Shown: positions 1 through 64,000 of the stretch, in pieces
Position numbering within the stretch: position 1 is the first letter of the stretch
How the letters are laid out: every line of letters begins with the position of its first letter
NCBI GenBank assembly: GCA_963814275.1
Contig: CAWFCE010000002.1
Location: forward strand, 298,537-362,536
DNA from: Candidatus Parcubacteria bacterium
Lineage (GTDB): Bacteria; Patescibacteriota; Patescibacteriia; Patescibacteriales; UBA12075
Direction: 5' to 3'
Length of the DNA stretch: 64,000 bases
Notes under the pieces: generated by a model
The model's database searches: none
What the model was told of the DNA's origin: nothing
Seen by the model: the letters and a program-made list of their open reading frames with translations, nothing else
Program-made: the position numbers and the translations under genes

Positions 1-658
1 AAGTCCGCAATATGCCGTCTTTTTCCACTCCCAGGCAGTTATCGGCTGATCCGACCATGCCGACATCGGTAATTGCGGCCATCCCTTTTGCGCTTATACG
101 CGCATCGGCGGTCTGGACGTGGGTATGGGTACCGATTATCGCGCTGGCGCGGCCGTCGGCATAATGGGCCAAAGCGATTTTTTCCGAAGTCGTTTCGGCA
201 TGTATATCTACAATTATAGCAGAACGTGAATTCTTAGGCAAGTGATTATCCGCTAATATTTCATCCAATTTAATAAAAGGATTTTCCGGCTGCAGGGGCA
301 TAAACACCTGTCCGATCAGGTTAATCAAGAGTATCTTTGCACCGTTCTTTTCCAAAATGACCTGGCCTTTGCCAGGAACCGCGTTATTTGTGTTTGCCGG
401 GCGTAGAACCGGCAAATTGTCGAAAATAGCCAGTTGTTTTTTGTTTTTGAAGGCATGGTCGCCAGTCGTGAAATAATCAATCCCCGCCCCCCTTAATTCT
501 TCCACGATTGTTTCGGTAATGCCGGAGCCGTGGGCGCTGTTTTCGGCATTGGCAAACACAAAATCGAGACTGTGTTTATGGATGAGTCTGGGTAATAATT
601 TTTTAACGGTTTCCCGGCCAATCCGGCCGACAATATCACCGATGAATAATATTTTCAT
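1..658 (-). CDS. ymdB: YmdB-like metallophosphoesterase (2',3'-cyclic-nucleotide phosphodiesterase family); C-terminus runs off the left edge
   Basis: My own translation from the ATG at 658-656 gives MKILFIGDIVGRIGRETVKKLL...FVFANAENSAHGSGIT...TTGDHAF...IIGTHTHVQTAD. These are metallophosphoesterase motifs, and the gene sits in the classic position directly downstream of rny. It is absent from the ORF track because it has no stop codon inside the window. Confidence 0.8.
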   Translation of the reverse strand, partial: MKILFIGDIVGRIGRETVKKLLPRLIHKHSLDFVFANAENSAHGSGITETIVEELRGAGIDYFTTGDHAFKNKKQLAIFDNLPVLRPANTNNAVPGKGQVILEKNGAKILLINLIGQVFMPLQPENPFIKLDEILADNHLPKNSRSAIIVDIHAETTSEKIALAHYADGRASAIIGTHTHVQTADARISAKGMAAITDVGMVGSADNCLGVEKDGILRT

Positions 659-742
659 TTCCTGAGGATAATTAAAAACTTAGAAGAAAAAATAAATACT
701 ACATTTTATGCTAACATAACCTTATATTATTGGCAAGTAATT

Positions 743-775
743 AAAAACAAAAAACAACCGTTTGGTTGTTTTTTG
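743..775 (-). terminator. Rho-independent terminator after rny
   Basis: The stem aacaacc/ggttgtt (753-759 / 764-770) is followed on the minus strand by a T-run (A-run 743-752 on plus). It lies 25 nt past the rny stop. Confidence 0.65.
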
Positions 776-799
776 TTTGATATGTAAGTTGTCTGATTA

Positions 800-2314
800 T
801 TATCGGGCGAATTCGATCACGCGCATTTCGCGGATGACATTGACCTTGATCTCACCCGGGTACTTGAGTTCGCTTTCGATCTTTTTGGCGATCTCGCGGG
901 CCAGGTTATAGGCTTCGATATCATTGATCTCTTCGGGTGTGACAAATACGCGGACCTCGCGGCCGGCCTGGATGGCGTAGGATTTGTCCACGCCGGTAAA
1001 TGAGCTGGCGATTTTTTCCAGCTCTTCCAGGCGCTGCAAATAGCGTTCGTAGGTATCGGAGCGGGCGCCGGGTCGGGCGCCGGACATCGCATCGGCGATT
1101 TTTACTATTATCGATATCAGTCCGCGCGGCTTATCTTCGTGGTGGGTTTCGATCGGGGCAATAATATCTTCGGGCAAGCCGAATTTTTTGGCGATATCGC
1201 GTCCGATTTCGGGATGCGTCCCCTGGACTTCGTGGTCAACCGCTTTGCCGATATCGTGGAGTAGGCCGGCTTTCTTGGCAATTGTTACGTCCGCGCCCAA
1301 TTGCTCCGCCAAAAGGGCGGAAAGGTGGGCGACTTCCAGCGAATGGCGCAAGGCATTTTGCCCGTAGCTGGTGCGGTATTTCAAGCGGCCGATGATCGAT
1401 ACCAGCTTCGGATCCAAACCGGCGATGCCCAGTTCATAGAGGGCGTCTTCACCCGCTTTTTTGATGTCCATTGCCAATTCCTTTTTGGCGTCCTCGATCG
1501 CCGCTTCGATCTTGGTCGGATGGATGCGGCCGTCGAGGATCAGTTTGTCCAGGGTTTTTTTGGCGATGTGGCGCCGGATCGGCGAAAAGCCGGATACCAG
1601 GATCGAATTGGGCGTATCGTCTACTATGATTTCCGTACCGGTCAGCTGTTCGATCACTTTGATGTTGCGGCCTTCCCGGCCGATGATCCGCCCTTTCATT
1701 TCGTCGTTGGGCAGATCGACTGTTGTGGTCGTGATCTCAGGCGTGAAATTGGAAACCAGGCGCTGCATTGTGCTGGCCATAAGTTCCCGTGATTTTTCTT
1801 CCAGTACATCGGTCGTTTCGTTCTCCAGTTTGCGCAGTCGCGACATCAGCGATTCCTGCATCTGGCCTTCGATGTTTTTCATGATCACTTCGCGCGCCTC
1901 GTCCTTGGACATTTGCGCGATCTTTTCCAGCTTGTCCAGCTGGTCTTGCTTGATCTGTTTGATTTTTTCTTTTACTTCTTCGACTTTGGCGATCTTGTCA
2001 TAGAGTTTTTGCTGTTTGTCCTGGAGTTCTAGAAGTTTTTGGGAAAAAACGGTTTCCCGTTTTTCTAGCCGTGATTGCAGGTTGCCGATATCCTGGCGCC
2101 GTTTTTTTTCATCCTGCTTGGCTTCCTCGATGATTTTCAATGCTTTTTCCTGGGCCTTGAGTACCAATTCGTTCTGCTTGTTCTTAACCTCAGTAAGAAT
2201 TTTTTCCGCCCTTTGTTCGGCGGATTTGATCTTGGTATCGATCCGTTGCTGCCTGATCCAGTAGCCGACAAAAAAACCACCCCCGAGGAATACGGCATAC
2301 AATACATATTCCAT
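800..2314 (-). CDS. rny: Ribonuclease Y
   Basis: 504 aa with an N-terminal TM helix, a long K/E-rich coiled coil, a KH domain (GRIIGREGRNIKVIEQLTG) and an HD domain (RHSLEVAHL...LLHDIGKA). Confidence 0.95.
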   Translation of the reverse strand: MEYVLYAVFLGGGFFVGYWIRQQRIDTKIKSAEQRAEKILTEVKNKQNELVLKAQEKALKIIEEAKQDEKKRRQDIGNLQSRLEKRETVFSQKLLELQDKQQKLYDKIAKVEEVKEKIKQIKQDQLDKLEKIAQMSKDEAREVIMKNIEGQMQESLMSRLRKLENETTDVLEEKSRELMASTMQRLVSNFTPEITTTTVDLPNDEMKGRIIGREGRNIKVIEQLTGTEIIVDDTPNSILVSGFSPIRRHIAKKTLDKLILDGRIHPTKIEAAIEDAKKELAMDIKKAGEDALYELGIAGLDPKLVSIIGRLKYRTSYGQNALRHSLEVAHLSALLAEQLGADVTIAKKAGLLHDIGKAVDHEVQGTHPEIGRDIAKKFGLPEDIIAPIETHHEDKPRGLISIIVKIADAMSGARPGARSDTYERYLQRLEELEKIASSFTGVDKSYAIQAGREVRVFVTPEEINDIEAYNLAREIAKKIESELKYPGEIKVNVIREMRVIEFAR

Positions 2315-2627
2315 ATTCGCTATAGATCTCTAAATCCAAGGAGTGGCAGTTATAACCTTTGTATTTTGCCGAATTACAAAATCGCCGATACCATATCGAC
2401 TGTATTGGCGTTCTTTCTGTTAGCGCCGGCGTATGCGATTTGTTGAGGCAAAATATGAATTATGAACACAAGATTGATATAAGTCGAAATTCGCTAAGGT
2501 TATACTTGATCTTTCATTTCCTCGGATTCGAGATTTTTATTTATTAATTCGTATCCTAATTATTTCAGGATCACAGTTTCTATACTAACACAGAGGGACC
2601 GGTTTGTAAAGCCGGGAGTTCGGCGAG

Positions 2628-3206
2628 TTATTTCACGATTATTTTATCGATGATCCCGTATTTTTTCGCTTCTTCGGTGCTCATAAAACGGTCGCGATCT
2701 GTATCTTTTTCCACTTTCACGATCGTCTGATTGGTGTGTTTGGCCAATATTTTATTAAGCTGATCCTTCAGCTTGAGGATATATTCCGCGCGGATCTTGA
2801 TATCGGTTGCCTGGCCCTCGAATCCCCCCATAATTTGGTGGATCATTACCTGGCTATTGGGCAGGGCAAAACGCTTGCCCTTGGTGCCTGAGGCCAGCAG
2901 GACCGCTCCCATCGAAGCCGCCATGCCGATACAAATCGTGGAAACGTCGCTTTTGACGTATTGCATCGTGTCATAGATCGCCATACCTGCAGTAACCGAT
3001 CCACCGGGCGTATTGATATAGAATTTGATGTCTTTGCCTTTGCTTTCGGCATCCAGAAAAAGGAATTGGGCAATAATGATGTTGGCCGTATGGTCATTGA
3101 TCGGTTCACCCAGGAATATTATCCGGTCTTTCAACAGCCGGGAATAGATATCGTAGGCCCGTTCGATATGGCCTGATTTTTCGATAACGGTTGGTATCAA
3201 AGGCAT
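2628..3206 (-). CDS. clpP: ATP-dependent Clp protease proteolytic subunit
   Basis: 192 aa. [19 protein letters not shown], the catalytic Ser region [17 protein letters not shown] and MIHQIMGG are textbook ClpP motifs. Confidence 0.95.
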
Positions 3207-3307
3207 AAATTTAGTAATTAGTAATTAGTAATTGGAAATTTGAATAATATCCATATATGATTAAATATGATCCAAATTACCAATTTCCAGTTTCTAATTT
3301 CATTATT

Positions 3308-4291
3308 TTAGATTATATCCCACCCATCTTTTGATTTGACCAATTTGGCGTCGAGGACGAAGGCGCTGGCGCGGGGGTGGCCGCCGCCGCCCAGTTCCCG
3401 GGCGAGCTTAGAGATATCGATCTTTGGGTTCATGCTGCGCAGACTGCCCTTGATTTTGCCATCGTCCATTTCGCGCAATACCAGTATGGCATCGGCATCC
3501 GATATATTGGACAAGAAGCCCGGTACGCCTTCCATCTCTTCGTCGGTAGCGCCGGTTTCCCTGAAGTCATCGCGGGACAGCACTGTGATTGCCATATTGA
3601 AGCGTTTGTTAAGATACAGGCGGTGCATGGCAATGCCCCAGATCTTCATGCCGCCGATCGATTTGTTCCGCCAGGTGTTTTCCATAATCAGCGGAAAGCG
3701 GGCCCCGTAAAGCAGCATATCCGAGGCGATTTTGATCGTTTTGTCGGTGGTGGCGTCGTAGAGCAGGTTCCCGGTGTCGGTCAGGATCCCGGTAAGGATG
3801 CAAGTGGCCAGATTCTTGTTGATGCGGACCAGATTGGTACGCAGAAAGTCGAAAATGATCTCAACGGTCGAGGATGCTTTGGGATTCCTTATTTCCAGGT
3901 TGGCATAATCATGGACCTTGGGATGATGGTCAAATTCGATAACGAACTGGTCTTTGCGCCGTGCCTGGATCTCTTCGGTCAGAGAAGTGCGGGAAAGCTG
4001 TCCGCAGTCCAGGACGATGATAACATCGAATTGCCCGACATCCAGCAATTTTTTATCGGTAATTATCTTATCGATATGGGGCAGAAATCCGAACTGGGGC
4101 GGAGGGATATCGTGGCAAAAAGGCAAACAGTCCTTTTCCAGGAGCTGCATCAACTCGATTATCGCGCACATGGCAGCCAAGGCATCGCCGTCCGGCCGGT
4201 CATGGGTTACTATCAGGACGCGGTCGGCGGTGGTTATTTGGCCCAAGGCCTTAAGGTACTTGGGGGCAAGCATGACCGTAGCGGGTGTCAT
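3308..4291 (-). CDS. DHH/DHHA1 family phosphoesterase (NrnA-like oligoribonuclease/pAp phosphatase)
   Basis: VTHDRPDGDALAA, VIIVLDC, EFDHHP and the C-terminal DHHA1 motif GGGGHPRASAF. It sits downstream of infB-rbfA, as in many bacteria. Confidence 0.8.
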   Translation of the reverse strand: MTPATVMLAPKYLKALGQITTADRVLIVTHDRPDGDALAAMCAIIELMQLLEKDCLPFCHDIPPPQFGFLPHIDKIITDKKLLDVGQFDVIIVLDCGQLSRTSLTEEIQARRKDQFVIEFDHHPKVHDYANLEIRNPKASSTVEIIFDFLRTNLVRINKNLATCILTGILTDTGNLLYDATTDKTIKIASDMLLYGARFPLIMENTWRNKSIGGMKIWGIAMHRLYLNKRFNMAITVLSRDDFRETGATDEEMEGVPGFLSNISDADAILVLREMDDGKIKGSLRSMNPKIDISKLARELGGGGHPRASAFVLDAKLVKSKDGWDII

Positions 4292-4340
4292 CGGTTTGTT
4301 ATTGGATATTATTTAATTAGATTGGGAAATATTGAAAAAT

Positions 4341-4667
4341 CTAGTTCAATTCATCGAATACTTTTTCGATGTTGGCGGCGTAACGTTCGGCTGAATCGAT
4401 TTTCCAGGAAAAATTCGGGATAAACTTCATTTTGAGCTTGCTTTTCAATTCACGGGAAAATTCCGAGCTATGGCGGCGGAGATTCTTCAGCACCGTACCG
4501 GATATATTTTCCGGTAGAACGGAAATGAAAACAGTGGCATATTTGAGATCGGCGCCGCATTTTACCCGGATTACCGTTATTAGCCCTTGGTCCAAAGGCA
4601 GCTTAGCCGATATCATTTGGGCCAGTTCGGCCCGAAGCAATTCGTTGATCCGGTCGATTCTTGACAT
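4341..4667 (-). CDS. rbfA: Ribosome-binding factor A
   Basis: 108 aa. RIDRINELLRAELAQMI...ITVIRVKCGADLKYATVFISV is the typical RbfA pattern, and the gene lies immediately downstream of infB. Confidence 0.85.
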   Translation of the reverse strand: MSRIDRINELLRAELAQMISAKLPLDQGLITVIRVKCGADLKYATVFISVLPENISGTVLKNLRRHSSEFSRELKSKLKMKFIPNFSWKIDSAERYAANIEKVFDELN

Positions 4668-4713
4668 GGTGGCAGAGAATTATTTTTTGAAATTATGGCT
4701 TTAAAGTTTGTGC

Positions 4714-6687
4714 TTATTTCAACTGGCTGATTGATTCGATTTCTTTGATGAATTCCAGTATATCGTCTTCAGCGAGAGGTTCCTTGGTTTCCAGCTGCAA
4801 TCCGCATTCCTGGCCGGATTCGACCCGGGAAACATTCTGTTTGCCCGATTGGAGCTGGATGACCCGGCCTTTGCCGACCATTTCCTGGCCGCGGTGTATT
4901 TCTATGGTGGCGTCAGTTTCGGCGGTGCCGTTTACCACTTTGCCGCCGATAATCTGCTGGTTCTTTTCCGTGCGGAATATCGCCAGAACTTTTAATTTGC
5001 CCAAGACAACCCTTTCGACCGTCGGTCGGATTCTGGCTTGCATTAATTTTTTGATATCGTTGATCAAGTCGTAAATTATCGAGTAAAGCCGAATATCGGC
5101 ATTCGTTTCCCGGGCCATATTTTCCATTTGCGGCGCCAATTTGACATTAAAGCCGACGATAACCGCCCCGGCCGCTTCCGCCCTCTTCAAATCGCCATCG
5201 GTAATATTGCCGAGTCCTTTGTGGATTATTTTGACCTTAACATCCTTAGTGTTGATCTTTTCCAGCGATTCTTCGATTGCTTCCGCCGATCCCAGCACAT
5301 CGCTTTTGATCACGATGTTGACGGTGGCAATATCGTCGGACGTATCTGTCTCGGCTTCGGCATTGGCCGCTGTGCCGTTTAGGGTGATTCCCTTTATCCT
5401 TTTGTGCCTGATGCGTTCGCCTGAGCCGACTTCAATGATATCGCCCACTTGCGGCATCGCCTTAAGGCCGATGATTTGCGCGGGCGTCGACGGGCCGGCT
5501 TCGGCGATCATTTCTCCGCGGTAGTCCTTCAATGCCCGGACCTTACCGACGGCGATCTTATTGGCGATCAGCTCATCGCCGGTTTTTAACGTTCCGTTTT
5601 GGACCAATATCGTAGCGATCGGACCGGCGCCTTTGTCGATATTCGATTCGATGATCGTGCCGATGCCGGGCGAATGCGGGTTGGCCTGAATATTGTCCGA
5701 TTCCGTTTCGGCAGCCAGCAAAACCAGGTCCAAGAGCTCATCAATGCCGGTCCCTTTGAGGGCTGATATGGGCGCGCAAATGATCTTTCCGCCCCAATCC
5801 TCGGGCATGACGCCTAATTGGTTGGATAATTCCTGCTTGACCTTGTCGATATTGGCTTCCGGCTTGTCGATCTTGTTGATGGCGATAACATAAGGGATTT
5901 TGGTGGCTTCGATTATCTTGAAGGCTTCGATCGTCTGCGGCTTGACCCCGTCGTCGGCGGCTACGACCAGGATCGCGATGTCAGCGATCCGGGCGCCGCG
6001 GCTGCGCATGGCCGTAAATGCTTCATGGCCGGGTGTATCGATGAAGGTGATCAGTTTATCGTTCTTTTTCGCCTGATAAGCGCCGATGTGCTGGGTGATC
6101 CCGCCCGCTTCCCCGTCTACGATATGGGTTTTGCGGATGGCGTCCAGAAGCTTGGTCTTGCCGTGATCGACATGGCCCATTACCACAATTACGGGGGGTC
6201 GGGGTTCCAGATCGGTTTCCTGGGCCAGATTTTCTTTCAGCCGGTTTTCTTGGCCGGCAGTATCTGTATCTTCATTTTCCAGTTTATTGACTGTCAGTCC
6301 CAACTCCTGGCCGACCAGCCAGGCGGTTTCATAATCGATTTTTTCGTTCAAAGAGGCGAAAATTCCGTTTTTCATCAGTTCCGAGATAACCGCGCTGACC
6401 GGCACATTAGCCAAATGCGCCAGCTCTTTGACCGCTATATAATTGGAAATAGTGATCGAGGTTTTAGCCTGGACCTTTACCTTTTCCAGCTTCGTTTCCT
6501 CGGCGGCTTTTTCTTTCTGCTGCTCGATCTGCCGCCGGAGGCGCGGCCAGTCCCTGATTATTTGCGTGGCTACATTGCGGTTAATTTTGATCGCTTTTTG
6601 GCCGATATCATAACCGAATTGCGGCAGATAATTGCGCAATTCATGCGGATTGATCCTAAGTTGTCGGGCTAATTCGGAAATGTTCAT
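4714..6687 (-). CDS. infB: Translation initiation factor IF-2
   Basis: 657 aa with G-domain motifs [20 protein letters not shown] and NKIDK, plus C-terminal IF2 domains. Confidence 0.95.
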
Positions 6688-6855
6688 ATAATATTATGCC
6701 AATATGCGAATTAAGGCGAACGCCGCGAATCGCGGATCAGCAATCAGTAAATCAAAAACAAGGATGATTTCCTTGCATGGGTTACTTGAATTTTATTAAA
6801 CTTTACAATATTATTTAGATAAAGTCAAATAAGAATACGATTACACGAATCAATA

Positions 6856-7560
6856 ATGAACGCACAAATATTTATAAATATGGATAATGAAAAATCAGGT
6901 TTTTTATTAATTAATAAGCCGAGCGGGCCGACGTCGCACGATATAGTCAATCAATTGCGCCGTGTTACGGGAATAAAAAAGATCGGCCATGCGGGCACGC
7001 TGGACCCTTTCGCCAGCGGGCTTTTGATCATGGCGGTCGGACGCGAGGCTACCCGGGAAATCAGCCATTTCGTTAAATTGGACAAAATGTATATCGCGAC
7101 ATTGCGGCTTGGTGCGGTAACAGACACCTTTGATCGAGAAGGAACCATTAAAACATCGAATGTCGAATGTCGAATGTCGAATGCAAAATTAGAAAAAATT
7201 CTGCGCCAGTTCATAGGTAAACAAAAACAAATTCCGCCGATGTATAGTGCCAAGAAGATCGGTGGTAAAAAGCTGTATCAGCTGGCCCGCCGCGGCATTA
7301 CGATCGAACGCGAACCGGTAGACATAGAGATATATGACATTGAATTAGCCGGATACGATTGGCCTATGCTCAAAATAAAAACCCGCGTTTCGAGCGGGAC
7401 TTATATACGGGCATTGGCGCGTGATATCGGATTGGCTCTCGGTTGCGGAGCCTATCTCCACGCGCTGGAACGAACCGCCATCGGCGGCTATAGTATATTG
7501 GATGCGTCCGGTCTTGATGCCCTTAAGGAGGATAATTGGCAAAAAAAGTTGTTTGTATAG
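6856..7560 (+). CDS. truB: tRNA pseudouridine(55) synthase
   Basis: GFLLINKPSGPTSHD, the catalytic Asp region GHAGTLDPFASGLL and QIPPMYSAKKIGGKKLY. The start could instead be the second Met at 6880. A heptamer repeat tract lies at 7156-7184. Confidence 0.9.
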   Translation: MNAQIFINMDNEKSGFLLINKPSGPTSHDIVNQLRRVTGIKKIGHAGTLDPFASGLLIMAVGREATREISHFVKLDKMYIATLRLGAVTDTFDREGTIKTSNVECRMSNAKLEKILRQFIGKQKQIPPMYSAKKIGGKKLYQLARRGITIEREPVDIEIYDIELAGYDWPMLKIKTRVSSGTYIRALARDIGLALGCGAYLHALERTAIGGYSILDASGLDALKEDNWQKKLFV

Positions 7561-7566
7561 GCAGGG

Positions 7567-8334
7567 CTAAGGGTGAGTTTGCGGGTTTAAACGCATAAAA
7601 ATATCGCCATTTTCCTGAAAATCAATTTTATTTATTATCTCAATAAACTTATTTATCTCCAGCCAGTCTTCCTGCTTGAATTCCGGGGAATCAGTGGCCA
7701 CGAAATTAAACCGGTAATCGCCAAGTTTGGAAATCAAATGGAGACAATCGAGCGTATCCGTTTTTGCCGCTGAATTGAATTCGATTGACATCAGGGGCAG
7801 GGGCGCGCTTAATCCGCTTAAGACCTGGTATTCGAAATTCTCCACGTCGATCTTAATGTAGTCCGGCCGGCCGAATTCCTTTATCAATTCATCGAGAGTT
7901 GTTATCGGTACTGTGATGGATTTTCGCCAAAGTTCTTTCTTAAAGCCGGTTTCTTTGTGTTTGGCGGAAAAAGTCGATACGGTTGGCCGGTTGTGGCAGA
8001 TGAAGAAAGGCAGCTCTCCCGGCCGATTGCCCACCCCCTTTTTTACTATTATGACTTTTGTGTCATTCCTAAATCTGTCAGCGAGGCGGCTCGCGACTTG
8101 CGGGTTTGGCTCTACGGCCACAACCTTTTTCGCCAATTGCCGGAAGATATCGGTATGGTCGCCGAGATGGGCGCCGACATCGAATACCAAAAAATCTTCG
8201 GCAAGTATTTGGCCGTATAACAACCGTAGCCTTTTTTCTGAATGGTCGAATAATTTCTTGTATATCGGACGTAAAAGATAGATAACTTGTTCCGGCAAAA
8301 AACGATTGATATAGAATAAGAATTTTTTCATCAT
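7567..8334 (-). CDS. FkbM-family SAM-dependent methyltransferase
   Basis: VFDVGAHLGDHT (SAM-binding loop), VVAVEPNP and IKIDVENFEYQVLSG match the FkbM family pattern. Confidence 0.75.
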   Translation of the reverse strand: MMKKFLFYINRFLPEQVIYLLRPIYKKLFDHSEKRLRLLYGQILAEDFLVFDVGAHLGDHTDIFRQLAKKVVAVEPNPQVASRLADRFRNDTKVIIVKKGVGNRPGELPFFICHNRPTVSTFSAKHKETGFKKELWRKSITVPITTLDELIKEFGRPDYIKIDVENFEYQVLSGLSAPLPLMSIEFNSAAKTDTLDCLHLISKLGDYRFNFVATDSPEFKQEDWLEINKFIEIINKIDFQENGDIFMRLNPQTHP

Positions 8335-8353
8335 CCGGTTTGTTTTAAGTTAT

Positions 8354-9265
8354 TCAATTGATTTTATCGAGCCAAGTCGCTTCCCGGCCATAGCCTTGTT
8401 CTTGCATCAGCGAGCCGCAGTGCTTGTTCAATATTTTCGCCCTATCCGCCCCCCAATCGTTCCACTTCGGAATGACATCAAAGGGGGCGGGGTGTATTCG
8501 CCGTTTAAGCATATCTTCAGCCAAGTTTTTTTGGCTGGACGTCAGGGGGAGATTAAGCAAAAATTCAGCCATTTGGACCAGTGTTTGCGGCATCTGTTCG
8601 CTATTGATAATATCTTCGAATCGGTACAAGCGTACATGGGGATTTTGTTTGACAGCATCCAGGGCATAGCGGTTGATATAATTCCACGACCAGGCCAGCT
8701 TCTCGAAATTATCGTATTTTTTCCAGGCCGCCAGATGCGCCCGGTCATTGACCATTTTCGGTGTCGGCCGGTTGCCCAGCCAGACATTGATATCCCGCGG
8801 ATCGAAAAAATTCTTTTTATTCATCCATGACCGGACCCAGTCGCGGGGGTCGCGGATGATATAGGCCGCCCGGCAGTTAGCGAAAGCCAGCGGCAGGACA
8901 TCCAGCAGGCCGTAATAATGGTAGCTGCTTTCGACATATAAGCGGCCGGGCAGAGAATTGACGAATCTGTTCCGCACCTTGACCAATCTGGCAGCGGCTT
9001 CTTCAGCCGTTATTTTTTTTGCCAGCCTGAGGTTGGAAATATATTCGATATCACGCCGGCCGATCAGCTTTTTCAGGACTGCGCCGGCCAACCCATAAAG
9101 CCGGATCGCCTGCCAGGTTTTTTTCGTAAACAAAGTATTGCGGTCGATCATACCAGGTTCGTGCAGGACCGTATCGCCAGGCGCCAACGCCCGGAACAGG
9201 GCGGTCATGAACGTCGTACCGGTCCGGCCGAGGGACGTGATGATGATGCTGGTTTTTTCGATCAT
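8354..9265 (-). CDS. Sulfotransferase family protein
   Basis: A 5'-PSB-like loop (SLGRTGTTFM) and a 3'-PB-like motif (IIRDPRDWVRSW) are characteristic of PAPS-dependent sulfotransferases. Confidence 0.65.
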   Translation of the reverse strand: MIEKTSIIITSLGRTGTTFMTALFRALAPGDTVLHEPGMIDRNTLFTKKTWQAIRLYGLAGAVLKKLIGRRDIEYISNLRLAKKITAEEAAARLVKVRNRFVNSLPGRLYVESSYHYYGLLDVLPLAFANCRAAYIIRDPRDWVRSWMNKKNFFDPRDINVWLGNRPTPKMVNDRAHLAAWKKYDNFEKLAWSWNYINRYALDAVKQNPHVRLYRFEDIINSEQMPQTLVQMAEFLLNLPLTSSQKNLAEDMLKRRIHPAPFDVIPKWNDWGADRAKILNKHCGSLMQEQGYGREATWLDKIN

Positions 9266-9317
9266 ATTTTCAGGTATTATTTTGTTAGCACCGGTTGGTT
9301 GCGCGCAGTAGCCAATT

Positions 9318-10304
9318 TTATTCTGGTTCGTTCCCCTCTTTCGAGCGGTTTTTATGCGTTAGCCAGGGAATTATAAAAATGACTGAGATTATCGGTAGCC
9401 AGGCCAGGGTGCTTACGCGGTCGACCAAAGCGACCAGCGCGGCCTGGTCGACATTCCCGGCAGTGAAGCCGGCCGTTATGGCCATGGCTGCTTCGCGGAT
9501 GCCGATGGCCGCCGGTGTGAAGGTAACGAAAGACGCGATATTACCTGCCGCCCCGATCGTGGCGGCGGTCAGGAACGAAATACCGCCGTAAAAAATGTGA
9601 TACAAATACCAGAGTTTGGCGGCAAATACCAGGTTGGCGGCGATAGCATACGCCATGACCGGCATGAACAGACCGCGCCGGCGGAACGATTGCCACTGTC
9701 CATGCAGTTCGTACATTATTTTTTTTGCTACCGGCGGTAATAATACGGCGGGAAAGCAGATCGCGGCCAGGGCCGCGCCGGCGGCGCAAATCATGGCTCC
9801 CAATAGCCATAAATTCACATGGGAGAACCGCCAGGCAATAAGCAGCAGGGCAGTAATACCGACGAGGGCGGCGCCGAGCACAGCCGCTATGATCACGAAT
9901 ACCGAAAGCATGACGAACAGGCGATAACTCAGCGCGTAGCGTTTTTTGAGATAAACCCCCCTGAATACGGGGCCGCTTTTTATCAGGATATGGTTCATCA
10001 GGCGGTTCAATGCCGCCAGTCCCAGCCAGTCCGGAACCGACAAGCGGAAACCGAGCGAACGGAGAGCGACCATAAAAACCGAAGCGTTCAGGACCAGATT
10101 GATGATCGTGAGCACTGAAATGATCAGGATGTTCACGGGACTCAATTTTGTCAGGATCACGAAATCCTCACCATGACGGTAGATATATACGGCTAACGCC
10201 GCCAATGCCGCCAGAGTGAAGGCGATCTTCCCGGCCAGCCGGTATTTTTCGAATTTTCCGGCAGCGCGATCGCCGTTATTCATTTTTTCGCTGACGTTCG
10301 TCAT
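9318..10304 (-). CDS. Polytopic membrane protein, LPG-synthase-TM / flippase-like (UPF0104-like)
   Basis: 328 aa with ~8 predicted TM helices and an overall pattern resembling the lysylphosphatidylglycerol-synthase TM/flippase-like family. A 4-nt overlap with the upstream GT gene suggests translational coupling. Confidence 0.5.
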   Translation of the reverse strand: MTNVSEKMNNGDRAAGKFEKYRLAGKIAFTLAALAALAVYIYRHGEDFVILTKLSPVNILIISVLTIINLVLNASVFMVALRSLGFRLSVPDWLGLAALNRLMNHILIKSGPVFRGVYLKKRYALSYRLFVMLSVFVIIAAVLGAALVGITALLLIAWRFSHVNLWLLGAMICAAGAALAAICFPAVLLPPVAKKIMYELHGQWQSFRRRGLFMPVMAYAIAANLVFAAKLWYLYHIFYGGISFLTAATIGAAGNIASFVTFTPAAIGIREAAMAITAGFTAGNVDQAALVALVDRVSTLAWLPIISVIFIIPWLTHKNRSKEGNEPE

Positions 10305-11449
10305 ATGAGAGTATCGTATAATCGCCGGTGGGCCGCAGCCGCCCGGGACCAGGAATATTTTTCCTTGTATTCATTCAGTTTACGCGTCAGTTCCAGGCAG
10401 GCGGTTTTGTCGCTCAGGGCGAAGGACAGTTTGCCGGCCAGGTCGCCGCTATCGCCCGGCCGGGCGATAAAGCGGCGGTCACCGATTATTTCCGCCAGGT
10501 CGCCGACAGCCGTCACCACCATCGGACGGGTAAGCGCTAATGCTGTTTTGACCAGTCCGCTTGAAGCGTCAAAACGGCGATAGGGCAGGACGACTACATC
10601 CGCGACCGTTAACAACCGGGCGATTTCTTCTGCCGGAATATAGTATAGCTTTTTAACGATATACGGAGCCAGATCCAGTTCGTCAATTATTCCCTGGTAA
10701 ATATCCCAGCTACCCCATACCGTGCCGGCGATGATCAGTCGGGAAGAGGGATCATTCTTGATTACTTGGGACCAGGCCTTGAGCAGGACATCCAGGCCCT
10801 TGTAGGGGCGGATACTGCCGAAAAAAAGACAATATGTTTTAGACGGATCGAGCGCCAGTTTGTCCATGATCTCGGCGCGCGATCCGGTGATGGGCGGCAG
10901 TTGGCTGTCATATACACCGATGGGAATAACCGCCACGTCATCAGTTTTTATCCGGTATAGAGAGATTGCCTGACTTTTGTTCTGTTCGTTGTGGACGATG
11001 ATTTTATCGCACATCCTGACCAGGACACCCGTTAATATCGCGCCCAGGCCTCTTTGCTCGTGCGGCGTGACATTGTGGAGCGTCAGGATGGCCGGCCGCT
11101 TTTTTGTGAACCGGTTTACCAAGAGTATAGTAAAATAGACCGGGAACAGGATATGGGTCCACCATTGCAGATGGATGATATCGCCGGTAGCGGTCAGGGC
11201 GGCATCTAACCAGGAAAACGGATTGTACCAGGCCAATATCCGTTTTTCTACGCAGTTGCCGCTATCGTAGCGGCAATTTTTTCTTTCTTCATCGATCGCG
11301 CCCCCGGGGTAAAGCCATTCGGGATAAAGATTTTTGAAATTGACCAGCTCGAGCGGCAGATCGTTCGCGGCCAGTGAACGGGTGAGATGGTCGCTGTAGA
11401 CGCTGATGCTTTTTTGCGGATAAAACGCGGAAATTAATGTGACTTTCAT
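10301..11449 (-). CDS. Glycosyltransferase, GT4 (GT-B fold)
   Basis: 382 aa with the C-terminal GT1/GT4 signature ...ADVVVLPYRRFDASSGLVKTALALTRPMVVTAVGDLAEII. Confidence 0.75.
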   Translation of the reverse strand: MKVTLISAFYPQKSISVYSDHLTRSLAANDLPLELVNFKNLYPEWLYPGGAIDEERKNCRYDSGNCVEKRILAWYNPFSWLDAALTATGDIIHLQWWTHILFPVYFTILLVNRFTKKRPAILTLHNVTPHEQRGLGAILTGVLVRMCDKIIVHNEQNKSQAISLYRIKTDDVAVIPIGVYDSQLPPITGSRAEIMDKLALDPSKTYCLFFGSIRPYKGLDVLLKAWSQVIKNDPSSRLIIAGTVWGSWDIYQGIIDELDLAPYIVKKLYYIPAEEIARLLTVADVVVLPYRRFDASSGLVKTALALTRPMVVTAVGDLAEIIGDRRFIARPGDSGDLAGKLSFALSDKTACLELTRKLNEYKEKYSWSRAAAAHRRLYDTLI

Positions 11450-11456
11450 AGGTTTG

Positions 11457-13988
11457 TCAGTTTATCCGGTAGATCATATAGATACCGTCATCATAAACTA
11501 AATCCGTTTTAGTATCGAGAAATTTGCGGAAGGCATCGAGATCATCGTAGATACTGGGGCCCGCGCCCTCATATTGCCGGCGGTAGTCCGCCAGGCTGAT
11601 CCCTTTTATCTCCGGCCAATATTCGAACATGGTGTACATGTAGGAATGGACGATATACTTTATGTTATTTTTTTTCAGTAATTCATAATAATAATCGTTG
11701 CCATTTCGCAGGGCATAACCGGCTATCCCCAGATATGGATCGACATTAACCACCGTTTCTTGCGGGTTATCTATATAGGCCGCGCGGAAATCGCCGACGA
11801 CAATCGCTTTACCGCCCGAATCGGCGATCCGTCTGTTGAGATCTTCGGCCGCTTTGGCGAACGGGACAAAGCGGTAAAGGGCGTTATTGTCAGTTTCACT
11901 GCGCAAGAGGAACGGCAGATTGCCGTACACCGTAATATTCGTGATGAAGACCAGCGCCATTACCGGCAAATAAATTCGCGCCAGGGAGGGGAAGCGGACG
12001 AATAATACGGAAGCGAGCAGATATAGGATAATAAGCAGGGGGTAGAGATACCAAATTCCGCCGAAGCTGACTTTCTGCCAGGCGGCCAGGGCGACAATTA
12101 CGGCGGGCAGGATGATCATCAGCGCCCGGTATTTTCTCACGAAAAATAACAGGGGAATAATCACGATCAAGCCGAGAAAACCGGCATCATGCGAAGGCAC
12201 GTCGAATATCCGGTAGCCGATCGACTGATGCCAGAGAGCGCGCAGAATGGTAAGAGGGTTTTTGCCGGTCGCGGGATAGTCCAGTTTGAGCTGCATAACT
12301 TCTTCTCCGCGCATTCGTTGGTAGCCGGGCAAGCCGCTATCGTTCAAGTAGCCGCCGGTAGCGCCGGGCAAGCCGAAGATCTTTTGCGGATAAAGCGGAT
12401 TGGCGAAAACAACCGTGTTTTTTATCGCCCAAGGTGAAAATGCGGCCAGGGCAAGGACAACGGCAACGGCCAGGGAAATGATTGTTTGACGCCACTGTGA
12501 ACGCCTTCTGGCCAGGGCGGCAATCGCAAAAGACGCCAGTAACACTGCGGCAAAAGGGATGGCGGTATATTTGATGCCGACGGCAATGCCCGTGAACAAT
12601 CCGGCCAGATAGAGATATTTCTTGTCGAATGTGTCCAGCCAGAGCCATAAGAGCAGAAGGATATGCAGCAAATACAAAGCCAGCCACAAATCGACTTTGG
12701 CGGTATGAATGAAGTAAATGTTTATCGGGATGAATAAAACCGTTGCCAGGGCTATCAGGGCATGCTGCCGGCCGAAAAATCTGTCGGCAATCGCGAATAC
12801 GCTTAAAATAATCAGGAAAAACGCCAGCCAGGAATGAAGCATTACGAGCGGAGGGCCGCCAGCCAGAATGGCGATCGAATAAAGCATTTCGACGTTCTGT
12901 CCCATGTTGGCGTGGCCGTAATAACCGAGCGGGATATATCCGCCCTGGCCGACATACGCCATTGGGGCGGCAAAATAAGTATTCAGACTGTCGGCATCAG
13001 CCGGCGCGGGCCAGTAGCTGGTAACGAAAAAAAGCGAAGCGAAGAACAGCGTCAATATGGCTATTGCCGCGAGCCAGGCCCGGCCAGGCGTATCGTATTC
13101 CATCGTCAATATCGTTTGGACAGGCTGTTTGTATATTTTTTTCAAATAAGGCCAGCTGCACGCCAGGATCAGGAGGGCGAGGACGGTTATCGCCGCCGCG
13201 TTCAGCCAGCCGCCTAAGGCCAGAAAAAAAGTGCCCAGCATAAACGGAATCAGACCGATCGTAATCGAAATCAAACCGGTCGCGAGGCTGCGGTCCGGGG
13301 CCAGCCCGAGCCGGTCGAGTAATTGACGGCCAAAAATATGGGTTACTGCGAGCAGGACAACAAAATACAAGGCAGCCATTATAAGCCGTTGCCAAAGCGA
13401 GATAGCCGAAAAAATTACCGATGAGTCGATCACAAATATAGAGGAAAGCGGATTGGCCGGCAAATAGGCCAGCAAAGCGGTTGCCGTCAAAATGACAGCG
13501 AAGCCCAACGTGAACTTCCATAAACCGCGCCGGCACAGCCGGACCAAAAAAAGAATAGCGATAAGTAGCGACAGAGACGCGATGATATTCGGAATGGTTT
13601 CCGGCCGGCCGATCAATTTTTCCGGGTTGCCGGCCAGCCCCGAGATCTTGGCGGTTATTGCCAAAAACCAGCTCAAAAACACGAAGACAAAAATTATATC
13701 AGCCTGGTTCAGTTCGATCACCCGGACATTTACGAGCCGCGCTATCGCTTTGCGTATGTCGGCAAAATCGAACCGGTATAACGGACCCTTGCGAAGCAGA
13801 ATGACAAAGATAACAGGGAATATAAAAAAGCAGGCAATCGCTAAAGGGAATAGATACCGATGGTTATAGCAATACAAAAACATGGGTACAAAGACCCATA
13901 TCATTAAGAGCGCCGTTTCCCAGTGCTGGCGCAGGAAAGATTCTGTCTTTTTCGGCGTGTTATTCATCGGTCCCGCCATTTTCATCAT
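11457..13988 (-). CDS. Large polytopic GT-C-like glycosyltransferase (ArnT/PMT-like) with a C-terminal soluble domain
   Basis: 843 aa with more than 15 hydrophobic helices followed by a ~170-aa soluble tail. It is embedded between polyprenol-phosphate-sugar-type GT2 genes. The family assignment is an inference from architecture. Confidence 0.5.
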   Translation of the reverse strand: MMKMAGPMNNTPKKTESFLRQHWETALLMIWVFVPMFLYCYNHRYLFPLAIACFFIFPVIFVILLRKGPLYRFDFADIRKAIARLVNVRVIELNQADIIFVFVFLSWFLAITAKISGLAGNPEKLIGRPETIPNIIASLSLLIAILFLVRLCRRGLWKFTLGFAVILTATALLAYLPANPLSSIFVIDSSVIFSAISLWQRLIMAALYFVVLLAVTHIFGRQLLDRLGLAPDRSLATGLISITIGLIPFMLGTFFLALGGWLNAAAITVLALLILACSWPYLKKIYKQPVQTILTMEYDTPGRAWLAAIAILTLFFASLFFVTSYWPAPADADSLNTYFAAPMAYVGQGGYIPLGYYGHANMGQNVEMLYSIAILAGGPPLVMLHSWLAFFLIILSVFAIADRFFGRQHALIALATVLFIPINIYFIHTAKVDLWLALYLLHILLLLWLWLDTFDKKYLYLAGLFTGIAVGIKYTAIPFAAVLLASFAIAALARRRSQWRQTIISLAVAVVLALAAFSPWAIKNTVVFANPLYPQKIFGLPGATGGYLNDSGLPGYQRMRGEEVMQLKLDYPATGKNPLTILRALWHQSIGYRIFDVPSHDAGFLGLIVIIPLLFFVRKYRALMIILPAVIVALAAWQKVSFGGIWYLYPLLIILYLLASVLFVRFPSLARIYLPVMALVFITNITVYGNLPFLLRSETDNNALYRFVPFAKAAEDLNRRIADSGGKAIVVGDFRAAYIDNPQETVVNVDPYLGIAGYALRNGNDYYYELLKKNNIKYIVHSYMYTMFEYWPEIKGISLADYRRQYEGAGPSIYDDLDAFRKFLDTKTDLVYDDGIYMIYRIN

Positions 13989-14922
13989 ATTGCCGTTTTT
14001 TTAATAACAAAAGGATTTCTTCATTCAATTTCCGGTTGCGGGCGATCAGATCGCCCAAAAGGCCGAGTATTATCGTAAAAAATCCCATCAAGATGAGGAT
14101 AGCCGACAGGATAAGCGACTGGATGCGGCTGCCGCCGGCGCCGGCGAGCGATAAATAGATATGCCTGAGCCCAAGCAAGATGCCGGGAAACATAATAAGA
14201 AGGCCGAAATAAAAAAGCGTTTTTAGCGGCTTATACATTAGTACCGACCGGATGATCGTGGACGAAGATTTTTTTATGTGAGTAAACAGATTGTTGATCA
14301 GGCGCGATGATCTATCGGGGCGCGGCCTAACCGTTATCGGCATGTTGGCAATGGCCAAATTCTTGTATATCGCCTGGATGATCGTTTCGTGGGTGTAGGT
14401 ATAGCCGGAATTTATATTGAGCTGCATTGCCAGCGAACGTGAAAAGGCGCGGAAACCGCAGGAAAAATCGTTGATTTCCGACCCGGTAAGACGCTTCAGG
14501 ATCCAATCGCCGAATAGATTGCCGTATCTGTTTCCCCAGGGCATTTCTTTCCGGTTCCTGACCTGGCGGTCGCCGACTACGAGATCAGCCCGGCGGCGGA
14601 TGATCGGTTCGATCAAACGCGGGATCTCGTTGGCGTCGAACTGGTTGTCGCCGTCGATATTGACGATAATTTCGCCGCCGCCCAGGAGAGCGGCATCCAG
14701 GCCGCGGGAAAAGGTCTTGGCCAGGCCCATGTTCCTGCCACTTGATATCACTTTGTCTGCCCCGGCAGACGCGGCAGCTTTTGCCGTGTTATCTTTCGAA
14801 CCGTCGTCCAGAACGTACACTTCGGTCTGGCTTATGCCCGGGGTCTGCCGCGGGATGGACCGGACGACCGCCCCGATCGTCCGCTCTTCATTATAAGCGG
14901 GTATGATAACGATTAGCTTCAT
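13960..14922 (-). CDS. GT2 glycosyltransferase, polyprenol-phosphate sugar synthase-like with C-terminal TM helices
   Basis: IIPAYNEERTI, LDDGSKDNT and NIDGDNQFD (DXD) are present, with two C-terminal TM helices as in DPM1/GtrB-like enzymes. Confidence 0.8.
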   Translation of the reverse strand: MKLIVIIPAYNEERTIGAVVRSIPRQTPGISQTEVYVLDDGSKDNTAKAAASAGADKVISSGRNMGLAKTFSRGLDAALLGGGEIIVNIDGDNQFDANEIPRLIEPIIRRRADLVVGDRQVRNRKEMPWGNRYGNLFGDWILKRLTGSEINDFSCGFRAFSRSLAMQLNINSGYTYTHETIIQAIYKNLAIANMPITVRPRPDRSSRLINNLFTHIKKSSSTIIRSVLMYKPLKTLFYFGLLIMFPGILLGLRHIYLSLAGAGGSRIQSLILSAILILMGFFTIILGLLGDLIARNRKLNEEILLLLKKRQYDENGGTDE

Positions 14923-14962
14923 ATAATCTTGATTTCCTAATTTCTAATATCTGGTTTCTGCA

Positions 14963-15721
14963 TCAAGCATCATTTTGTTCTGCTGTCTTCTTGTCTATTT
15001 TGTAACGCCCGCGCACACGGTTAAGAAAAATACCGAGAACTTCACGCAGAGTGACAAAATATCCGCTAAGACCGACCCGGCTGACCGGCCCGTTGGTCCA
15101 GCGGACCGGAATGATGGCGATTCGGTAGCCGGCCGATCTGGCCAGCATCAATATCTCGGCATCGATCGCCCAGCGGTCCAATGTCGTATGAGGGAGAAGC
15201 GTGGCAGCAGCTTGGGCGCTCAGTACTTTGAAGCCGCATTGAGTGTCCCAAATACCTTTGACCGAAAGCGCCTGGAAGATCAGGTTGCCAACTTTACCGA
15301 AAGCCCGCTTCCACCGGGCCTGGGACCTTACTATCCTGCTCCCGGCGGCATCACGAGGATGGCGGCTGCCGATAACGATATCGGCATTGTTTCTGAAATG
15401 CGGCCAGACCGAATCCAAATGGTCGATGGTCGTGGCGTTATCGGCGTCTATAAACAGACGAAAGTCGCCACCGGCCTGGAGCAATCCGGTGCGGATAGCT
15501 GCGCCCTTGCCTCGGTTTGATTCATGCTCGACTAATTTTATCATCGGAAATTTCGCCGCCAGTTCCCGCGCGGTATTTCCTGTCCGGTCGGTCGAGCCGT
15601 CATTAACGATTATTATTTCATAGGCATAATTTTGCCTATCCAGGTATTCGCGGAAGCGGCCGATGGTTTGTTCCAGGCTTTTTTCTTCATTATAGGCGGG
15701 AATGATAATTGACAACTGCAT
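14963..15721 (-). CDS. GT2 glycosyltransferase (dolichyl/polyprenyl-phosphate beta-glucosyltransferase-like)
   Basis: IIPAYNEEKSL, VNDGSTDRT, NRGKGAAIRTG and IDADNAT are classic GT2 motifs. Confidence 0.8.
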   Translation of the reverse strand: MQLSIIIPAYNEEKSLEQTIGRFREYLDRQNYAYEIIIVNDGSTDRTGNTARELAAKFPMIKLVEHESNRGKGAAIRTGLLQAGGDFRLFIDADNATTIDHLDSVWPHFRNNADIVIGSRHPRDAAGSRIVRSQARWKRAFGKVGNLIFQALSVKGIWDTQCGFKVLSAQAAATLLPHTTLDRWAIDAEILMLARSAGYRIAIIPVRWTNGPVSRVGLSGYFVTLREVLGIFLNRVRGRYKIDKKTAEQNDA

Positions 15722-15858
15722 AATCGAGATAAATAGCTTAAAATTTGGCGGCTCTATATCTAATTATATTTTATCCAATTTTAAATAAATATTCCATACT
15801 TCTCGGTTTTCTCGAAACGGCAGGATCACCAGGCAAAAGGTCCGATACGGGCAATATA

Positions 15859-17485
15859 TTATTCCGATGCTAAACGGTGATAGACCACGCTGTAGTCATC
15901 GGCATAAGCCAATTCCCAATCGGCGGCATCATCCAGTATATTGTAGATTGTTTTATCCATTTCGTTATCCGCGTCGCTTGGATTATTCGCATAGCCGAAT
16001 AATAAGCGTTCGTACCAGCGGTATGTTTGCGGGTGTTGCGCCGGCAGCAATGCCAGGCCGATATTGAATTGGTCCATTTTGTCCAATGTCAGTTCGGGAT
16101 CGTAAAATTCGAAATATTCTTCCAGAAAAGTATGCCCGGCGTAAGGGTATTGCGGAAAGCGCCCATCGATGAAAATTTGTTTTTCCGGCCAATTCCATAC
16201 CAAGTAGCCGCCCCAGGCATATGAGTTGAATATATTATTTTTAGCCAGGTCAGGATTTTGTTTTATAAATTCCAAGGCGGAGCAGGGGTATTGGCGGCAG
16301 AATTTCGGCGAAACGAAAGGGTTATTGGTAAAGTCGGTTTTCAATATTTGTGTTGACATCGCTAATAATAAGCCGAGTGTGACGTAAATTCTGATAAATG
16401 TGTTGTTAACGATGAATTGTTTGATTTTTTCCGGCACTTCGAATATCGCATCAGCCGCCAGGGTCAATGCCGGAAAGGAAACGATGAAAAAAAGCGGAAA
16501 ATGGCGGCGGGATTTTATGGCCAGGGCCATAAAAAAAGAGGGAAAGGAAAAATTGCCAAGGGGGTAATTTTTTCAAACTCGGACTGGATCTTAGTGAGAG
16601 GAAATAAAGGCCGAACAAGGAGGCGGCGACAGCCAGAAGTATGGTTTGATGGATGAAAACAGGATGAGCCCAAGCCGGCAGCCACTCATTGATATGTTTC
16701 AGATAATAAGAATTGCCATAATCGGTTAGAAATGAGTATAACTTGTAATTATAAGGCGTCAAAAAGGTGGCGCCGACAGACAATACGAAGACGGTAATCA
16801 CGCGCCTGAAATCCTGCCGGCTAAGCGGCTGGTCCTTCTGGAAATAAGCGGGCCAGTGCCAGCGGGCAGTCAAAGGAAATATCAGCTTGAAAGAAAGCCA
16901 AAGCGGAATAATGAAGAGGCCGATGAGAAAACTCCCATGCAAATTCGCCCAAATCGCGAAAAGCGGTATCAGCCAAAGCAAGGTCATAGGCTGCCTTTTC
17001 CGGTCAAAAGCTTCAATGATCATAACAACCAGCAGCAGGAATAAAATCGCCAGTTCCTGCAGTCTGACGCCCAGGCTGGGCAGAGAAGCGTACATACCGG
17101 ATAACAATAGTATTGCAATCAAAATCCGGGGATTTCGCGGACTAAAAAATTTCAAAGTAAAACGATGCAGCAGAGCCAGGGTCAAAACAACCAGTAAGGC
17201 AAAAATTATATTGAGACCCGCATATCCCACGCTATCATACAGCCAATAGATAGTAGCGTTAAACAGCCATTCGTGATCGACCCATTCCGCCCCGTTTAAG
17301 GGAAAATTATAATAATCAAGGTGCGGAACGGATCTGTCCGTTAATATTTGCTTGCCTACCGCAATGTGCCAACCGAAATCAGGGTCTAAATAAGAAAAAG
17401 AGTTTTTAGCTAATATTAAAAATAAAAATAAATAAAAAAAGACTATAATCAGCTTATATTGCCAGTGTTTTTTATCCATAGCCAC
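15859..17485 (-). pseudogene. Polytopic membrane protein (possible GT-C-like) split into two overlapping ORFs by one extra base in an A7/T7 run
   Basis: ORFs 16451..17485 and 15859..16530 overlap by 80 nt in different frames. Removing one T from the T7 run (plus A7 at 16531-16537) joins them: ...FLSLFF + MALAIKSRRHFPLFFIVSFPALTL.... The corrected length is 1626 nt, or 542 codons. Confidence 0.6.
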
Positions 17486-17569
17486 AGTGTTTTTATGAAT
17501 CGAGTAGACTTACGCAAAATTTACTATGTAATAAATACTATCATATTTAAAAAAGGCTGGCTATAAAAT

Positions 17570-17598
17570 TTGTTAGTAGGGTGAAAATTTGGTATAAT
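17570..17598 (+). promoter_or_regulatory. Sigma70-type promoter for the first pilin gene
   Basis: TTGTTA (17570-75), a 17-nt spacer, then the extended -10 TGgTATAAT (17590-98). It lies ~110 nt upstream of the SD sequence (agggggtg) and the ATG at 17709. Confidence 0.55.
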
Positions 17599-17708
17599 AA
17601 AATAAATGTTAATAACTTGCCCAGGCAATCGAAAGATGGCCTCAAACTAAGTATCTTATAGAACGATAAAGATATTAATTTTTAATACAACTAGAAAGGG
17701 GGTGAAAT

Positions 17709-18101
17709 ATGAAAAAGATTTTTTTCAATCTCACCATTTCTCTGGTATTATCCGTTTTTATCCTATCTTTGGCGGCCATGCCTTTGCTGGCAGCGACTGA
17801 CGCTAATATCGGATTGAATTACGCGCAAAACTTCGGCTTGAAGTCACAGAATGGCGATGTCCGGGAAGTTGCCGTGAGCATTGTCCGCTATTTGATGACT
17901 TTTCTGGGGATTATCGCGACAGTAGTAATCCTTTTGGGCGGCTTCCGCTGGATGACAGCGGCCGGCAATGAGGATAAAGTGGCTGAAGCCAAGAAGCTTC
18001 TGGTAGCCGGTGTCGTCGGTTTGATCATTATTTTAGCGGCCTTTGCAATCGTTACCTTCGTGGTCGGCATTACCAATAACGCCATAACCGGGAAGTTCTA
18101 G
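17709..18101 (+). CDS. VirB2/TrbC-like two-helix pilin-like protein, paralog 1
   Basis: Signal peptide (LSLAAMPLLAA), then LNYAQNFGLKSQNGDVREVAVSIVRYLMTFLGIIA-TM1-GGFRWMTAAGNEDKVAEAKK-TM2. The two TM helices around a short charged loop match the VirB2/TrbC architecture. A strong SD precedes the start. Confidence 0.8.
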   Translation: MKKIFFNLTISLVLSVFILSLAAMPLLAATDANIGLNYAQNFGLKSQNGDVREVAVSIVRYLMTFLGIIATVVILLGGFRWMTAAGNEDKVAEAKKLLVAGVVGLIIILAAFAIVTFVVGITNNAITGKF

Positions 18102-18250
18102 TTTTTTCAAACTGAAAAACTCGGTTTATAAAAGTCCGATTACCCGATATCTGGCGAGAGGATGAACCTGCTCGCAGCGGCGCATCGGAAATGGCTGGCA
18201 CATGAGTGACCAGTTTATATACATATAATTCAAAGTAAACATCTAAAATT

Positions 18251-18634
18251 ATGAAAAAAATTTATCTAAAATCGTTAATGTTCGTATTGATGTTCTCAAT
18301 GCTGACTTTGGCGGCCATGCCGGTTCTGGCAGCTGAAGCCGACCTCGGCTTGAATTACGCCATGAATTTCGGCCTCCAGGCGCAGAATGGCGATGTCCGC
18401 GATGTTGCCGTTAGCATCGTTCGTTATCTGATGACCTTCCTCGGTATTATCGCCGTTATCATTATCTTGATCGGCGGTTTCCGCTGGATGACCGCAGCCG
18501 GCAACGAGGATAAAGTAGCCAGCGCCAAGAAAACGATAATCGCCGGTGCAATCGGTCTGGTTATTGTAATTGCCGCGTTCGCTATCGTTACCTTCGTGGT
18601 GCAGTTTACCAATAACGCCTTGTTTACCAGTTAA
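18251..18634 (+). CDS. VirB2/TrbC-like pilin-like protein, paralog 2
   Basis: Same architecture, with GGFRWMTAAGNEDKVASAKK. It is closely related to paralogs 1, 3 and 4 at the protein level, with many synonymous DNA differences. Confidence 0.8.
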   Translation: MKKIYLKSLMFVLMFSMLTLAAMPVLAAEADLGLNYAMNFGLQAQNGDVRDVAVSIVRYLMTFLGIIAVIIILIGGFRWMTAAGNEDKVASAKKTIIAGAIGLVIVIAAFAIVTFVVQFTNNALFTS

Positions 18635-18690
18635 TTATCCTTAGGATATTAGGAGGCGCTAAATAAAATTTTAGCGTAAATAATAATTTT

Positions 18691-19074
18691 ATGAAGTATA
18701 AGCAACGATTAGCTATAAGTTTTGTGCTTATCTTATCGAGCATTTGCGTTATCGCCATGCCTGTTCTGGCAGCCGATCTTGATTTGGGCATGAACTACGC
18801 CCTGAATTTCGGCCTCCAGGCGCAGAACGGCGATGTGCGCGATGTTGCGGTTACCATTGTCCGTTATTTGATGACATTCCTGGGAATAATCGCGGTAATT
18901 ATAATATTATACGGTGGTTTTCTCTGGATGACGGCTGCCGGTAACGAGGATAAAGTAGGCCGCGCGAAACGTATTATTATCGCCGGCGCGATCGGTCTGG
19001 TAGTAATCATCGCTGCCTTCGCTATCGTCACATTCGTTATTCAGTTCACTAACAACGCCCTGTTTACCGCATAA
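18691..19074 (+). CDS. VirB2/TrbC-like pilin-like protein, paralog 3
   Basis: Signal peptide, then LNFGLQAQNGDVRDVAVTIVRYLMTFLGIIA and GGFLWMTAAGNEDKVGRAKR. Confidence 0.8.
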   Translation: MKYKQRLAISFVLILSSICVIAMPVLAADLDLGMNYALNFGLQAQNGDVRDVAVTIVRYLMTFLGIIAVIIILYGGFLWMTAAGNEDKVGRAKRIIIAGAIGLVVIIAAFAIVTFVIQFTNNALFTA

Positions 19075-19131
19075 CGAATTATCCGGCAATACCCATTCTA
19101 ACGCTTGTCTGGGAGACAAGCCGATCTATAT

Positions 19132-19527
19132 ATGGCAATCAAAAGAAAATACAATATTGCCATGACAATATGCGCTATTATTGTCTTATTGGTGACATTC
19201 GCTAAGGTCGTTCCCGTCCATGCGATCGATATCGGTCTTGATTATGCCAAGAATATCGATTTGCCGGAAGCGGGCGATGAGGATATCCGTACTACCGCTG
19301 TCAATATTATCAAATACCTGATAACATTTTTGGGTATCATTGCGGTGGGGATAATGCTCTATGGCGGTTTTATCTGGATGACGGCTGCCGGCAATGACGA
19401 TCGAGTCGGTCGGGCTAAGCGGATTATAATTGCCGGTGCGATCGGCCTGATCGTAATTCTGGCCTCTTACGCTATCGTAAATTTTGTATTCCAGATAGCG
19501 CAAAATGCAATTAATGGAGATATATGA
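19132..19527 (+). CDS. VirB2/TrbC-like pilin-like protein, paralog 4
   Basis: The track ORF begins at a TTG (19105). The ATG at 19132 (MAIKRKYNIAMTICAIIVLL) is more plausible. Core motif GGFIWMTAAGNDDRVGRAKR. Confidence 0.75.
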   Translation: MAIKRKYNIAMTICAIIVLLVTFAKVVPVHAIDIGLDYAKNIDLPEAGDEDIRTTAVNIIKYLITFLGIIAVGIMLYGGFIWMTAAGNDDRVGRAKRIIIAGAIGLIVILASYAIVNFVFQIAQNAINGDI

Positions 19528-19616
19528 TACGTCGGGGGGCCGGTTTCCGGCCCCCTGTCTGGATCTTTCGGCCGTACCTGAATAAAAATACAAAATCTTG
19601 TGATATATAGGCAAAT

Positions 19617-20054
19617 ATGAAAACAAGGGCAACAAAAACAAAAAAAATACAATATAAAGTTACAATGACAGTAGCCGTATTGGCTATTTTTATTTTTGGA
19701 CTAAGCGCCATATGTCCTGTTTTGGCTGGTTCGGGCGTAGATAATGCGATCGGCGGGCTCAAAAAATCCGGCAGCTGGGCTTACGATAATGCTGATGGGA
19801 CTAGTGATCCCAAAAGTGTTGCCACCGATCTCCCCTCGGCCATCGGTAAGGTGGTAGGCGCGATCCTGGCTTTTATCGGCGTATTATTTCTGATCCTGAT
19901 AATTTACGGCGGTTTTACCTGGATGGTTGCGCGCGGCAATGAATCGGAAGTCACCCGGGCCAAAGACATGATTCAGGCAGCTGTTATCGGCTTGGTCATA
20001 GTTCTGGCTGCGTACGCGATCACCACATATGTGGGAAGCATAATTAGCGGTTAA
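19617..20054 (+). CDS. VirB2/TrbC-like pilin-like protein, paralog 5
   Basis: Signal/TM segment, a divergent ectodomain, then the core IYGGFTWMVARGNESEVTRAKD followed by TM2. Confidence 0.75.
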   Translation: MKTRATKTKKIQYKVTMTVAVLAIFIFGLSAICPVLAGSGVDNAIGGLKKSGSWAYDNADGTSDPKSVATDLPSAIGKVVGAILAFIGVLFLILIIYGGFTWMVARGNESEVTRAKDMIQAAVIGLVIVLAAYAITTYVGSIISG

Positions 20055-20127
20055 TTGCGGGATAAAGCAGTATTTATAAAGAATGTACAAAAAATAACAT
20101 TTCATAATTAAATCAAAATTTTAATTT

Positions 20128-20553
20128 GTGAAAAGCGTTTTAAGCAAAAGACGAATTAGATATATATATTTTACGATATTGGGATATTTATTGATTTATG
20201 CGCCGTATGTTTCGGCGGATACTGCTGCCGACCGGTTCAAGAGCTCAGCCGAGGCGACTGCCCGCGCTACCGGGCATTTGACTGCGAGTGGCGGGGGTAA
20301 GGGGATATTTTCCGCCAAAACGCTTCCCGAAGCGATTGGAGTAGTAATCAGTATTATACTGTCCATACTGGGAGTCCTCTTTCTGGGATTGATCGTATAC
20401 GGCGGATATCTCTGGATGATCGACCGGGGAGAACAGAAAGAAGCCCAAAAGGCGCGCAGTATCATAATTAATTCAGTGATCGGCCTGTTCATCGTTCTGG
20501 CCGCTTACGTGATTACGGATTTTCTGATCACAAACGTATTCAAATCGATTTAA
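20128..20553 (+). CDS. VirB2/TrbC-like pilin-like protein, paralog 6
   Basis: GTG start. Core VYGGYLWMIDRGEQKEAQKARS flanked by two hydrophobic helices. Confidence 0.7.
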   Translation: MKSVLSKRRIRYIYFTILGYLLIYAPYVSADTAADRFKSSAEATARATGHLTASGGGKGIFSAKTLPEAIGVVISIILSILGVLFLGLIVYGGYLWMIDRGEQKEAQKARSIIINSVIGLFIVLAAYVITDFLITNVFKSI

Positions 20554-20562
20554 GAGATAAAT

Positions 20563-20949
20563 ATGGCCAAAAAACTGATTAGTCTTATAGTGTTGCTCGC
20601 GGTATTTTCGGTCTTTTGCCTGCCGGCCTATGCCGGAAATTTGTCCGATGCCTGGACAAACGCCAAAACCGCGGCCGACAGCGCCGGATATAGTACCAGT
20701 AATACCAGCATCGACTCGGTAGTCGCTTTGGTGATAAATATAGCTTTGTCCATTTTGGGCGTGATTTTCGTGGGCCTTATGGTATACGGTGGTTTTCTCT
20801 GGATGACCGACCGGGGAAATGAGGACCAGGTCAAGCGGGCCCGCAACCTGATCTCGGCAGCCATTATCGGCCTCATTATCGTCGCTTCGGCCTACGCTAT
20901 CAGTATATTCGTTCTGACCCGGATAACCGAGAAAACGCTTGCCAAGTAA
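20563..20949 (+). CDS. VirB2/TrbC-like pilin-like protein, paralog 7
   Basis: Core VYGGFLWMTDRGNEDQVKRARN. It starts 9 nt after the previous stop. Confidence 0.75.
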   Translation: MAKKLISLIVLLAVFSVFCLPAYAGNLSDAWTNAKTAADSAGYSTSNTSIDSVVALVINIALSILGVIFVGLMVYGGFLWMTDRGNEDQVKRARNLISAAIIGLIIVASAYAISIFVLTRITEKTLAK

Positions 20950-21048
20950 TCGAGGTATATTGTCGCGTTTAAAATCCTCATAAATATTGCTTTTAATGTT
21001 ACTGTGTAGTAAAGTTAAAACTGGAAATAAAATAACGGCATTAAAATT

Positions 21049-21423
21049 GTGAAAAAATTCATTACTCAAATATTTATTTTGCTCGGACTGGTATTTGTCC
21101 TGCTTTTGCCTTATTTCGTTTTTGCGGCCGCGCCGAATCCGGTCAAACGGCTTAATGACATGCAGCCCGCCACCGGCTATGCCGCGGCTACGGAATATTC
21201 AATCGCGGAGATCGTCGGCTATATTGTCAATTCGGTCGTGGTCATCCTGGGGATGATCTTTACCGGACTGATTGTCTATGCCGGCTACAATTGGATGACC
21301 GCCGCCGGCGACGAGGGCAAGGTGCGCAAAGCCGGGGACACGATCCGCCAGGCAATCATCGGCCTGATAATTTTAGCTGGATCTTGGGCGATATATTTAT
21401 TTATTTTTGACCAGCTCATTTAA
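21049..21423 (+). CDS. VirB2/TrbC-like pilin-like protein, paralog 8
   Basis: GTG start. Core VYAGYNWMTAAGDEGKVRKAGD. Confidence 0.7.
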   Translation: MKKFITQIFILLGLVFVLLLPYFVFAAAPNPVKRLNDMQPATGYAAATEYSIAEIVGYIVNSVVVILGMIFTGLIVYAGYNWMTAAGDEGKVRKAGDTIRQAIIGLIILAGSWAIYLFIFDQLI

Positions 21424-21425
21424 GT

Positions 21426-21821
21426 ATGCCAAAAGTAATAAAAAACCTATATTATTTTTTAATTGCACTTTTGCTGCTTATTCCTGTAGATAGGTGTCTG
21501 GCTTTATCGTTAATAACGTCTGACGGAGCGGAGGGCATGAAGACTTATGAAGAAAAATTCCGTGGAGCGGCCGGGTTTAGTAGTGAAACAAGTATTGAAT
21601 GGATAGTCAGAGCGGTGATTGAAGGTTTTTTAATATTATTGAGTTTGATATTCATAATTTTGATAATTATTGCCGGCTACAACTGGATGACCGCAGCTGG
21701 TGAAGAGAATAAAGTAACGAAGGCGAAAGACACGATTAGGAGGGCGATCATTGGTTTGATAATTATTATTGCCGCCTATGGGATAACATATTTCGTCTTT
21801 AACATTTTACCTTGGGGCTAA
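21426..21821 (+). CDS. VirB2/TrbC-like pilin-like protein, paralog 9
   Basis: Starts 2 nt after paralog 8's stop. Core IIAGYNWMTAAGEENKVTKAKD. Confidence 0.75.
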   Translation: MPKVIKNLYYFLIALLLLIPVDRCLALSLITSDGAEGMKTYEEKFRGAAGFSSETSIEWIVRAVIEGFLILLSLIFIILIIIAGYNWMTAAGEENKVTKAKDTIRRAIIGLIIIIAAYGITYFVFNILPWG

Positions 21822-21851
21822 TAATTGTTAGTTAGAGAATAAAATAAAAAC

Positions 21852-21890
21852 AAGGCATTGAGTCGATCCGTCTAACTCAATGCCTTTTTA
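21852..21890. terminator. Bidirectional hairpin terminator closing the pilin array
   Basis: A 12-bp stem aaggcattgagt / actcaatgcctt (21852-63 / 21875-86) has a T-run after it on plus and an A-run before it. It lies between convergent genes. Confidence 0.7.
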
Positions 21891-21893
21891 AAT

Positions 21894-22271
21894 TCAGTGG
21901 CAGCGGCCATGCTTGCACCGCATTTGATAACTGTTACCCCAGGGGTCGGTTGAATAGTTTGTGGTAACCGTATCCCCTTGCCCGGTCTCGCTTCTCATTA
22001 TACCCCCAAATATATCAGGAGTATTATGAAACTTATTCGGGTCAGCAGTATATTCTTCTACCAACCCCGCTTTCGCATTAATGAAATGTCCCTCAGCGGC
22101 ATCTTTGTACGCCCGGGTAACAATACGGGGATCAGTTGAAAATATGCCGATGCTCTTGTTATTATAAATTGGCTTTCCTGTTGCCGGATCAGGAATTGAA
22201 ATATTGGTAAGGTTTGCGCAAGCCGCAAAAATTAAAACTATTAAAAGAACACTGAATCTGCATAATTTCAT
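21894..22271 (-). CDS. Small putative lipoprotein, unknown function
   Basis: The signal peptide carries a lipobox-like LIFAAC. The protein is 125 aa, and I recognise no domain. Confidence 0.5.
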   Translation of the reverse strand: MKLCRFSVLLIVLIFAACANLTNISIPDPATGKPIYNNKSIGIFSTDPRIVTRAYKDAAEGHFINAKAGLVEEYTADPNKFHNTPDIFGGIMRSETGQGDTVTTNYSTDPWGNSYQMRCKHGRCH

Positions 22272-22502
22272 TTTGAACCTCCTTTATCGAATGTTGTTAC
22301 TTTTATTGTTAATTAATTAGAATAAATTCTATAAATAAAATACTGTGGTGAATAGTTTAAAGTTACATAATACAAAATTTTATCATATTTTACCCTTTCT
22401 GTCAAGGTTGACGTGGACTTAAAACTATGATAAGATAAAGATATAGTAAGAAAATCCCTATGTGCACACCGTGCATGTGTAGGGATTTTTATTTAGAAAA
22501 AT

Positions 22503-23042
22503 ATGGCAACGCTTAAATATAAGGAAAAAAAGGTATTTTCCATAAAATTAGCCAAAAAAATTATTTTTTCGCTAATTATTGTGCTTATATTCGATTTTTT
22601 CCTATTCCCGGCTCCGACTTTGGCTGCCGCGCCGGTCGAATCCGGGGAAGAAGTAATTATCGATGGACCGGTAAATATTGAGCCAGAAGTGATGGATATT
22701 GTTAATAATTTGCCGGAAAACTCTGACCTGGAAGTGCTTCATACCAGTTATCATACGATTACCGCCTATAGTTCGGAAGTCAGCCAATGTGACGGCAACC
22801 CCTGCGTGACAGCTAACGGTTTTAACCTGTGTGAACATGGTATTGAAGATTCGATAGCGGCCAACTGGCTGAAATTCGGCACTAAGGTCAAAATACCTGA
22901 GCTTTACGGCGACCGGGTATTTGTGGTACGTGACCGTATGAACAGTAAATATGACAATAGAGTCGATATTTGGATGAAGGAGAAGGCGGATGCGAAGAAT
23001 TTCGGTATCCGCGTGGCTAAAATCGAGGTTTTAGACCACTAA
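22503..23042 (+). CDS. 3D-domain protein (MltA/RlpA-like barrel; putative peptidoglycan lytic transglycosylase), membrane anchored
   Basis: N-terminal TM helix, then HTITAYSSEVSQCDGNPCVTANGF...IAANWLKFGTKVKIPELYGDRVFVVRDRMNSKYDNRVDIWM. This matches the 3D-domain pattern (T.Y..., tA.G, vA.., GT.v.i, v.D.g, .iDi). Confidence 0.7.
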   Translation: MATLKYKEKKVFSIKLAKKIIFSLIIVLIFDFFLFPAPTLAAAPVESGEEVIIDGPVNIEPEVMDIVNNLPENSDLEVLHTSYHTITAYSSEVSQCDGNPCVTANGFNLCEHGIEDSIAANWLKFGTKVKIPELYGDRVFVVRDRMNSKYDNRVDIWMKEKADAKNFGIRVAKIEVLDH

Positions 23043-23070
23043 TAAATTTCACCCTTGCTAGCTAGCCGAT

Positions 23071-23096
23071 ATCAGCCTTCACGGGCTGATTTTTTA
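23071..23096 (+). terminator. Rho-independent terminator after the 3D-domain gene
   Basis: atcagcc-ttcacg-ggctgat followed by TTTTTT. Confidence 0.7.
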
Positions 23097-23183
23097 TCTT
23101 GTTTTGCCGCTAAATATTTGCTATGATAAATCTGTTAACTTACCGGTAAACTGCATAAGATTCGGCAAAAAGAATTTGGATAC

Positions 23184-23254
23184 GGCCTGATCGCCAAGTG
23201 GTAAGGCAAGAGTCTGCAAAACTCTCATCGCGGGTTCGACTCCCGCTCAGGCCT
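23184..23254 (+). tRNA. tRNA-Cys(GCA)
   Basis: Manual cloverleaf: acceptor ggcctga/tcaggcc, anticodon arm agagt-ctGCAaa-actct, T arm gcggg-ttcgact-cccgc. No encoded CCA. Confidence 0.85.
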
Positions 23255-23278
23255 CTGGGCATTAAACAAGAATTAAAA

Positions 23279-23303
23279 ACAAAGTAACTTACTTTGTTTT
23301 TTT
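23279..23303 (+). terminator. Terminator after tRNA-Cys
   Basis: acaaagt-aactt-actttgt followed by a T-run. Confidence 0.6.
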
Positions 23304-23334
23304 GTATAAAAAAACGTGGACTTTTCAACAAAAA

Positions 23335-23363
23335 TGTGGATAAATAGTTATTTATGTGGATAA
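23335..23363. promoter_or_regulatory. Two perfect DnaA boxes (TGTGGATAA = TTATCCACA) spaced 20 bp apart
   Basis: tgtggataa occurs at 23335-23343 and 23355-23363, with a weaker cgtggact at 23314. They lie inside an ~800-bp AT-rich ORF-free region. Confidence 0.5.
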
Positions 23364-23476
23364 CTTTTAAATATTTAAGTACACTATAGTTTGTACTTAA
23401 ACATTATTTAATTAGTTATCAACTTATAAAATATATTTGTTTTAACTTTAGCTTAAAATTATTCTCATCTATATGG

Positions 23477-23505
23477 TTGACCGGGTTTAAATAATATGGT
23501 ATACT
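23477..23505 (+). promoter_or_regulatory. Near-consensus orphan promoter inside the noncoding region
   Basis: TTGACC (23477-82), a 17-nt spacer, then the extended -10 TGgTATACT (23497-505). No ORF of 60 aa or more follows for ~560 nt. Confidence 0.5.
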
Positions 23506-24066
23506 AATATTAGTTAAAATAAAATCTGCACATAAACATTATATATTGTTACTACTAGCTTAAATATGGCTAGTCTCGACATAGCTATTCTGTCCTCAAA
23601 AAAGTTTATTTACGTTTAAGTACACTTTTTAGAGGACAGAACAAAAACAAAAACAAAAAAATGGTAAATTTTAATTCAAAATTATTTATTAGAGTTTACC
23701 AACTAGCAGGTAGTAACATGTTTATATAAGTCGGGATATGAACAATATATGACCCCTGAGAATGGGATTTTCTTGCTTATCACCAGATGAGTTAGATAAA
23801 AATTCTTAGGGATAGGGGTCAGTTATATAGGCCATTTACTTATTGTTTTATGCAAAAGAAGGGCCTCGACTGGCCCCTTTTATAATACAAAAAACCTAGT
23901 TTCTAATCCAATCATTAAAGTATAATGTTATAGTATTAGAATAAGTTTAAATTAAGGCCATTGCGAAGCAATTAGCAGGAAAGACCCTTGTATTTTTCTA
24001 AAAGTTACTATATAATTAGGGTGTAATAATCCTCTATAAAAGGGTTATTTATTTTATATTACTACC

Positions 24067-24468
24067 ATGACAGAAAATAAATCAAAAAAAGATAAGATTC
24101 TGGACCAGGCTACTATTGATGAGATCAAGAAAGATCTAATGGCGCGGCGGGAACAGGTGACTAAGGAATTGGCGGATTTATCCGGCAATGGGAAAGTCGA
24201 TGATGAATATAAGGCTAAATTTCCGAATTTCGGCGATAAGAGCGATGAAAATGCCCAGGAAATCGGAGAATATACTACGAATCTGGCTACGGAAAAACTA
24301 TTGGAAAAAACCTTGCGTGATATTGAAAATGCTTTGGACAGAATTGAAAAAGGCACTTACGGTATATGCAAATATTGCCACCAGCCAATCGGCAATAAGC
24401 GCTTACTGGCACGGCCGGTGGCAAGCGCCTGCGTTGAGTGTAAAACCAAACTGCAAAACTCTATATAG
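24067..24468 (+). CDS. DksA/TraR-family C4 zinc-finger protein
   Basis: 133 aa with a coiled-coil N-terminus and the C-terminal CKYCHQPIGNKRLLARPVASACVECK (CxxC-17-CxxC). Confidence 0.8.
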   Translation: MTENKSKKDKILDQATIDEIKKDLMARREQVTKELADLSGNGKVDDEYKAKFPNFGDKSDENAQEIGEYTTNLATEKLLEKTLRDIENALDRIEKGTYGICKYCHQPIGNKRLLARPVASACVECKTKLQNSI

Positions 24469-24496
24469 GTTTATGTTTGTTTTAGGAAACGAAAAA

Positions 24497-24934
24497 ATGG
24501 CTCGAACCGTTTGGTGCGCCATTTTTTTTGTTGCTCTTGACCGTTTTGCCAAGATGCTGTCACTTGCATATCTGATCAGGCATCAATTTCCCCTGCTTGG
24601 CAATATCCTGAAATTGGAATTTGCCAAAAATGTATACATTGCGTTTTCCCTGCCGCTTGGCGGGCGAGCCTTGCTAATCGTTATTTTTTTTATTTTGATT
24701 GTTTTGCTCTTGGCGATGGCTGATTATTACAAAAAACAACAATGGCGGAAAGTATTGCCCTTGTTGTTCGTATTTTTCGGCGCTTCTTCCAATTTTTATG
24801 ACCGGATCCGCTATGGTTTCGTAATCGATTATTTTTCTTTAAAATATTTTACGATTTTCAATATCGCGGATATGATGATAGTCGGCGGGGTGGTGCTATT
24901 TATATACTATGAGTTGAAAGCGGGCCGTAAATAA
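24497..24934 (+). CDS. lspA: Lipoprotein signal peptidase (signal peptidase II)
   Basis: Four TM helices and the motif FTIFNIADMMIVGG (FN.AD). The track ORF start at 24188 overlaps the dksA-like gene out of frame, and I rejected it. The alternative start is 24473. Confidence 0.75.
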   Translation: MARTVWCAIFFVALDRFAKMLSLAYLIRHQFPLLGNILKLEFAKNVYIAFSLPLGGRALLIVIFFILIVLLLAMADYYKKQQWRKVLPLLFVFFGASSNFYDRIRYGFVIDYFSLKYFTIFNIADMMIVGGVVLFIYYELKAGRK

Positions 24935-24957
24935 TTTTGTCGTCACAAGTCTTGCAG

Positions 24958-25413
24958 TCATTCCTTGGCCGGCTCTGATATATCGATATTTCGCCGGTTT
25001 TCGTCGATTGCTTCGAATTTGATATATATCGTACGCCGGGGCAGGATATCCCTGATACGGTCCGCCCATTCCACCACGGTCAGGGTATCGTCCTTGCCGA
25101 TAAAGTCCTCGGCGCCAATATCAATTATTTCATATTCAGTCTGGACTCGATAGGCGTCGATGTGGCAGAATTTTTTTATTCCGGGGTCGGCCGAAGCCGT
25201 ACGGACTTCGTACAAACGCATCAAATTGAAAGTCGGGCTGGAAACATTTTGCTTGATTCCCAGGCCATAGGCCAGACCCTTGGTGAATGCTGTTTTACCC
25301 GCGCCCAAAGGGCCGATCAAACCTATAATTTGTCCGGGTTTCAGGCCCTGGGCGTATTTTTGGGCAAAATTAAGGGTTTCCTGTTCTGAATTAGTGGTTA
25401 TTTGCATAATCAC
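24958..25413 (-). CDS. tsaE: tRNA t6A37 biosynthesis ATPase TsaE
   Basis: 151 aa with the P-loop GPLGAGKTAFTKGL, SPTFNLMRLY, HIDAYR and VVEW, which are TsaE/YjeE hallmarks. Confidence 0.85.
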   Translation of the reverse strand: MIMQITTNSEQETLNFAQKYAQGLKPGQIIGLIGPLGAGKTAFTKGLAYGLGIKQNVSSPTFNLMRLYEVRTASADPGIKKFCHIDAYRVQTEYEIIDIGAEDFIGKDDTLTVVEWADRIRDILPRRTIYIKFEAIDENRRNIDISEPAKE

Positions 25414-25444
25414 ATTATAGCGTATTTTGAGGTAAAAATAAAAC

Positions 25445-25529
25445 TTGACATAAGCGGCGTTTTATTATAATATTCACTAAGGCATATTTAACTAATATTT
25501 GAATAGAACCGGAGTGTTCTATTTTTGTA
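25445..25529 (+). promoter_or_regulatory. Putative rplS promoter plus a terminator-like leader hairpin
   Basis: TTGACA (25445-50) with TATAAT/TAATAT 15-17 nt downstream. The hairpin gaatagaac-cggagt-gttctatt plus TTTT lies at 25501-25529, just upstream of the rplS ATG. Confidence 0.35.
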
Positions 25530-25549
25530 TTTTAACTCATATCAATTAT

Positions 25550-25942
25550 ATGGCAGAAAAAAAAGCAACCGAAAAAGCAGAAAAGAAAAAAACAGAAAAG
25601 GGGGAAAGCGATAAGGCCGTTCTTCCGGATTTACAGCCGGGCATGACCGTACGCGTGTATCAAAAGATCAAAGAGCTCAATATAAAGGGCGAAGAAAAAG
25701 AACGGGTACAGTATTTTGAAGGGATGATTATTGCCAAAAAGCACGGTAAAGAAGCCGGCGGAAGTATTTTGGTCCGCAAAGTATCCGACGGTGTCGGCGT
25801 GGAAAAGATATTTCCTTTGCGCTTGCCGACGATCGAAAAGATCGAAATAAAAAAACAAGCGAAGGTCCGGCGGGCAAAACTGTATTTCTTGAAGCGCGGT
25901 TACAAAAAACGGCTTAAAGAGACGATCGTTACCGCCAAGTAA
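25550..25942 (+). CDS. rplS: 50S ribosomal protein L19 with a short K/E-rich N-terminal extension
   Basis: PDLQPGMTVRVYQKIKE...RVQYFEGMIIAKKHG...ILVRKVSDGVGVEKIFPLRLPTIEKIEI. I chose the ATG at 25550; the track's upstream TTG start is unlikely. Confidence 0.9.
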   Translation: MAEKKATEKAEKKKTEKGESDKAVLPDLQPGMTVRVYQKIKELNIKGEEKERVQYFEGMIIAKKHGKEAGGSILVRKVSDGVGVEKIFPLRLPTIEKIEIKKQAKVRRAKLYFLKRGYKKRLKETIVTAK

Positions 25943-25961
25943 TCATAGCTTGATCAAATAT

Positions 25962-25998
25962 TTTTCGCCTGATCAATCATTCAGGCGAAAATTTTTAG
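25962..25998 (+). terminator. Rho-independent terminator after rplS
   Basis: tcgcctga-tcaatcat-tcaggcga followed by aaaattttt. Confidence 0.65.
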
Positions 25999-26020
25999 TT
26001 ATATAAAATAATATATATTT

Positions 26021-26085
26021 GGGCGAGTGGTGGAATTGGTAGACACGCCCCGATTGCATCGGGGTGGCCGCACCCCGGTTTGTCG
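26021..26085 (+). pseudogene. tRNA-Leu-derived pseudo-tRNA (5' 28 nt identical to tRNA-Leu; anticodon arm replaced; no T arm)
   Basis: gggcgagtggtggaattggtagacacgc is identical to 26131-26158. It is followed by ccccg-attgcat-cgggg in place of the Leu anticodon arm, then tggccgca (shared), and then unrelated AT-rich sequence. Confidence 0.7.
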
Positions 26086-26130
26086 ATAAAGTATTAACAA
26101 CCATTTATTTTCAAACATATAATTACTTTT

Positions 26131-26214
<84 letters not shown>

Positions 26215-26384
26215 CGAAAACAACAATTGACAATTAACTTTTGACAGTTGACTGTTTTGTAAAGGCCAAGTTTCGCAAAACAGTGTTGACGATAGTTGTC
26301 GGAATAAATATATGGAGGTGTTTCTGAAATTGTTGAATGTTGTCTGGGTTAATTGTTAAATGTTAACTGTCAATTGTCGAAAAC

Positions 26385-26457
26385 GGACGCATAGCTCAGC
26401 TGGTAGAGCGCTTCGTTTACACCGAAGATGTCCGGGGTTCGAGTCCCTGTGCGTCCA
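26385..26457 (+). tRNA. tRNA-Val(UAC)
   Basis: Acceptor ggacgca/tgcgtcc, anticodon arm cttcg-ttTACac-cgaag, and T arm ccggg-gttcgagt-ccctg region. Confidence 0.85.
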
Positions 26458-26606
26458 CATCATAAAACTACCTGCACTCAGGTAGTTTTATGATGTGGAG
26501 GTATAGACTCCGAGAACCCTGCCTGATTATTCGCGTTATTTTTGTTAAATGATCATTTTATTTTCTAAATATTTTAGTTTCATCTTTCAATTTTAATTGA
26601 TGGCGT

Positions 26607-26641
26607 GGGGCTTCCGCCCCTTCGAGTCCCTGTGCGTCCAC
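26607..26641 (+). repeat. Duplicated 3' fragment of tRNA-Val preceded by the GGGGCTTCCGCCCC hairpin
   Basis: ttcgagtccctgtgcgtccac (26621-26641) is identical to 26438-26458 of tRNA-Val. It is preceded by ggggcttccgcccc (26607-20). Confidence 0.8.
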
Positions 26642-26841
26642 GTTCGCAAATGACGAGTTACGAATATCGAATGGCGAATATAATTTTATTTGGAATCGGC
26701 AGTGTGCGATTTCTGTCTTCTCGAGCCTTATGTACGCATAAACTGGAACAGCTGTGATATGGAGTGGTTTTTATTTTAATGTTAAATTAATCTAAAAATT
26801 ATATAATATTAAATATTAATTAATATTTAATTGCCATTTTT

Positions 26842-27120
26842 ATGCATCATGAACCACTTGAGAAATTATCCGTGCAAACCCTGGACCATAACCGGGCCAG
26901 CCGGTCTTTGAGGGAGGAGCTGGAGGCGATCGAATGGTACCAGGAGCGGATTGACGCCACTGTTGATGAAGAACTTAAGAAGATCCTGGCGCATAACCGG
27001 GACGAGGAGAAGGAACACGCCGCCATGCTGATCGAATATTTACGCCGCCAGGATCCGGAGTTTGCCAAAGAGCTCAAGGAAAATCTGTTCACCGACAAAG
27101 AACTGGGCAGCCATGATTGA
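26842..27120 (+). CDS. Encapsulated-ferritin (EncFtn)-family ferritin-like protein
   Basis: 92 aa. HEPLEKLS...RASRSLREELEAIEWYQERIDATVDEELKKILAHNRDEEKEHAAMLIEYLRRQDPEF...LFT matches, from memory, the Rhodospirillum rubrum EncFtn pattern (HEPLE, EELEA.DWY, HNRDEEKEHAAM, EWLRR). Confidence 0.7.
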   Translation: MHHEPLEKLSVQTLDHNRASRSLREELEAIEWYQERIDATVDEELKKILAHNRDEEKEHAAMLIEYLRRQDPEFAKELKENLFTDKELGSHD

Positions 27121-27154
27121 TTATTTGAATTGACCTTTCGTGTTATTGGAATAA

Positions 27155-27190
27155 AAAAATCCCGTCCGTTTTGCGTTCGGGATTTTTATG
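27155..27190. terminator. Bidirectional terminator between convergent genes
   Basis: The stem aaatcccg ... cgggattt has an A-run before it and a T-run after it. Confidence 0.65.
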
Positions 27191-27195
27191 TTTTA

Positions 27196-27756
27196 TTATT
27201 TTTGCAAAAGTTTTTCGATATAAGCGCTGATCTTCTTAAAGACTTCGTTTTTGTCCAAATGCGTGGTGTCCAGCACCAGATCGTAATTGACGGGATTGTA
27301 GACGTCAATATTGAAATATTTCCGGTAGCGCAGATTATCGCTTTGACGTCGCTCGCGATGGCTGCGAACAACATCGTCGACGCTTTGTATATTTCTGTCT
27401 TCGTTCCGTTCCTCGCTGTTTAGCAGTTCCTTGAACACCCGTTCCGCTCCGACACGCTCGGCCACGTCCAGGTAGAGCTTGACCGAATGGGGGATAAAAT
27501 ACCAGGAGGTCCGGCCTTCGATCACGAAATTGTCATCCGTTTCGCCCAGTTTTTTTTGATATTCGTCGACTTCCGTATCCGTCGAAGGATCGGTCTCGCC
27601 CAGCTTATTGTATTCGGCCAAGGTGAGGCCGCGTTCCCGGGCCTTTTGCCGCCGCAAACCGCCCATATAATAGCGCGGCCAGCCCAGTTTTTCCGAAAGC
27701 ATTTTGGCGATAGTGGATTTGCCCGAACCGGCCGGCCCGTTGATGGAAATAATCAT
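27196..27756 (-). CDS. Cytidylate kinase-like / AAA-family nucleotide kinase
   Basis: P-loop INGPAGSGKSTIAKML and the short archaeal-type CMP kinase-like layout (186 aa). Confidence 0.65.
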   Translation of the reverse strand: MIISINGPAGSGKSTIAKMLSEKLGWPRYYMGGLRRQKARERGLTLAEYNKLGETDPSTDTEVDEYQKKLGETDDNFVIEGRTSWYFIPHSVKLYLDVAERVGAERVFKELLNSEERNEDRNIQSVDDVVRSHRERRQSDNLRYRKYFNIDVYNPVNYDLVLDTTHLDKNEVFKKISAYIEKLLQK

Positions 27757-27892
27757 AAATTTTATTATTGTACGTGTAGTATAAAAATAAATTTGTTAAA
27801 TATGGTTTTCCCGGGAATTTTAATTATTGTCCGGTGGTCTAACGCTGATTACTGCGCCGATTTTACGCGGAAAATTTATTATGCGATAAGAT

Positions 27893-28612
27893 TTACTTCA
27901 ACTTATTTAAAAAGTCCGTTAATTCATCCGGCAGGTCGATCGTATATGAACGGCGCTTTCCGTCAAGGTCGTCGAATTCCAAATGGTGGGCGACCAGGAA
28001 TATCCGGCCAAGCTCCAGTTTTTTATTCTTGATGCGGGTTTTTTTCGTGCCGTAAAGGTCATCGCCGACCACCGGGTAGCCGTAAGCCGATAAATGGGTA
28101 CGGATCTGGTGGGTGCGACCGGTCCTGATCTTTATTTCAAGTAAAGTGTAATTGATGAAATGTCGGCGGACACAAAACTCCGTGATCGCACGCCTACCCA
28201 GGGGATTGGTTTCACCCTTGACGGTTTTGGGCAAAGCGGCCATTTTGTGGCCCTTACTGGAGCGCTGGATAAGAAAATCTATCTCGCCTTCATCGGCATC
28301 GACCGACCCGTAAACCAGGGCGGTATAGAGCTTAGTTACGGTGCGGCTTTTGAATTGGGATTTGAGGTGATCAAAGCTCGCCTGGGTGCGGGCGACCACC
28401 ATCAGGCCGGATACCAGCATATCCAGCCGGTGCATCAGGCCAGGCCGGTCGGGGTCTTCGCCGACCCGGGCGATTTCCGGGTAGTCTGCCAAAAGCTGGT
28501 TAGCCAGCGTTTCCGGCTGGTCTTTGATGTGCGGAGCGCCATGTACCAGCAGGCCGGATGGCTTGTTGATTACCAGGAATTCTTCGTTAGCCTCGATCAA
28601 GTGATATTTCAT
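27893..28612 (-). CDS. RluA-family pseudouridine synthase
   Basis: FLVINKPSGLLVH, the catalytic HRLDMLVSGLMVVA, and GRTHQIRTHL. Confidence 0.85.
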   Translation of the reverse strand: MKYHLIEANEEFLVINKPSGLLVHGAPHIKDQPETLANQLLADYPEIARVGEDPDRPGLMHRLDMLVSGLMVVARTQASFDHLKSQFKSRTVTKLYTALVYGSVDADEGEIDFLIQRSSKGHKMAALPKTVKGETNPLGRRAITEFCVRRHFINYTLLEIKIRTGRTHQIRTHLSAYGYPVVGDDLYGTKKTRIKNKKLELGRIFLVAHHLEFDDLDGKRRSYTIDLPDELTDFLNKLK

Positions 28613-29733
28613 AGAATTTTTTCAAACTCATCGGCCATTCGCCCGATGGTATATTTATTTTTGGCCAGCGCTTGGCCATTCGCGCTCAAATCCATACGCA
28701 GGCGTTTGCTTTGGTGTAGGCGGATGATCGTTTGGGCAAGCTCTTCATGGTTATCCGGCCGGTAAAGCAGGCCGGTTTGTTCATGTTTAATGAATTCCTC
28801 GATGGTTTCAACAGCCGGGCCGACCACGGGAAGGGCGGCCAGCAAGGCATGCAGCGTGCTATCGATATCATTGAGATGCCATGACCGGCCGGTAATGGCA
28901 TACACATCAAGGTTGGCGAACCATTTCCCCTTGAAACGCTGCTCGCCGACAAACCATACCAAAGTGGAAAGCTCCATTTTTTGCGCGAGCCATTGCAGCT
29001 GTTTGCGGTCGGGACCGTCGCCGATCACCACGATCTGCAGATTGGGAATCACGGCCAGGCAGATTTGCGCCGCTTTGAATAATAATTCCAGATTTTGCCG
29101 GTCATCAAGTTCGATAGCCGTACCGATACTGAAAAATTTGCGGTTTAACTGCCGCTTATTGGCGATCGCGATCTGGCTGAAGAGATTCTCCTGCCGCTGT
29201 TCCCGGCGGAAACGTACTCCGAGGGGCAGCAATATCGCCGCGGTATCGCCGTTTTGGCTTAATTTCCTTTGTGTTGCCGCTGTCAAAGCAATGGTTTTCG
29301 TCCAGGAACGCTGCCAAGCGGTGATTTTTTCCAAAAGCGGCGAATAGCTGTAATCGGCGTCGGGGCAGCGCATGATGATCAGGGGCATCTTCAGCACGCG
29401 GCAGGGCAGGGGAAGGATCAGCTTGCCGGCCGTGTGAAAACAGACGATAGCTTCGTGGTGGCGGCGGTATTTATAATACCAGATCAGGAAAATATGATAC
29501 AGCCAAAGTAACGGAAGGACGATGACGCCGGCAACAGCCCGCCAACCGCGGCCGAATACTGTCCGGGCTTTGATCAGCTTGGCCGTACAGCCGCCATCCC
29601 TGAATGTCCGGGCCAGCGCCGGGTCGATCGTGCGTACCGTCAGCCGATGGCCCCGTTCCTTAAGGCAGAGGAAAAAATCCGCCAGAGTGGATATGTTATG
29701 GACAGTATGGATAATGAGGATGCTTTTGGGCAT
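28609..29733 (-). CDS. Glycosyltransferase, GT4-like (GT-B)
   Basis: C-terminal half VVIGDGPDRKQL...FVGEQRF...LDVYAITGRSWHLNDIDSTLHALLAALPVVGPAVETIEEFI...TGLLY. There is a 4-nt overlap with the downstream gene. Confidence 0.7.
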   Translation of the reverse strand: MPKSILIIHTVHNISTLADFFLCLKERGHRLTVRTIDPALARTFRDGGCTAKLIKARTVFGRGWRAVAGVIVLPLLWLYHIFLIWYYKYRRHHEAIVCFHTAGKLILPLPCRVLKMPLIIMRCPDADYSYSPLLEKITAWQRSWTKTIALTAATQRKLSQNGDTAAILLPLGVRFRREQRQENLFSQIAIANKRQLNRKFFSIGTAIELDDRQNLELLFKAAQICLAVIPNLQIVVIGDGPDRKQLQWLAQKMELSTLVWFVGEQRFKGKWFANLDVYAITGRSWHLNDIDSTLHALLAALPVVGPAVETIEEFIKHEQTGLLYRPDNHEELAQTIIRLHQSKRLRMDLSANGQALAKNKYTIGRMADEFEKIL

Positions 29734-29750
29734 AAAAAATAGGCGTTATT

Positions 29751-31199
29751 TTATTTCGTTTTATTAAGCAGATCCATCATATCCTGTCTGGTCAAGCCGC
29801 GGAAAAAGTATATCAAGGGGAAATATACGGCCAGGGCGATCAGAAATATGGCTATCAGGTTGGCGGTGATATGGCTTTTAACGAGCCAGATCGCCACCGC
29901 CATGATCAAGGCAGCGGAGAGCGATTTGATAAATATGGTTAATTGCGGCAGGAAATGACTGTATTTCCAAACGATATAAAAGGATGCCAAGGCGATGGCC
30001 AGTTCGGAATAGATCGTGCCCCAGGCGGCGCCGAAATACGAATAACGGGGGATAGCGTACAAATAGAAGAAAACCGCGGTCATGGCGACAAACAGGTAAG
30101 CGCCGATGATATGCTTCTGTTTGCCCAGGGCGATAACCGCGTGGCTGAACATTATTCCCAGAAAAATGATGCCGGCGGCGCCGATCAGGATTTGCAGGAC
30201 CGGTCCGGACACGGCGAAATCGTTGCCGGCCACGAAGACCATAGCTTCGCGGGCGATCAGCTGGGTGCCGATAACGAGGGGAACGGCCAGGATGACCATG
30301 ACATCAAAGGCTTTTTGCAGGATCATCCGGTATTTTTCCCGGTCGCCGCCTATCCAGGCGGCGGTCAGGATCGGGAGAATGATCCCGGCGAACATAAAGG
30401 GGAAGGTGATTACCACGTCGATCACTTTGTAAGCGGCGCCGTAGATGCCCACTTCTGCGATAATCCCCAGCTGGCTTTGGCGCGGCAGGAGCGAGAGGAT
30501 CAGGGTGTCGGCTTTGAGATATATAAGATTAAGGATAATCGTTATCGCCAGCGGCCAGGAACGGAGGATGATGTCTTTGTAGACCGCCAGGTCGAAGCGC
30601 AGATTGAAGCGGACGAGCGAACGGGAGAAAAGGAAGTGCAGTCCGAAATTCACCGCGCTGGCGAATACCGTAGCCGCGATTATCCCGCTCAGGCCATAAT
30701 CGTATCGTATGGACAGGATAGTGGCGGCCAGCAAGACGAGACGGCTCACGACTTCCGCGATCGATACTTTTTCCAGCCGCAAATGCTTCTGGAACAACCC
30801 GACCAATATTTGGTTCAGCGCGATGAAGATAAAGGAGGCGGCTGCTACCCCGACAGCCATTTTGACCGCCGGGCCGTAAGGGAAAAGCATGACGATCAGC
30901 GGCGCTATGCCGAGGAGTATAATAGCGGTAAACAGACGCAAAGAAAGAAGATTGCCCAATAGGACCGGCTCATCCGCGCCGGGCCGTGAGATCATCTGGA
31001 CCGTGACCAAAGTTAATCCCAGATCGGCAATAATAGCGAAAAACGACAGGAAGGTAATGGCGGTCGTATATTCCCCGAAGCCTTCTTGTCCCAAGTAACG
31101 GGTAATCAGGGCAACGGTGGCAAGCCCCAGTCCGGTAGCAATAATTTTGCCGGCGAACTGGACTATTGTATTGTAGGCGACTTTGGTTGACAGGCGCAT
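29751..31199 (-). CDS. Oligosaccharide flippase (Wzx-like, MOP superfamily)
   Basis: 482 aa with ~14 TM helices. The N-terminus MRLSTKVAYNTIVQFAGKIIATGLGL is typical of polysaccharide biosynthesis/flippase proteins. Confidence 0.7.
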   Translation of the reverse strand: MRLSTKVAYNTIVQFAGKIIATGLGLATVALITRYLGQEGFGEYTTAITFLSFFAIIADLGLTLVTVQMISRPGADEPVLLGNLLSLRLFTAIILLGIAPLIVMLFPYGPAVKMAVGVAAASFIFIALNQILVGLFQKHLRLEKVSIAEVVSRLVLLAATILSIRYDYGLSGIIAATVFASAVNFGLHFLFSRSLVRFNLRFDLAVYKDIILRSWPLAITIILNLIYLKADTLILSLLPRQSQLGIIAEVGIYGAAYKVIDVVITFPFMFAGIILPILTAAWIGGDREKYRMILQKAFDVMVILAVPLVIGTQLIAREAMVFVAGNDFAVSGPVLQILIGAAGIIFLGIMFSHAVIALGKQKHIIGAYLFVAMTAVFFYLYAIPRYSYFGAAWGTIYSELAIALASFYIVWKYSHFLPQLTIFIKSLSAALIMAVAIWLVKSHITANLIAIFLIALAVYFPLIYFFRGLTRQDMMDLLNKTK

Positions 31200-31365
31200 A
31201 AGGTGGCTAATTTAGCCGAATTTTGGTATAATTATATTATGTTTTCTGCTGTTTGTTTGCTGCTTACTGTTTATTAAATCTTTTAAAGTATCTTGTGTAG
31301 CGAATAATCAGCAAATATTTTAGTATATCCGATAACAAGTTTGATTTAATTATAACATAATTTTT

Positions 31366-31776
31366 ATGAAAAAAGCCACGCGATTTTTAGCGTATAATTT
31401 ATTGGTTATAAGTTTATTTATTGTCCTGTTATCCGGCATACAGCCGGTCCAGGCGGGCTCGCTGTGGGACGCCCAGGACTCGTCGGTGAAAACCAGTCTG
31501 GGCCAGGCTTTCGGCCAAAGCAGCGCGCCCCAGGACGTCAGGGGCCTGATAGTCCAGATTATCAAAGTGTTCCTTTCTTTTTTGGGGCTTATTTTCATTA
31601 TTTATATCATTATCGCGGGGGTGAAATGGATGACTTCAGCCGGCAACGAAGAACGGGTGCGCGAGGCAAGGAGACAGCTTTTGCATGCCGCGATCGGTTT
31701 TACCATTATAATCGCTTCGTATGCGCTTACAGAGTTTATTTATCGTTATGTTATTTATTCTTTGAATCTGAAATAA
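31366..31776 (+). CDS. VirB2/TrbC-like pilin-like protein, paralog 10 (dispersed)
   Basis: Signal peptide, TM1, the core IIAGVKWMTSAGNEERVREARR, then TM2. Confidence 0.75.
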   Translation: MKKATRFLAYNLLVISLFIVLLSGIQPVQAGSLWDAQDSSVKTSLGQAFGQSSAPQDVRGLIVQIIKVFLSFLGLIFIIYIIIAGVKWMTSAGNEERVREARRQLLHAAIGFTIIIASYALTEFIYRYVIYSLNLK

Positions 31777-31825
31777 CGCAATTTTATTTTCGGGAATATT
31801 ATGTATTTTGGAATTTGGACGGCAT

Positions 31826-32833
31826 ATGTTCAATAAAATAAAAAAATCATGGCTTTGGTTCTCGCTACTGGTAATATTCCTGTTTGCCGTTTTTCTTCTG
31901 AGCCGGGGCTGGATATATTCGCCGGAGGAGCTCAGCTATGGCGTGACATTTTCGCCTCAACAGGCGACCGAGCTGGGGCTTGATTACCGGGAGGCTTATA
32001 CGGCCGTATTGGACGATCTGGGTGTGAGAAACCTCAGGTTGCCCGCTTATTGGGACGAGGTCGAGCCGGAGCCGGGGGATTTCGATTGGACAACCCTGGA
32101 CTGGCTGATCAGCGAGGCCGGTAAGAGAAACGCGCGCGTGATCCTGGCGGTCGGCGGCCGCCTGCCGCGCTGGCCGGAATGCCATTTTCCCGACTGGGCC
32201 GATGGCCTGGCCGAAACAGAACGTGAGCAGGCTACGCTTACCTATATCGAAACCGTGGTCAGGCGCTATCAAAGTAATAATACCATCGATACCTGGCAGG
32301 TCGAGAACGAACCGTTCCTGCCCCATTTCGGCGAGTGTCCGGAGCCTGATCCGGATTTTCTCGATGCCGAGATTGCCCTGGTCCGGTCGCTCGATTCCCG
32401 GCCGATCCTCTTGTCCGATTCGGGGGAACTGTCGCTCTGGGTGCCGGCAGCCAAGCGGTCGGATATTTTCGGTACTACTATGTACCGCGACACTTATTCG
32501 AATGTCCTTAAACGCTATATCCATTATCCGATCGAGCCGGGTTTTTTCCGCTTTAAGCGCAATATTACCCGCTTGTTCGCCCGGCCGGAAAAATGGATCG
32601 TGGTCGAACTGCAGGCCGAGCCCTGGGGACCCAGACCGTTCCAGGCGCTTAGTCCCGAGGAGCGGGATAAGACCATGAACCTGGAGAAATTCCGGGACAT
32701 CCTCGAGTTCTCCCGCCAGGCCGGCTTTCAGGAATTCTATCTCTGGGGAGTAGAGTGGTGGTTGTGGGAAAAGGAGGTAAATAATAATCCAGCACTCTGG
32801 GATGAAGCAAGGAAGTTATTTACTAGCACGTAA
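31826..32833 (+). CDS. Membrane-anchored clan GH-A (TIM-barrel, GH5/GH42-like) glycoside hydrolase
   Basis: N-terminal TM helix, LRLPAYWDEVEPEPGDFDW, and the acid/base motif WQVENEPF. The exact family is not resolvable by eye. I chose the ATG at 31826 over the track's TTG at 31808. Confidence 0.55.
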   Translation: MFNKIKKSWLWFSLLVIFLFAVFLLSRGWIYSPEELSYGVTFSPQQATELGLDYREAYTAVLDDLGVRNLRLPAYWDEVEPEPGDFDWTTLDWLISEAGKRNARVILAVGGRLPRWPECHFPDWADGLAETEREQATLTYIETVVRRYQSNNTIDTWQVENEPFLPHFGECPEPDPDFLDAEIALVRSLDSRPILLSDSGELSLWVPAAKRSDIFGTTMYRDTYSNVLKRYIHYPIEPGFFRFKRNITRLFARPEKWIVVELQAEPWGPRPFQALSPEERDKTMNLEKFRDILEFSRQAGFQEFYLWGVEWWLWEKEVNNNPALWDEARKLFTST

Positions 32834-32834
32834 T

Positions 32835-32967
32835 ACATAGCATGTAACACGCAGCACATAGCACATAGCACGCAGCACATAGCACATATTTCAACGTTTA
32901 TAACATATCTTGGAAATATTTCATGCTATGTGATGCGTGTTGCGTGCTGCGTGTAACGTGTTGTGTG
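32835..32967. repeat. Imperfect palindrome built from 7-nt words (catagca/cgcagca)
   Basis: The left arm acatagcatgtaacacgcagcacatagcacatagcacgcagcacatagcacat and the right arm atgctatgtgatgcgtgttgcgtgctgcgtgtaacgtgttgtgtg are roughly reverse-complementary. Confidence 0.8.
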
Positions 32968-32979
32968 ATAAATTATTTT

Positions 32980-33855
32980 ATGTCTAAACAAACAAAGATC
33001 TACACCATGGGCCTCGACATCGGCGCTACCAATATGCGGATCGTTCTTTTCGACGGGCTCAAGGCGGTAGCCGACGACCTCCTGGCCACGCCCAAAGACA
33101 ATCTGGACCATTTTCTGGTAATGGCCCGGGCCCTGATCGATCCGATGCTGGAAAAGGCGGCGGAAATGAAGGTCAAGGTGGCCTCAGTGGGAGTGGGTAT
33201 TGCCGGAACCCTGAATTCGGACCAAAACGTGATGCTGGCGTCGCCGAATCTGCCGATCCTCAATAAGGTCAATTTGCGCGAGCAGTTCAAGGCTGTGACC
33301 GACCTGCCGGTGTTTTTTGACAATGACGCGAGCTGTTTCGTGCGCGGTGAGGCGTTGGTCGGCGCGGGCAAGGGCTGGGACAATATCTACGGCATCACTC
33401 TCGGCACCGGCATCGGTGGCGGCTGGTGGTTCGGGGGCAAAGTATACGAAGGCGCCCACGGCGGCGGCGGCGAGCCGGGCGAGTTTATTATTGATTTTGA
33501 ACACGGAATCGGCCTGGAGGAGGCATACCACAAGATCATGCAGAGTAATCCCGCCCAAGTAGCCGAAGAGGCTTATCGCGGCGATGTGCTGGCGGAGAGA
33601 ACATTTGAAGAATTAGGACGGATGCTGGGGATCGCCTTTGCAAATATTGTCAATTTGATCGATCCGGAAATTTTTATTATTGGCGGCAGTGTGGTTGAAT
33701 CAAGCGCTCTTTTTTTATCCGAAGCGAAGAAGGCGATGCACGAGCATATCGAGTCAAGCGAAGCCCGGAAGAAGATCAAGATCGTCAAAGGCAAGCTGGG
33801 CGATCTGGCCGGCGCCATTGGTGCAGCGTTGCTGGCATCGTCACGTAACGCATAG
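32980..33855 (+). CDS. ROK-family sugar kinase (glucokinase-like)
   Basis: LDIGATNMRIVLF, GVGIAGTLN, DNDASCFVRGEA, and GTGIGGGWWFGG....GGGGEPGEF. The track's upstream extension merely translates the palindrome. Confidence 0.8.
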   Translation: MSKQTKIYTMGLDIGATNMRIVLFDGLKAVADDLLATPKDNLDHFLVMARALIDPMLEKAAEMKVKVASVGVGIAGTLNSDQNVMLASPNLPILNKVNLREQFKAVTDLPVFFDNDASCFVRGEALVGAGKGWDNIYGITLGTGIGGGWWFGGKVYEGAHGGGGEPGEFIIDFEHGIGLEEAYHKIMQSNPAQVAEEAYRGDVLAERTFEELGRMLGIAFANIVNLIDPEIFIIGGSVVESSALFLSEAKKAMHEHIESSEARKKIKIVKGKLGDLAGAIGAALLASSRNA

Positions 33856-33914
33856 CACACAACACATAGCATGCGGTAAATATTTTATGGCTGTAAAATA
33901 GATTTAAATAACAA

Positions 33915-33939
33915 AAAACGGCATTTGGCCGTTTTTTTA
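33915..33939 (+). terminator. Rho-independent terminator after the ROK kinase
   Basis: aacggc-attt(g)-gccgtt followed by TTTTTT. Confidence 0.65.
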
Positions 33940-33951
33940 TTTTTAATAGCT

Positions 33952-34304
33952 TTATCTTAAATTTGATATAATACTCCACAACATTGCTCCGATCTCATCT
34001 GCCGACTTTGCCAAAATTTGATGTTCGTCTTCTTTTATATAAGATTCAGAAAAAGAAAAATATAATAAATATTTCACCTCGCGCAAGGACCGTAGGATGT
34101 TTCCAAAAAATTCAGGTATAATCTGCATTTTTTACCTTTTCTGCGCGCGAACCCTTCGATGTAATTAAGTAAAATCGACAGAACCGCTCGCCTGATTTGC
34201 GAAACAACACAATACAATTCTTCTTTGGGAAATTTTTTTGCCGCCCTGTATACCCTTTTGACGAATAGATGCATTTTCCACTTAAGATTGGCATGAAAAT
34301 CCAT
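33952..34304 (-). pseudogene. Four-helix-bundle protein (23S rRNA intervening-sequence protein family), 1-nt frameshift
   Basis: ORF 34074..34304 (KMHLFVKRVYRAAKKFPKEELYCVVSQIRRAVLSILLNYIEGFARRKGK...FLETSYG) stops early. The next frame continues SLREVKYLLYFSFSESYIKEDEHQILAKSADEIGAMLWSIISNLR* to 33952. Adding one base gives 354 nt, or 118 codons. Confidence 0.7.
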
Positions 34305-34362
34305 ATCGTAAGCAGGAAAGGCAGTAATTAAATGTTGTGTGCTATGTGTTATGTGCTATGTG

Positions 34363-34779
34363 TCACGTCCCCAGCGGTTGCACCACTTTCACCAGTACGA
34401 AATTGACCATGGCGTAGGCCATGAAGATGACGACGATGCCGATGACGCTCCAGATAATGATATCGCGCCCTTTCTCGACCTGGTTCTTATTCCCGGCCGC
34501 CATCATCCAGGTAAACCCACCGTAGATGAACATGACCAAAGCAATAGAGCCGACAACACCCAGGACGGCATTGATGACTTTGCCGATATAAGAGTTGATT
34601 GTATCAGTTGTAACCGGATCCGAATTGCCGGTCAATGGGTTAGAGAGTGTAACAGGTGTGGCCGGTTTTTTAACGCCTCCTGTATTTGCGCCATCACCAA
34701 TTTCTGCCGTTGCAGTCAAGAATGGAGCAAATATTATGGCAATACTAGCAACAATTACAATTTTTTTAAAATAATTCAT
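34363..34779 (-). CDS. VirB2/TrbC-like pilin-like protein, paralog 11 (dispersed, minus strand)
   Basis: Signal peptide, TM1, the core IYGGFTWMMAAGNKNQVEKGRD, then TM2. Confidence 0.75.
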   Translation of the reverse strand: MNYFKKIVIVASIAIIFAPFLTATAEIGDGANTGGVKKPATPVTLSNPLTGNSDPVTTDTINSYIGKVINAVLGVVGSIALVMFIYGGFTWMMAAGNKNQVEKGRDIIIWSVIGIVVIFMAYAMVNFVLVKVVQPLGT

Positions 34780-34820
34780 CTCAATTATGTTATTGATCTT
34801 AACATTATTTTACCATTTAT

Positions 34821-34865
34821 AAAGAAAAAATAAAAGGAGAGAAACATGGAATGTATTCTCTCCTT
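34821..34865 (-). terminator. Terminator after the TPR-protein gene
   Basis: A 9-bp stem aaggagaga / tctctcctt is followed on the minus strand by a T-run (A-run 34821-30 on plus). Confidence 0.65.
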
Positions 34866-34894
34866 TGAATTATAATTGAAAAAACGTTTTAGGT

Positions 34895-35917
34895 TTATTG
34901 GAATGTGAGCCGGGCGTAGGCATCACCATTTTCCCTGACGAGTCGAAAGATTTCGTCAATTTTATATGGAAGCTCATTACGGTGGTATATTTTTCCGCTC
35001 CTGGTTTCGATATAATACTCCCCAAGCGTCATTTCGCGCTGGGTAAATATGTTGACGCACTTGGCAAGCATCCAAGGCGAAGCTTTGGTATCACCCCGCA
35101 AATCAAAATCAACCACATCGCCTGGTTTGTAAATTGTAAACTCAAATACTGCTTGAATAATGACTATTCTTAATTCGGCAGGGTAGTCTTCCATCGTCTT
35201 TTCCGCTACTGGAATAGGCAATTTGTTTAAAGCCGGCTTAGCTTCTTTAATAATGTCTGCTTTATAACTCTGTCCGTATTTAAGAGATAATTTAAAGAGT
35301 TTCATTTTGCCGAAGGCATCTTCCAAACTAACACCCGCTTCATACCAATTTTTTGATATTCTATCGCTTAACCCGTGGTCTAATTGCCATGATTTATCGA
35401 AGCATTTACTGGCGCTTGAATATTCTCCTTTCTTAAGTTCGTGTTCTCCCTTTTCTAATATATGCTCGGTAATCCATTGCTTGTTATCCGGTGAAAACGA
35501 TAAAATGTGATCATACAAAGTAAATGCATCCTCAATATCGCCAACTGCCAATTGGTAATTAGCCACATCGCTAATAAACTTGACTGCATTAGTTTTAACG
35601 GCCGGATTTGCAGATCCCCGCTTAAATGCGGAAATTGCCTTACCGCGGTCGTTTAATAGCCAGTAGCAGTACCCGAGAATTTCATTTGCCTTCGGGTCAT
35701 TCGGATCTTTGATAAGAATTTCTTTCAAATATCCAATCGCTTCGCCTGTTTTCCTTTGAGCGTCTTCATAAAAATTTGTTTTTGCCAGATTGCGCGCCTC
35801 AGAAAGCGCATCTTCGGCTTTGCCCAATTTAGTAATACTAAACGCATTTGCCGAAGTAACCAATGATAACCCGATTACCAAGTAAAGACTCAGAAGGATC
35901 GCACTTTTTAGTTTCAT
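34895..35917 (-). CDS. Secreted TPR-repeat protein with a C-terminal ~80-aa module shared with the upstream membrane protein
   Basis: Signal peptide (…LVTSANA/FS) and TPR-like repeats (AIGYLKEILIKDPNDPKANEILGYCYWLLNDRGKAISAFKRG). The C-terminal module is PGDVVDFDLRGDTKASPWMLAKCVNIFTQREMTLGEYYIETRSGKIYHRNELPYKIDEIFRLVRENGDAYARLTFQ. Confidence 0.7.
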   Translation of the reverse strand: MKLKSAILLSLYLVIGLSLVTSANAFSITKLGKAEDALSEARNLAKTNFYEDAQRKTGEAIGYLKEILIKDPNDPKANEILGYCYWLLNDRGKAISAFKRGSANPAVKTNAVKFISDVANYQLAVGDIEDAFTLYDHILSFSPDNKQWITEHILEKGEHELKKGEYSSASKCFDKSWQLDHGLSDRISKNWYEAGVSLEDAFGKMKLFKLSLKYGQSYKADIIKEAKPALNKLPIPVAEKTMEDYPAELRIVIIQAVFEFTIYKPGDVVDFDLRGDTKASPWMLAKCVNIFTQREMTLGEYYIETRSGKIYHRNELPYKIDEIFRLVRENGDAYARLTFQ

Positions 35918-36026
35918 GACATATTCTCCTTATTCCAGTAATATTTGTAGGTTAATTTTGAATTGTATAAGAGCTTTTATAATATTATAGTAATTATATA
36001 TTAACATATTATTAATATATTGTCAA

Positions 36027-36058
36027 TTAAAAAACGGAGGTCATTTCTGATCTCCGTT
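36027..36058 (-). terminator. Terminator after the membrane-protein gene
   Basis: aacggag ... ctccgtt is followed on the minus strand by a T-run. Confidence 0.6.
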
Positions 36059-36084
36059 TAAATGTACAATAAATATTAAAATTT

Positions 36085-37202
36085 TCAGGAAAATGTGAGC
36101 ACTGCGATAGCGTCACCATTCTCCCTGACGAGTCGAAAAACCTCGCCAATTTTATAAGGAAGTTTATTACGGTAATATATTATTCCGCTCCTGGTTTCGA
36201 TATAATACTCCCCAAGCGTCACCTCACGCTGGGTAAATATGTTGACGCAATCAGCCAACATCCAGGAGAAAACCTCGTCTCGCCAGTTAAATGAAATTCT
36301 GCTATATCCCCTGGGTAGTAGGTAATATAATCCTTAGTTGAATCGTTATTCTTTCCGGAAAAGAATTTTTTGATTGAGTCAAGGATGCTGCCGGCGGTAC
36401 GTCCGGTGACTGCCGTAACTGTGTGTTCGTTACGTTGTTTTAGAAGTTCTTCATATCTCTTTTGCTCACCGGACGTAATTGAAGCGATATTATGGTTTAG
36501 CTTATATATGTAAGTAGTCATGAAAGCAGCATCAATATCCTCCTTTATCGTTTTATTAATATCTTTCGCCTCATATACAAGACGGTCAACTTTGCTAACT
36601 GCCATTGTGTCATGCAGGCAGAAACCCAGAAACTTATAGGAGTATGACCTTGGGATCAGTAGCAAGAAACTGACTATGAGCGCGACGACACAGTAGAGAT
36701 ATATAAGCCGCTTAGCTATCTTTACTTTCATCCCCCAGACGAAGTCCATTAAGGCGAAAATGATCATCACCAAGAATATAATTGTAATACTCCGGGGATT
36801 GTTTTTAAACGATATGGTGCCGGCAGCCAACAATATGATTGAAATCCATAGCGTGGTGTGCCCAAGCGCGAGAAACCAGACTCCAACAATAGCGTTTTTC
36901 AGTTTCTCCGGCAGCGTTTTATCGTCTTGCAAGCTTATACCGATAATGCTTAATGGAATAAGTGCCGTCGGACGGGTCGCGATGATTATTGAGATAAACG
37001 CTATGAGAATGGCCAAAATAATGTTAGCCTGATACAAACCGATTAAATTAAATACAGTTCCAAAACCAGCCACAACTAACACCGCATAGAATAATGCCGA
37101 AATAAAACGACGGTGGTAATTATTAAGTATCGCCAGCGTATCACTTGGAAAATCCGTGCTTAAAACATATCTGATGTTATCCAGAATATTTTGGAAATTC
37201 AT
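36085..37202 (-). pseudogene. Polytopic membrane protein with the same C-terminal module, interrupted by a 1-nt deletion
   Basis: ORF 36219..37202 ends ...GDIAEFHLTGETRFSPGCWLIASTYLPSVR*. Shifting frame at ~36264 restores ...SPWMLADCVNIFTQREVTLGEYYIETRSGIIYYRNKLPYKIGEVFRLVRENGDAIAVLTFS* (stop at 36085-87). The corrected length is 1119 nt, or 373 codons. Confidence 0.65.
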
Positions 37203-37212
37203 ATCTCCTCCT

Positions 37213-37926
37213 TTATCTCCAGAAAATAAAAATATTGTATTTGCCGGGCATGTTGGCCTTCTTTTTGGCCATCACATCACGTAAATTGTGGATCCTTTGG
37301 CCGCCTACCTCTTGACCAAACCAATCGTCAATTGAGTTCACAATTGCTGTTGCTTTATCCGTCAAATGGAATTGGCCGTTTGTCTCAGTCGCTAAATCCC
37401 TCAAAGTTTTAGCCATTTCTCGAACCACATCCGAGGGTGCAATTGTTGTACCAAAGCCTTCTAAAACGGATTTAATTTGTTCTTCACTCAATGGAGCAAG
37501 CATCGCAATCAGCGCGCCTCCACGAACATTTTTCGTTGTCTTTTCCGTAGTGGTTTTTTCTTTTGCATCTTTGCCATCTCCCCTTTTTTTCGTAACGGAC
37601 TCCGTGACTTCAATTTCATCTCCACCGAAAATACGAATGATTTTGGTGCGTTGCTCCAAGCGTTCGTAACTTTTGATTACATTAGCGATTTTGACGATTT
37701 CTTCTGGCTTCACTTTATGATCTAATACAGCTACTCGTGCTGCCCCATCTAAGGCAAGCATTTCGTCGTTTATGCCGAATCCACCGAAATGTGTTTTTAA
37801 TGCTTCATGCGCCTTTTCACCCGCGACCTCCGTGGCTTTTTTTGTTAAGCCACTAAATAATTTTCTCAATACCTCGCCACCAAAAAAAAAGCTTAAGAAT
37901 TCTACAATTTCATTCCAGAATTTCAT
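37213..37926 (-). CDS. Hypothetical protein (237 aa), first gene of the 37.9-34.4 kb minus-strand cluster
   Basis: A long ORF with coding-like composition, 10 nt upstream of the next gene. I recognise no domain. Confidence 0.55.
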   Translation of the reverse strand: MKFWNEIVEFLSFFFGGEVLRKLFSGLTKKATEVAGEKAHEALKTHFGGFGINDEMLALDGAARVAVLDHKVKPEEIVKIANVIKSYERLEQRTKIIRIFGGDEIEVTESVTKKRGDGKDAKEKTTTEKTTKNVRGGALIAMLAPLSEEQIKSVLEGFGTTIAPSDVVREMAKTLRDLATETNGQFHLTDKATAIVNSIDDWFGQEVGGQRIHNLRDVMAKKKANMPGKYNIFIFWR

Positions 37927-37969
37927 TGCGGTCTCCTTCCAAATAGTCAGTTAGTATTATGTAATTGTC

Positions 37970-38130
37970 AAAGGACTCGTGCGGAAAAGAGTCCCCCTAT
38001 TTTCCTTTTCCGTTGTGGAATGCCCACGCTGTTCGGGTAGTGAAATTATGCCGGGCAAGTTTAGAGACCGCTTGCCTGGCGCGCATCCCCATGCTTGTGC
38101 CACTACCCGAAGAGCGTAGGTGTTCCGCTG
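37970..38130. ncRNA. GC-rich structured island (candidate ncRNA or 5' leader); identity unknown
   Basis: Hairpin ggactc-gtgcggaaaa-gagtcc (37972-93). Then a ~28-bp imperfect long-range stem (gtggaatgcccacgctgttcgggtagtg, 38019-46, against cactacccgaagagcgtaggtgttccgc, 38101-28) encloses the hairpin gccgggcaag-tttagagaccg-cttgcctggc. It sits in an otherwise AT-rich 680-bp ORF-free gap. Confidence 0.3.
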
Positions 38131-38612
38131 ATGTTTATTTCTACAAAGATAACTATTTTATTATAGTTAATTCTTTGATTTATATTCTGTCCGCGGATTT
38201 TACGCTGATATTTATATTTTATCTAATATTCAATAAAAATAACGCTTGGCTAGCGCTTTGATTATGAGTAGTTTATTTAATATTAGCTAAATTGTTCTAA
38301 TATTAGGTTGGGGCGCGCTAGTGAATATATTAATATAGCATAATAGTTTAATTTAGTCAAGGGCAATTTACCTTAAATCGGAGATCGGAGATCGTAAATC
38401 AGGCAATGTAAATTTAAAATAATTGATAATATTTATAAAATTGCTAAAATTAACAATATTAATGGACACAGATTTACGATACACGAACTACGAAAACATT
38501 AATATATTTGATAATTATAGCCATATTACTGCCATCTGCTGACTGTTTTCTGTTATCTTTAGATAAAATAAGGCGGGATCCTTGTGGGAGTCCCGCTTTT
38601 GTAGGAACATAG

Positions 38613-38693
38613 CTATTTAGCTTTGGCCGCTTTGTCTTTAGCCGGCTTTTTCTTTTTTTTATCCTTTTTGTCTTTTTTTTGTTTCTTAGCCAT
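38613..38693 (-). CDS. Unannotated 26-aa lysine-rich micro-ORF
   Basis: MAKKQKKDKKDKKKKKPAKDKAAKAK*. A perfect SD (aaaggagg) lies 7 nt upstream of the ATG, and the hairpin gcggga...tcccgc (38574-38597) with a T-run lies downstream. Confidence 0.45.
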   Translation of the reverse strand: MAKKQKKDKKDKKKKKPAKDKAAKAK

Positions 38694-38880
38694 CAAATTG
38701 CCTCCTTTAAAAGATTGTTAGGTACGAATTAATCGCAATATTAAAAAACCGCCTTAATGCGGTATATTTAAAATATATAATATTAATGTTAAAAGATAAT
38801 TAAGATTGATATAGAAATGAGGGCTTGGAACGAAAAGAGGTAATAAAAATCTGTTATCCTGCCTGACCGCAGGCAGGCTG

Positions 38881-39588
38881 TTACTTGCCCAGAGCTTGCC
38901 GAGGGGTCTGCTTTCCAGTTTTTTTCATCTGCTCCCGCCACTTCGCGATTTCCGCGTGGTTGCCGGAGAGCAGGACATCCGGTACTTTGTATTCCTTGCC
39001 CTCGTCATCGATAAAAACTTCCGGCCGGGTGTATTGGCCGTACTCGAGGACGCCCGGCTCGCTATGCGATTCATCGACCGGGCTTTCGGCATTGCCCACT
39101 ACCCCGGGTATCAGGCGGGTGATCGAGTCGACTATCGCCATGGCCGGAATCTCGCCGCCTGTCAGCACATAATCGCCGATCGAGACCTCCTCATCGACGA
39201 AATTCGTGATCCGTTCGTCGACCCCCTCATAGCGGCCGCAGACGAGGATGATATCGTTTAGTTCGGAGTACTCTTTCGCTAGTTGCTGGTTCCAGGTTTT
39301 ACCCTTGGCGGAAAGCAAGATGATTTTAGGCGGTAGGCAGTAGGCGGTAGGCAGTAGGGATTTTTTGATTGATTGAATCGCTTTATACAAAACATCCACC
39401 TTCATCACCATGCCGGCGCCGCCGCCGTAAGGCGTGTCGTCGACCGTGCGGTGCTTGTCTGCGGTCCAGTCGCGCAGATCATGGGTTTCGATCTCGATCT
39501 TTTTATCTTTTTGCGCTCGTTTAATTATGCTCTCGCTGAAGTAAGAGTCGAATATTTCGGGAAAAATCGTAATGATATGGAATTTCAT
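38881..39588 (-). CDS. trmD: tRNA (guanine37-N1)-methyltransferase
   Basis: MKFHIITIFPEIF, PYGGGAGMVMK, CGRYEGVDERI, SIGDYVLTGGE. A (taggcgg/taggcag) word tract lies at 39327-39359, encoding LLPTAYCLPPK. Confidence 0.9.
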   Translation of the reverse strand: MKFHIITIFPEIFDSYFSESIIKRAQKDKKIEIETHDLRDWTADKHRTVDDTPYGGGAGMVMKVDVLYKAIQSIKKSLLPTAYCLPPKIILLSAKGKTWNQQLAKEYSELNDIILVCGRYEGVDERITNFVDEEVSIGDYVLTGGEIPAMAIVDSITRLIPGVVGNAESPVDESHSEPGVLEYGQYTRPEVFIDDEGKEYKVPDVLLSGNHAEIAKWREQMKKTGKQTPRQALGK

Positions 39589-39719
39589 ATGATTGTTGGG
39601 ATGTTATTATAAATAATATTATCATACAAATCCCAAATATCCCAACTATCTCAAAACGCACAGAGCCACCCCGCTATACGGTGTGGCTCTGTGTTATTTT
39701 GATAGTCTTGATATTTGTC

Positions 39720-40049
39720 TTAGATCTTGAGGTCATCAACACTGGAAGTGTCGATATCAGCGGAATCATGCTCCCGGCGGGGTCCACGGGTGGAACCTTC
39801 CGGTTCGGTGATCTTCAAGTTCACGCGAGCATTGTTCTTAGCGCCAACGATCTTTAAGAGGGTACGAATCGCCTGCGCGGTCTGTCCGCGGCGGCCGATC
39901 ACATAGCCCATGTCAGCCGGGTTAATGTCGAGAGTCAGGAGGACTCCGCGTTCATCAACCGTGCGGGAGGTTTTTACGTCCTCTGGATGTCCGACGATGC
40001 TTTTCACCACAAACTCCAGAAACTGTTGGTCCAAGTTGGCTTCTGCCAT
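39720..40049 (-). CDS. KH-domain RNA-binding protein (YlqC/UPF0109-like)
   Basis: VVKSIVGHPEDV...INPADMGYVIGRRGQTAQAIRTLL. It occupies the conserved position between rpsP and trmD. Confidence 0.8.
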   Translation of the reverse strand: MAEANLDQQFLEFVVKSIVGHPEDVKTSRTVDERGVLLTLDINPADMGYVIGRRGQTAQAIRTLLKIVGAKNNARVNLKITEPEGSTRGPRREHDSADIDTSSVDDLKI

Positions 40050-40234
40050 AGGTTTGTTCTGATTTCTTCCAAATCGTCAGCGAGAATGCATTCATCTGCC
40101 GGTCCGATCTGAAAGAGTTCTTATTTAATTACTTCTGCTAATTACGAATCCGTTTTCAAAAGGTGAACCCCTAATTAGTATTTTTTATAATATCACATTA
40201 TTAATAATTTGTCAAGGGCAGTATTTTACCTTGA

Positions 40235-40678
40235 TTATTTGGCTTCTGCCGGTTTTTCCGCTTTTGGCTCTTCCTTAGCCGGAGCAGCCGTTTCTGCCGG
40301 CTTTTCTTCCTTGGCCGGTTCCTTGGTTTCGGCAACGGCAGGAGCCGGTTTTTCCTCAGGCTTTGCTTCACCAGCCGGTTTCGCGGCGGCTTCCCCTTCC
40401 GGTTTTTCCTGCTTTTTTGGCTTATATGAGCGTACTTTTTCGCCCTTTATGATCTCTTTGGCAATTAACAGGTTGTTTACCGTTGCCGACATGCCGGCAC
40501 CGTTTTTGAGCCAATGTTCAATGCGGTCCTGCTTGCAGGCCAGTTCCTTGGTGTAGGGATTGTAGGAACCCAAAATCTCCAGGGCATGCCCATAGGGGTC
40601 TTTGGATTTTTCGGATATCACCAAGCGATACATCGGTTTGTTCTTTTTTCCAATCCTGGAAAGTCGAATAGTCAACAT
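40235..40678 (-). CDS. rpsP: 30S ribosomal protein S16 with a ~60-aa K/E/P/A-rich C-terminal tail
   Basis: MLTIRLSRIGKKNKPMYRLVISE...GSYNP, followed by the low-complexity tail KPKKQEKPEGEAAAKPAGEAKPEEKPAP.... Confidence 0.9.
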   Translation of the reverse strand: MLTIRLSRIGKKNKPMYRLVISEKSKDPYGHALEILGSYNPYTKELACKQDRIEHWLKNGAGMSATVNNLLIAKEIIKGEKVRSYKPKKQEKPEGEAAAKPAGEAKPEEKPAPAVAETKEPAKEEKPAETAAPAKEEPKAEKPAEAK

Positions 40679-40867
40679 AATTATTTTAGATAACAGATAA
40701 CAGACAGCAGATAGCAGTCGTTAATCGTGTCCTATCCTTAGAATATTATAGAATAATTAATAAATATTAGCGTAAATATCAAGTAATGTCAAATTTATTA
40801 TTCTTTTATTTTCCTGAAGTTAACTGTTAATTGTCTACTGTCAATTGTTATATACCGCCCCTCGATT

Positions 40868-40975
40868 CGCTACGCTCCCGATAATGATTTCTGAGCGGGT
40901 AACCCCGTACGACTCGCTTACGCTCGCTACGGGGCAGGCGGGAATCGAAGGGGGCGGAAGCCCCAATCCATCATA
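40868..40975 (-). repeat. Degenerate 3' fragment of tRNA-Gly plus a duplicated 36-nt flank
   Basis: The 36-nt direct repeat cgctacgctcccgataatgatttctgagcgggtaac occurs at 40868-40903 and 41087-41122. Read on the minus strand, the fragment is ggggcttccgccccc-ttcgattccc-g-[ccccgta..tacgggg hairpin]-ttacccgctca. Confidence 0.75.
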
Positions 40976-41112
40976 AATCAATGGGCCGTGCAATTGTTAT
41001 GTTAAATTCTCAAGGTTGATTCGATAGTTTTAAAGCCTTTGGTCAGTCGGGTTCTCACCGAGACCCGCTCATAAATCACTATCGTCCGCTACGCTCCCGA
41101 TAATGATTTCTG

Positions 41113-41185
41113 AGCGGGTAACGGGAATCGAACCCGTATCTTCAGCTTGGAAGGCTAACATAATAAACCATTATACGATACCCGC
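41113..41185 (-). tRNA. tRNA-Gly(UCC)
   Basis: Minus-strand read: gcgggtatcgtataatggtttattatgttagccttCCAagctgaagatacgggttcgattcccgttacccgct, anticodon loop cttccaa = UCC. Confidence 0.85.
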
Positions 41186-41272
41186 AGTTTAGTTGAAAGT
41201 TATAAAGTATAAAGTTAAAAGTTTATTAGCAGGCTCTTTACAACTTGTCACTTGATAACTTTTAACTAAGGT

Positions 41273-41346
41273 GTCGGGGTGCCGGGATTCGAACCCGGGA
41301 TCTCCTACTCCCAAAGCAGGCGCCTTAGCCAGCTAGGCCACACCCC
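41273..41346 (-). tRNA. tRNA-Pro(UGG)
   Basis: Minus-strand read: cggggtgtggcctagctggctaaggcgcctgctttgggagtaggagatcccgggttcgaatcccggcaccccga, anticodon loop tttggga = UGG. Confidence 0.85.
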
Positions 41347-41351
41347 GGATT

Positions 41352-41423
41352 CAAATGACGAATGTCGAATTACGAATGTCGAAAGATATCCCATTCGTCA
41401 TTCGAAATTTGTAATTCGACATT
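41352..41423. repeat. Heptamer-word hairpin spacer (gaatgtc/gaattac words)
   Basis: aaatgacgaatgtcgaattacgaatgtcgaaag / cattcgtcattcgaaatttgtaattcgacattt form an imperfect palindrome between tRNA-Pro and tRNA-Phe. Confidence 0.8.
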
Positions 41424-41430
41424 TAAATTG

Positions 41431-41502
41431 TGCCGCGGGTCAGAATTGAACTGACGACACGTAGATTTTCAGTCTACTGCTCTACCACTGAGCTACCGCG
41501 GC
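41431..41502 (-). tRNA. tRNA-Phe(GAA)
   Basis: Minus-strand read: gccgcggtagctcagtggtagagcagtagactGAAaatctacgtgtcgtcagttcaattctgacccgcggca. Confidence 0.85.
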
Positions 41503-41505
41503 CAG

Positions 41506-41588
41506 AGAAAGTAGAAAGTATAAAGTTGAAAGTACAAAGTTATGGTATAAAATAGTACTTTTAACTTTCAACTTTATACTTTCTACTT
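41506..41588. repeat. Heptamer-word hairpin spacer (gaaagta/aaagttg words)
   Basis: agaaagtagaaagtataaagttgaaagtacaaagtt ... gtacttttaactttcaactttatactttctactt. Confidence 0.8.
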
Positions 41589-41593
41589 AATTG

Positions 41594-41666
41594 TTGCGGG
41601 GGTCGGATTCGAACCGACGACCTCCAGGTTATGGGCCTGGCGAGCTGCCAGCTGCTCTACCCCGCG
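41594..41666 (-). tRNA. Initiator tRNA-fMet(CAU)
   Basis: Minus-strand read: cgcggggtagagcagctggcagctcgccaggccCATaacctggaggtcgtcggttcgaatccgacccccgcaa. A C1:A72 mismatch is present as in bacterial initiators. The anticodon loop cccataa has C rather than U at position 33. Confidence 0.8.
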
Positions 41667-41675
41667 CTAATAAAT

Positions 41676-41741
41676 TTCGAATTACGAATGTCGAATTAGT
41701 AAATTTTTTTATTCGTCATTCGACATTCGTAATTCGTCATT
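41676..41741. repeat. Heptamer-word hairpin spacer
   Basis: ttcgaattacgaatgtcgaatta ... attcgtcattcgacattcgtaattcgtcatt. Confidence 0.8.
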
Positions 41742-41749
41742 TGTAAGTG

Positions 41750-41823
41750 TGGGCGCACATGGATTCGAACCATGGACCTCGTCCTTATCAGGGACGCGCT
41801 CTAGCCAACTGAGCTATGCGCCC
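41750..41823 (-). tRNA. tRNA-Ile(GAU)
   Basis: Minus-strand read: gggcgcatagctcagttggctagagcgcgtccctGATaaggacgaggtccatggttcgaatccatgtgcgccca. Confidence 0.9.
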
Positions 41824-42119
41824 GGTATTTTAAAAATAAATTTATTTAAGATTGTAAATATCATTAGGATTTACCCTGGCGGATAATAGAGCGAAATATG
41901 GACCCTTGCCCCGTCGGATGACGGGGTCGTCCTTATCAGGGACGCGCTCTAGCCAACTGAGCTATGCGCCCGGTATTTTAAAAATAAATTTATTTAAGAT
42001 TGTAAATATCATTAGGATTTACCCTGGCGGATAATAGAGCGAAATATGGACCCTTGCCCCGTCGGATGACGGGGTCGTCCTTATCAGGGACGCGCTCTAG
42101 CCAACTGAGCTATGCGCCC
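41824..42119 (-). repeat. Two identical 148-bp tandem units, each a tRNA-Ile pseudogene (intact 5' half, GC hairpin insert, decayed 3' half)
   Basis: The 5' half gggcgcatagctcagttggctagagcgcgtccctgataaggacga recurs ending at 41971 and 42119. It is followed by ccccgtc-atcc-gacgggg and ggtccatatttcgctctattatccgcc (compare ggtccatggttcgaatccatgtgcgccc). Confidence 0.85.
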
Positions 42120-42482
42120 GAAGCAAATTTCGAATTACGAATGTCGAATGTCGAATTTATTTTTTACATAAATTAAAATCATAATATTCGTGAATTCGTA
42201 ATCCCAACAAAAAAGATTGGTTCTAGCTAAATTGAAGGACCAATCTTTTTTGCTTGGTAAAAAAGGAACGGCCCCATAAACCGTTTATGGAGCTAGTAAG
42301 CACCAATTTGCTAGACCACCTTACGACTACCGTGGTAAGGATTTTATCCTGAATCAGAATAAATTCTGATCCATGTACCCTTCCGGAACTTCCGGAAAAG
42401 CCGACCGTAGGAATTCAGAACTGGAATTCGAAACCGAGATTTGGCATTCGACATTCGTAATTCGTCATTCCCGATGTCTCCC

Positions 42483-44078
<1,596 letters not shown>

Positions 44079-44618
44079 GAAAAGTTTTTTGACAGGTTTA
44101 CTTGCCTGTTTAAGCAATGTTGTGTAAACACGAACAGTGCTTAAGGAATATATGAGGAAAATGAGTTTCCTAATTGTTTGTACTTGGTTGTTGCAAATTG
44201 GCGCTTATTAGCGCCATATTATATTCGGTTGTTAATGACCGCAAACGCGATAAATTTGCCTTCCCGCCAGATAAGCAAAAAACAGACCTTACAGCCTGTT
44301 ATCAAGTGTAAGCGGGTCGGTTTTTGGTTTTGTTTTTAGATTGTCATGGATTTATCGCAATTTGTTATTGCAATAATAATATTAAAGGATTTGCCGAAAT
44401 CTGTCAAGGCAATTCAGATAGTAGATAACGGATAGCAGATAGCAGCCAATTTTTTATTTAATATTAAATGATTTATTTAATAAACGAGCTAATATTAGTT
44501 TCCCGGGGTGTGATTAAGGAAAATTATAAATTTATATACAATCAAATTCCGGTTATTTATCAAGAGTATTTGCACAGGTTTTGAACATATTTAAAATGCG
44601 TTTTAAAAAAATTATTTT

Positions 44619-44648
44619 TTGCGAATTATTAATTAAAAATGGTATAAT
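44619..44648 (+). promoter_or_regulatory. Candidate promoter for the GH1 gene
   Basis: TTGCGA (44619-24), an 18-nt spacer, then the extended -10 TGgTATAAT (44640-48), ~75 nt upstream of the ATG at 44724. Confidence 0.45.
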
Positions 44649-44723
44649 ATGTTAAATGGCAAACTAAGGATATACATTATTATTTCGCTAAGAGAATAAT
44701 TAATTATTAAATCACTGCCTGCA

Positions 44724-46661
44724 ATGTCTGACGATATACTTGATTTAAGGGATAATTCCGTTAAAGACGCGGAAGAAAAATTGGCATCGCCGAAGAGTGA
44801 GCATCGGCGGGAGTTTGAGGCGCGCTTAAAAAGATTGGACGAAAAAGGCGGGGAAGCGGCCGGGGAAGGCGGTGGGGAAGGCGCGGATAATATCATGCCG
44901 GAACCGAAAATCGACCTTCATAGCCAGGATCATCTGGCAAGCGCCAGCGGGAACGATGAGCCGTCCGACGAAACGCTTGATTTGCGCACTGACCAGACAT
45001 CAGCTAATGCCGTGGGCGAGGTTGTCGCCGCAAATAAAAAAGGAAAAAATGAAAAAGAGGATGAAAACCGGAACAAAGATATATCTGGACCCAAGATTGA
45101 TCTCCACAAATTGGACCACCTCTCAAGCGCGAGTGGTGACGATGAGCCGATGGATGAGGCGGTCGATTTGCGTTCTCCGAACGAACGCGTGGAAGTTTTA
45201 AAAACTATGATTTCCGAGCTGGAAGGCGAGCTGGAGAAAATGGAAGGAGCGGTGATTAAATCGCCGGTCAGAGAGCCCGAGAAGGAGAAAACGCCGGAGC
45301 CGGTAATAAAACTGGAAGCGGACATTGCCGATCAGGAAAACAATATTCCCGCGGTAGCGCTTGGGGCCGCAGCGAATATGGCGCAAGAACCGGAAGCTGC
45401 GCCTTTAGCACCCCCGCCGCCACCGCGGCCGACCAGAAAACTCAAGTTCCCCAATGGCTTCCTCTGGGGCACGGCTACCAGCGCGTACCAGATCGAAGGC
45501 GGGGTCAGCAATAACTGGAGCATGTGGGAGCGCTCGATCGGCCGCAAGCTGGAACTGGCCAAGACCAAGAAGAATGTCCATGATTTCATCTGCGGCCAGG
45601 CTTGCGACTCGTACAACCGTTATGAGGAGGATTTCAAGCTGGCCAAGGGCATGAACAATAATGCCGTCCGTGTCGGGATCGAATGGGCGCGGGTCCAGCC
45701 CAAGAAAGACACCTGGAACGTGGATGAGATAAACCATTACCGCGGCGTGCTCAAAGCGGCCAAGAAGCGCGGCCTTACCACCTTTGTCACCCTTTGGCAT
45801 TGGACCATCCCGAACTGGCTGGCCCATATCGGCGGCTGGGAAAACCCGGAAGTGGTCAATTATTTTTTAGCCTTTGTCGATGTCGTGGTCAAAGAATTCG
45901 GTGTTGAAATCGATTATTGGGTGGTCCTCAATGAACCGATGATGTTTGTTTACGGGGGTTATCTTAAGGCTTATCACCCGCCGCAGAAGCGCAGCCTGAG
46001 GAAGGCGGAAAAAGTAACGCGCCATCTGGCGCTGGCGTATTTAAAAAGCTATAATCTGATCCATAAGCATTTTATTGACGCCCAGGTTGGCATGACAAAC
46101 CTGCTGAATTATTTCGAGCCGGCGCATATCTGGAACCCGATTGAGCGGTTATTTGCCGGGACTCTGCACTATTTTTGGAATAAAAGAATTCTGGAAAAGA
46201 CCGCAAATAAATGTGATTTTGTCGGCGTCAATTATTATTTTCATGACCGGATGGTATGGTACCCGCCTTTCCGGAAGAACAAAAACGCATGGACAAACGA
46301 TAAAGGCTGGGAAATATACCCAAAAGGAATTTATCAGGTATTGAAATTTGCCGCCAAATACGGAAAGCCTATTTATATCCTGGAAAACGGCACGGCGGAT
46401 GCCGCCGATAAGCATCGGGAGCGGTATATCAAAGAACACTTGCGGTATGTCCATCAGGCGATCGCGGACGGAGCGGACGTGCGCGGTTATTTCCATTGGT
46501 CGCTTCTCGATAATTTTGAATGGAGCTTCGGCTATGAGCCGAAATTCGGGCTATATACGGTTGACCGCGAGACTTTTACCCGGACCCCGCGTCCGAGTGC
46601 GGAGGTCTATAAAAAAATCTGCAAGGAGAACGCGGTGGAAGTAGACGAAGTACAAAGTTAA
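44724..46661 (+). CDS. GH1 beta-glucosidase with a ~235-aa acidic repeat-containing N-terminal extension
   Basis: GH1 motifs: FLWGTATSAYQIEGG, TLWHW, the acid/base VLNEP and the nucleophile YILENG. The N-terminus contains two copies of PKIDLH..DHL.SASG.DEP.DE..DLR. Confidence 0.85.
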   Translation: MSDDILDLRDNSVKDAEEKLASPKSEHRREFEARLKRLDEKGGEAAGEGGGEGADNIMPEPKIDLHSQDHLASASGNDEPSDETLDLRTDQTSANAVGEVVAANKKGKNEKEDENRNKDISGPKIDLHKLDHLSSASGDDEPMDEAVDLRSPNERVEVLKTMISELEGELEKMEGAVIKSPVREPEKEKTPEPVIKLEADIADQENNIPAVALGAAANMAQEPEAAPLAPPPPPRPTRKLKFPNGFLWGTATSAYQIEGGVSNNWSMWERSIGRKLELAKTKKNVHDFICGQACDSYNRYEEDFKLAKGMNNNAVRVGIEWARVQPKKDTWNVDEINHYRGVLKAAKKRGLTTFVTLWHWTIPNWLAHIGGWENPEVVNYFLAFVDVVVKEFGVEIDYWVVLNEPMMFVYGGYLKAYHPPQKRSLRKAEKVTRHLALAYLKSYNLIHKHFIDAQVGMTNLLNYFEPAHIWNPIERLFAGTLHYFWNKRILEKTANKCDFVGVNYYFHDRMVWYPPFRKNKNAWTNDKGWEIYPKGIYQVLKFAAKYGKPIYILENGTADAADKHRERYIKEHLRYVHQAIADGADVRGYFHWSLLDNFEWSFGYEPKFGLYTVDRETFTRTPRPSAEVYKKICKENAVEVDEVQS

Positions 46662-46734
46662 AAGTTGAAAGTTTATAAAGTATGATGATTACTGCTTTAT
46701 ACTTTATAAACATTCAACTTTCAACTATATTTAT

Positions 46735-47700
46735 ATGTATATACTAGTTGCCGTTGCCTCATTCTTCATCAATGCCGGCGTCTATGTGGCCGACAAGTTT
46801 TTGCTGTCCAAGAAGATCCACTCGTCGATCACCTACGCGTTTTTCGTCGGGATCTGGAGCATCTTCAATTTTGTCCTGCTGTTTCTCGATCCCTGGATGC
46901 CGGATTTCCGCGAGTTTACCCTTGATCTTCTGGCCGGTATCCTGTTCCTGGTGACGCTTGTTTTCTGGTATAAGGCCCTCCACCAGAGCGAAGCGACGCG
47001 GGTGGTGCCGATCGTCGGAGCGCTCATCCCGATCTTCAGCTTCGTCTTTTCTTATATTTTCCTGGGCACCGCCCTGGGCGAGCGGCAGTTCCTGGCTTTC
47101 ATTATCCTGATTATCGGCGGCATCATGATCTCGGCCAAGCATACCCGGTTCTATTATATACGTGATATGCTGGACCGTTTCAAACGGATATTCGGCGACT
47201 TTCTCGGTCCGATCCATGCCCATTACCGGCCGACCCGGCGTTTGATCTTCAACTCGCTGACTTCCGCCCTGCTCTTCGCCGCCTATTACGTGTTGATCAA
47301 GTATATCTATACCACGCAACCCTTTATCGGCGGATTCGTCTGGAGCCGTCTGGGCACTTTCGTCGGGGTGATCCTGATGCTTTTCGTGACCGATTGGCGG
47401 AATTTGATCGTCCTAAACCAGCGCGGCAATAAAACCCCGAAGAATCTGAGCTTTTTCCTCTCTGTCCGGCTGGCGGCGGCGGTCGCTTTCATAATGCTCA
47501 ACTGGGCGATCAGCCTGGGCAATGTCGCGATCGTCAATTCGCTCCAGGGCACGCAGTATATTTTTCTGTTCCTGATCGTGTTGTTCCTGTCGCTCCGCTA
47601 TCCCCGGATCATGAAGGAAGAACTGGGTGGCGGGGTAATGTTCCAGAAAGGGATCGGTACGACGCTGGTGGTGTTGGGGCTGTATATGCTTATTACTTAG
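46735..47700 (+). CDS. EamA/DMT-like 10-TM membrane protein
   Basis: Two EamA-like halves, e.g. ALHQSEATRVVPIVGALIPIFSFVFSYIFLGTALGERQFLAFIILIIGGIMIS. Confidence 0.6.
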   Translation: MYILVAVASFFINAGVYVADKFLLSKKIHSSITYAFFVGIWSIFNFVLLFLDPWMPDFREFTLDLLAGILFLVTLVFWYKALHQSEATRVVPIVGALIPIFSFVFSYIFLGTALGERQFLAFIILIIGGIMISAKHTRFYYIRDMLDRFKRIFGDFLGPIHAHYRPTRRLIFNSLTSALLFAAYYVLIKYIYTTQPFIGGFVWSRLGTFVGVILMLFVTDWRNLIVLNQRGNKTPKNLSFFLSVRLAAAVAFIMLNWAISLGNVAIVNSLQGTQYIFLFLIVLFLSLRYPRIMKEELGGGVMFQKGIGTTLVVLGLYMLIT

Positions 47701-47771
47701 GCTTTAGGCAGTAGGCAATAGGATTGTAGGATGAAACGTAAATCTTGGATTTCAATCCATAGCATAAAAAG

Positions 47772-49352
47772 ATGCATATTCTAATTATCATTTTTTCCAT
47801 TCTATTTACTGTTTTAGCGGTCAAGCGTTTGAATTGGGCGGTTTTTTTGATGTTGGCCCTGCTGCCTGCTTATCAAATCCGATTTCAGGTTCTGGGTATA
47901 CCTTTTACTCTGCTTGAAACAATGATCCTGACCTCATTTGCTATTTGGCTCATCAGGAACTGGAAGCAGATATTAGAGAATTTAAAAAATAAAATAAAGA
48001 ACCGTTTACAAATTACAAATTACAAATTACAAATTACCACGCGTTATCCTTTCGACCTCGAGATTATCGCCCTGCTCATCATATCCTGGATCGCGATCGT
48101 GGTGGCCGGATTTTCGAATGAAGCGCTGGGAGTATGGAAGGCATATTTTTTCGAACCGGTGCTGGTGTTTATTTTGGTGATGAATGTTTTCGGTAATAGC
48201 GCAAAAGACGCAGACTTCACGCAAAAGGCGCAAAATGCCGCCCAGCCGAAATCGGGCAAGGGAATTGAGCCGGTTTTGTGGGCGTTGACTCTGGGGGCGG
48301 GTTGGATAGCGCTGTGGGCGATTATCGAGCGGATCACCGGCTGGACCGCCCACGGGAATTTTTGGCCGCGCGTGACCGGTCCGTTTCCTTATCCCAATGC
48401 GCTGGGGCTTTATTTGGGCCCGGTCTCGGTTCTATTGGTCGGTTGGATTTTGAACAAGATGCAAGACGCAAGATACAAGATACAAAATGACAAAATATTT
48501 ATTGTGCAAATTTTGTCTATTGCGCTTGTGGTACTATTGTCTTTGTTCGCGATCATGCTGGCCAGGAGCGAAGGGGCGATCATCGGGATCCTGGCGGCGG
48601 TATTGGTCATGGGGTTGTTTATGTCCGGTAGTAAAAGAAAGAAGGTCCGTTGGCTGCCGGCCGGCATTACCGGGTTAATATTACTTTTCGTTTTTATAAG
48701 CGCGCCGCTCTATCTCCTGGCCGTACCGCGCGACCAGTATTTCGATTTCCATAATGGCGGGCTTAATTACCTGTCGGACAAGATAATGCTTAAGGACTTG
48801 TCGGGGGAGATCAGGAAACAGCAGTGGCGGGAGACCTGGGCGATGATGAAAGACAATTGGCGCTGGCTGACCGGCACCGGCCTGTCCGGTTATCGGGCGG
48901 CGATCGCGCCGTACCACCAGCCGGGGATATTCTTCAACAGCGGCCGTGATCCGGAATTCCACCGCCACACGGTCTGGGACGAAGCCTACCGCAACGCGCA
49001 TTGGCAGCCGGTTGAGATATATATGTATCCGCACAATTTACTCCTGAATTTCTGGACGGAGCTGGGGCTGGCCGGAGTAATTTTGTTTATCTGGATAATC
49101 CTTAAATTTATTTATTTAGCGTTTACCAGTTACAAATTGCAAACCGCAAATCCAACCGGTGGCCCCCAAAAGGAATATTTACTTTTGGGTTTACTGGGTG
49201 CGATAATAGTTATTGTCGTCCATGGCATTGTCGATGTGCCGTATTTCAAAAACGATCTGGCGGTTTTGTTCTGGCTGCTGGCGGCAATGATGGGTTTTAT
49301 CGGAATATCCGCCCATATCAAAGAAAAAAAAGATAATATTGATGCAGGTTGA
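47772..49352 (+). CDS. O-antigen ligase-like (Wzy_C domain) polytopic membrane protein
   Basis: 526 aa and ~12 TM helices, with a large loop containing ...LARSEGAIIGILAAVL... and HPHNLLLNFWTELGLAG (Wzy_C-type H..N....E.G). A word tract (acaaatt)x4 lies at 48008-48038. Confidence 0.65.
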   Translation: MHILIIIFSILFTVLAVKRLNWAVFLMLALLPAYQIRFQVLGIPFTLLETMILTSFAIWLIRNWKQILENLKNKIKNRLQITNYKLQITTRYPFDLEIIALLIISWIAIVVAGFSNEALGVWKAYFFEPVLVFILVMNVFGNSAKDADFTQKAQNAAQPKSGKGIEPVLWALTLGAGWIALWAIIERITGWTAHGNFWPRVTGPFPYPNALGLYLGPVSVLLVGWILNKMQDARYKIQNDKIFIVQILSIALVVLLSLFAIMLARSEGAIIGILAAVLVMGLFMSGSKRKKVRWLPAGITGLILLFVFISAPLYLLAVPRDQYFDFHNGGLNYLSDKIMLKDLSGEIRKQQWRETWAMMKDNWRWLTGTGLSGYRAAIAPYHQPGIFFNSGRDPEFHRHTVWDEAYRNAHWQPVEIYMYPHNLLLNFWTELGLAGVILFIWIILKFIYLAFTSYKLQTANPTGGPQKEYLLLGLLGAIIVIVVHGIVDVPYFKNDLAVLFWLLAAMMGFIGISAHIKEKKDNIDAG

Positions 49353-49467
49353 AATATTTAACGGTTTTATGGTATTATGTAGGCGAATAACCCGTTAAAT
49401 AAACGGCGTTATTTTTTACCGTAAAAAGTAACAGGCATTTTAAGTTAGCGATTATTAAAGTATTTCT

Positions 49468-50223
49468 GTGGCCAAGCTGATACTACAAAAATTCATCGTC
49501 GATTCAGGCTTTTGCTCGCGGCGCCAGGCGACCGAATTGATCAGGGCGGGGAAAGTAACGGTAAACGGTGAAGTGGCTGAGCCGGGCATGAAAGTATTTT
49601 CCAATGACGATGTCCGGATAGGAAAGAAGCGTTTACCCGGCGAGCCGGAAAAAATCTACCTGATCATAAATAAGCCGGATGGCTATGTCTGCACGAACCG
49701 GACTTTTACCGGTGAGAAGAACGTTTATGACCTGCTGCTTGACCGCCAGGGAGAAAAAGCGTATCCGAAACAGCGCCTGTTCGTGGTTGGCCGTCTGGAC
49801 AAGAACAGCCGCGGCTTAGTGTTAATCACCAATGACGGCGATATGGCCCAGCGGGTGTCGCATCCCCGGTTCGGGCATGAAAAAGTATATGCAGTAAAAT
49901 TGCGGATGACGAATGACGAATGCCAAAAGAATAAAGATAGATTGATAAAGAACCTGGTAAAGGGGGTCGATATCGGCGAGGGAGACGGTGTTGTCAGGGC
50001 AAAAAAGGCTGAGTATTTGGGTGAAAATAAATTCAAAGTAATCTTGACCCAGGGGGTGAAACGGCAGATCAGACGGATGTTCAAGACTCTGGGCATCGAA
50101 GTCATCGATCTCAAGCGGACGCGTATCGGCTGTACCAAATGCGGCATTGAATTGGGCGATCTGCGCTGTGGCCGTTGGCGCAAACTCAAGCTGGAAGAAA
50201 TAGAAAAATTACAGGAGAGTTAA
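49468..50223 (+). CDS. RsuA/RluB-family pseudouridine synthase with an S4 domain
   Basis: GTG start. S4 domain: LQKFIVDSGFCSRRQATELIRAGKVTVNGE. Catalytic motif GRLDKNSRGLVLITNDG. A word tract gatgacgaatgacgaatgcc lies at 49905-49924. Confidence 0.85.
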   Translation: MAKLILQKFIVDSGFCSRRQATELIRAGKVTVNGEVAEPGMKVFSNDDVRIGKKRLPGEPEKIYLIINKPDGYVCTNRTFTGEKNVYDLLLDRQGEKAYPKQRLFVVGRLDKNSRGLVLITNDGDMAQRVSHPRFGHEKVYAVKLRMTNDECQKNKDRLIKNLVKGVDIGEGDGVVRAKKAEYLGENKFKVILTQGVKRQIRRMFKTLGIEVIDLKRTRIGCTKCGIELGDLRCGRWRKLKLEEIEKLQES

Positions 50224-50341
50224 TGGTCAAGTGCTAAAAGTCAAATTCGGAGAGGTGGCTCGAGTGGTTGCCCGCGACATAGCCGCTTGGCGGCTCGCGC
50301 GGGTCCGCGCACCCGCGAAGCGGGATGTCGCGGAAAGGCTT

Positions 50342-50587
50342 ATGTATTATACATATTTTTTATTTAGTAAAAACCATAAAAAGGTTTATGTCGGTTCGAC
50401 CGAAGATTTGAAGACCAGAATCAAAACACATAATGAAGGCAGGGTGCAATCGACAAGATATTATCGGCCATGGGTAATTGTGTATTATGAGGCCCATCGC
50501 AATAAAACATTGGCAAGAAAAGCCGAACTTTTCTATAAATCCAGCCAAGGCAGGCGGCAAGTAAAAAAGAAATTAGGTTTAGAGTAA
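50342..50587 (+). CDS. Small GIY-YIG nuclease (81 aa; 82 codons incl. stop), copy 1
   Basis: MYYTYFLFSKNHKKVYVGSTEDLKTRIKTHNEGRVQSTRYYRPWVIVYYEAHRNKTLARKAELFYK... carries the GIY (YTYFL) and YIG (VYVGST) motifs, the conserved Arg and the conserved Glu. The track's upstream extension translates the tRNA fragment and hairpins, so I rejected it. Confidence 0.8.
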   Translation: MYYTYFLFSKNHKKVYVGSTEDLKTRIKTHNEGRVQSTRYYRPWVIVYYEAHRNKTLARKAELFYKSSQGRRQVKKKLGLE

Positions 50588-50697
50588 TATTATTATAGAT
50601 TTCCGGAGAGGTGGCTCGAGTGGTTGCCCGCGACGTAGCCGCTTGGCGGCTCGCGCGGGTCCGCGCACCCGCGAAGCGGGATGTCGCGGAAAGGCTT

Positions 50698-50943
50698 ATG
50701 TATTATACATATTTTTTATTTAGTAAAAACCATAAAAAGGTTTATGTCGGTTCAACCGAAGATTTGAAGACCAGAATCAAAACACATAATGAAGGCAGGG
50801 TGCAATCGACAAGATATTATCGGCCATGGGTAATTGTGTATTATGAGGCCCATCGCAATAAAACATTGGCAAGAAAAGCCGAACTTTTCTATAAATCCAG
50901 CCAAGGCAGGCGGCAAGTAAAAAAGAAATTAGGTTTAGAGTAA
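50698..50943 (+). CDS. Small GIY-YIG nuclease, copy 2
   Basis: The protein is identical to copy 1, with one synonymous tcg-to-tca change. Confidence 0.8.
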   Translation: MYYTYFLFSKNHKKVYVGSTEDLKTRIKTHNEGRVQSTRYYRPWVIVYYEAHRNKTLARKAELFYKSSQGRRQVKKKLGLE

Positions 50944-51053
50944 TATTATTATAGATTTCCGGAGAGGTGGCTCGAGTGGTTGCCCGCGACGTAGCCGCTT
51001 GGCGGCTCGCGCGGGTCCGCGCACCCGCGAAGCGGGATGTCGCGGAAAGGCTT

Positions 51054-51300
51054 ATGTATTATACATATTTTTTATTTAGTAAAAACCATAAAAAGGTTTA
51101 TGTCGGTTCGAACCGAAGATTTGAAGACCAGAATCAAAACACATAATGAAGGCAGGGTGCAATCGACAAGATATTATCGGCCATGGGTAATTGTGTATTA
51201 TGAGGCCCATCGCAATAAAACATTGGCAAGAAAAGCCGAACTTTTCTATAAATCCAGCCAAGGCAGGCGGCAAGTAAAAAAGAAATTAGGTTTAGAGTAA
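51054..51300 (+). pseudogene. GIY-YIG nuclease copy 3, frameshifted
   Basis: gtcggttcgAaccgaag has one extra base relative to copies 1 and 2, and the frame breaks right after the YVGS motif. Confidence 0.75.
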
Positions 51301-51317
51301 TATTATTATAGATTTCC

Positions 51318-51408
51318 GGAGAGGTGGCTCGAGTGGTTGAAGGCGTCGCTCTCGAAAAGCGATGTGCGTGCAAGCGTACCGGGAGTTCGAATCTCCCCCT
51401 CTCCGCCA
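51318..51408 (+). tRNA. tRNA-Ser(CGA), CCA encoded
   Basis: ggagaggtggctcgagtggttgaaggcgtcgctctCGAaaagcgatgtgcgtgcaagcgtaccgggagttcgaatctccccctctccgcca, with a long variable arm. Confidence 0.9.
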
Positions 51409-51487
51409 TTCCAATTTTTGGTTTACGATTTTCGATTTAGATTATAAGCTTAATTCGAAAATCGAAAATCGTAATTCGAAAATTTCC

Positions 51488-51559
51488 GCACCCGTCGTTC
51501 AACGGATAGGACACAAGTTTCCGGAACTTGCGATCGAGGTTCGATTCCTCGCGGGTGCA
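51488..51559 (+). tRNA. tRNA-Arg(CCG)
   Basis: gcacccgtcgttcaacggataggacacaagtttCCGgaacttgcgatcgaggttcgattcctcgcgggtgca. Confidence 0.85.
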
Positions 51560-51798
51560 CCCTTCGACAGGCTCAGGGCAGGCCCTTCAGCTCAGTGACA
51601 CTTGCTCGGGGCAGACCCTTCAACATCGTACTGTTTGCTCAAGGCAGGCTGCCCGACTCTTAATTGATGGTTGAAAATTATTTTCCGCGTTTAATCCGCG
51701 TATTGATCAGCGTCCAATCAGCGGTAGAATGATTGATTGTTCGACTGCCGTGAATATCGTGGAAGCGGTAAAAAACTATCGTTCAAGGGTAATATTGT

Positions 51799-52635
51799 AT
51801 GTTCATCAAGCAAAATATTTATAAAAAATTGCCAAAACTCCTGAAACTGGACAAGCCACTGGTTGTTTTTGATATTGAGACGACCGGGCTCAACCTGCAT
51901 TCGGACAAGATCGTCGAGATCGCCTATATCAAAATATGGAGCAATGGCAAAGTCAAGCGCGACGATATGCTGCTTAACCCGGAGATGAAGATCTCGCTCG
52001 AGGCGGTCGCCGTGCACGGCATCCGCAACCGCTATGTACAGGACAAACCCAAATTCCGGGACAAAGCCCAGGAATTGTGGGAAATTTTCCATGACACTTA
52101 TTATTCCGGGTTCAATATCGTCAATTTCGACCTGCCCCTGATCCGCCGCGAGTTCATCCGCTGCGGCATGGACCTGGAATATACGCCGAAGCAGATCATC
52201 GACACCAGGGAAATTTTCCTGAAAATGGTTCCGCGCACTCTGTCATCGACCTACGAATATTATTGCAGCAAGGATTTCAAGCAATGGCACACCGCCCTGA
52301 TCGACACCGAGGTGGCGGCCGAAATCCTGGTCCGGCAGCTGGAGAAATACAAGGAATGCCGGGACTGGGAGTTCATCAATAAGATCCATATCGGGGAAGA
52401 GGAGGACTATCTGGATGCCACGAGGAAATTCTATTGGCTGCGCGGCGAAGCCTTTTTCGCTTTTTCCAAATACCGCGACAAGACCCTGAAGCAAGTGGCG
52501 AAAGAAGACCCGCGTTTTCTGGAATGGATCTTGACCGCCGATTTCAGCGATGAAGTGAAGAATATCGTCCAAAAAGCCCTGTCAGTTCATCGCCCGGCCC
52601 CATCCTTGATCCAGAAAATTAAAAATAAAATCTGA
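51799..52635 (+). CDS. DEDDh 3'-5' exonuclease (DnaQ/epsilon-like) with a C-terminal DUF3820-like domain
   Basis: Exo I: VVFDIETTGL. Exo II: GFNIVNFDLPLI. Exo III: WHTALIDTEVAAEIL. C-terminal: FSKYRDKTLKQVAKEDPRFLEWIL. Confidence 0.8.
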   Translation: MFIKQNIYKKLPKLLKLDKPLVVFDIETTGLNLHSDKIVEIAYIKIWSNGKVKRDDMLLNPEMKISLEAVAVHGIRNRYVQDKPKFRDKAQELWEIFHDTYYSGFNIVNFDLPLIRREFIRCGMDLEYTPKQIIDTREIFLKMVPRTLSSTYEYYCSKDFKQWHTALIDTEVAAEILVRQLEKYKECRDWEFINKIHIGEEEDYLDATRKFYWLRGEAFFAFSKYRDKTLKQVAKEDPRFLEWILTADFSDEVKNIVQKALSVHRPAPSLIQKIKNKI

Positions 52636-52637
52636 TT

Positions 52638-53105
52638 ATGGATATATTGTCGCATGCCCTGTGGACCAATCTGATCCTGAAGGAATTGCCGCCACTCGAG
52701 CGGGGAACTGCCATCGCCTTCGGCGAGCTGCCCGATCTGATCAGTTTCTCCTTCATCCTTACCCGCCATTTTATCCGCAAGATCACTTCCATCAAAGAAC
52801 CGCCATTGTCAGATATGCCGAAATATGTGTTTAGCCTTTACAATCTCACCCATAGCCTGATCGTCTGGCTGGGTGTTTTTTTGTTTTTGATGATTATCGG
52901 CCTGGATTGGTGGGCGCTGGCTTTTTTGGGTTGGGGAATCCATATTATTCTTGATATATTTACCCATACCGATGATTATTTTCCTACGCCGATCTTTTGG
53001 CCGCTGTCAAAATTCCATTTTTCCGGCATCAGATGGTCAAATAAGTGGTTCATGTTCGCCAATTATTGCCTGCTCCTAATTCTCTATTTGGTTTTTTATT
53101 TTTGA
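52638..53105 (+). CDS. Membrane-bound metal-dependent hydrolase-like protein (YdjM/DUF457-like)
   Basis: 155 aa with MDILSHALW..., an H-rich motif (GIHIILDIFTHTDD) and 3-4 TM helices. Confidence 0.5.
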   Translation: MDILSHALWTNLILKELPPLERGTAIAFGELPDLISFSFILTRHFIRKITSIKEPPLSDMPKYVFSLYNLTHSLIVWLGVFLFLMIIGLDWWALAFLGWGIHIILDIFTHTDDYFPTPIFWPLSKFHFSGIRWSNKWFMFANYCLLLILYLVFYF

Positions 53106-53231
53106 GGTCAAAATTTACGGTTAAATACTGATTTTAAAATATAAAATAACGGTAAATTCCAGGTAAAAAGGGGCAATAATCCGACGCCCTTTTAATTTGC
53201 CAAAAAAAACTTAAATAGCTACAATTAAAAT

Positions 53232-54260
53232 ATGGACGATTCAAATGAAGACAGAATAATAGCCGGCCAGGAGGCGAATGGCGATAATCAGCTGGATATT
53301 ACGCTGCGGCCGAAGAAACTCGAAGAGTATATCGGCCAGGAGCAGGTCAAGGCCAATATCCGGATCGCGGTCGAAGCCGCCCGGAAGCGCGGCGAGCCGA
53401 TCGAGCATGTGCTGCTTTATGGCGCGCCCGGCCTGGGCAAGACTACCCTGGCCCATATTCTGGCCAATGAAATGGGCACCAATATCCGCGTAACCAGCGG
53501 GCCGGCGATCGAGAAGTCGGGCGATTTGGCGGCCATCCTAACCAACCTCGCCGAAGGGGATATTCTTTTTATCGACGAGATCCATCGCCTGAACAAAGCG
53601 ATCGAAGAAATTCTCTATCCGGCGATGGAGGACTATGCCCTGGACATCATCATCGGCAAGGGACCGAGCGCGCGGACCTTGCGCATCGATCTGCCGCGCT
53701 TTACGATCATCGGCGCGACCACCAAAATGAGCATCTTGTCGGCGCCGCTCCGGGACCGGTTCGGCCTGGTCCATCACCTGCGTTTTTACGAGCTTGATCA
53801 TATCGAGGAAATAATCCACCGCAGCGCCAGGATCCTCGGCATCGCGATCGATGACGATTCCTGCCGCAAGATCGCGACCCGCGCCCGTCGGACGCCGCGG
53901 GTGGCCAACCGCCTTTTGAAGCGCGTCCGCGATTACTGCGAGGTCAAAGGCGACGGCACGATCGGGGAAGTGCACTGCGACGGGGCGTTTACTATGCTTG
54001 ATGTCGATGAATTGGGACTGGACTGGATAGACCGCAAGATCCTGGAGCTGATCATCGACAAATTCAACGGCGGTCCGGTGGGCCTGAATACGATCGCGGC
54101 GGCCACCGGCGAAGATACGGCCACGATCGAAGAGGTGTATGAGCCTTATCTGATGCAGCTCGGTTTCCTGGACCGCAGCCCCCGCGGCCGGATCGCGACC
54201 GACAGCGCCTATCGGCATTTGGGGAAGAAGCCAAAAGACAACCAACGTAAATTGGTTTAA
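53232..54260 (+). CDS. ruvB: Holliday junction branch migration helicase RuvB
   Basis: [13 protein letters not shown], Walker [15 protein letters not shown], Walker [10 protein letters not shown], and GATT....L..PLRDRFG. Confidence 0.95.
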
Positions 54261-54340
54261 TTCCTAATATCTAAATTATAATTTCTAATGAAATTTAAAA
54301 ATATATTAGGAATTATAATTTATAATTTAGGAATTATTCA

Positions 54341-54598
54341 ATGACTTTCTCCTTGTCATTACTTCTCTACCCCTATCTCGCTTTTCTCGCGGTCTGGCTC
54401 TTCTTCATGCTGACCGGCGTTTATCATATGCTCAAGTTCGGTTTGAAAAGTGTCCTGACCGTAGTGATGACTATTTTGTTCGTCTTGGTCGGAGCAGGAT
54501 TGCTGTCGGTTTCACTCGGCTATATTTCGCAAATCGATTGGCAAAAACAAGTAAGTATTTTCGGCACTGGAAACAACAGCGTTGAAAATATGGAATAA
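54341..54598 (+). CDS. Small 2-3 TM membrane protein, unknown function
   Basis: 85 aa and strongly hydrophobic, with coding-like composition. Confidence 0.45.
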   Translation: MTFSLSLLLYPYLAFLAVWLFFMLTGVYHMLKFGLKSVLTVVMTILFVLVGAGLLSVSLGYISQIDWQKQVSIFGTGNNSVENME

Positions 54599-54754
54599 CG
54601 GCGATATTGAATTTATATTTAGTGATAAACAGCCTGCAATTCTCAGCGTAAAATCAACGTTGCAATCCGCGACCTATCTGCGGTGAAAGGGTTTTAGCCG
54701 GAAGAAGTACGGTAATCATATATCTTTATATTTGAATTTTTCAAATAATATTCT

Positions 54755-55312
54755 ATGTTTTTGATCGACCATCTGCCCAACCAACAACCGGGTGAAAAGA
54801 TAATCCGGATCATCCGTCGGGATTTGTTTATTTTGCTTAAAAAGATAATAATGTTCCTGGGTCTTTTTTTGCTCCCCTTGATACTGCTTTTCGTTATTAT
54901 CTCGGCTGAGCCGCAGTTCCTGATCGGGGAAATATCATTGCCGCTCCTGGTCCTGGGCACAAGCGCCTATTATCTTTTTATCTGGGCGTTTTTCTTTTTT
55001 TCTTTTATCGACTATTATCTGGACGTCTGGTTCATCACCGATGAGCGTATTATTGATATCCAGCAGCAGGGCTTCTTTTCCCGGGTAATAAGCGAGCAGA
55101 AATTGTTCCGCATTCAGGACGTAACGAGCGAGGTCAAGGGGATTTGGCCGACCGTGTTCGCTTTCGGCGACGTCTATGTCCAGACGGCGGGCACTAAAAC
55201 CCGCTTCCATTTCGACGACGTACCCAAGCCGGACGAAGTCCGCGACCTGATCATCAAATTGGCCGAAAAACGCCGCCACGAGGTGCAAACCGAAGAAGAC
55301 CGGGATAGTTGA
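54755..55312 (+). CDS. Membrane protein with a bacterial PH (bPH_2/YdbT-like) domain
   Basis: PGEKIIRIIRRDLFILL, two TM helices, then ...YLDVWFITDERIIDIQQQGFFSRVISEQKLFRIQDV. The stop codon lies inside the first 'gatagttga' word of the downstream repeat. Confidence 0.6.
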   Translation: MFLIDHLPNQQPGEKIIRIIRRDLFILLKKIIMFLGLFLLPLILLFVIISAEPQFLIGEISLPLLVLGTSAYYLFIWAFFFFSFIDYYLDVWFITDERIIDIQQQGFFSRVISEQKLFRIQDVTSEVKGIWPTVFAFGDVYVQTAGTKTRFHFDDVPKPDEVRDLIIKLAEKRRHEVQTEEDRDS

Positions 55313-55394
55313 GATAGTTGAGATAGTTGAGATTGTTGGGATGGTTGGGATGGTTGGGATAATCAAATTTAATCCCAACCATCCTAACAATCCC
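55304..55394. repeat. 9-nt-word hairpin (gttgagata / gttgggatg)
   Basis: gatagttgagatagttgagatagttgagattgttgggatggttgggatggttgggat, then aatcaaattt, then aatcccaaccatcctaacaatccc. Confidence 0.8.
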
Positions 55395-56531
55395 ATGAAG
55401 CTAAATGATTTCGATTACAATCTGCCCAAAGAGCTGATCGCTCAGGAGCCGATGAAACCGCGTGACCATTCGCGGCTTCTTTTGTTGGACAAAGAGTCGG
55501 GCGAGATCGAACACCGACATTTCAATGACCTGGCGGACTATTTGCGGGCCGGTGATGTTATCGTAATGAATAATTCCAAAGTGTTTCCCGCGCGTTTGAT
55601 CGGCCAGCGCGAAGGAAGCGGCGGGAAAGTGGAAGTGTTTTTATTGCGAAACCTCTCCCCCCATTCCCCTCTCCTAGCCAGCAGAAGGGGTGGTATAGAT
55701 AAAGGTGAGGTTTGGCAGTGTTTGGTGGGCGGACATCGGCGCAAAGAAGGTTTGGCGGTAGAGTTCGAAAATGGATTGGAAGCGGAAGTTACCAAAAACA
55801 ATCAGGATGGCACCTTTGATGTCCGGTTCAATGAAAGCGGAAAGGTGTTAATGGATATTGTGAATAAAATTGGACAAATGCCGTTGCCACCCTATATTAA
55901 ACGTAGGGGCATTGCGCGCAATGCCCGTACGGACGAGGCGAATTACCAAACTGTATATGCCGATGACAGTAAGGTCGGGTCAGTGGCGGCGCCGACTGCC
56001 GGTTTCCATTTTACTCCTGAACTGATCGATAAATTGCAGAAGAAAGGCGTCCAATTCGAATATATTACCCTGCATGTCGGCCTGGGCACGTTCGCGCCGG
56101 TTAAGACGGATGACATCACAAAACACAAAATGCACGCGGAATGGGTCGAAGTTGAAGGTAAATTGTTGGCGAGTATAGCCAAGGCAAAAAAAGAGGGCCG
56201 GAGGATAATTGCCGTTGGAACCACATCGGTTAGAACACTGGAATCAATATATAAAAAAATTCTCAGTATAAATTCTGAAACAATAAATAAAATCGAAAAT
56301 CGAAAATCGAAAATCGAAAATTACCAAGGTTGGGTGAATATTTTCATCTATCCGGGTTATGAATTCAGGATTGTCGACGCGATGATCACGAATTTCCATC
56401 TGCCCAAATCGACCCTGCTCATGCTGGTGAGCGCGTTTGCGGGAAAGGAAAATATTGACAAGGCCTATCAATCTGCTATAAAGAATGGATACCGATTTTT
56501 TTCTTACGGTGATGCTATGTTGGTATATTAA
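55395..56531 (+). CDS. queA: S-adenosylmethionine:tRNA ribosyltransferase-isomerase
   Basis: MKLNDFDYNLPKELIAQEP, PLPPYIKR, GSVAAPTAGFHFT, AVGTTSVRTLES, IFIYPGYEF, ITNFHLPKSTLLMLVSAF. A (cgaaaat)x4 tract lies at 56291-56321. Confidence 0.9.
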   Translation: MKLNDFDYNLPKELIAQEPMKPRDHSRLLLLDKESGEIEHRHFNDLADYLRAGDVIVMNNSKVFPARLIGQREGSGGKVEVFLLRNLSPHSPLLASRRGGIDKGEVWQCLVGGHRRKEGLAVEFENGLEAEVTKNNQDGTFDVRFNESGKVLMDIVNKIGQMPLPPYIKRRGIARNARTDEANYQTVYADDSKVGSVAAPTAGFHFTPELIDKLQKKGVQFEYITLHVGLGTFAPVKTDDITKHKMHAEWVEVEGKLLASIAKAKKEGRRIIAVGTTSVRTLESIYKKILSINSETINKIENRKSKIENYQGWVNIFIYPGYEFRIVDAMITNFHLPKSTLLMLVSAFAGKENIDKAYQSAIKNGYRFFSYGDAMLVY

Positions 56532-56554
56532 CAATAAAATTGGAAGGAGCGGCC

Positions 56555-56773
56555 ATGCAATGTGAAAACTGTGAGAAAGGCGATGGATTTATCCCTATAA
56601 AAGGGATGAGATTTAAGGGAACGTATTATGCCCCGTATATCGCATGCAATCATATGATAAAAAAGTGTCCGGTATGCGGCAAAATCTGGCTCGTATTCGA
56701 CGACCCTTCTACTGGAAAGACCAGGTGGGAAGAGGTAATCGACCCGCTGAATGATCTTGAAAAAATTCATTAG
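56555..56773 (+). CDS. Small zinc-ribbon-like protein (72 aa)
   Basis: MQCENCEKG...CPVCGKIW contains two CxxC pairs. The SD ggaaggag lies 5 nt upstream of the ATG at 56555. Confidence 0.5.
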   Translation: MQCENCEKGDGFIPIKGMRFKGTYYAPYIACNHMIKKCPVCGKIWLVFDDPSTGKTRWEEVIDPLNDLEKIH

Positions 56774-56949
56774 ACCGTCATATTTCCCACCAGGGCGGCG
56801 CCATATTGTAGGCACCGCCTTTATTTTTAAATACAAAAGTATATGCGATGCAATATTCCGATTTTATCTTAGCTTGACTTTTCATGCGCTTTTGTTTATA
56901 TTTAAGAATATAATTCGTAATTTAATAGTTACATAACCATCCTTATAGT

Positions 56950-57153
56950 ATGTCAGTACCATCAAAAAGAAGGACATCGGGCAAGGTCGGGCGGCGGCGG
57001 TCGCATCATGCTCTCAAAAAAGTAACTTTGACCAAATGTCCGCAATGCGGCCGGGCAGTCGCTCCGCATCATGCCTGCAGCTTTTGCGGCAATTACAAAG
57101 GCAAAACTGTTTTGAAGATCAAAACCAAAGAAAAAAAGAAAAAAGAAGGATAG
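56950..57153 (+). CDS. rpmF: 50S ribosomal protein L32
   Basis: MSVPSKRRTSGKVGRRRSHHALK...CPQCG...HHACSFCGNYKG. Confidence 0.9.
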   Translation: MSVPSKRRTSGKVGRRRSHHALKKVTLTKCPQCGRAVAPHHACSFCGNYKGKTVLKIKTKEKKKKEG

Positions 57154-57234
57154 CTCTTATCTTTCTTTTTTTTGTTAATTAAATATGAATTCAGCGTAAT
57201 CACGAATAAATTATTCGCCTATTCGCATTATATT

Positions 57235-57693
57235 ATGTCTAATCGTCATTTAGCCAGAACCATCGCCATGCAGGCTTTGTTTCTTTGGGATTTTAACGGC
57301 AAGCGGGAAAAAAGCCTGGAGCCGGTTGTGGAAGGAATATTTCTGAACTTCGCGCCGCAATTCGACGATCACGGATTCGTTTATGACGTGGTCAAGGGAG
57401 TATTGAATAACAGCGTGGCGATCGATGCCTATATTACCAAGTATGCCACCGAATGGCCGCTCGACCAGATCACGATCATTGACCGCAATATCCTGCGTAT
57501 CGGAGTTTACGAGCTGGTATTGGATGACGATATCCCGGCTAAAGTCGCGATCAATGAAGCGATTGAGATCGCCAAGGCCTTCGGCAGCGAGTCGTCCGGC
57601 AAGTTCGTCAATGGCGTATTGGGAGCGATCTACAAAGACATGTTGAAAGCGACCGGAGGCACCGAGGCCGAAGCGAATAATAGACCAAGCTAA
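57235..57693 (+). CDS. nusB: Transcription antitermination factor NusB
   Basis: [20 protein letters not shown]...[12 protein letters not shown]...[19 protein letters not shown]...KFVNGVL. Confidence 0.85.
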
Positions 57694-57789
57694 TTGAAAT
57701 TAATATATGGTTATATGGTTATAAGGTTATATGGCCGCCGTAACTCGGTAGTCGATATAACAATATGACAATGTCACCATCCCGATCTT

Positions 57790-58482
57790 ATGCATGAAGT
57801 TCGCAGCTTAGCGAAACGGATTGGCGTCTCCTTTGACGACATCGATCTGCTCAGGCAAGCAGTAGTCCACCGTTCTTATTTGAACGAAAATCCCCAGTTT
57901 CCCCTGCCGCATAATGAACGTCTGGAATTTCTCGGCGACGCGGTATTGGAAATTATCGTAACCGAATATTTGTTCAAGCATTTTCCGGAAACACCGGAAG
58001 GTGATCTGACCAATTGGCGGGCCAGCCTGGTCAATTCCAAGATGCTGTCGATAATAGCGAATGAGATCGGCCTAGAAGATTACTTGTATCTATCGAAAGG
58101 GGAAGCGAAAGACAGCAACACCAAGGCCAGGCAGTATATTCTGGCGAACGCGGTCGAAGCGCTTATTGGCGCAATTTATCTCGACCAGGGGATAAAGGTG
58201 TCTAAAAAATTCGTCAAAACCAATATAATAGATAAGCTCGAATATATACTGGAAAACCAACTATATCTTGATCCAAAATCCAAATTCCAGGAAAAAGCCC
58301 AGGAAATATACAAGATAACCCCGCATTACAAAGTGCTGTCCGAAGTCGGACCGGACCATGCGAAAGTTTTCGAGGTCGGATTATATTTGAATGACAGATT
58401 GGTCAGCCGGGGCAAGGGTTCGAGCAAACAGGAGGCGCAGGTCAAGGCGGCGGATAAGGGATTGAAGAAAATGGAATGGTGA
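57790..58482 (+). CDS. rnc: Ribonuclease III
   Basis: Signature NERLEFLGDAVLE, followed by the C-terminal dsRBD (KSKFQEKAQE...GKGSSKQEAQVKAA). Confidence 0.9.
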   Translation: MHEVRSLAKRIGVSFDDIDLLRQAVVHRSYLNENPQFPLPHNERLEFLGDAVLEIIVTEYLFKHFPETPEGDLTNWRASLVNSKMLSIIANEIGLEDYLYLSKGEAKDSNTKARQYILANAVEALIGAIYLDQGIKVSKKFVKTNIIDKLEYILENQLYLDPKSKFQEKAQEIYKITPHYKVLSEVGPDHAKVFEVGLYLNDRLVSRGKGSSKQEAQVKAADKGLKKMEW

Positions 58483-58797
58483 GGCGAATGTCGAATGACG
58501 AATTTCAAATGACAAATAATTTTTGATCTCATGGAAGTCCGAAAATAGTTCGGGCTTCTTTTTGTTTAGGCGGAAATATGTTAAAATAAATAAAGACAGC
58601 TATTATTGTATTGTGATTATCTTAATATTAAGTAAAAGAATTGAGAAATTGTTTTATCAGTGTTTAATCCGCGTAGTAATCCGCGCTTGCCTGCCTGCCG
58701 GCAGGCAGGTAAGATCTGCGGTGAATAGGCTAGTATATAGAAAATACGCGTATTGAAGCATAAGGGATATTCGACGTTTCTCGTTCAGAATAATACT

Positions 58798-59850
58798 ATG
58801 ACGATTAAGGAACTTCTTAAATTTGCCAGTGAAAAAAAGGCTTCCGACCTTCATCTTGTCGTTGATTTACCCCCGGCGATCAGGATTGACGGCGACCTAT
58901 CGTTCATCGAAGGAAAAGATCCGATCAATAAGAAGGATATGGAACAAATGGTCGCTACCCTCTTGGATGCGAAACAATTGGAAAGATTCAAGACCAGCCG
59001 CGAACTTGATTTCGGCTTCGAGATGGATGGGTACCGCTATCGCGTCAATCTGCTTTTTGAGCGCGGCAATATGGGCCTGGTGGCCCGCGTCATATCCGGA
59101 CAGATCCCGAATCTGGATGAGATCAACATGCCGAAAGTCGTGTATAATCTCCTGGACCTGAAACAGGGCTTGATCCTTCTGACCGGTCCGACCGGCTGCG
59201 GTAAATCCACTTCTCTGGCGGCAATGATCGACTATATCAACAATAACCGATTTTGCCATATTATCACCCTGGAAGATCCGATCGAGTATGTGTTCAAGCC
59301 GAAAAAAAGCATGATCATCCAGCGTCAACTTGGAGCGGATATGCTGTCTTTTGCCGAAGGGTTGAAACACGCCTTGCGCCAGGATCCGAACGTCATTATG
59401 GTGGGTGAAATGCGCGACCTGGAAACGATCGCAACCACTATTACCCTGGCCGAAACCGGGCATTTGGTATTGGCTACCCTGCATACATATAATGCCGCCC
59501 AGACGATCGATCGTATCATCGATATATTCCCACCCCACCAGCAGAATCAGGTACGCCAGCAATTGTCGATGACTCTGGCAGGAGTAATTTCCCAGCGTTT
59601 GCTGGCCAAGGTCGGCGGTAGCCGGGTGGCAACCAGAGAGATCATGATCAACACGCCGGCGGTCGCCAATCTGGTCCGGGAAGGGAAGATTACCCAGATA
59701 AAAACCATTATCGAAACAAGCTCGAAAGAGGGTATGGTGTCGATGGATCAGGATATCCAGCGGCTGTTCAAGGAAAAAGAAATCGATAAAGATACGGCCC
59801 AGGGGCAGATGGACAATCCGGAACTTTTGGATAAATTCAAGCTGATTTAG
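58798..59850 (+). CDS. pilT: PilT-family type IV pilus retraction ATPase
   Basis: ASDLHL, Walker A GPTGCGKSTSLAAMI, the Asp box ITLEDPIE, Walker B IMVGEMRD, and the His box GHLVLATLHT. Confidence 0.85.
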   Translation: MTIKELLKFASEKKASDLHLVVDLPPAIRIDGDLSFIEGKDPINKKDMEQMVATLLDAKQLERFKTSRELDFGFEMDGYRYRVNLLFERGNMGLVARVISGQIPNLDEINMPKVVYNLLDLKQGLILLTGPTGCGKSTSLAAMIDYINNNRFCHIITLEDPIEYVFKPKKSMIIQRQLGADMLSFAEGLKHALRQDPNVIMVGEMRDLETIATTITLAETGHLVLATLHTYNAAQTIDRIIDIFPPHQQNQVRQQLSMTLAGVISQRLLAKVGGSRVATREIMINTPAVANLVREGKITQIKTIIETSSKEGMVSMDQDIQRLFKEKEIDKDTAQGQMDNPELLDKFKLI

Positions 59851-60092
59851 ATGGTGGATAGCAGAAGGCAGTTAACAGACGATAGAAATTAGTTGATGCA
59901 TAAATATTTTTCAAATCGTTTTGGATTTATTGAAGGAGTGTGGAGAAATTGTTAATATGTATTTTAAATTAAAGTATTATTATAAACGGGCAATAACAAT
60001 TGAATTGTTGTAAAATAATTTTTACTAGTTTTAGTTATTTTTTTAATAAATTTCTGATATCCGCTATCTGTTATTTGTTATCTGCCAAATTC

Positions 60093-60120
60093 TTGACATA
60101 TTCCCAAAATCCTGTATAAT
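60093..60120 (+). promoter_or_regulatory. Consensus sigma70 promoter upstream of 23S rRNA
   Basis: TTGACA (60093-98), a 16-nt spacer, then TATAAT (60115-20), ~430 nt upstream of the mature 23S 5' end. Confidence 0.55.
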
Positions 60121-60544
60121 GATAATTACCAAATAAAGACAAAATTAATAGTAATCATCTTTTATGAGTTACTCCATAACTACTAAATGCAAAAGCGGTT
60201 GATGCACTAGCTGGTTTAAAGTGTGGTCAAACCGCTTTAAAGCGGTTTTTTGTTTCAAATCTGGCTTAGTCCTTTCAATTAAAGAGAAAAACGGTCCAAT
60301 CGAATTCAGGAATCTATTAATCAACTCGGATGCTGTGAAAACAAATTCGGAGCATCCGGATATAGTTCGTAGATTCGGATTATGAGTTGAACTTTAACAA
60401 TTCAATATAGTCCGCAGTTCCCGACAGAACTGCGGACAATTAAGAGCATCAAACCATCCGGCATCGCAATGCCGGATAATCGAAGAGTCCGTTCATAGAG
60501 CGATCTATGGACAAAAACGTTTTTGAAACCAAAAACGTGGGAAA

Positions 60545-64000
<3,456 letters not shown>

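Follow-up and report, generated by a model that had tools for sequence, protein, structure and literature searches.

The insert that follows the gene for tRNA-Gly(UCC) on the minus strand raises the question of what can occupy a tRNA gene, carry no gene of its own and leave a second, broken copy of the tRNA 3′-end downstream. tRNA genes are classic landing sites of large integrative elements; this insert measures 219 bases. ARAGORN and Rfam both bear out the tRNA gene that the initial annotation had placed here, the final gene of a 16S-Ile-Met-Phe-Pro-Gly cluster, in which CCA is not encoded. Read in the direction of the tRNA, the gene runs into a hairpin, then A′ (the T-arm and acceptor 3′-strand repeated imperfectly in inverted orientation), an AT-rich spacer, the sequence GGGGCTTCCGCCCC, and a second tRNA copy that begins at T54 and is interrupted by a 36-nt GC hairpin segment. 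We favor, with about even confidence, the view that the insert is a non-autonomous tRNA-directed insertion element belonging to a lineage-specific, gene-less family, and that its replacement 3′-end keeps the tRNA intact. A full-text literature search found no published description of these elements, and the family is apparently undescribed. Coordinates are collected in Table 1, in which positions refer to the window, the whole 64-kb stretch of DNA that was analyzed.

Table 1. Features of the tRNA-Gly(UCC) and tRNA-Val(UAC) loci in the window (DR1 and DR2, left and right direct-repeat copies)
Feature	Position	Strand	Basis
Intact tRNA-Gly(UCC)	41112/41113-41185	−	ARAGORN; Rfam RF00005, 64 bits
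DR1 (Gly), T54 to tRNA 3′-end plus 24-nt trailer, 46 nt	41087-41132	−	sequence, repeat finder
Hairpin T1, long imperfect palindrome	41058-41124	−	inverted repeat I1, fold
A′ (Gly), GAGCGGGTCTCGGTGAGAACCCGA, imperfect inverted copy of tRNA positions 49-73	41047-41070	−	alignment score 26; inverted repeats I1, I3
AT-rich spacer (core), long size class, CTGA at start, TGATGGATT at end	40965-41046	−	sequence
Invariant GC hairpin GGGGC-TTCC-GCCCC plus one extra C, right end of element	40950-40964	−	motif search
GGGGCTTCCGCCCC, Gly copy	40951-40964	−	
DR2 (Gly) part a, TTCGATTCCCG, T-loop and start of T-stem 3′-strand, second copy	40939-40949	−	sequence
Secondary insertion in DR2, CCTG plus 32-nt hairpin CCCCGTAGCGAGCGTAAGCGAGTCGTACGGGG	40903-40938	−	sequence
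32-nt CCCCG...CGGGG hairpin within it	40903-40934	−	
DR2 (Gly) part b, acceptor 3′-strand and 24-nt trailer, exact 36-nt repeat of 41087-41122	40868-40903	−	repeat finder D1
GAATCGAGGGGCGG, imperfect inverted copy of hairpin/T-loop junction (40943-40958), this locus alone	40855-40868	−	sequence
tRNA-Val(UAC), host of sister element	26385-26458	+	ARAGORN
DR1 (Val), T54 to end, 21 nt	26438-26458	+	ARAGORN
Val sister element	26459-26620	+	sequence, alignment, folds
Perfect 17-bp hairpin of Val element	26459-26494	+	
A′ (Val), GTGGAGGTATAGACTCCGAGAACCCTG	26495-26521	+	
AT-rich core of Val element, 85 nt	26522-26606	+	
GGGGCTTCCGCCCC, Val copy	26607-26620	+	
DR2 (Val), TTCGAGTCCCTGTGCGTCCAC, identical to 26438-26458	26621-26641	+	sequence

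The anatomy of the Gly copy shows where the tRNA ends and the insert begins. The 36-nt direct repeat described earlier is exact and corresponds to the last 36 nt of DR1; if uninterrupted, the repeat would span 46 nt, from T54 to 24 nt beyond the tRNA end. In hairpin T1 the acceptor 3′-strand and trailer pair with their own inverted copy over arms of 27 nt (85% complementary) on either side of a 13-nt loop, and in A′, which is found in nearly all family members, TGAGAA replaces the T-loop complement TTCGAA. Neither this inverted tRNA copy nor the left boundary, which falls exactly at G53|T54 of the T-loop, appeared in the initial annotation. The downstream piece, which it had recognized as a disrupted second tRNA 3′ copy, is indeed that, and is at the same time the regular right-hand repeat of the element. 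The hairpin said to interrupt this repeat is real, but the segment is 36 nt long rather than 32, four bases (CCTG) having been omitted. This insertion is secondary and lies outside the ground plan of the family; its CCCCG hairpin occurs once in the window, and a reading of it as a repeated mini-element of the genome was rejected. The inverted repeat at the far end likewise exists but is not perfect: its 14 nt pair with 16 nt across two single-base gaps, and the repeat finder, which works without gaps, left it out.

Two of the ten tRNAs in the window bear an element, and the insert at tRNA-Val(UAC) follows the same plan and has the same length as that at tRNA-Gly (183 nt) once the 36-nt hairpin of the latter is set aside. 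The sequence GGGGCTTCCGCCCC occurs exactly twice in the 64 kb, each time directly preceding a T-loop/3′-end copy of the tRNA located ∼170 nt upstream. An empty Val site, composed of the T-stem 5′-strand, T-loop, 3′-end and right flank, would read GGGGTTCGAGTCCCTGTGCGTCCACGTTCGCAAATG. The two inserts had been assigned to one element family on the strength of a common terminus and internal block. That sharing holds for GAGAACCC..CTGA, for TGATGGnnTGGGGCTTCCGCCCC, and for architecture and length, but not elsewhere in the interior, and a pairwise alignment of the two interiors scored no better than shuffled sequence (z = −0.2). Because the window interiors are not significantly similar, support for the family, which is itself borne out, comes from external members and the common architecture and not from the Gly/Val alignment.

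The external members were collected by an exact-pattern search of species-representative genomes for the 14-mer GGGGCTTCCGCCCC plus TTCGA. Among the matches listed were ∼50 further copies, all in Falkowbacteria/Parcubacteria-type (Patescibacteria) MAGs, and every listed copy lies on the same strand as a tRNA, 80 to 200 nt downstream of it. The host tRNAs cover at least 18 amino-acid specificities, and 18 pattern matches in unrelated GC-rich genomes, which serve as a control, had no tRNA context. The 14-mer is exact at all ∼50 related loci, with one variant known (GGGGCTTTGCCCC), an invariance of motif and T-loop that is partly built in because the sample was ascertained by exact 14-mer plus TTCGA. 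The unit, measured from one T54 to the next, comes in two discrete lengths of 99 to 120 nt (∼110) and 164 to 196 nt (∼182). It begins at T54 with the remainder of the tRNA and some trailer, completing the working tRNA; a hairpin follows, then A′ (imperfect inverted copy of tRNA 49-73, with TGAGAA for the T-loop complement), a linker, which is short, or else ∼84 nt of AT-rich spacer, and finally GGGGCTTCCGCCCC, after which the second tRNA copy runs from T54 onward. In 44 related elements, as at both loci of the window, the insert is flanked by a direct repeat of the tRNA 3′ part, with the intact tRNA at the left. This repeat starts at T54 in every case and measures between 8 and 79 nt. A′ and the 3′ copy, which form the inverted arms, vary with each tRNA, and no terminal inverted repeats are fixed across copies. 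Long-class spacers keep to 80 to 87 nt and are barely conserved in sequence, and some spacers and linkers are nevertheless related across different tRNAs: L015 (Gly) and L032 (Cys), in one genome, share AACGTTAATCGACT and a hairpin, the L035 and L038 elements are related, and three short elements of MAG CAYUCS, which has at least nine exact-motif copies on three contigs, have GTACGGCGT in common. The 3′-end replacement by which large integrative elements spare a tRNA gene is found here in units of ∼110 to 180 nt without genes, at most kinds of tRNA in one lineage of ultra-small bacteria.

Occupancy and copy number differ among related genomes. The window, L010 and L026 all have an element, though not of one size class, at the tRNA-Gly(UCC) site, which is empty in the syntenic relative L108. 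L023 is filled at tRNA-Arg(UCG) and empty at tRNA-Lys(CUU), and L062 shows the reverse. Strain L072, 99.7% identical, carries two tandem 219-nt units where the window has one, and tandem units are also found in L022, L032, L050, L052 and L062. The flanking direct repeats allow duplication of a unit by ordinary recombination, and precise deletion would be expected to follow the same route. The duplication in L072 requires no transposition, only recombination between the 36-nt repeats. Among strain variants of the Val locus, sought by exact-protein look-up, the sole contig found, short-read contig L106, ends ∼100 nt before the element; contig L073 begins inside the repeat. A metagenome scan with the S16 protein for orthologous tRNA-Gly/rpsP sites returned 32 loci, none with an upstream tRNA cluster.

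The elements encode no enzyme. The inserts in the window (162 to 219 nt) contain no ORF, their neighbors are the housekeeping genes rpsP, KH, trmD and cmk, and no recombinase or transposase was found within or beside them. A GIY-YIG homologue was not detected in the window by tblastn, and no circular form or trans-acting enzyme of the elements was found. Other inserts in this clade also duplicate part of a tRNA and leave one intact; a GC hairpin adjoins the partial copy, and some of these inserts encode a GIY-YIG nuclease (L108 at tRNA-Phe; L068 at tRNA-Asp, mirrored). There is a precedent in fungal mitochondria, in which mobile endonuclease ORFs come with a new end for the gene they enter, the native one persisting downstream, as in Allomyces atp6 and in Glomus atp6, atp9, cox2 and nad3 (PMC3630166). 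The likeness lies in the replacement 3′-end of an essential gene, the insert and the native end as a downstream duplicate (PMC3630166), an order that the GIY-YIG ORF at tRNA-Phe in L108 shows exactly; the elements described here differ in having no ORF, in targeting the T-loop and not a protein-coding 3′-end, and in that replacement and native ends are usually identical, whereas those of the fungal genes have diverged.

We speculate that a tRNA-directed insertion element of this kind would enter at G53|T54 of the T-loop and bring its own replacement tRNA 3′-end, so that the tRNA remains functional, while the original 3′-end would be displaced and persist as a downstream fragment. The element's tRNA-sense strand may fold back, with A′ pairing to the 3′-end copy, and so present a duplex mimic of T-arm and acceptor beside the GC hairpin, which an enzyme supplied in trans would recognize. 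Candidates are a recombinase of the host and, among the enzymes encoded near tRNA genes in these genomes, the small GIY-YIG nucleases, which could act through break repair. This reading has no explanation for the rewriting of A′ and the 3′ copy for each new tRNA. Moreover, the conservation of the right repeat, of spacer length and of the pair L013/L031 (below) looks like purifying selection, which speaks against neutral decay after insertion.

Those signs of constraint are the core of the principal alternative, which we consider unlikely. On this view a structured, tRNA-like RNA module useful to the host, rather than selfish DNA, would stretch from A′ to the second 3′-end; it would be co-transcribed with the tRNA, passed on vertically and lost through repeat-mediated deletion. 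In its fold, a closing stem resembling that of an acceptor, as long as 12 bp or more with G-U pairs included, would surround a GNRA-type GAGA hairpin together with the GC hairpin beside a genuine T-loop. The right repeat and GC hairpin are much better conserved than A′, with no mismatch across 21 nt of the right repeat in 33 of the 44 elements and an A′ match of only ∼64%; spacer length is kept where spacer sequence is not; and L013 and L031 are identical at 51 of 52 positions from A′ to the hairpin while their flanking coding DNA is 80% identical. Both elements of the window fold far more stably than shuffled controls, with z = −3.6 for Gly and, for Val, −7.8 as RNA and −8.2 as DNA. In L023, L013 and L031 the element sits inside a tRNA operon, 1 to 14 nt ahead of the next tRNA, and must therefore be transcribed. 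Substitutions in A′ are strand-asymmetric (28 C>T versus 2 G>A), and 33 of 70 are wobble-compatible on the tRNA-sense strand compared with 4 on the opposite strand, a bias that would follow if G-U or G-T pairs were kept on that strand, and that could equally reflect an RNA function. However, 48 of the 70 changes belong to a general drift towards T, and the C>T excess need not mean selection on base pairs. A minority of tRNAs bear an element, and which ones do varies among related genomes. In L018 and L014 decay has turned the acceptor portion of A′ into AT-rich sequence and left no closing stem; right repeats are eroded or interrupted by hairpins in the window Gly copy, L029, L030 and L040, with GC hairpins in L040 and L030 splitting the repeat at a place analogous to the Gly copy; and L032 and L058 contain nested and tandem copies. 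The inserts match no Rfam family beyond chance hairpin matches (E up to 10), genuine tRNAs alone scoring, and the segment is not recognized as a tRNA. RNAalifold, applied to 14 short units aligned with MAFFT, recovered the invariant hairpin alone, without covariation, a result attributable to the inability of MAFFT to align the tRNA-specific arms.

By analogy, such a module could act in processing or termination or as a decoy, like the plant-mitochondrial t-elements and the RNAs from tRNA 3′ external transcribed spacers, in which an acceptor-stem and T-loop mimic is transcribed beside genuine genes. An acceptor-like stem with T-loop is present in most of our copies, and RNase P or RNase Z could cut such a mimic, the cleavage signal here being putative. 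The present mimic differs from t-elements in copying the neighboring tRNA's own 3′-end exactly and in having a conserved 10-nt insertion before the T-loop.

A more radical proposal, and in our judgment an improbable one, makes the insert part of a retargetable, protein-less insertion system whose specificity module is the pair of inverted and direct target-tRNA 3′ copies around a constant core, rewritten for each tRNA. In its sharpest form, the GC hairpin and the ∼20 nt identical to T54-73 would constitute a guide for a nuclease or recombinase encoded elsewhere. The guided enzyme would home to tRNA T-loops and might tell self from non-self by G52-G53 in the real gene versus GCCCC in the element copy. 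The hairpin plus 20 nt resembles the homing crRNA of type V-K CASTs or a TnpB guide; unlike in those systems, neither the cognate genes nor transposon ends are present, with no Cas12k/TnsBC or TnpB genes and no Tn7 or IS605 ends in the window or at the loci. Readings as small dispersed repeats of the cyanobacterial kind or as what is left of a type V-K CAST were rejected on the same absence of Cas12k/Tns genes and Tn7 ends and on the Patescibacteria-like character of the window, namely unlinked 16S and 23S genes and synteny with Falkowbacteria-type MAGs.

It is very improbable, in our estimate, that the inserts are scars of integrase-mediated islands or prophages in tRNA genes that have lost nearly all their DNA and retain attL and attR around a short intervening piece, as a remnant of a cis-mobilizable element would. 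A direct repeat from the T-loop past the tRNA 3′-end does flank the insert, reportedly the classic signature of T-loop-class tRNA integration, a sublocation class that Williams is said to have set out in 2002. Random deletions would not be expected to yield two tight size classes, however, nor would they produce an invariant 14-mer and GAGAA block at 18 specificities or an inverted copy for each tRNA. A tblastn search with an XerD probe gave no integrase match in the window or near any of the ∼50 Patescibacteria loci, and among the 68 genome loci and 3 viral matches listed, for which the exact right end was required, there was no full-length or autonomous relative with these ends. Least probable of all is local replication template switching, in which a nascent strand snaps back at the terminator hairpin and T-arm palindrome with nothing mobile involved, for although it would give the direct-inverted-direct triplication of the tRNA 3′ segment that is observed, as in tandem inversion duplications, and would fit both a first junction at which the hairpin is continuous with the tRNA end and an A′ that ends exactly at the T-stem base (position 49), it cannot give unrelated tRNAs a common GGGGCTTCCGCCCC, GAGAA and linker, leaves the related spacers at different tRNAs unaccounted for, meets a tRNA-side hairpin that is absent from the right-repeat flank in most loci, and is already largely refuted by the common non-tRNA sequence.

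Several other identities were considered for the motif and the inserts and rejected. A peptide read through it (ATG ATG GCG TGG GGC TTC CGC CCC TTC GA..., giving MMAWGFRPFE) has start codons and frame that are not conserved in the short class; the reading moves out of frame where an additional C or G follows the motif, and each tRNA would specify a different C-terminus. The three viral-contig matches do not represent a phage attP carrying the motif, being one GC-rich coding sequence (...ARGFRPF...) without tRNA context. IS200/IS605-like, IS91-like and IS110 bridge-RNA readings predict no long direct repeat, their cognate genes are absent, and the geometry of their cleavage sites misfits a hairpin that abuts the junction.

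The tRNA-directed insertion element that we favor shares features with three further kinds of mobile DNA. Integrative elements that target tRNA genes (prophages and islands, T-loop class of Williams 2002), together with their gene-less, cis-mobilizable derivatives, likewise insert at the T-loop, supply a replacement tRNA 3′-end, are flanked by a direct repeat from the T-loop to past the 3′-end and form tandem arrays; in contrast, the present inserts are 100 to 200 nt long without an integrase or other gene, and the same ends occur at no fewer than 18 specificities and not one, each with an inverted tRNA 3′ copy. Like MITEs and REPINs, they are small, gene-less and multi-copy, with a long hairpin, conserved ends, a variable interior and size variants by internal deletion, but the inverted termini copy the target tRNA where those of MITEs and REPINs are fixed transposon ends, and the flanking duplication is of variable length (8-79 nt) and always starts from T54. 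We know of no related transposase or RAYT gene for these elements. With integron attC and CTX-phage attP(+) they have in common an imperfect palindrome with a fixed mismatched center (G57-A and A58-G opposite TGAGAA), strand-specific constraints, a G|TT junction, tandem arrays and a length kept more than sequence. Integron integrase and attI are absent, there is no phage genome, and the R-box consensus is unmet; between the attC boxes (RYYYAAC ... G|TTRRRY) and GAGAAC ... |TTCGA, AAC/GTT alone is common to both, and the similarity is one of resemblance only.

The elements break assemblies (L073, L106) and make partial tRNA copies that annotation pipelines ignore, and because their copy number varies between near-identical strains they could serve as strain markers. 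Their meaning for the biology of these bacteria depends on which reading is correct. If they are functional RNAs, they would represent a new tRNA-linked RNA class. If they are mobile, the puzzle is how a protein-less element acquires copies of each new target in both direct and inverted orientation, and the anatomy would point to an enzyme that recognizes a mimic of the tRNA T-arm. Should the retargetable guided system prove true, Patescibacteria would harbor a new class of guided mobile DNA.

The tRNA-Gly(UCC) and tRNA-Val(UAC) genes of the window are each followed by an insert that runs from T54 of the tRNA to the T54 of a second copy of its 3′ end (see table). The exact direct repeat at the Gly locus is 36 nt in the window, and the two units are of equal length, 183 nt between successive T54 positions, once the secondary hairpin of the Gly copy is subtracted. 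Every tRNA in the window was checked, and the remaining eight are without such an insert. The positions that the initial annotation gave for the exact 36-nt repeat, the hairpin, and the 14-mer all match ours, and its proposal that the Gly and Val inserts form one family is supported; it placed the Gly insert correctly, but its transcription omitted four bases (CCTG) and it missed the inverted tRNA copy (A′). Directly 3′ of the right repeat, the second direct copy of the tRNA 3′ end, GAATCGAGGGGCGG at 40855-40868 repeats, imperfectly and in inverted orientation, the hairpin/T-loop junction 75 to 103 nt upstream, and pairing between the two would put the entire second tRNA 3′ copy inside a stem. 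No inverted copy of this type was seen after the right repeat at other loci.

Table. Features of the Gly and Val elements, in window coordinates
Feature	Position	Strand	Description
tRNA-Gly(UCC)	41185-41112	minus	final gene of 16S-Ile-Met-Phe-Pro-Gly cluster
Gly element, left direct repeat	from T54 (41132)	minus	TTCGATTCCCG TTACCCGCTCA + 24-nt trailer
Gly element, next part		minus	13-nt loop
Gly element, A′		minus	imperfect inverted copy of trailer, acceptor 3′ strand, and T-arm: CGATAGTGATTTATGAGCGGGTCTCGGTGAGAACCCGA
Gly element, AT-rich stretch		minus	82 nt, 3′ end TGATGGATT
Gly element, GC hairpin (14-mer)		minus	GGGGCTTCCGCCCC + one extra C
Gly element, second tRNA copy, first piece		minus	TTCGATTCCCG
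Gly element, secondary insertion in second copy	40903-40938	minus	36 nt, GC-rich: CCTG + 32-nt hairpin
Gly element, second tRNA copy, last piece		minus	TTACCCGCTCA + identical 24-nt trailer
tRNA-Val(UAC)	26385-26458		layout as at Gly locus
Val element, direct repeat			21 nt, starting at T54
Val element, hairpin			perfect, 17 bp
Val element, A′			inverted copy GTGGAGGTATAGACTCCGAGAACCCTG
Val element, spacer			85 nt, 3′ end TGATGGCGT
Val element, 14-mer			identical to Gly element's GGGGCTTCCGCCCC

A pattern scan for the 14-mer, an optional base, and TTCGA, with one genome per species, returned at least 68 loci. Among the 68 listed, 18 lie in Actinomycetota, Acidobacteriota, Planctomycetota, and similar GC-rich genomes without tRNA context and serve as a chance control. 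The other 50 come from MAGs named Falkowbacteria, Parcubacteria, "Patescibacteria group," Gammaproteobacteria, or Saccharibacteria; those labeled Gammaproteobacteria or Saccharibacteria are syntenic with the MAGs bearing the first three names and with the window, as judged from 16S identity of 86 to 88% and shared rpsP-KH-trmD neighbors. In these 50 loci the 14-mer lies 80 to 200 nt 3′ of a same-strand tRNA, and the sequence 3′ of it is the host tRNA from T54 onward, with a repeat length of 8 to 79 nt. The hosts include tRNAs for Ser, Leu, Gly, Arg, Tyr, Lys, Cys, Ile, and Glu as well as Met, Val, Gln, Asn, Pro, Ala, Thr, Asp, and His. Unit lengths form two classes (99-120 nt versus 164-196 nt), the long class differing from the short one by an added AT-rich segment of ~70 nt, often between TGAT and TGATGG; long-class spacers are 80 to 87 nt in length, yet their sequences are barely alignable. 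An unbiased search for tRNAs whose 3′ end recurs downstream, run on every tRNA in the fetched loci, recovered one element with a variant hairpin, GGGGCTTTGCCCC, its stem preserved and its loop altered.

Nearly all members carry A′, an imperfect reverse complement of tRNA positions 49-73 located 3′ of the tRNA-adjacent hairpin. A′ is tRNA specific on either side of a center that mostly reads (C)GAGAA, as opposed to the TCGAA of a perfect complement, so that a G and an A face A58 and G57. Of the 369 positions aligned across its acceptor and T-stem portion, 70 deviate from the perfect complement; 48 of these 70 changes are towards T, with C>T far more frequent than G>A (28 versus 2). This asymmetry keeps G-U (or G-T) pairing on the tRNA-sense strand only, although it could instead be part of a drift towards T. 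In 33 of 44 elements the right repeat shows no mismatch over 21 nt, in contrast to a match of ~64% for A′. Folding of the sense strand is far stronger than that of shuffled controls, both as RNA and as DNA. That the inserts constitute a functional tRNA-like RNA module is a serious rival explanation, consistent with how strongly the right repeat and GC hairpin are conserved, the length constraint, the location within tRNA operons, and the 51/52 identity of the A′-to-hairpin segment between loci L013 and L031, whose flanks are 80% identical.

The elements are polymorphic. Downstream of tRNA-Gly(UCC), the window carries a long-class element and loci L010 and L026 a short-class one; the site is empty in L108, a 1.03-Mb contig that comes from the same sample and shares the Ile-Met-Phe-Pro-Gly-rpsP gene order. 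In L108, the T-loops of tRNA-Gly(UCC) (2220-2293) and tRNA-Phe (1590-1662) read TCCGATT and have a C at position 55, which is normally invariant; this change may conceivably be connected with escape from inserts directed to the T-loop. L023 and L062 differ reciprocally, filled versus empty, at tRNA-Arg(UCG) and tRNA-Lys(CUU). In L072:2709-3182 (ENA ERZ25039495 contig_93023), 99.7% identical to the window, two tandem 219-nt units replace the single one at 40868-41122, each with the secondary hairpin and both set apart from the window copy by an identical pair of point differences; copy number therefore changes via the 36-nt repeats. Tandem units occur at five further loci. Spacers are related across different tRNAs: L015 (Gly) and L032 (Cys), from one MAG, have a common hairpin and AACGTTAATCGACT; those of L035 and L038 are related; GTACGGCGT is common to three short elements of MAG CAYUCS; and the TGATGGYGT end seen in the window is found again at tRNA-Leu and tRNA-Tyr genes of other genomes. 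Decayed or interrupted copies include window Gly, L029, L030, and L040. In the nested locus L058:4515-4743, an intact tRNA-Arg(GCG) precedes the 3′ remnant of another tRNA-Arg that comes with a hairpin of its own, a matching inverted copy, and the GC hairpin. The final repeat at L058 instead matches the intact upstream tRNA, and the locus may be a snapshot of an element switching host tRNA. Hairpins of 36 to 40 nt, GC-rich and several with a CCTGCC or CCCGC start, split partial tRNA copies at window 40903-40938, in the L040 and L030 right repeats, and at L068 ~1950-1990. Such interruptions are confined to nonfunctional partial copies, functional tRNAs never being split, and may represent a separate small hairpin element favoring such fragments.

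Several features of the rRNA and tRNA neighborhoods were also observed. The window rRNA genes are unlinked (42486-44084, minus, and 60541-64000, plus), the 16S being followed by five tRNAs and the 23S lying 16 kb off on the opposite strand. The 16S is 1599 nt against a 1533-position model, and ~100 nt near its 5′ domain are absent from the L026 16S (88% identical). The tRNA spacers (41350-41423 and 26640-26680; also 40800-40850 and 26330-26380) contain CGAAT-rich inverted and tandem repeats, TCAAATGACGAATG and TCGAATTACGAATG, plus TTAAC/CAATTG-rich runs, which occur again 5′ of tRNAs in related MAGs and contain a promoter-like TTGACA-17-TAATAT before rpsP. Roughly three GC-rich units matching CCCTTC..GCTCAG.GCAGRC lie downstream of tRNA-Arg(CCG) at window 51562-51655, and a near-identical TTCGACAAGCTCAGTGCAGAC lies 3′ of tRNA-Lys(CUU) at L023:880-900.

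Further inserts in tRNA genes of this clade follow the same principle. Small GIY-YIG genes (78-91 aa, catalytic domain only) adjoin tRNA genes at L108:1590-1980, L068:1590-2000, L010:3994-4230, and L015:73-318; those of L108 and L068 have an intact tRNA on one side and its duplicated part on the other, next to a GC palindrome. The tRNA-Phe of L108 directly precedes a 91-aa gene, the palindrome, and a 51-nt second tRNA copy (anticodon stem to 3′ end); in L068, the gene separates an intact tRNA from a tRNA-Asp 5′ fragment itself split by a 40-nt GC hairpin. At L064:298-510, tRNA-Phe is followed by two extra ORF-less copies of its 3′ two-thirds (anticodon stem to past the 3′ end) at 62-nt spacing, each preceded by GGCGCC, an arrangement that resembles that of L108 without the ORF. 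At L015:505-603, the first 29 nt of tRNA-Gly(GCC) are duplicated just 5′ of the intact gene, with GC hairpins following the copy; the intact gene also bears the T-loop element 3′. Mobile endonuclease ORFs of fungal mitochondria supply a replacement gene end while the native end stays downstream (PMC3630166), and the inserts of this clade are a tRNA counterpart of these.

The T-loop inserts contain no ORF, and the genes flanking them are housekeeping. A XerD probe had no match in the window or the Patescibacteria loci, no Rfam family matches the inserts, and in viral contigs the 14-mer and TTCGA pattern was found only within unrelated coding sequence. Scars of an integrase, or purely local template switching, would each account for the repeats but leave the shared constant sequence unexplained. 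Nonautonomous insertion at the T-loop is the simplest account given the exact T54 boundary, the wide range of tRNAs, the polymorphism, the shared non-tRNA sequence, and the absence of genes, and we see an even chance that the inserts are nonautonomous, mobile, tRNA-directed insertion elements. Such an element would enter at the T-loop, bringing a replacement 3′ end; its tRNA-sense strand would fold so as to mimic the duplex of T-arm and acceptor next to the GC hairpin, and the flanking repeats would afterwards permit duplication and deletion. A full-text literature search found no description of the elements, and the family appears to be undescribed; we would place it, as a form not reported before, among insertion elements that are directed to tRNA genes and replace their ends.

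Follow-up and report, generated by a model that had tools for sequence, protein, structure and literature searches.

The tRNA spacers of a Candidatus Parcubacteria contig are occupied by imperfect palindromes built from slightly varied heptanucleotides, which raises the question of what these elements are, how they came about and whether they act on the transcripts that contain them. A preliminary description of the 64,000-nt stretch analysed here (hereafter the window) had proposed that palindromes of period 7, with a separate word for each locus, fill its intergenic spacers. The features of the window are collected in Table 1, and they were compared with those of the related loci L001, L202 and L204, which represent two genomes (L001/L202 and L204).

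Tandem heptanucleotides are in excess and lie mostly between genes

With segments defined by a self-match of at least 80% over 21 nt at a given period, the 64-kb window contains 20 segments at period 7 against 0.05 in dinucleotide-preserving shuffles (n=20), which bears out the enrichment implied by the preliminary description. The other periods from 2 to 13 gave 0-2 segments each, and 14 and 21 are multiples of 7. TRF returned about 50 rows for the window with a period of 7 or 14 and 2.1-9.3 copies, while a separate period-7 scan yielded 45 segments. Period 7 is dominant in the related loci too, and some related lineages prefer a period of 8. As some arrays of the window itself have a period of 8 or 9, the proposed period-7 design describes the excess and not every array.

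Array density is about 7-fold higher in intergenic DNA than in coding DNA (18.9 vs 2.8 per 10 kb). By crude gene calls, arrays occur in approximately 21 of the 52 spacers with a length of 25 nt or more (11 of 14 period-7 matches), a narrower distribution than the proposed filling of the intergenic spacers. Head-to-tail 7-nt units, an excess at this unit length and a mostly intergenic location are all present, as in heptanucleotide SSRs (STRRs).

Roughly one array in two has an inverted partner (18 of 38 in the window, 11 of 23 in L001), and the stems of paired arrays measure 25-35 bp with fold z between -3 and -11; none of the in-gene arrays reaches the partner threshold. Seventeen loci had been put forward as palindromes. 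Hairpins with tandem-repeat arms were recovered at 12 of them (3214-3296, 26221-26379, 32835-32967, 38380-38500, 41352-41423, 41506-41588, 41676-41741, 46647-46725, 51420-51487, 54255-54340, 55304-55394 and 57695-57790). One is a loose pair, in which the array at 60053-60085 faces a degenerate complementary array (59851-59895) 160 nt away with 61% complementarity (81% in L001), and four are direct arrays lacking a partner (40685-40730, 40800-40860, 44405-44450 and 47700-47740; fold z -1.0 to +0.2). The reported overlap with stop codons was confirmed, the GH1 and PH-domain ORFs ending within arrays at 46661 and 55312, respectively.

Table 1. Arrays, hairpins and canonical terminators of the window (energy in kcal/mol)
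Feature	Position	Strand	Words	Energy	z	Remark
ClpP/DHH-family hairpin	3207-3301	-	AGTAATT, GAAATTG	-22.6	-4.7	
Array inside TruB	7151-7189	+	TCGAATG x4			no length change vs solved TruB structure
tRNA-Leu/tRNA-Val spacer hairpin	26221-26379 (26216-26384)	+	CAATTGA/CAATTAA	-47.1 (sense)		
Hairpin 5' of ROK-family gene	32824-32972	+	CATAGCA, CGCAGCA	-64.3	-6.0	
Array pair	33843-33871 + 34340-34368 (span 33843-34368)	+	CATAGCA family			90% complementary
Weak hairpin	38372-38495	+	ATCGGAG, CGTAAAT	-22.9	-4.1	long AT-rich loop
Array inside TrmD	39325-39362	-	TAGGCAG/TAGGCGG x4.6			7-aa loop insertion vs 3ky7
Single array, rpsP (S16) leader	40683-40717	-	GTTATCT/CTGTCTG			just 5' of start codon
tRNA-Gly/tRNA-Pro spacer hairpin	41186-41272	-	AAAGTTA, AAAGTAT	-19.0	-3.4	
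tRNA-Pro/tRNA-Phe spacer hairpin	41348-41429	-	CGAATNN family	-25.6	-4.0	
tRNA-Phe/tRNA-Met spacer hairpin	41503-41592	-	AAAGTNN	-37.1	-11.0	
tRNA-Met/tRNA-Ile spacer hairpin	41667-41748	-	CGAATNN family	-28.9	-8.3	
Two pairing arrays	42121-42160 + 42439-42470 (span 42121-42470)	-	CGAATNN			20-bp stem, 87% complementary
Single array at putative 16S promoter	44415-44446	-	CTATCTG/GTTATCT		+0.2	abuts -35 TTGACA; unfolded
GH1/EamA intercistronic hairpin	46645-46734	+	AAGTTGA	-28.7	-7.3	overlaps GH1 stop
Single array between EamA and Wzy	47696-47722	+	TAGGCAG		-1.0	no partner, no fold
Three arrays inside Wzy_C gene	48001-48041, 48453-48490, 49123-49150 (span 48001-49150)	+	TTACAAA (first), ACAAGAT (second)			
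Array inside RluB-like pseudouridine synthase gene	49899-49929	+	ATGACGA			
tRNA-Ser/tRNA-Arg spacer hairpin	51409-51487	+	CGAAAAT	-27.6	-6.7	
Hairpin 3' of RuvB	54255-54340	+	CTAATTT, ATAATTT	-26.7	-7.0	
bPH/QueA hairpin, period 9	55300-55420	+	arms GTTGAGATA and GTTGGGATG	-49.3	-6.5	
Array inside QueA	56285-56324	+	AAAATCG x4.7			loop of hypervariable length
Hairpin just 5' of RNase III gene, period 8	57690-57792	+	ATATGGTT	-28.1	-3.1	
Single array after RNase III stop codon	58482-58517	+	CGAATGN			followed by terminator 58533-58559
Array at putative 23S promoter	60053-60085	+	GTTATCT			abuts -35 TTGACA
23S insertion, ~143 nt	62046-62214	+				terminal loop of helix 45; Rfam LSU model positions ~1210-1219
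Hairpin extending a 23S hairpin	62740-62845	+	GACAATT/GACATTT	-50.3	-8.6	
Canonical terminators	23071-23090, 25962-25991, 33913-33937, 38584-38596, 58533-58559					

Hairpins occupy tRNA spacers, gene junctions and rRNA helices

All six tRNA-tRNA spacers of the window are A/U-rich hairpins of 25-35 bp (z -3.4 to -11). As described previously, each of the four spacers in the minus-strand tRNA cluster is a long hairpin (z -3.4 to -11.0), the transcribed-strand fold nearly filling the spacer. TRF placed period-7 arrays at 41191-41223 in the Gly/Pro spacer and at 41354-41383 in the Pro/Phe spacer, the latter aligning with the dispersed CGAATNN hairpins. The Phe/Met hairpin has 25 contiguous base pairs and 32-nt arms that are 94% complementary, one of them with an additional 7-nt unit. 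Each arm of the Met/Ile hairpin has an exact 25-nt match elsewhere, one at 42125 and the other at 42445, and in the Leu/Val spacer 30-nt arms (83% complementary) enclose a loop of 95 nt. At the orthologous Ser/Arg spacer of L001 the CGAAAAT word is retained; in L204 this spacer measures only 8 nt and the Pro/Gly spacer is without a hairpin (z +0.8), and the Met/Phe spacer of L202 gives z -1.2. Since relatives have only weak tRNA-spacer hairpins or lack them, these hairpins are dispensable for tRNA maturation; a function as processing stems is plausible, and it cannot be obligatory.

Hairpins were also observed at junctions between protein genes, such as that of the ClpP and DHH-family genes (both identified by Pfam). 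The hairpin 5' of the ROK-family gene has periods of 7, 14 and 21 in TRF, and the CATAGCA pair nearby encloses 468 nt, including the canonical bidirectional terminator 33913-33937. The bPH/QueA hairpin extends over both the stop codon of bPH and the start codon of QueA, with 6.4 copies at period 9 (TRF), whereas the same site in L001 carries a GAGTTAT hairpin of period 7. At the GH1/EamA junction a hairpin is found in L001 (GTTATGG/GAGTTAT) and in L204 (AATTTTC, z -6.7) as well. The hairpin preceding the RNase III gene (57790-58482), itself assigned by Pfam, is more conserved in L001 than its flanks: of 24 pairs, 21 are invariant, three have one-sided changes that still pair and none is broken, while the alignment fold, made from these two sequences only, contains no compensatory double changes.

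At the rRNA genes, the CGAATNN stem at 42121-42470 closes a 280-nt structured domain that lies between the 16S 3' end and tRNA-Ile (42115-42480: -124.4 kcal/mol, z -8.7). The hairpin at 62740-62845 lies at Rfam model positions 1750-1775, where it gives a loop of 69 nt vs 3 in the model, and at one 23S site L001 has a hairpin where the window has none. The insertion at 62046-62214 consists of 80-nt arms, 70% complementary, with a heptamer-like period. From their position we take the Rfam coordinates of this insertion to be helix 45, the classic IVS site, and the terminal loop of that helix is replaced by an extended stem-loop, which is the structural hallmark of an IVS. In other bacteria RNase III excises IVSs from 23S helices 9, 25 and 45, and the IVS of Coxiella contains heptamers in tandem, the number of which differs among strains (PMC4990558). 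The stem-loop of the window thus shares its helix with known IVSs; it differs from them in that its arms are tandem repeats and it holds no ORF, and its excision, with fragmentation of the 23S rRNA, is a prediction.

In-gene arrays occupy loops of housekeeping enzymes

The in-ORF arrays of the window have a 7-nt unit, which is not a multiple of 3, so that the reading frame is kept only by changes of three units. Their positions recur in relatives with different words: arrays lie in the TrmD loop of L202 and L204, at all three matching Wzy_C positions in L001 and at the first two in L204, and the RluB position of L001 has a CGAATGC array. The heptanucleotide phase-variation repeats known, for example, from neuO of E. 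coli K1 likewise consist of tandem 7-nt units within an ORF; by contrast, the arrays described here sit in internal loops of the housekeeping genes TruB, TrmD, RluB and QueA. That these are housekeeping enzymes argues against phase-variable contingency loci.

A few word families recur within a genome and are replaced between genomes

The idea that each locus has its own word did not hold, since about seven word families, tandem inside and with 3-7 related copies each, cover most arrays and occur at several loci apiece. The CGAATNN hairpins of the window share exact 25-nt matches with each other. In L001 the GH1/EamA, bPH/QueA and 23S hairpins align end to end, with exact matches of 28 and 24 nt among them. 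When consensus words were clustered allowing rotation, reverse complement and one mismatch, nearly all were chained into one cluster. At gathering and E-value thresholds Rfam contains no family for the hairpins, the only hits being chance microRNA-like matches far below gathering.

In two related genomes arrays occupy the same sites, usually with other words (GH1/EamA, TrmD loop, Wzy loops, RluB, QueA, S16 leader). This comparison of orthologous sites indicates that words are mostly replaced, and perfect arrays with replaced words, together with hairpin arms that differ by whole 7-nt units, support the generative process proposed in the preliminary description. Protein identity to the closest relatives found was 64-71%; metagenome contigs reached 66% at best, with no strain-level match, and a GH1 search of genome contigs found no related loci.

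When the 7-nt units of one arm were shuffled as a control, the observed mirrored order of word variants proved clearly better in only about 4 of 17 hairpins; arm pairing rests mainly on complementary words. The sense strand folds more stably in 11 of 22 hairpins, with 68 G-U pairs vs 51 in antisense. Both strands thus fold about equally well, which does not separate a role at the RNA level from one at the DNA level or from none.

Proposed slippage and local copying, with probable cleavage by RNase III

From the period, pairing, positions, turnover and dispersed copies of the arrays, all of them observed, we infer with a probability of roughly 0.6 that they are heptanucleotide SSRs of the STRR type, generated by slippage and local copying, and that the paired stems are probably cut by RNase III. 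The arrays would arise and change length through replication slippage in 7-nt steps; loops of 7 nt would escape mismatch repair. They would also be copied between nearby sites of one genome, and such local copying would leave each genome with a small number of dominant word families. Two arrays with complementary words on either side of a short loop would let the operon transcript fold into an A/U-rich stem of 20-35 bp. A stem of this kind lacks both the GC core and the U tract that mark an intrinsic terminator, and it is as long as the dsRNA that RNase III cuts. The most likely effect would be cleavage or segmentation of the transcript: the stems would part 16S rRNA from the tRNAs and free the spacers between tRNAs. 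In 23S rRNA they would cut out the insertions as is done with an IVS, and at intercistronic mRNA junctions, the RNase III leader among them, they would bring about processing or stabilisation. This processing role would be facultative, with hairpins that are tolerated and turned over rapidly and are not required. Unpaired arrays would persist in permissive protein loops, and the GTTATCT word just 5' of promoters of translation-apparatus genes. Two observations support the involvement of RNase III, namely that its gene lies in the window, immediately preceded by a conserved hairpin, and that one 23S insertion sits in the helix-45 loop, an IVS site that is cut in other bacteria (PMC4990558).

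Alternative explanations

The arrays may, with a smaller but appreciable likelihood, be a neutral or selfish by-product of slippage and local copying, from which selection purges the harmful ones and which has no role in RNA processing or expression. The missing or weak tRNA-spacer hairpins of L204 and L202, the free replacement of words at conserved sites, the equal folding of both strands, the location of arrays in permissive protein loops and their patchy distribution among relatives are all consistent with such a by-product. It is harder to reconcile with the GH1/EamA hairpin, kept in three genomes despite complete word replacement, with the hairpin that precedes the RNase III gene and the 23S-promoter GTTATCT array, both conserved above their flanks, or with hairpins in every tRNA-tRNA spacer of this genome.

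The GTTATCT arrays raise a separate issue that concerns unpaired arrays only. They occur at 4 loci vs 0.08 expected and adjoin the -35 TTGACA at both putative rRNA promoters; at the 23S promoter, conservation between the window and L001 covers the array as well as the -35 and -10 and exceeds that of the flanks, and the rpsP-leader array of the window has an exact 23-nt match to the L001 array 5' of the 23S promoter. These features point to protein-binding upstream activating or regulatory elements for translation-apparatus genes, a function that we nevertheless consider doubtful: the S16 leader of L202 has another word, TAATTAG, the 16S and 23S promoters are themselves consensus matches only, and we know of no protein that binds GTTATCT arrays.

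A bolder version of the slippage and copying model, which we regard as improbable, combines these elements. An active copy-and-slip process would install hairpins at fixed sites (operon junctions, tRNA spacers, rRNA helix tips and the TrmD, Wzy, RluB and QueA loops), the stems would be the main RNase III-dependent transcript punctuation in RNase-reduced genomes, and GTTATCT would be a promoter control element shared by rRNA and ribosomal-protein genes.

A REP- or MITE-like family had been considered in the preliminary description, and the dispersed homologous copies do invite the comparison: three homologous hairpins in L001 with their 28- and 24-nt exact matches, the 25-nt matches among the CGAATNN hairpins of the window, and the 23S hairpin of L001 that is missing at the same site of the window. 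Similarly to REPs and REPINs, the arrays are multi-copy, short, imperfect palindromes in intergenic DNA, often at 3' ends inside operons. REP elements at such 3' ends can stabilise the upstream mRNA. It is still improbable that they are mobile elements of the REP/REPIN or MITE kind which depend on a transposase gene in another part of the genome. The flanks of the three L001 copies have no target-site duplication or conserved terminal motif; alignments of the L001 hairpins and of the window CGAATNN hairpins reveal no shared REP head motif; and a Pfam scan of 30 window ORFs found no transposase, Y1/RAYT included. Moreover, there are many word families instead of one, the tandem 7-nt interior is foreign to REPs and MITEs, and array positions conserved between genera argue against recent insertion.

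Rho-independent termination, suggested by several hairpins at gene 3' ends that overlap stop codons, is very unlikely. None of the hairpins combines a GC-rich stem with a T tract after it, in agreement with the earlier remark that they do not look like ordinary terminators. Canonical terminators exist in the window as separate elements, one of them directly after an array (58533-58559), and no heptamer hairpin is among the terminator-like matches between kilobases 20 and 60 of the window. Most hairpins are found within co-directional operons or between tRNAs, where termination would harm. Regularly spaced identical repeats with unique spacers, as in a CRISPR, were not seen. Finally, although two suspiciously perfect long tandem repeats adjoin tRNA genes in the window, the chance that the arrays are an assembly artefact of low-complexity reads, a concern already raised in the preliminary description, is negligible, because heptamer arrays stand at orthologous sites in independent ENA, JGI and Logan assemblies and also occur in GenBank assemblies and in complete isolate genomes (such as Xanthomonas and Calothrix).

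Relation to known heptamer repeats

An excess of heptanucleotide SSRs in prokaryotes, with polymerase slippage as the proposed cause, is known from work cited in PMC4679880 and PMC4692102. A parallel to inverted pairing comes from the GGGAATC heptamers of Xanthomonas (Rehm et al. 2015), which form 70-75 convergent array pairs per genome with the potential for stem-loops, and of which a sister species keeps gene context and single or paired type while array length varies (PMC4692102). Tandem 7-nt units, a mainly intergenic location, a typical length of about 4 units and a stop-codon bias or overlap are common to both systems (PMC4692102). In contrast to the many A/T-rich word families found here, Xanthomonas uses one G-rich, quadruplex-capable word, and its arrays are unreported in tRNA spacers, rRNA helices or protein loops (PMC4692102).

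Cyanobacterial STRRs resemble the present arrays in having several words per genome, a lineage-specific abundance and locations near promoters or start codons and inside a structural RNA gene; heptamer repeats of this kind lie near promoters and start codons in Nostoc (bioRxiv 10.1101/2022.06.06.494920), and an STRR has been described inside the RNase P RNA gene (Vioque 1997, as cited in PMC2858038). They differ in that, among the G-rich repeats, only a few inverted pairs have been reported from Nostoc PCC 7120, while about half of the arrays are paired in these Patescibacteria. The rpsP-leader GTTATCT array is reminiscent of the TAACTGA direct repeats of marine Beggiatoaceae, which are intergenic and often just 5' of start codons (MacGregor 2015, PMC4679880). 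The latter, however, have a single word, inverted in one case, and translational control has been proposed for them (PMC4679880).

In the literature searched we found no published account of heptamer arrays in the candidate phyla radiation, to which the present data extend a long-known and still unexplained phenomenon. Three syntenic genomes provide a compact test system, as the same sites with different words make array birth, word turnover and the co-evolution of arms measurable, and comparison with related lineages that prefer 8 nt offers an approach to the choice of 7. For annotation, heptamer hairpins should not be labelled terminators; in-gene arrays and 23S insertions can mislead gene calling and rRNA models, and such arrays are likely hot spots of mis-assembly or strain variation in metagenome-assembled genomes. 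The repeats themselves are widespread: more than 120 genomes spread over many phyla contain CGAATNN x4 arrays, CGAATNN arrays are found in Nostoc, Calothrix and Anabaena, and a Chloroflexia contig (L171) has the same inverted-pair design.

Period-7 arrays in the window and their pairing

Requiring a self-match of 80% or more across 21 nt, we found 20 period-7 segments in the window against 0.05 in dinucleotide shuffles, and TRF agrees, which confirms the enrichment proposed in the preliminary description. The other periods from 2 to 13 give 0–2 segments each, 14 and 21 being multiples of 7, and a looser scan detects 45 period-7 segments. Array density is ~7x higher in non-coding than in coding DNA. 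With crude gene calls, arrays occur in ~21 of 52 spacers, so that the claim that they fill the intergenic spacers is overstated. An inverted partner lies at most 700 nt away for 18 of the 38 arrays of at least 23 nt, while the unpaired arrays form two groups, the in-gene arrays and those with the GTTATCT word. Of the 17 loci listed earlier, 12 form hairpins whose arms are tandem repeats, four are single arrays that do not fold and the remaining one is a loose pair separated by 160 nt; the two stop-codon overlaps (GH1 and the PH-domain gene) were correctly described.

The arrays are thus heptanucleotide SSRs of the STRR type, a kind already known; distinctive here are the many A/T-rich word families and the occurrence of about half of the arrays as inverted pairs. 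According to work cited in PMC4679880 and PMC4692102, in many prokaryotes heptanucleotides outnumber every other class of long SSR, and polymerase slippage has been proposed as the cause of their excess. In Xanthomonas, GGGAATC arrays form 70–75 convergent pairs per genome, at or over stop codons, with position and type kept between species (PMC4692102). Our literature search found nothing on such heptamer repeats in the candidate phyla radiation. Cyanobacterial STRRs reportedly occur, going by a title, even in the gene for RNase P RNA.

Among 80 QueA loci from metagenomes, some relatives have many period-7 arrays (up to 10 per 10 kb), most of the distant ones have none and a few prefer period 8; hairpins with tandem-repeat arms recur upstream of QueA with periods 7, 8 and 9. 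Four tandem CGAATNN words were found at at least 120 loci in 185,579 species genomes, against ~1 match expected by chance, as estimated under uniform base composition. Among the matches listed (L082–L201), such arrays are common to many unrelated phyla and one archaeal MAG: Nostocales, Chloroflexi, Acidobacteria, Verrucomicrobia, Planctomycetes, Bacteroidetes, Xanthomonadales, Patescibacteria, Saganbacteria and one Woesearchaeota MAG. These listed loci hold 391 period-7 arrays, 25% with an inverted partner, and one Chloroflexia contig displays nine inverted pairs, all neat, within 7 kb.

Positions of the features discussed
Feature	Position	Strand	Remarks
16S rRNA gene	42486–44084	minus	Rfam and ARAGORN
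tRNA-Ile, -Met, -Phe, -Pro, -Gly	41823 down to 41112	minus	downstream of 16S; Rfam and ARAGORN
23S rRNA gene	from 60541 (60541–64000 in window)	plus	unlinked to 16S; Rfam and ARAGORN
GTTATCT/CTATCTG array region	44379–44446	minus	
GTTATCT/CTATCTG array region	60053–60121	plus	
GTTATCT/CTATCTG array	40683–40717	minus	
GTTATCT/CTATCTG array	38542–38558	plus	
Single direct arrays, non-folding	40685–40730, 40800–40860, 44405–44450, 47700–47740		earlier listed as palindromes
GC-stem and T-tract terminators	23071–23090, 25962–25991, 33913–33937, 38584–38596, 58533–58559		consensus scan
23S insertion	62046–62214		terminal loop of a 23S helix
Lengthened 23S hairpin	62740–62845		69-nt loop vs 3 in model
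Third 23S insertion	62957–63100		148 nt vs 9 in model; Rfam positions ~1893–1901; 37-nt-arm hairpin, arms not heptamer-built
Small ORF	38612–38694	minus	very basic 27-residue peptide MAKKQKKDKKDKKKKKPAKDKAAKAK; strong ribosome-binding site
Stem-loop after small ORF	~38567–38597		
148-nt tandem repeat	41779–42120		2.3 copies, 100% identical
356-nt tandem repeat	50248–51339		3.1 copies, 99% identity
Partial tRNA-Leu copy	26018–26048		31 nt, 5' end
Partial tRNA-Val copy	26621–26641		21 nt, 3' end
Partial tRNA-Gly copy	40868–40903		36 nt, 3' end and trailer, 100% identical, 219 nt from original
Inverted pair within TrmD ORF	L204 500–585		both arms in ORF
Inverted pair within Wzy ORF	L204 14256–14390		both arms in ORF
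Inverted pair within Wzy ORF	L001 3994–4029 with 4478–4518		both arms in ORF, 480 nt apart

Words are replaced at conserved positions

We compared the window with two syntenic relatives, an ENA genome (loci L001 and L202; QueA 68–71% identical) and a JGI genome (locus L204; GH1 64% identical). Named relatives of the window QueA and GH1 are Patescibacteria, Parcubacteria and Falkowbacteria, which places the window in a candidate-phyla-radiation genome. The same positions hold arrays or hairpins in all three genomes, usually with other words, apart from the S16 leader, where TRF lists no L204 array; the words at orthologous sites have mostly been replaced.

Heptamer words at orthologous sites
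Site	Window	L001/L202	L204
GH1|EamA hairpin	AAGTTGA	GTTATGG/GAGTTAT	AATTTTC
TrmD loop, ~aa 76	TAGGCAG	CGATGTG	AGTATTA/CTTAATA (inverted pair)
Wzy, ~aa 78	TTACAAA	TCCGCGA	GTTACGA
S16 leader	GTTATCT	TAATTAG	none in TRF listing

Position is likewise kept and the word changed at the RluB and QueA sites, the QueA loop carrying other words in four further metagenomic relatives. Sequence is kept in the Ser|Arg spacer, in the GTTATCT-bearing 23S promoter region (compared with L001) and in the period-8 hairpin that lies upstream of the RNase III gene, where 21 of 24 pairs are invariant, three have one-sided changes that still pair and none is broken.

Arrays lie within real genes, namely TruB, TrmD, Wzy (three sites), an RluB-like synthase and QueA. 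Compared with solved structures, the TrmD array inserts 7 aa in a loop; the TruB array replaces a poorly conserved stretch with length unchanged, and the QueA array falls in a loop of hypervariable length in the homologue alignment. In the relatives, both inverted arms lie within one TrmD ORF (L204) or Wzy ORF (L204 and L001), so that the whole hairpin is translated in frame. QueA homologues of related Patescibacteria also have variable insertions (alignment columns 112–140 and 218–232) encoding peptides such as RDALQCVST, RDVALQRLY and TDRDATNRVSAV; these look like GC-rich hairpin repeats that have been translated, and would be a second type of protein-loop insert.

Hairpins recur as dispersed copies

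The view that each locus has its own word proved wrong. The CGAATNN family occurs in the Pro|Phe and Met|Ile spacers, in each arm of the 16S|Ile stem, after tRNA-Val, after rnc, in TruB and in RluB, with 25-nt exact matches between copies. An end-to-end alignment of the L001 hairpins at GH1|EamA, bPH|QueA and within 23S shows differences in the loops only, with exact matches of 28 nt and 24 nt; the 23S site measures ~150 nt including the hairpin in L001 against ~55 nt in the window. These homologies and the extra L001 hairpin argue that hairpins are copied between sites within one genome. The homologous dispersed copies agree with the REP/MITE-like family suggested earlier, but alignments of the copies revealed no target-site duplication or terminal motif, and no transposase was found among 30 window ORFs scanned. 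Three observations support a generative process behind the arrays: arms that differ by whole units, perfect arrays at old sites where the words have been replaced, and the dispersed copies.

Possible roles of the hairpins

The proposed role as terminators did not hold, since no heptamer hairpin has a GC stem and T tract. A terminator-consensus scan of 20–60 kb matched other sites and no heptamer hairpin, in agreement with the earlier remark that these are not ordinary terminators; the terminator at 58533–58559 directly follows a heptamer array. The paired hairpins checked for flanking genes lie between co-directional genes or tRNAs and hence probably inside transcripts. The stem-loop after the small ORF could terminate transcription in either direction.

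As described previously, every spacer of the minus-strand tRNA cluster is a long hairpin: all four fold as the transcribed strand (-19 to -37 kcal/mol, fold z-scores -3.4 to -11), leaving only 1–6 nt on each side, with 25 contiguous pairs in Phe|Met. The plus-strand Leu|Val and Ser|Arg spacers fold likewise, making six of six tRNA–tRNA spacers, and the 280-nt structured domain lying between tRNA-Ile and the 16S 3' end has a 20-bp closing stem of CGAATNN words. These hairpins are not conserved in L202 or L204. In L202 the Ile|Met hairpin is strong and uses another word (z -9.8), a second hairpin is weak and a third is GC-rich and non-heptameric; in L204 the Ile|Met hairpin is weak, the Ser|Arg spacer measures only 8 nt and the Pro|Gly spacer forms no hairpin (z +0.8). 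The tRNA-spacer hairpins are thus dispensable for tRNA maturation.

Paired stems may act as RNase III substrates, as suggested by their matching length, by the RNase III gene with its conserved upstream hairpin in the window, and by one insertion at an IVS site. That first 23S insertion lies, by position, in what we take to be helix 45, the classic IVS site. RNase III excises intervening sequences (IVSs) in helix 45, and the Coxiella IVS, like the arrays here, carries heptamer repeats, which vary between strains (PMC4990558). The dispensability of hairpins in relatives, together with the lack of asymmetry between sense and antisense folding, argues against an obligatory function.

The GTTATCT array occurs at four loci against 0.08 expected. 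Two arrays abut, on the upstream side, the -35 TTGACA of putative 16S and 23S promoters, and one lies in the rpsP leader before the start codon. The putative 23S promoter is nearly identical in L001 in its array, -35 and -10, and the L001 23S promoter has a 23-nt string, gtctgttatctgttatctaaaat, in common with the window rpsP leader. GTTATCT arrays may be a control element shared by genes of the translation apparatus.

rRNA gene order and partial tRNA copies

The 16S and 23S genes lie on opposite strands ~16 kb apart, with five tRNAs and no 23S after 16S. The 16S-tRNA-S16 order is the same in L202 and similar, without tRNA-Phe, in L204; L001 confirms the 23S position after PilT, and its 23S gene contains a LAGLIDADG ORF. 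Partial tRNA duplications appear common in this genome, with a seeming tRNA-Phe 3' copy also in L202; the Leu, Val and Gly copies match tRNA genes close by. The 148-nt unit joins 103 nt of other sequence to the 5' 45 nt of tRNA-Ile, which reach through the anticodon arm; its two partial tRNA-Ile copies score 29.2 bits in Rfam, exactly the gathering threshold, and the repeat could be a real duplication at the tRNA gene or an assembly problem. Each 356-nt unit combines a GC-rich hairpin and a small GIY-YIG nuclease-domain ORF (Pfam E 2e-15) with the first 22 nt of tRNA-Ser, and an intact tRNA-Ser follows the last copy. The unit looks like a homing-type element targeting the tRNA-Ser gene, and is present as a single copy in L001 (hyp109).

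Follow-up and report, generated by a model that had tools for sequence, protein, structure and literature searches.

Why should an intact tRNA-Ile(GAU) gene be preceded by two broken copies of itself that are identical to each other, and by what kind of event could such copies have arisen? The question is raised by a cluster on the minus strand of the window (the whole stretch of 64 kb that was analyzed, from a genome of 1.27 Mb), in which the 16S rRNA gene (44084-42486, minus strand, located with Rfam) is followed by two partial copies of tRNA-Ile, by the tRNA-Ile gene itself and then by the genes for tRNA-Met, tRNA-Phe, tRNA-Pro and tRNA-Gly, in that order. As the first-pass annotation of this DNA had proposed, the partial copies are exact tandem units of 148 bp (42119-41972 and 41971-41824): Tandem Repeats Finder reported a repeat at 41779-42120 with a period of 148, 2.3 copies and 100% matches, and a separate repeat search returned two 148-nt copies that were 100% identical. 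Reading of the sequence also confirmed the parts that the annotation had distinguished within each unit (a perfect 5' piece of about 45 nt, a hairpin, a decayed 3' half and an AT-rich spacer), which are arranged as follows.

42075 to 42119, minus strand: outer 5' piece of unit 1, identical to tRNA-Ile positions 1-45 (45/45); the only copy that lies behind the native heptamer-repeat arm
42053 to 42074, minus strand: 22-nt insert of unit 1 at the break, in the variable loop between positions 45 and 46 (hairpin at 42057-42074, then CAAG)
42025 to 42052, minus strand: decayed 3'-half remnant of unit 1, GGTCCATATTTCGCTCTATTATCCGCCA (21 of 30 columns; local match 11/13)
41972 to 42024, minus strand: AT-rich spacer of unit 1, 53 nt, without heptamer repeats (flank comparison)
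41824 to 41971, minus strand: unit 2, an exact copy of unit 1 (repeat finding)
41927 to 41971, minus strand: 5' piece of unit 2
41905 to 41926, minus strand: insert of unit 2 (hairpin at 41909-41926)
41877 to 41904, minus strand: remnant of unit 2
41824 to 41876, minus strand: spacer of unit 2
41749 to 41823, minus strand: functional tRNA-Ile(GAU) (ARAGORN; Rfam tRNA model, 72.6 bits; flank comparison)
41779 to 41823, minus strand: positions 1-45 of the functional gene, behind the spacer of the putative cassette
3' half of the functional gene, minus strand: positions 46-75, in their native downstream context

The 5' piece, which in both units is identical to the gene at 45 of 45 positions, is extended by a shared upstream C to a 46-bp direct repeat that is present three times and that brackets the 102-bp bodies of the units. 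The 22-nt insert consists of a hairpin with a 7-bp stem (CCCCGTC-ATCC-GACGGGG; as DNA, a fold of -8.7 kcal/mol, z = -4.0) and the tetranucleotide CAAG. Allowing up to three mismatches, this hairpin occurs in the 64-kb window only as the two unit copies; a dispersed palindromic element of the MITE or REP kind was on that count rejected. The 28-nt remnant begins with tRNA position 46, exactly where the 5' piece ends, and when aligned with the real 3' half is identical to it in 21 of 30 columns, with a best local match of 11/13 (shuffle p of about 0.009). The 53-nt spacer has a G+C content of only 19%.

The annotation had placed the array just downstream of the 16S gene. It is indeed downstream, but the array starts 366 nt past the end of that gene, and the intervening spacer contains two hairpins, one of which was flagged as terminator-like; the second of the two ends in a run of T residues and is conserved in a relative (L009). 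After the hairpins comes a weak promoter-like site, of a kind no more frequent than in shuffled sequence. Because terminator-like hairpins intervene, co-transcription of the units with 16S rRNA, which had also been suggested, is doubtful.

The units themselves are non-functional pieces of pseudo-tRNA-Ile, in agreement with the name that the annotation had given them. The single tRNA-Ile(GAU) gene that both ARAGORN and Rfam call is the one at 41749-41823 (minus strand). The units only just pass the Rfam tRNA model (29.2 bits, threshold 29), with a score that stems from the 5' 45 nt and from an acceptor closure of 6 out of 7 pairs; the T arm is absent, its place being taken by 31 nt that do not align with the model. 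Beyond this marginal tRNA score the units matched no Rfam family at permissive thresholds, and they contain no open reading frame longer than 45 aa. We considered and rejected several ways in which the insert or the spacer might be given a role. Deletion of the 22-nt insert in silico leaves a 3' half that lacks a T arm and in which the acceptor strand is broken, and since removal of the insert thus restores no tRNA, an intron-containing or split tRNA of the archaeal type was rejected; a class-II-like tRNA with the hairpin as its long variable arm was rejected because the T arm is missing. The hairpin is not followed by the T run of an intrinsic terminator, and it does not match its flanking sequence as palindromic filler copied from adjacent broken ends would. 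A promoter within the unit spacer was likewise rejected, the scan for one being negative and the hexamers that could be spotted by eye lying 19-20 nt apart. The sole polymorphism that we observed in the units costs the hairpin one base pair, and therefore lends no support to selection on RNA structure.

Exact tandem repeats invite the question of whether the array is real. The 132-aa S16 protein annotated in the window is also encoded on a 15.6-kb contig of another assembly (ENA ERZ25039495), which over 3,547 nt differs from the window at nine single nucleotides (99.7% identity) and then departs from it by a 219-bp indel and a stretch at 96% identity; because of the indel and the diverged stretch, the contig represents a different strain. 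The source of the window belongs to the Patescibacteria and is Parcubacteria/Falkowbacteria-like; the closest TrmD in the collection of species-representative genomes is 75% identical. The contig seems to stop just short of the tRNA-Ser array, and the two assemblies might share a sequencing technology. Like the window, the contig has two units followed by the tRNA-Ile gene, and a G-to-A change in the hairpin of its unit 1 tells its two units apart. Since the assembly of a second strain has the array too, the array is not an artefact of one assembly; the comparison with a sister genome that the annotation had called for thus went in favor of two units, and not of the single gene that an artefact would have left.

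The same comparison showed the gain or loss of whole units to be very rapid, for the 219-bp unit next to tRNA-Gly is present once in the window and as two identical copies in the sister strain (L084). The two identical tRNA-Ile units call for no special mechanism beyond this, because recombination between the 46-bp repeats would suffice to produce them. The annotation had invoked ongoing duplication or gene conversion driven from the 5' side. The lability of unit number (one versus two at tRNA-Gly) bears out the former, whereas conversion from the 5' side is unneeded because only the outermost 5' piece has the native upstream context.

That context is provided by an inverted repeat whose two arms bracket the whole array and the gene.

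42124 to 42156, minus strand: native heptamer-repeat arm directly upstream of unit 1, 91% complementary to 41711-41743
41711 to 41743, minus strand: matching heptamer-repeat arm just 3' of the functional tRNA-Ile, forming the inverted repeat (flank comparison)

A heptamer-repeat arm (attcgacattcgtaattcgaaattt...) also directly precedes tRNA-Met and tRNA-Pro in this cluster. Among the copies of tRNA-Ile only unit 1 has such an arm in front of it; what precedes unit 2, and likewise the working gene, is the AT-rich spacer, which lacks heptamers and gave no significant match to the sequence that precedes the array or to that which follows the gene. Since the native flanks bracket the array and the working 5' part lies behind a spacer, 296 bp (twice the sum of body and 5' piece) are in effect inserted inside the resident gene, between positions 45 and 46, and the outermost 5' piece, that of unit 1, is probably the displaced 5' piece of the resident. 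The insert interrupts tRNA-Ile and supplies a replacement for the part that it displaces, as is expected of a homing-type cassette. A plain tandem duplication of the gene with its flank does not predict the dissimilarity of the spacer, nor does it predict the contrast between a 5' piece with 45/45 and a 3' remnant with 21/30 identities; the upstream heptamer arm is not duplicated, and decay is uneven. Heptamer-repeat flanks mutate fast, which weakens arguments from flank divergence.

Our searches around the array and beyond it turned up no close kin of the tRNA-Ile units. No empty-site allele at tRNA-Ile was found in this species, and when 80 related loci were searched by BLAST with the 103-nt unit body, all matches were chance ones in AT-rich sequence. 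A metagenome scan for the junction pattern GGACGACCCCGTCNNNNGACGGGG gave three matches, none with a tRNA nearby, and one of these (L081) is an unrelated intergenic pair of hairpins; thus neither the 80 loci nor the metagenome collection contained a second genome with a related tRNA-Ile cassette body. There is no nuclease gene in or near the tRNA-Ile units and no integrase or recombinase gene within about 6 kb on either side of the array. Its neighbors encode S16, a KH-domain protein, TrmD, GH1, EamA, Wzy and an RluB-like protein, together with two open reading frames that had no match in Pfam.

The layout itself is far from unique, and 5 of the 10 tRNA genes in the window (Leu, Val, Gly, Ile and Ser) have units of this kind, with the tRNA fragment lying either on the 5' or on the 3' side of the gene.

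26021 to 26130, plus strand: 5'-type unit upstream of tRNA-Leu(GAG), with positions 1-28 intact, the hairpin CCCCGAT-TGC-ATCGGGG and a decayed remainder
26459 to 26641, plus strand: 3'-type unit downstream of tRNA-Val, with a decayed 5' part, the hairpin GGGGCTTCCGCCCC and an intact copy from the T loop to the 3' end
40868 to 41111, minus strand: nested 3'-type unit downstream of tRNA-Gly, with GGGGCTTCCGCCCC and a decayed T-loop piece ahead of the second hairpin
40903 to 40934, minus strand: second hairpin of the tRNA-Gly unit, CCCCGTA..TACGGGG, followed by an intact 3' end and flank
50248 to 51339, plus strand: 5'-type array upstream of tRNA-Ser(CGA), 3.1 units of 356 bp

The hairpins differ in sequence from one another except for their ends, which are either CCCCG/CGGGG or GGGGC/GCCCC. 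The tRNA-Ile hairpin shares only the CCCCG/CGGGG ends with those at tRNA-Leu and tRNA-Gly, and the tRNA-Gly unit combines both types of hairpin.

To see how far the pattern extends we scanned every tRNA of the window and of 80 related or syntenic loci for adjacent fragments. At least 13 tRNAs in related Patescibacteria loci have adjacent units, and those that we inspected closely have in common an outer tRNA piece that is intact or nearly so, an inner (gene-side) piece that is degenerate and, at the break, GC-rich sequence that usually forms a clear hairpin. Most of the breakpoints that we inspected are situated in a loop of the tRNA (D, anticodon, variable or T). Two examples concern tRNA-Ile itself: a 5' unit with the hairpin CCCCGCC-TCG-GCGGGG in the D loop in L009, and a 3' unit broken at the T stem in L013. 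Most syntenic relatives have no detectable 5' or 3' fragment beside tRNA-Ile. Elsewhere, at least five 5' units of two types are stacked at tRNA-Pro in L031, and 3' units broken at the T loop, next to tRNA-Pro or tRNA-Gly in eight loci, have the motif cGG.GTGGGGCTTCCGCCCC in common, immediately ahead of the T loop. In these T-loop units the inner 5' strand covaries with the outer 3' strand, a pattern that does not discriminate between readings, as a decayed tRNA copy predicts it too. The association with tRNA genes also emerged from the palindromes alone: of 28 CCCCG..CGGGG palindromes, 11 have a tRNA no more than 400 nt away, a zone that makes up 6.3% of the sequence (p = 5e-7), and 7 of 23 do so when the window is excluded (p = 4e-4).

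The order in which the two pieces decay can be read from apparently orthologous units at tRNA-Pro. In L013, L017 and L020 the outer piece has one, four and no changes, respectively, and the inner piece, which the three share, is degenerate in all of them; therefore the outer piece decays after the event that created the unit, and the inner piece was already old at that event. In L016 the terminator hairpins that follow the live tRNA-Gly and the outer fragment are homologous and differ by paired changes, as would fit the arrival of a cassette from a diverged relative.

The array at tRNA-Ser provides what the tRNA-Ile units lack, namely a protein-coding gene. Each unit there combines a 22-nt fragment from the 5' end of the tRNA with a GC-rich double hairpin and with an open reading frame of 81 aa that matches the GIY-YIG catalytic domain (Pfam E = 7e-16) and is frameshifted in copy 3. 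Homologues at 60-72% identity are found in Komeilibacteria, Uhrbacteria and other Patescibacteria, and in all six of the other genomes checked the gene lies directly upstream of a tRNA-Ser, with a 5' fragment of tRNA-Ser and a GC-rich double hairpin in front of it; the anticodon of that tRNA is CGA, GCT or TGA, and the neighboring genes are unrelated between genomes. The cassettes of these homologues are inserted in the D loop or the anticodon loop, and the stems of the tRNA-Ser hairpins covary (CCCGCG/CGCGGG, CCCGTG/CACGGG and CCCACG/CGTGGG). A more distant homologue, at 49% identity, has no linkage to a tRNA; the protein had no sequence match among solved structures, and viral contigs contained neither a relative of it nor the T-loop hairpin motif. 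Sequence-specific homing by the protein is not established because its 81 residues comprise the catalytic domain only. To judge from these comparisons, a cassette that bears a predicted nuclease and is tied to one tRNA family exists, and the tRNA-Ile units match its architecture minus the open reading frame. The likeness between the two loci to which the annotation had drawn attention thus held up part by part (outer 5' fragment, GC hairpin or hairpins at the break, remainder, spacer and intact gene), as did the differences that it had recorded, a break after 45 nt in tRNA-Ile as against 22 nt in tRNA-Ser and no open reading frame in the former.

What event, then, produced the array? The anatomy of the units, the placement of the insert within the native flanks, the reality of the array and the recurrence of the layout are matters of direct observation, and it is from these that we infer a mechanism of spread. 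The reading that we favor, and to which we give about an even chance, is that each unit is an ORF-less, tRNA-resident cassette of the homing type and that the cassettes were stacked by out-of-register recombination. Such a cassette would consist of the GC hairpin, the remnant of an old tRNA-Ile 3' half, the AT-rich spacer and a replacement for the 5' part of tRNA-Ile. Its landing site would have been the variable loop (positions 45/46) of the resident gene, whose 5' piece it would have displaced upstream; that piece would now be dead, and the working gene would be the 5' piece of the cassette joined to the 3' half of the resident. We suppose that the cassette was copied into the tRNA gene by recombinational repair, in the manner of a homing element, with the outer tRNA fragment of the donor and its intact gene serving as homology arms. 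No homology outside the tRNA would be needed, which fits the unrelated neighbors of the tRNA-Ser cassettes. The intact gene would remain a target, or a partner for misalignment, and would in this way promote stacking: a break or misalignment in the intact copy, if repaired out of register on the 46-bp repeats, would lead to the gain or loss of whole units and could have given rise to the two identical units at tRNA-Ile. The hairpin would mark the end of the cassette at the break, where it might act as a disrupter of the target site, as a barrier to conversion or to the spread of heteroduplex, or as a structure recognized by a nuclease; as a speculation, breakpoints mostly in loops and a GIY-YIG protein with nothing but its catalytic domain would fit recognition of structure rather than of sequence. 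The tRNA-Ile copy, having no nuclease gene, would be either non-autonomous or a relic.

Could the array instead have arisen in place? On this account, which we consider rather unlikely, tRNA-Ile was duplicated in tandem, a palindromic insert killed the upstream copy, its short 3' half decayed, the 5' piece stayed identical through repeated unequal crossing-over or conversion with the live copy, and a recent crossover doubled the unit. The remnant is colinear with a whole tRNA, taking up exactly at position 46, and the units are 100% identical to each other, both as a duplication in place would have it; the variation in the number of tRNA-Gly units between strains demonstrates that recombination between repeats does occur, and the hairpin would be a heterology barrier at which conversion tracts end. 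The account is less at ease with the flanks, since the heptamer arm upstream was not duplicated and the spacer has no significant match on either side. Nor does it explain why an intact outer and a decayed inner piece should recur at more than 15 tRNAs, some of which have the pseudo-copy before the gene and others after it, why the outer pieces at tRNA-Pro decay instead of staying homogeneous, or why intact tandem duplicates of a tRNA, the precursor that it needs, are unseen in related loci. Hence both the flank data and the recurrent asymmetry speak more for insertion of a cassette than for duplication in place.

The perfect conservation of the 5' piece, in three copies and in two strains, could also be the work of selection on an RNA, with the 5' 45 nt and the hairpin maintained as a structured leader of the tRNA operon or as a source of stable 5'-half-like RNAs or decoys. 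The units do lie between a promoter-like site and the tRNA operon, they fold somewhat better than shuffled sequence (z = -2.3), an acceptor-like closure of 6 out of 7 pairs is possible, and the hairpin stems of the tRNA-Ser cassettes covary. Yet the units match no Rfam family, the unit body is conserved in no relative, breakpoints and hairpins differ among the tRNA-Ile units of the window, L009 and L013, the sole polymorphism removes a pair from the hairpin, the outer fragments at tRNA-Pro gather changes, and processing by RNase P or RNase Z would not be expected of an RNA whose T arm is missing; we therefore judge a functional RNA improbable. Even less probable is the scar of an island that was integrated by an integrase, with duplication of its attachment site, and then lost. 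Complete and partial tRNA copies that form direct repeats around an insert are what such an island produces (PMC9897764). Here, however, the roughly 6 kb on each side contain no gene for an integrase or recombinase, the insert is only 102 bp and exactly repeated, it is the 5' part of the tRNA (positions 1-45) that is repeated and not the usual 3' part, and inserts of the same tiny size recur at many tRNAs. Finally, exact tandem repeats are prone to error in assemblies, and a repeat that had been collapsed or expanded could mimic an array; that ERZ25039495 has two units and the gene, with a single-nucleotide difference between the units, and differs from the window by nine such changes and one 219-bp indel makes this explanation very nearly negligible.

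It is instructive to compare the cassette that we favor with known systems. Bacterial integrases usually duplicate the 3' part of a tRNA. Integrating elements such as prophages, integrative and conjugative elements and genomic islands partially duplicate tRNA genes, as does PYG1 of Pyrococcus yayanosii with its 44-bp repeats (PMC9897764). Like them, the tRNA-Ile array has a complete and partial tRNA copies that form direct repeats of about 45 bp, its insert supplies the piece that keeps the gene working and, as in the tandem accretion of islands, units stack at one tRNA. Those elements measure 9-23 kb and encode an integrase, whereas the insert here is 102 bp and has none. Moreover, it is the 5' part of tRNA-Ile that is repeated here, the exact site of the break is marked by a GC hairpin with the degenerate rest of the tRNA behind it, and most breakpoints inspected are in loops of the tRNA and not at a sublocation specific to an integrase. 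A second point of comparison is SegB of phage T4, a multi-domain, site-specific enzyme that, to our knowledge, leaves no duplicated tRNA fragments or hairpins. SegB is a free-standing GIY-YIG homing endonuclease encoded in a phage tRNA gene cluster (PMC2330249). The GIY-YIG gene of the tRNA-Ser cassette likewise sits among tRNA genes, and the mode of spread proposed for it, in which the nuclease gene and neighboring tRNA sequence are copied together when a break is repaired, would be similar; the protein here, in contrast, is an 81-aa catalytic domain, and the tRNA-Ile units have no open reading frame at all.

Two further systems are similar in outline. In mitochondria, endonuclease ORFs insert into a gene together with a duplicate of the end of that gene, an example being a GIY-YIG ORF at atp6 of Allomyces. 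There, as in the cassette proposed here, the element brings a replacement for the displaced part of the gene, and the displaced part becomes a pseudo-fragment. Such cases involve organellar protein-coding genes, of which the 3' end is duplicated without a hairpin tag or tandem stacking, whereas the target here is a bacterial tRNA gene and many of the copies have no open reading frame. Small palindromic mobile elements, among them the GC clusters of yeast mitochondria, REP/BIME sequences and the palindromic elements of Rickettsia, are comparable in being short GC-rich hairpins in AT-rich non-coding DNA, sometimes inside RNA genes. Those elements exist as many dispersed, near-identical copies with a short target duplication or none, whereas each hairpin here is local to one tRNA unit and is accompanied by a tRNA repeat of 13-46 bp and a replacement tRNA piece. 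What sets the units apart is their size of about 100 bp, the mirror-image 5' and 3' versions, the hairpin at the break, the stacking and the frequency with which they occur in one group of bacteria, and we found no description of hairpin-tagged tRNA fragments in Patescibacteria in the literature.

We therefore raise, as a tentative proposal to which we give well under an even chance, the idea that Patescibacteria harbor selfish cassettes of a class not yet described, whose targets are tRNA genes and which home into them with the halves of the tRNA as homology arms. Autonomous members of such a class would carry the minimal, 81-aa GIY-YIG protein, which may recognize DNA that is folded or forms a hairpin at tRNA loops; the tRNA-Ile units would be among the non-autonomous members, which would be hairpin-tagged bodies of about 100 bp; and repeated cutting followed by out-of-register repair would have generated the arrays at 5 of the 10 tRNAs in the window and at 13 or more in related loci.

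For practical purposes, such units inflate or confuse the annotation of tRNAs, they may break short-read assemblies, and their copy number is usable as a strain marker. As an example the tRNA-Ile locus, which has no ORF, is modest, and it is of value mainly for the wider pattern that it reveals. If nothing but local duplication has taken place, the locus is an ordinary array of pseudogenes. If the cassette reading is true, the tRNA genes of very small genomes would be under steady attack by tiny elements that survive because they rebuild the genes they enter; this would be a third way for a mobile element to inhabit an essential RNA gene, besides self-splicing introns and the attachment sites of integrases, and it would hint at what the very small GIY-YIG proteins encoded beside tRNA-Ser do.

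The 81-aa GIY-YIG ORF carried by the tRNA-Ser array of the window has homologues of 60-72% identity in other Patescibacteria. The array and the other features of the window that are considered here are as follows:

7156, 51455 and 58485, examples of heptamer repeats elsewhere in the window
26604-26620, copy of the motif cGG.GTGGGGCTTCCGCCCC
40868-41111 (-), 219-bp unit 3' of tRNA-Gly
40951-40967, copy of the motif cGG.GTGGGGCTTCCGCCCC
41350-41430, 41505-41590, 41665-41755 and 42124-42200, heptamer-repeat spacers between tRNA genes
42203-42293 (-), two hairpins 3' of the 16S gene
42486-44084 (-), 16S gene
50248-51339 (+), tRNA-Ser array with the GIY-YIG ORF
60541-64000 (+), 23S match

In all six of the loci from other genomes that were checked (L086, L087, L089, L091, L103 and L104), a tRNA-Ser gene with the anticodon CGA, GCT or TGA lies directly downstream of the GIY-YIG homologue. 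Each of the six also has a 5' fragment of tRNA-Ser and a double hairpin that is GC-rich and covaries (YCCGC..GCGGR followed by TCCGCGCA..TCGCGGA), which is located in the D loop or the anticodon loop. L104 appears to have two GIY-YIG ORFs in tandem, and in L086 (3050-3747) a serine recombinase gene (Resolvase domain) is found at the contig end, immediately 3' of the cassette-bearing tRNA-Ser. Downstream of tRNA-Ser(GCT) in L089 (2850-3120) is a second, nearly full-length copy of tRNA-Ser that is without the 5' acceptor strand and in which double hairpins break the D loop and also the T loop. Paired changes (GGGG/CCCT versus ACCC/GGGT) set the variable arm of this copy apart from that of the live gene.

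The window has a single copy of the 219-bp unit 3' of tRNA-Gly, and a sister-strain contig that is 99.7% identical to the window has two (L084:3293-3766). The unit is nested, in that a CCCCGTA..TACGGGG hairpin interrupts an older break of the T-loop type (GGGGCTTCCGCCCC). A duplicated T loop-to-3' end of tRNA-Pro, Gly or Val, located 95-185 nt 3' of the live tRNA gene and usually preceded by a terminator-like hairpin, has the conserved motif cGG.GTGGGGCTTCCGCCCC immediately 5' of it. The motif occurs in seven loci of other genomes (L013, L014, L016, L017, L018, L020 and L022) as well as twice in the window, and an Rfam search with the window copies returned no family.

Upstream of tRNA-Pro in another contig (L031:14200-14896) are at least five stacked 5' fragments of 13 nt, each with a CCCCG..CGGGG hairpin after it, in the D loop. 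This array has 83-nt as well as 100-nt units, and a run of N interrupts it in the record. Away from tRNA genes, a pair of hairpins of the CCCCGTC-NNNN-GACGGGG type flanks an intergenic inverted repeat in an unrelated metagenome contig (L081:5937-6030), with no tRNA linkage, in an arrangement that looks REP-like.

The spacers between the tRNA genes of the window consist of heptamer repeats (CGAATGT/ACGAATT or AGAAAGT types) in long inverted repeats, which look like processing stems; the heptamers differ in related genomes (L009, for example, has GTTAATT).

There is no linkage between the 16S and 23S genes, which lie ~16 kb apart on opposite strands. Model positions 1-2813 of 23S are spread over 3,460 nt, and the gene therefore has insertions totalling roughly 650 nt, which may be introns. 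Of the two hairpins 3' of the 16S gene, the first was flagged as terminator-like by our scan, and the second (AAAAAGATTGGT..ACCAATCTTTTT) has a T run at its end and shows conservation in the relative L009 (140-240). Because of these two hairpins, the tRNA cluster may be transcribed separately from 16S.
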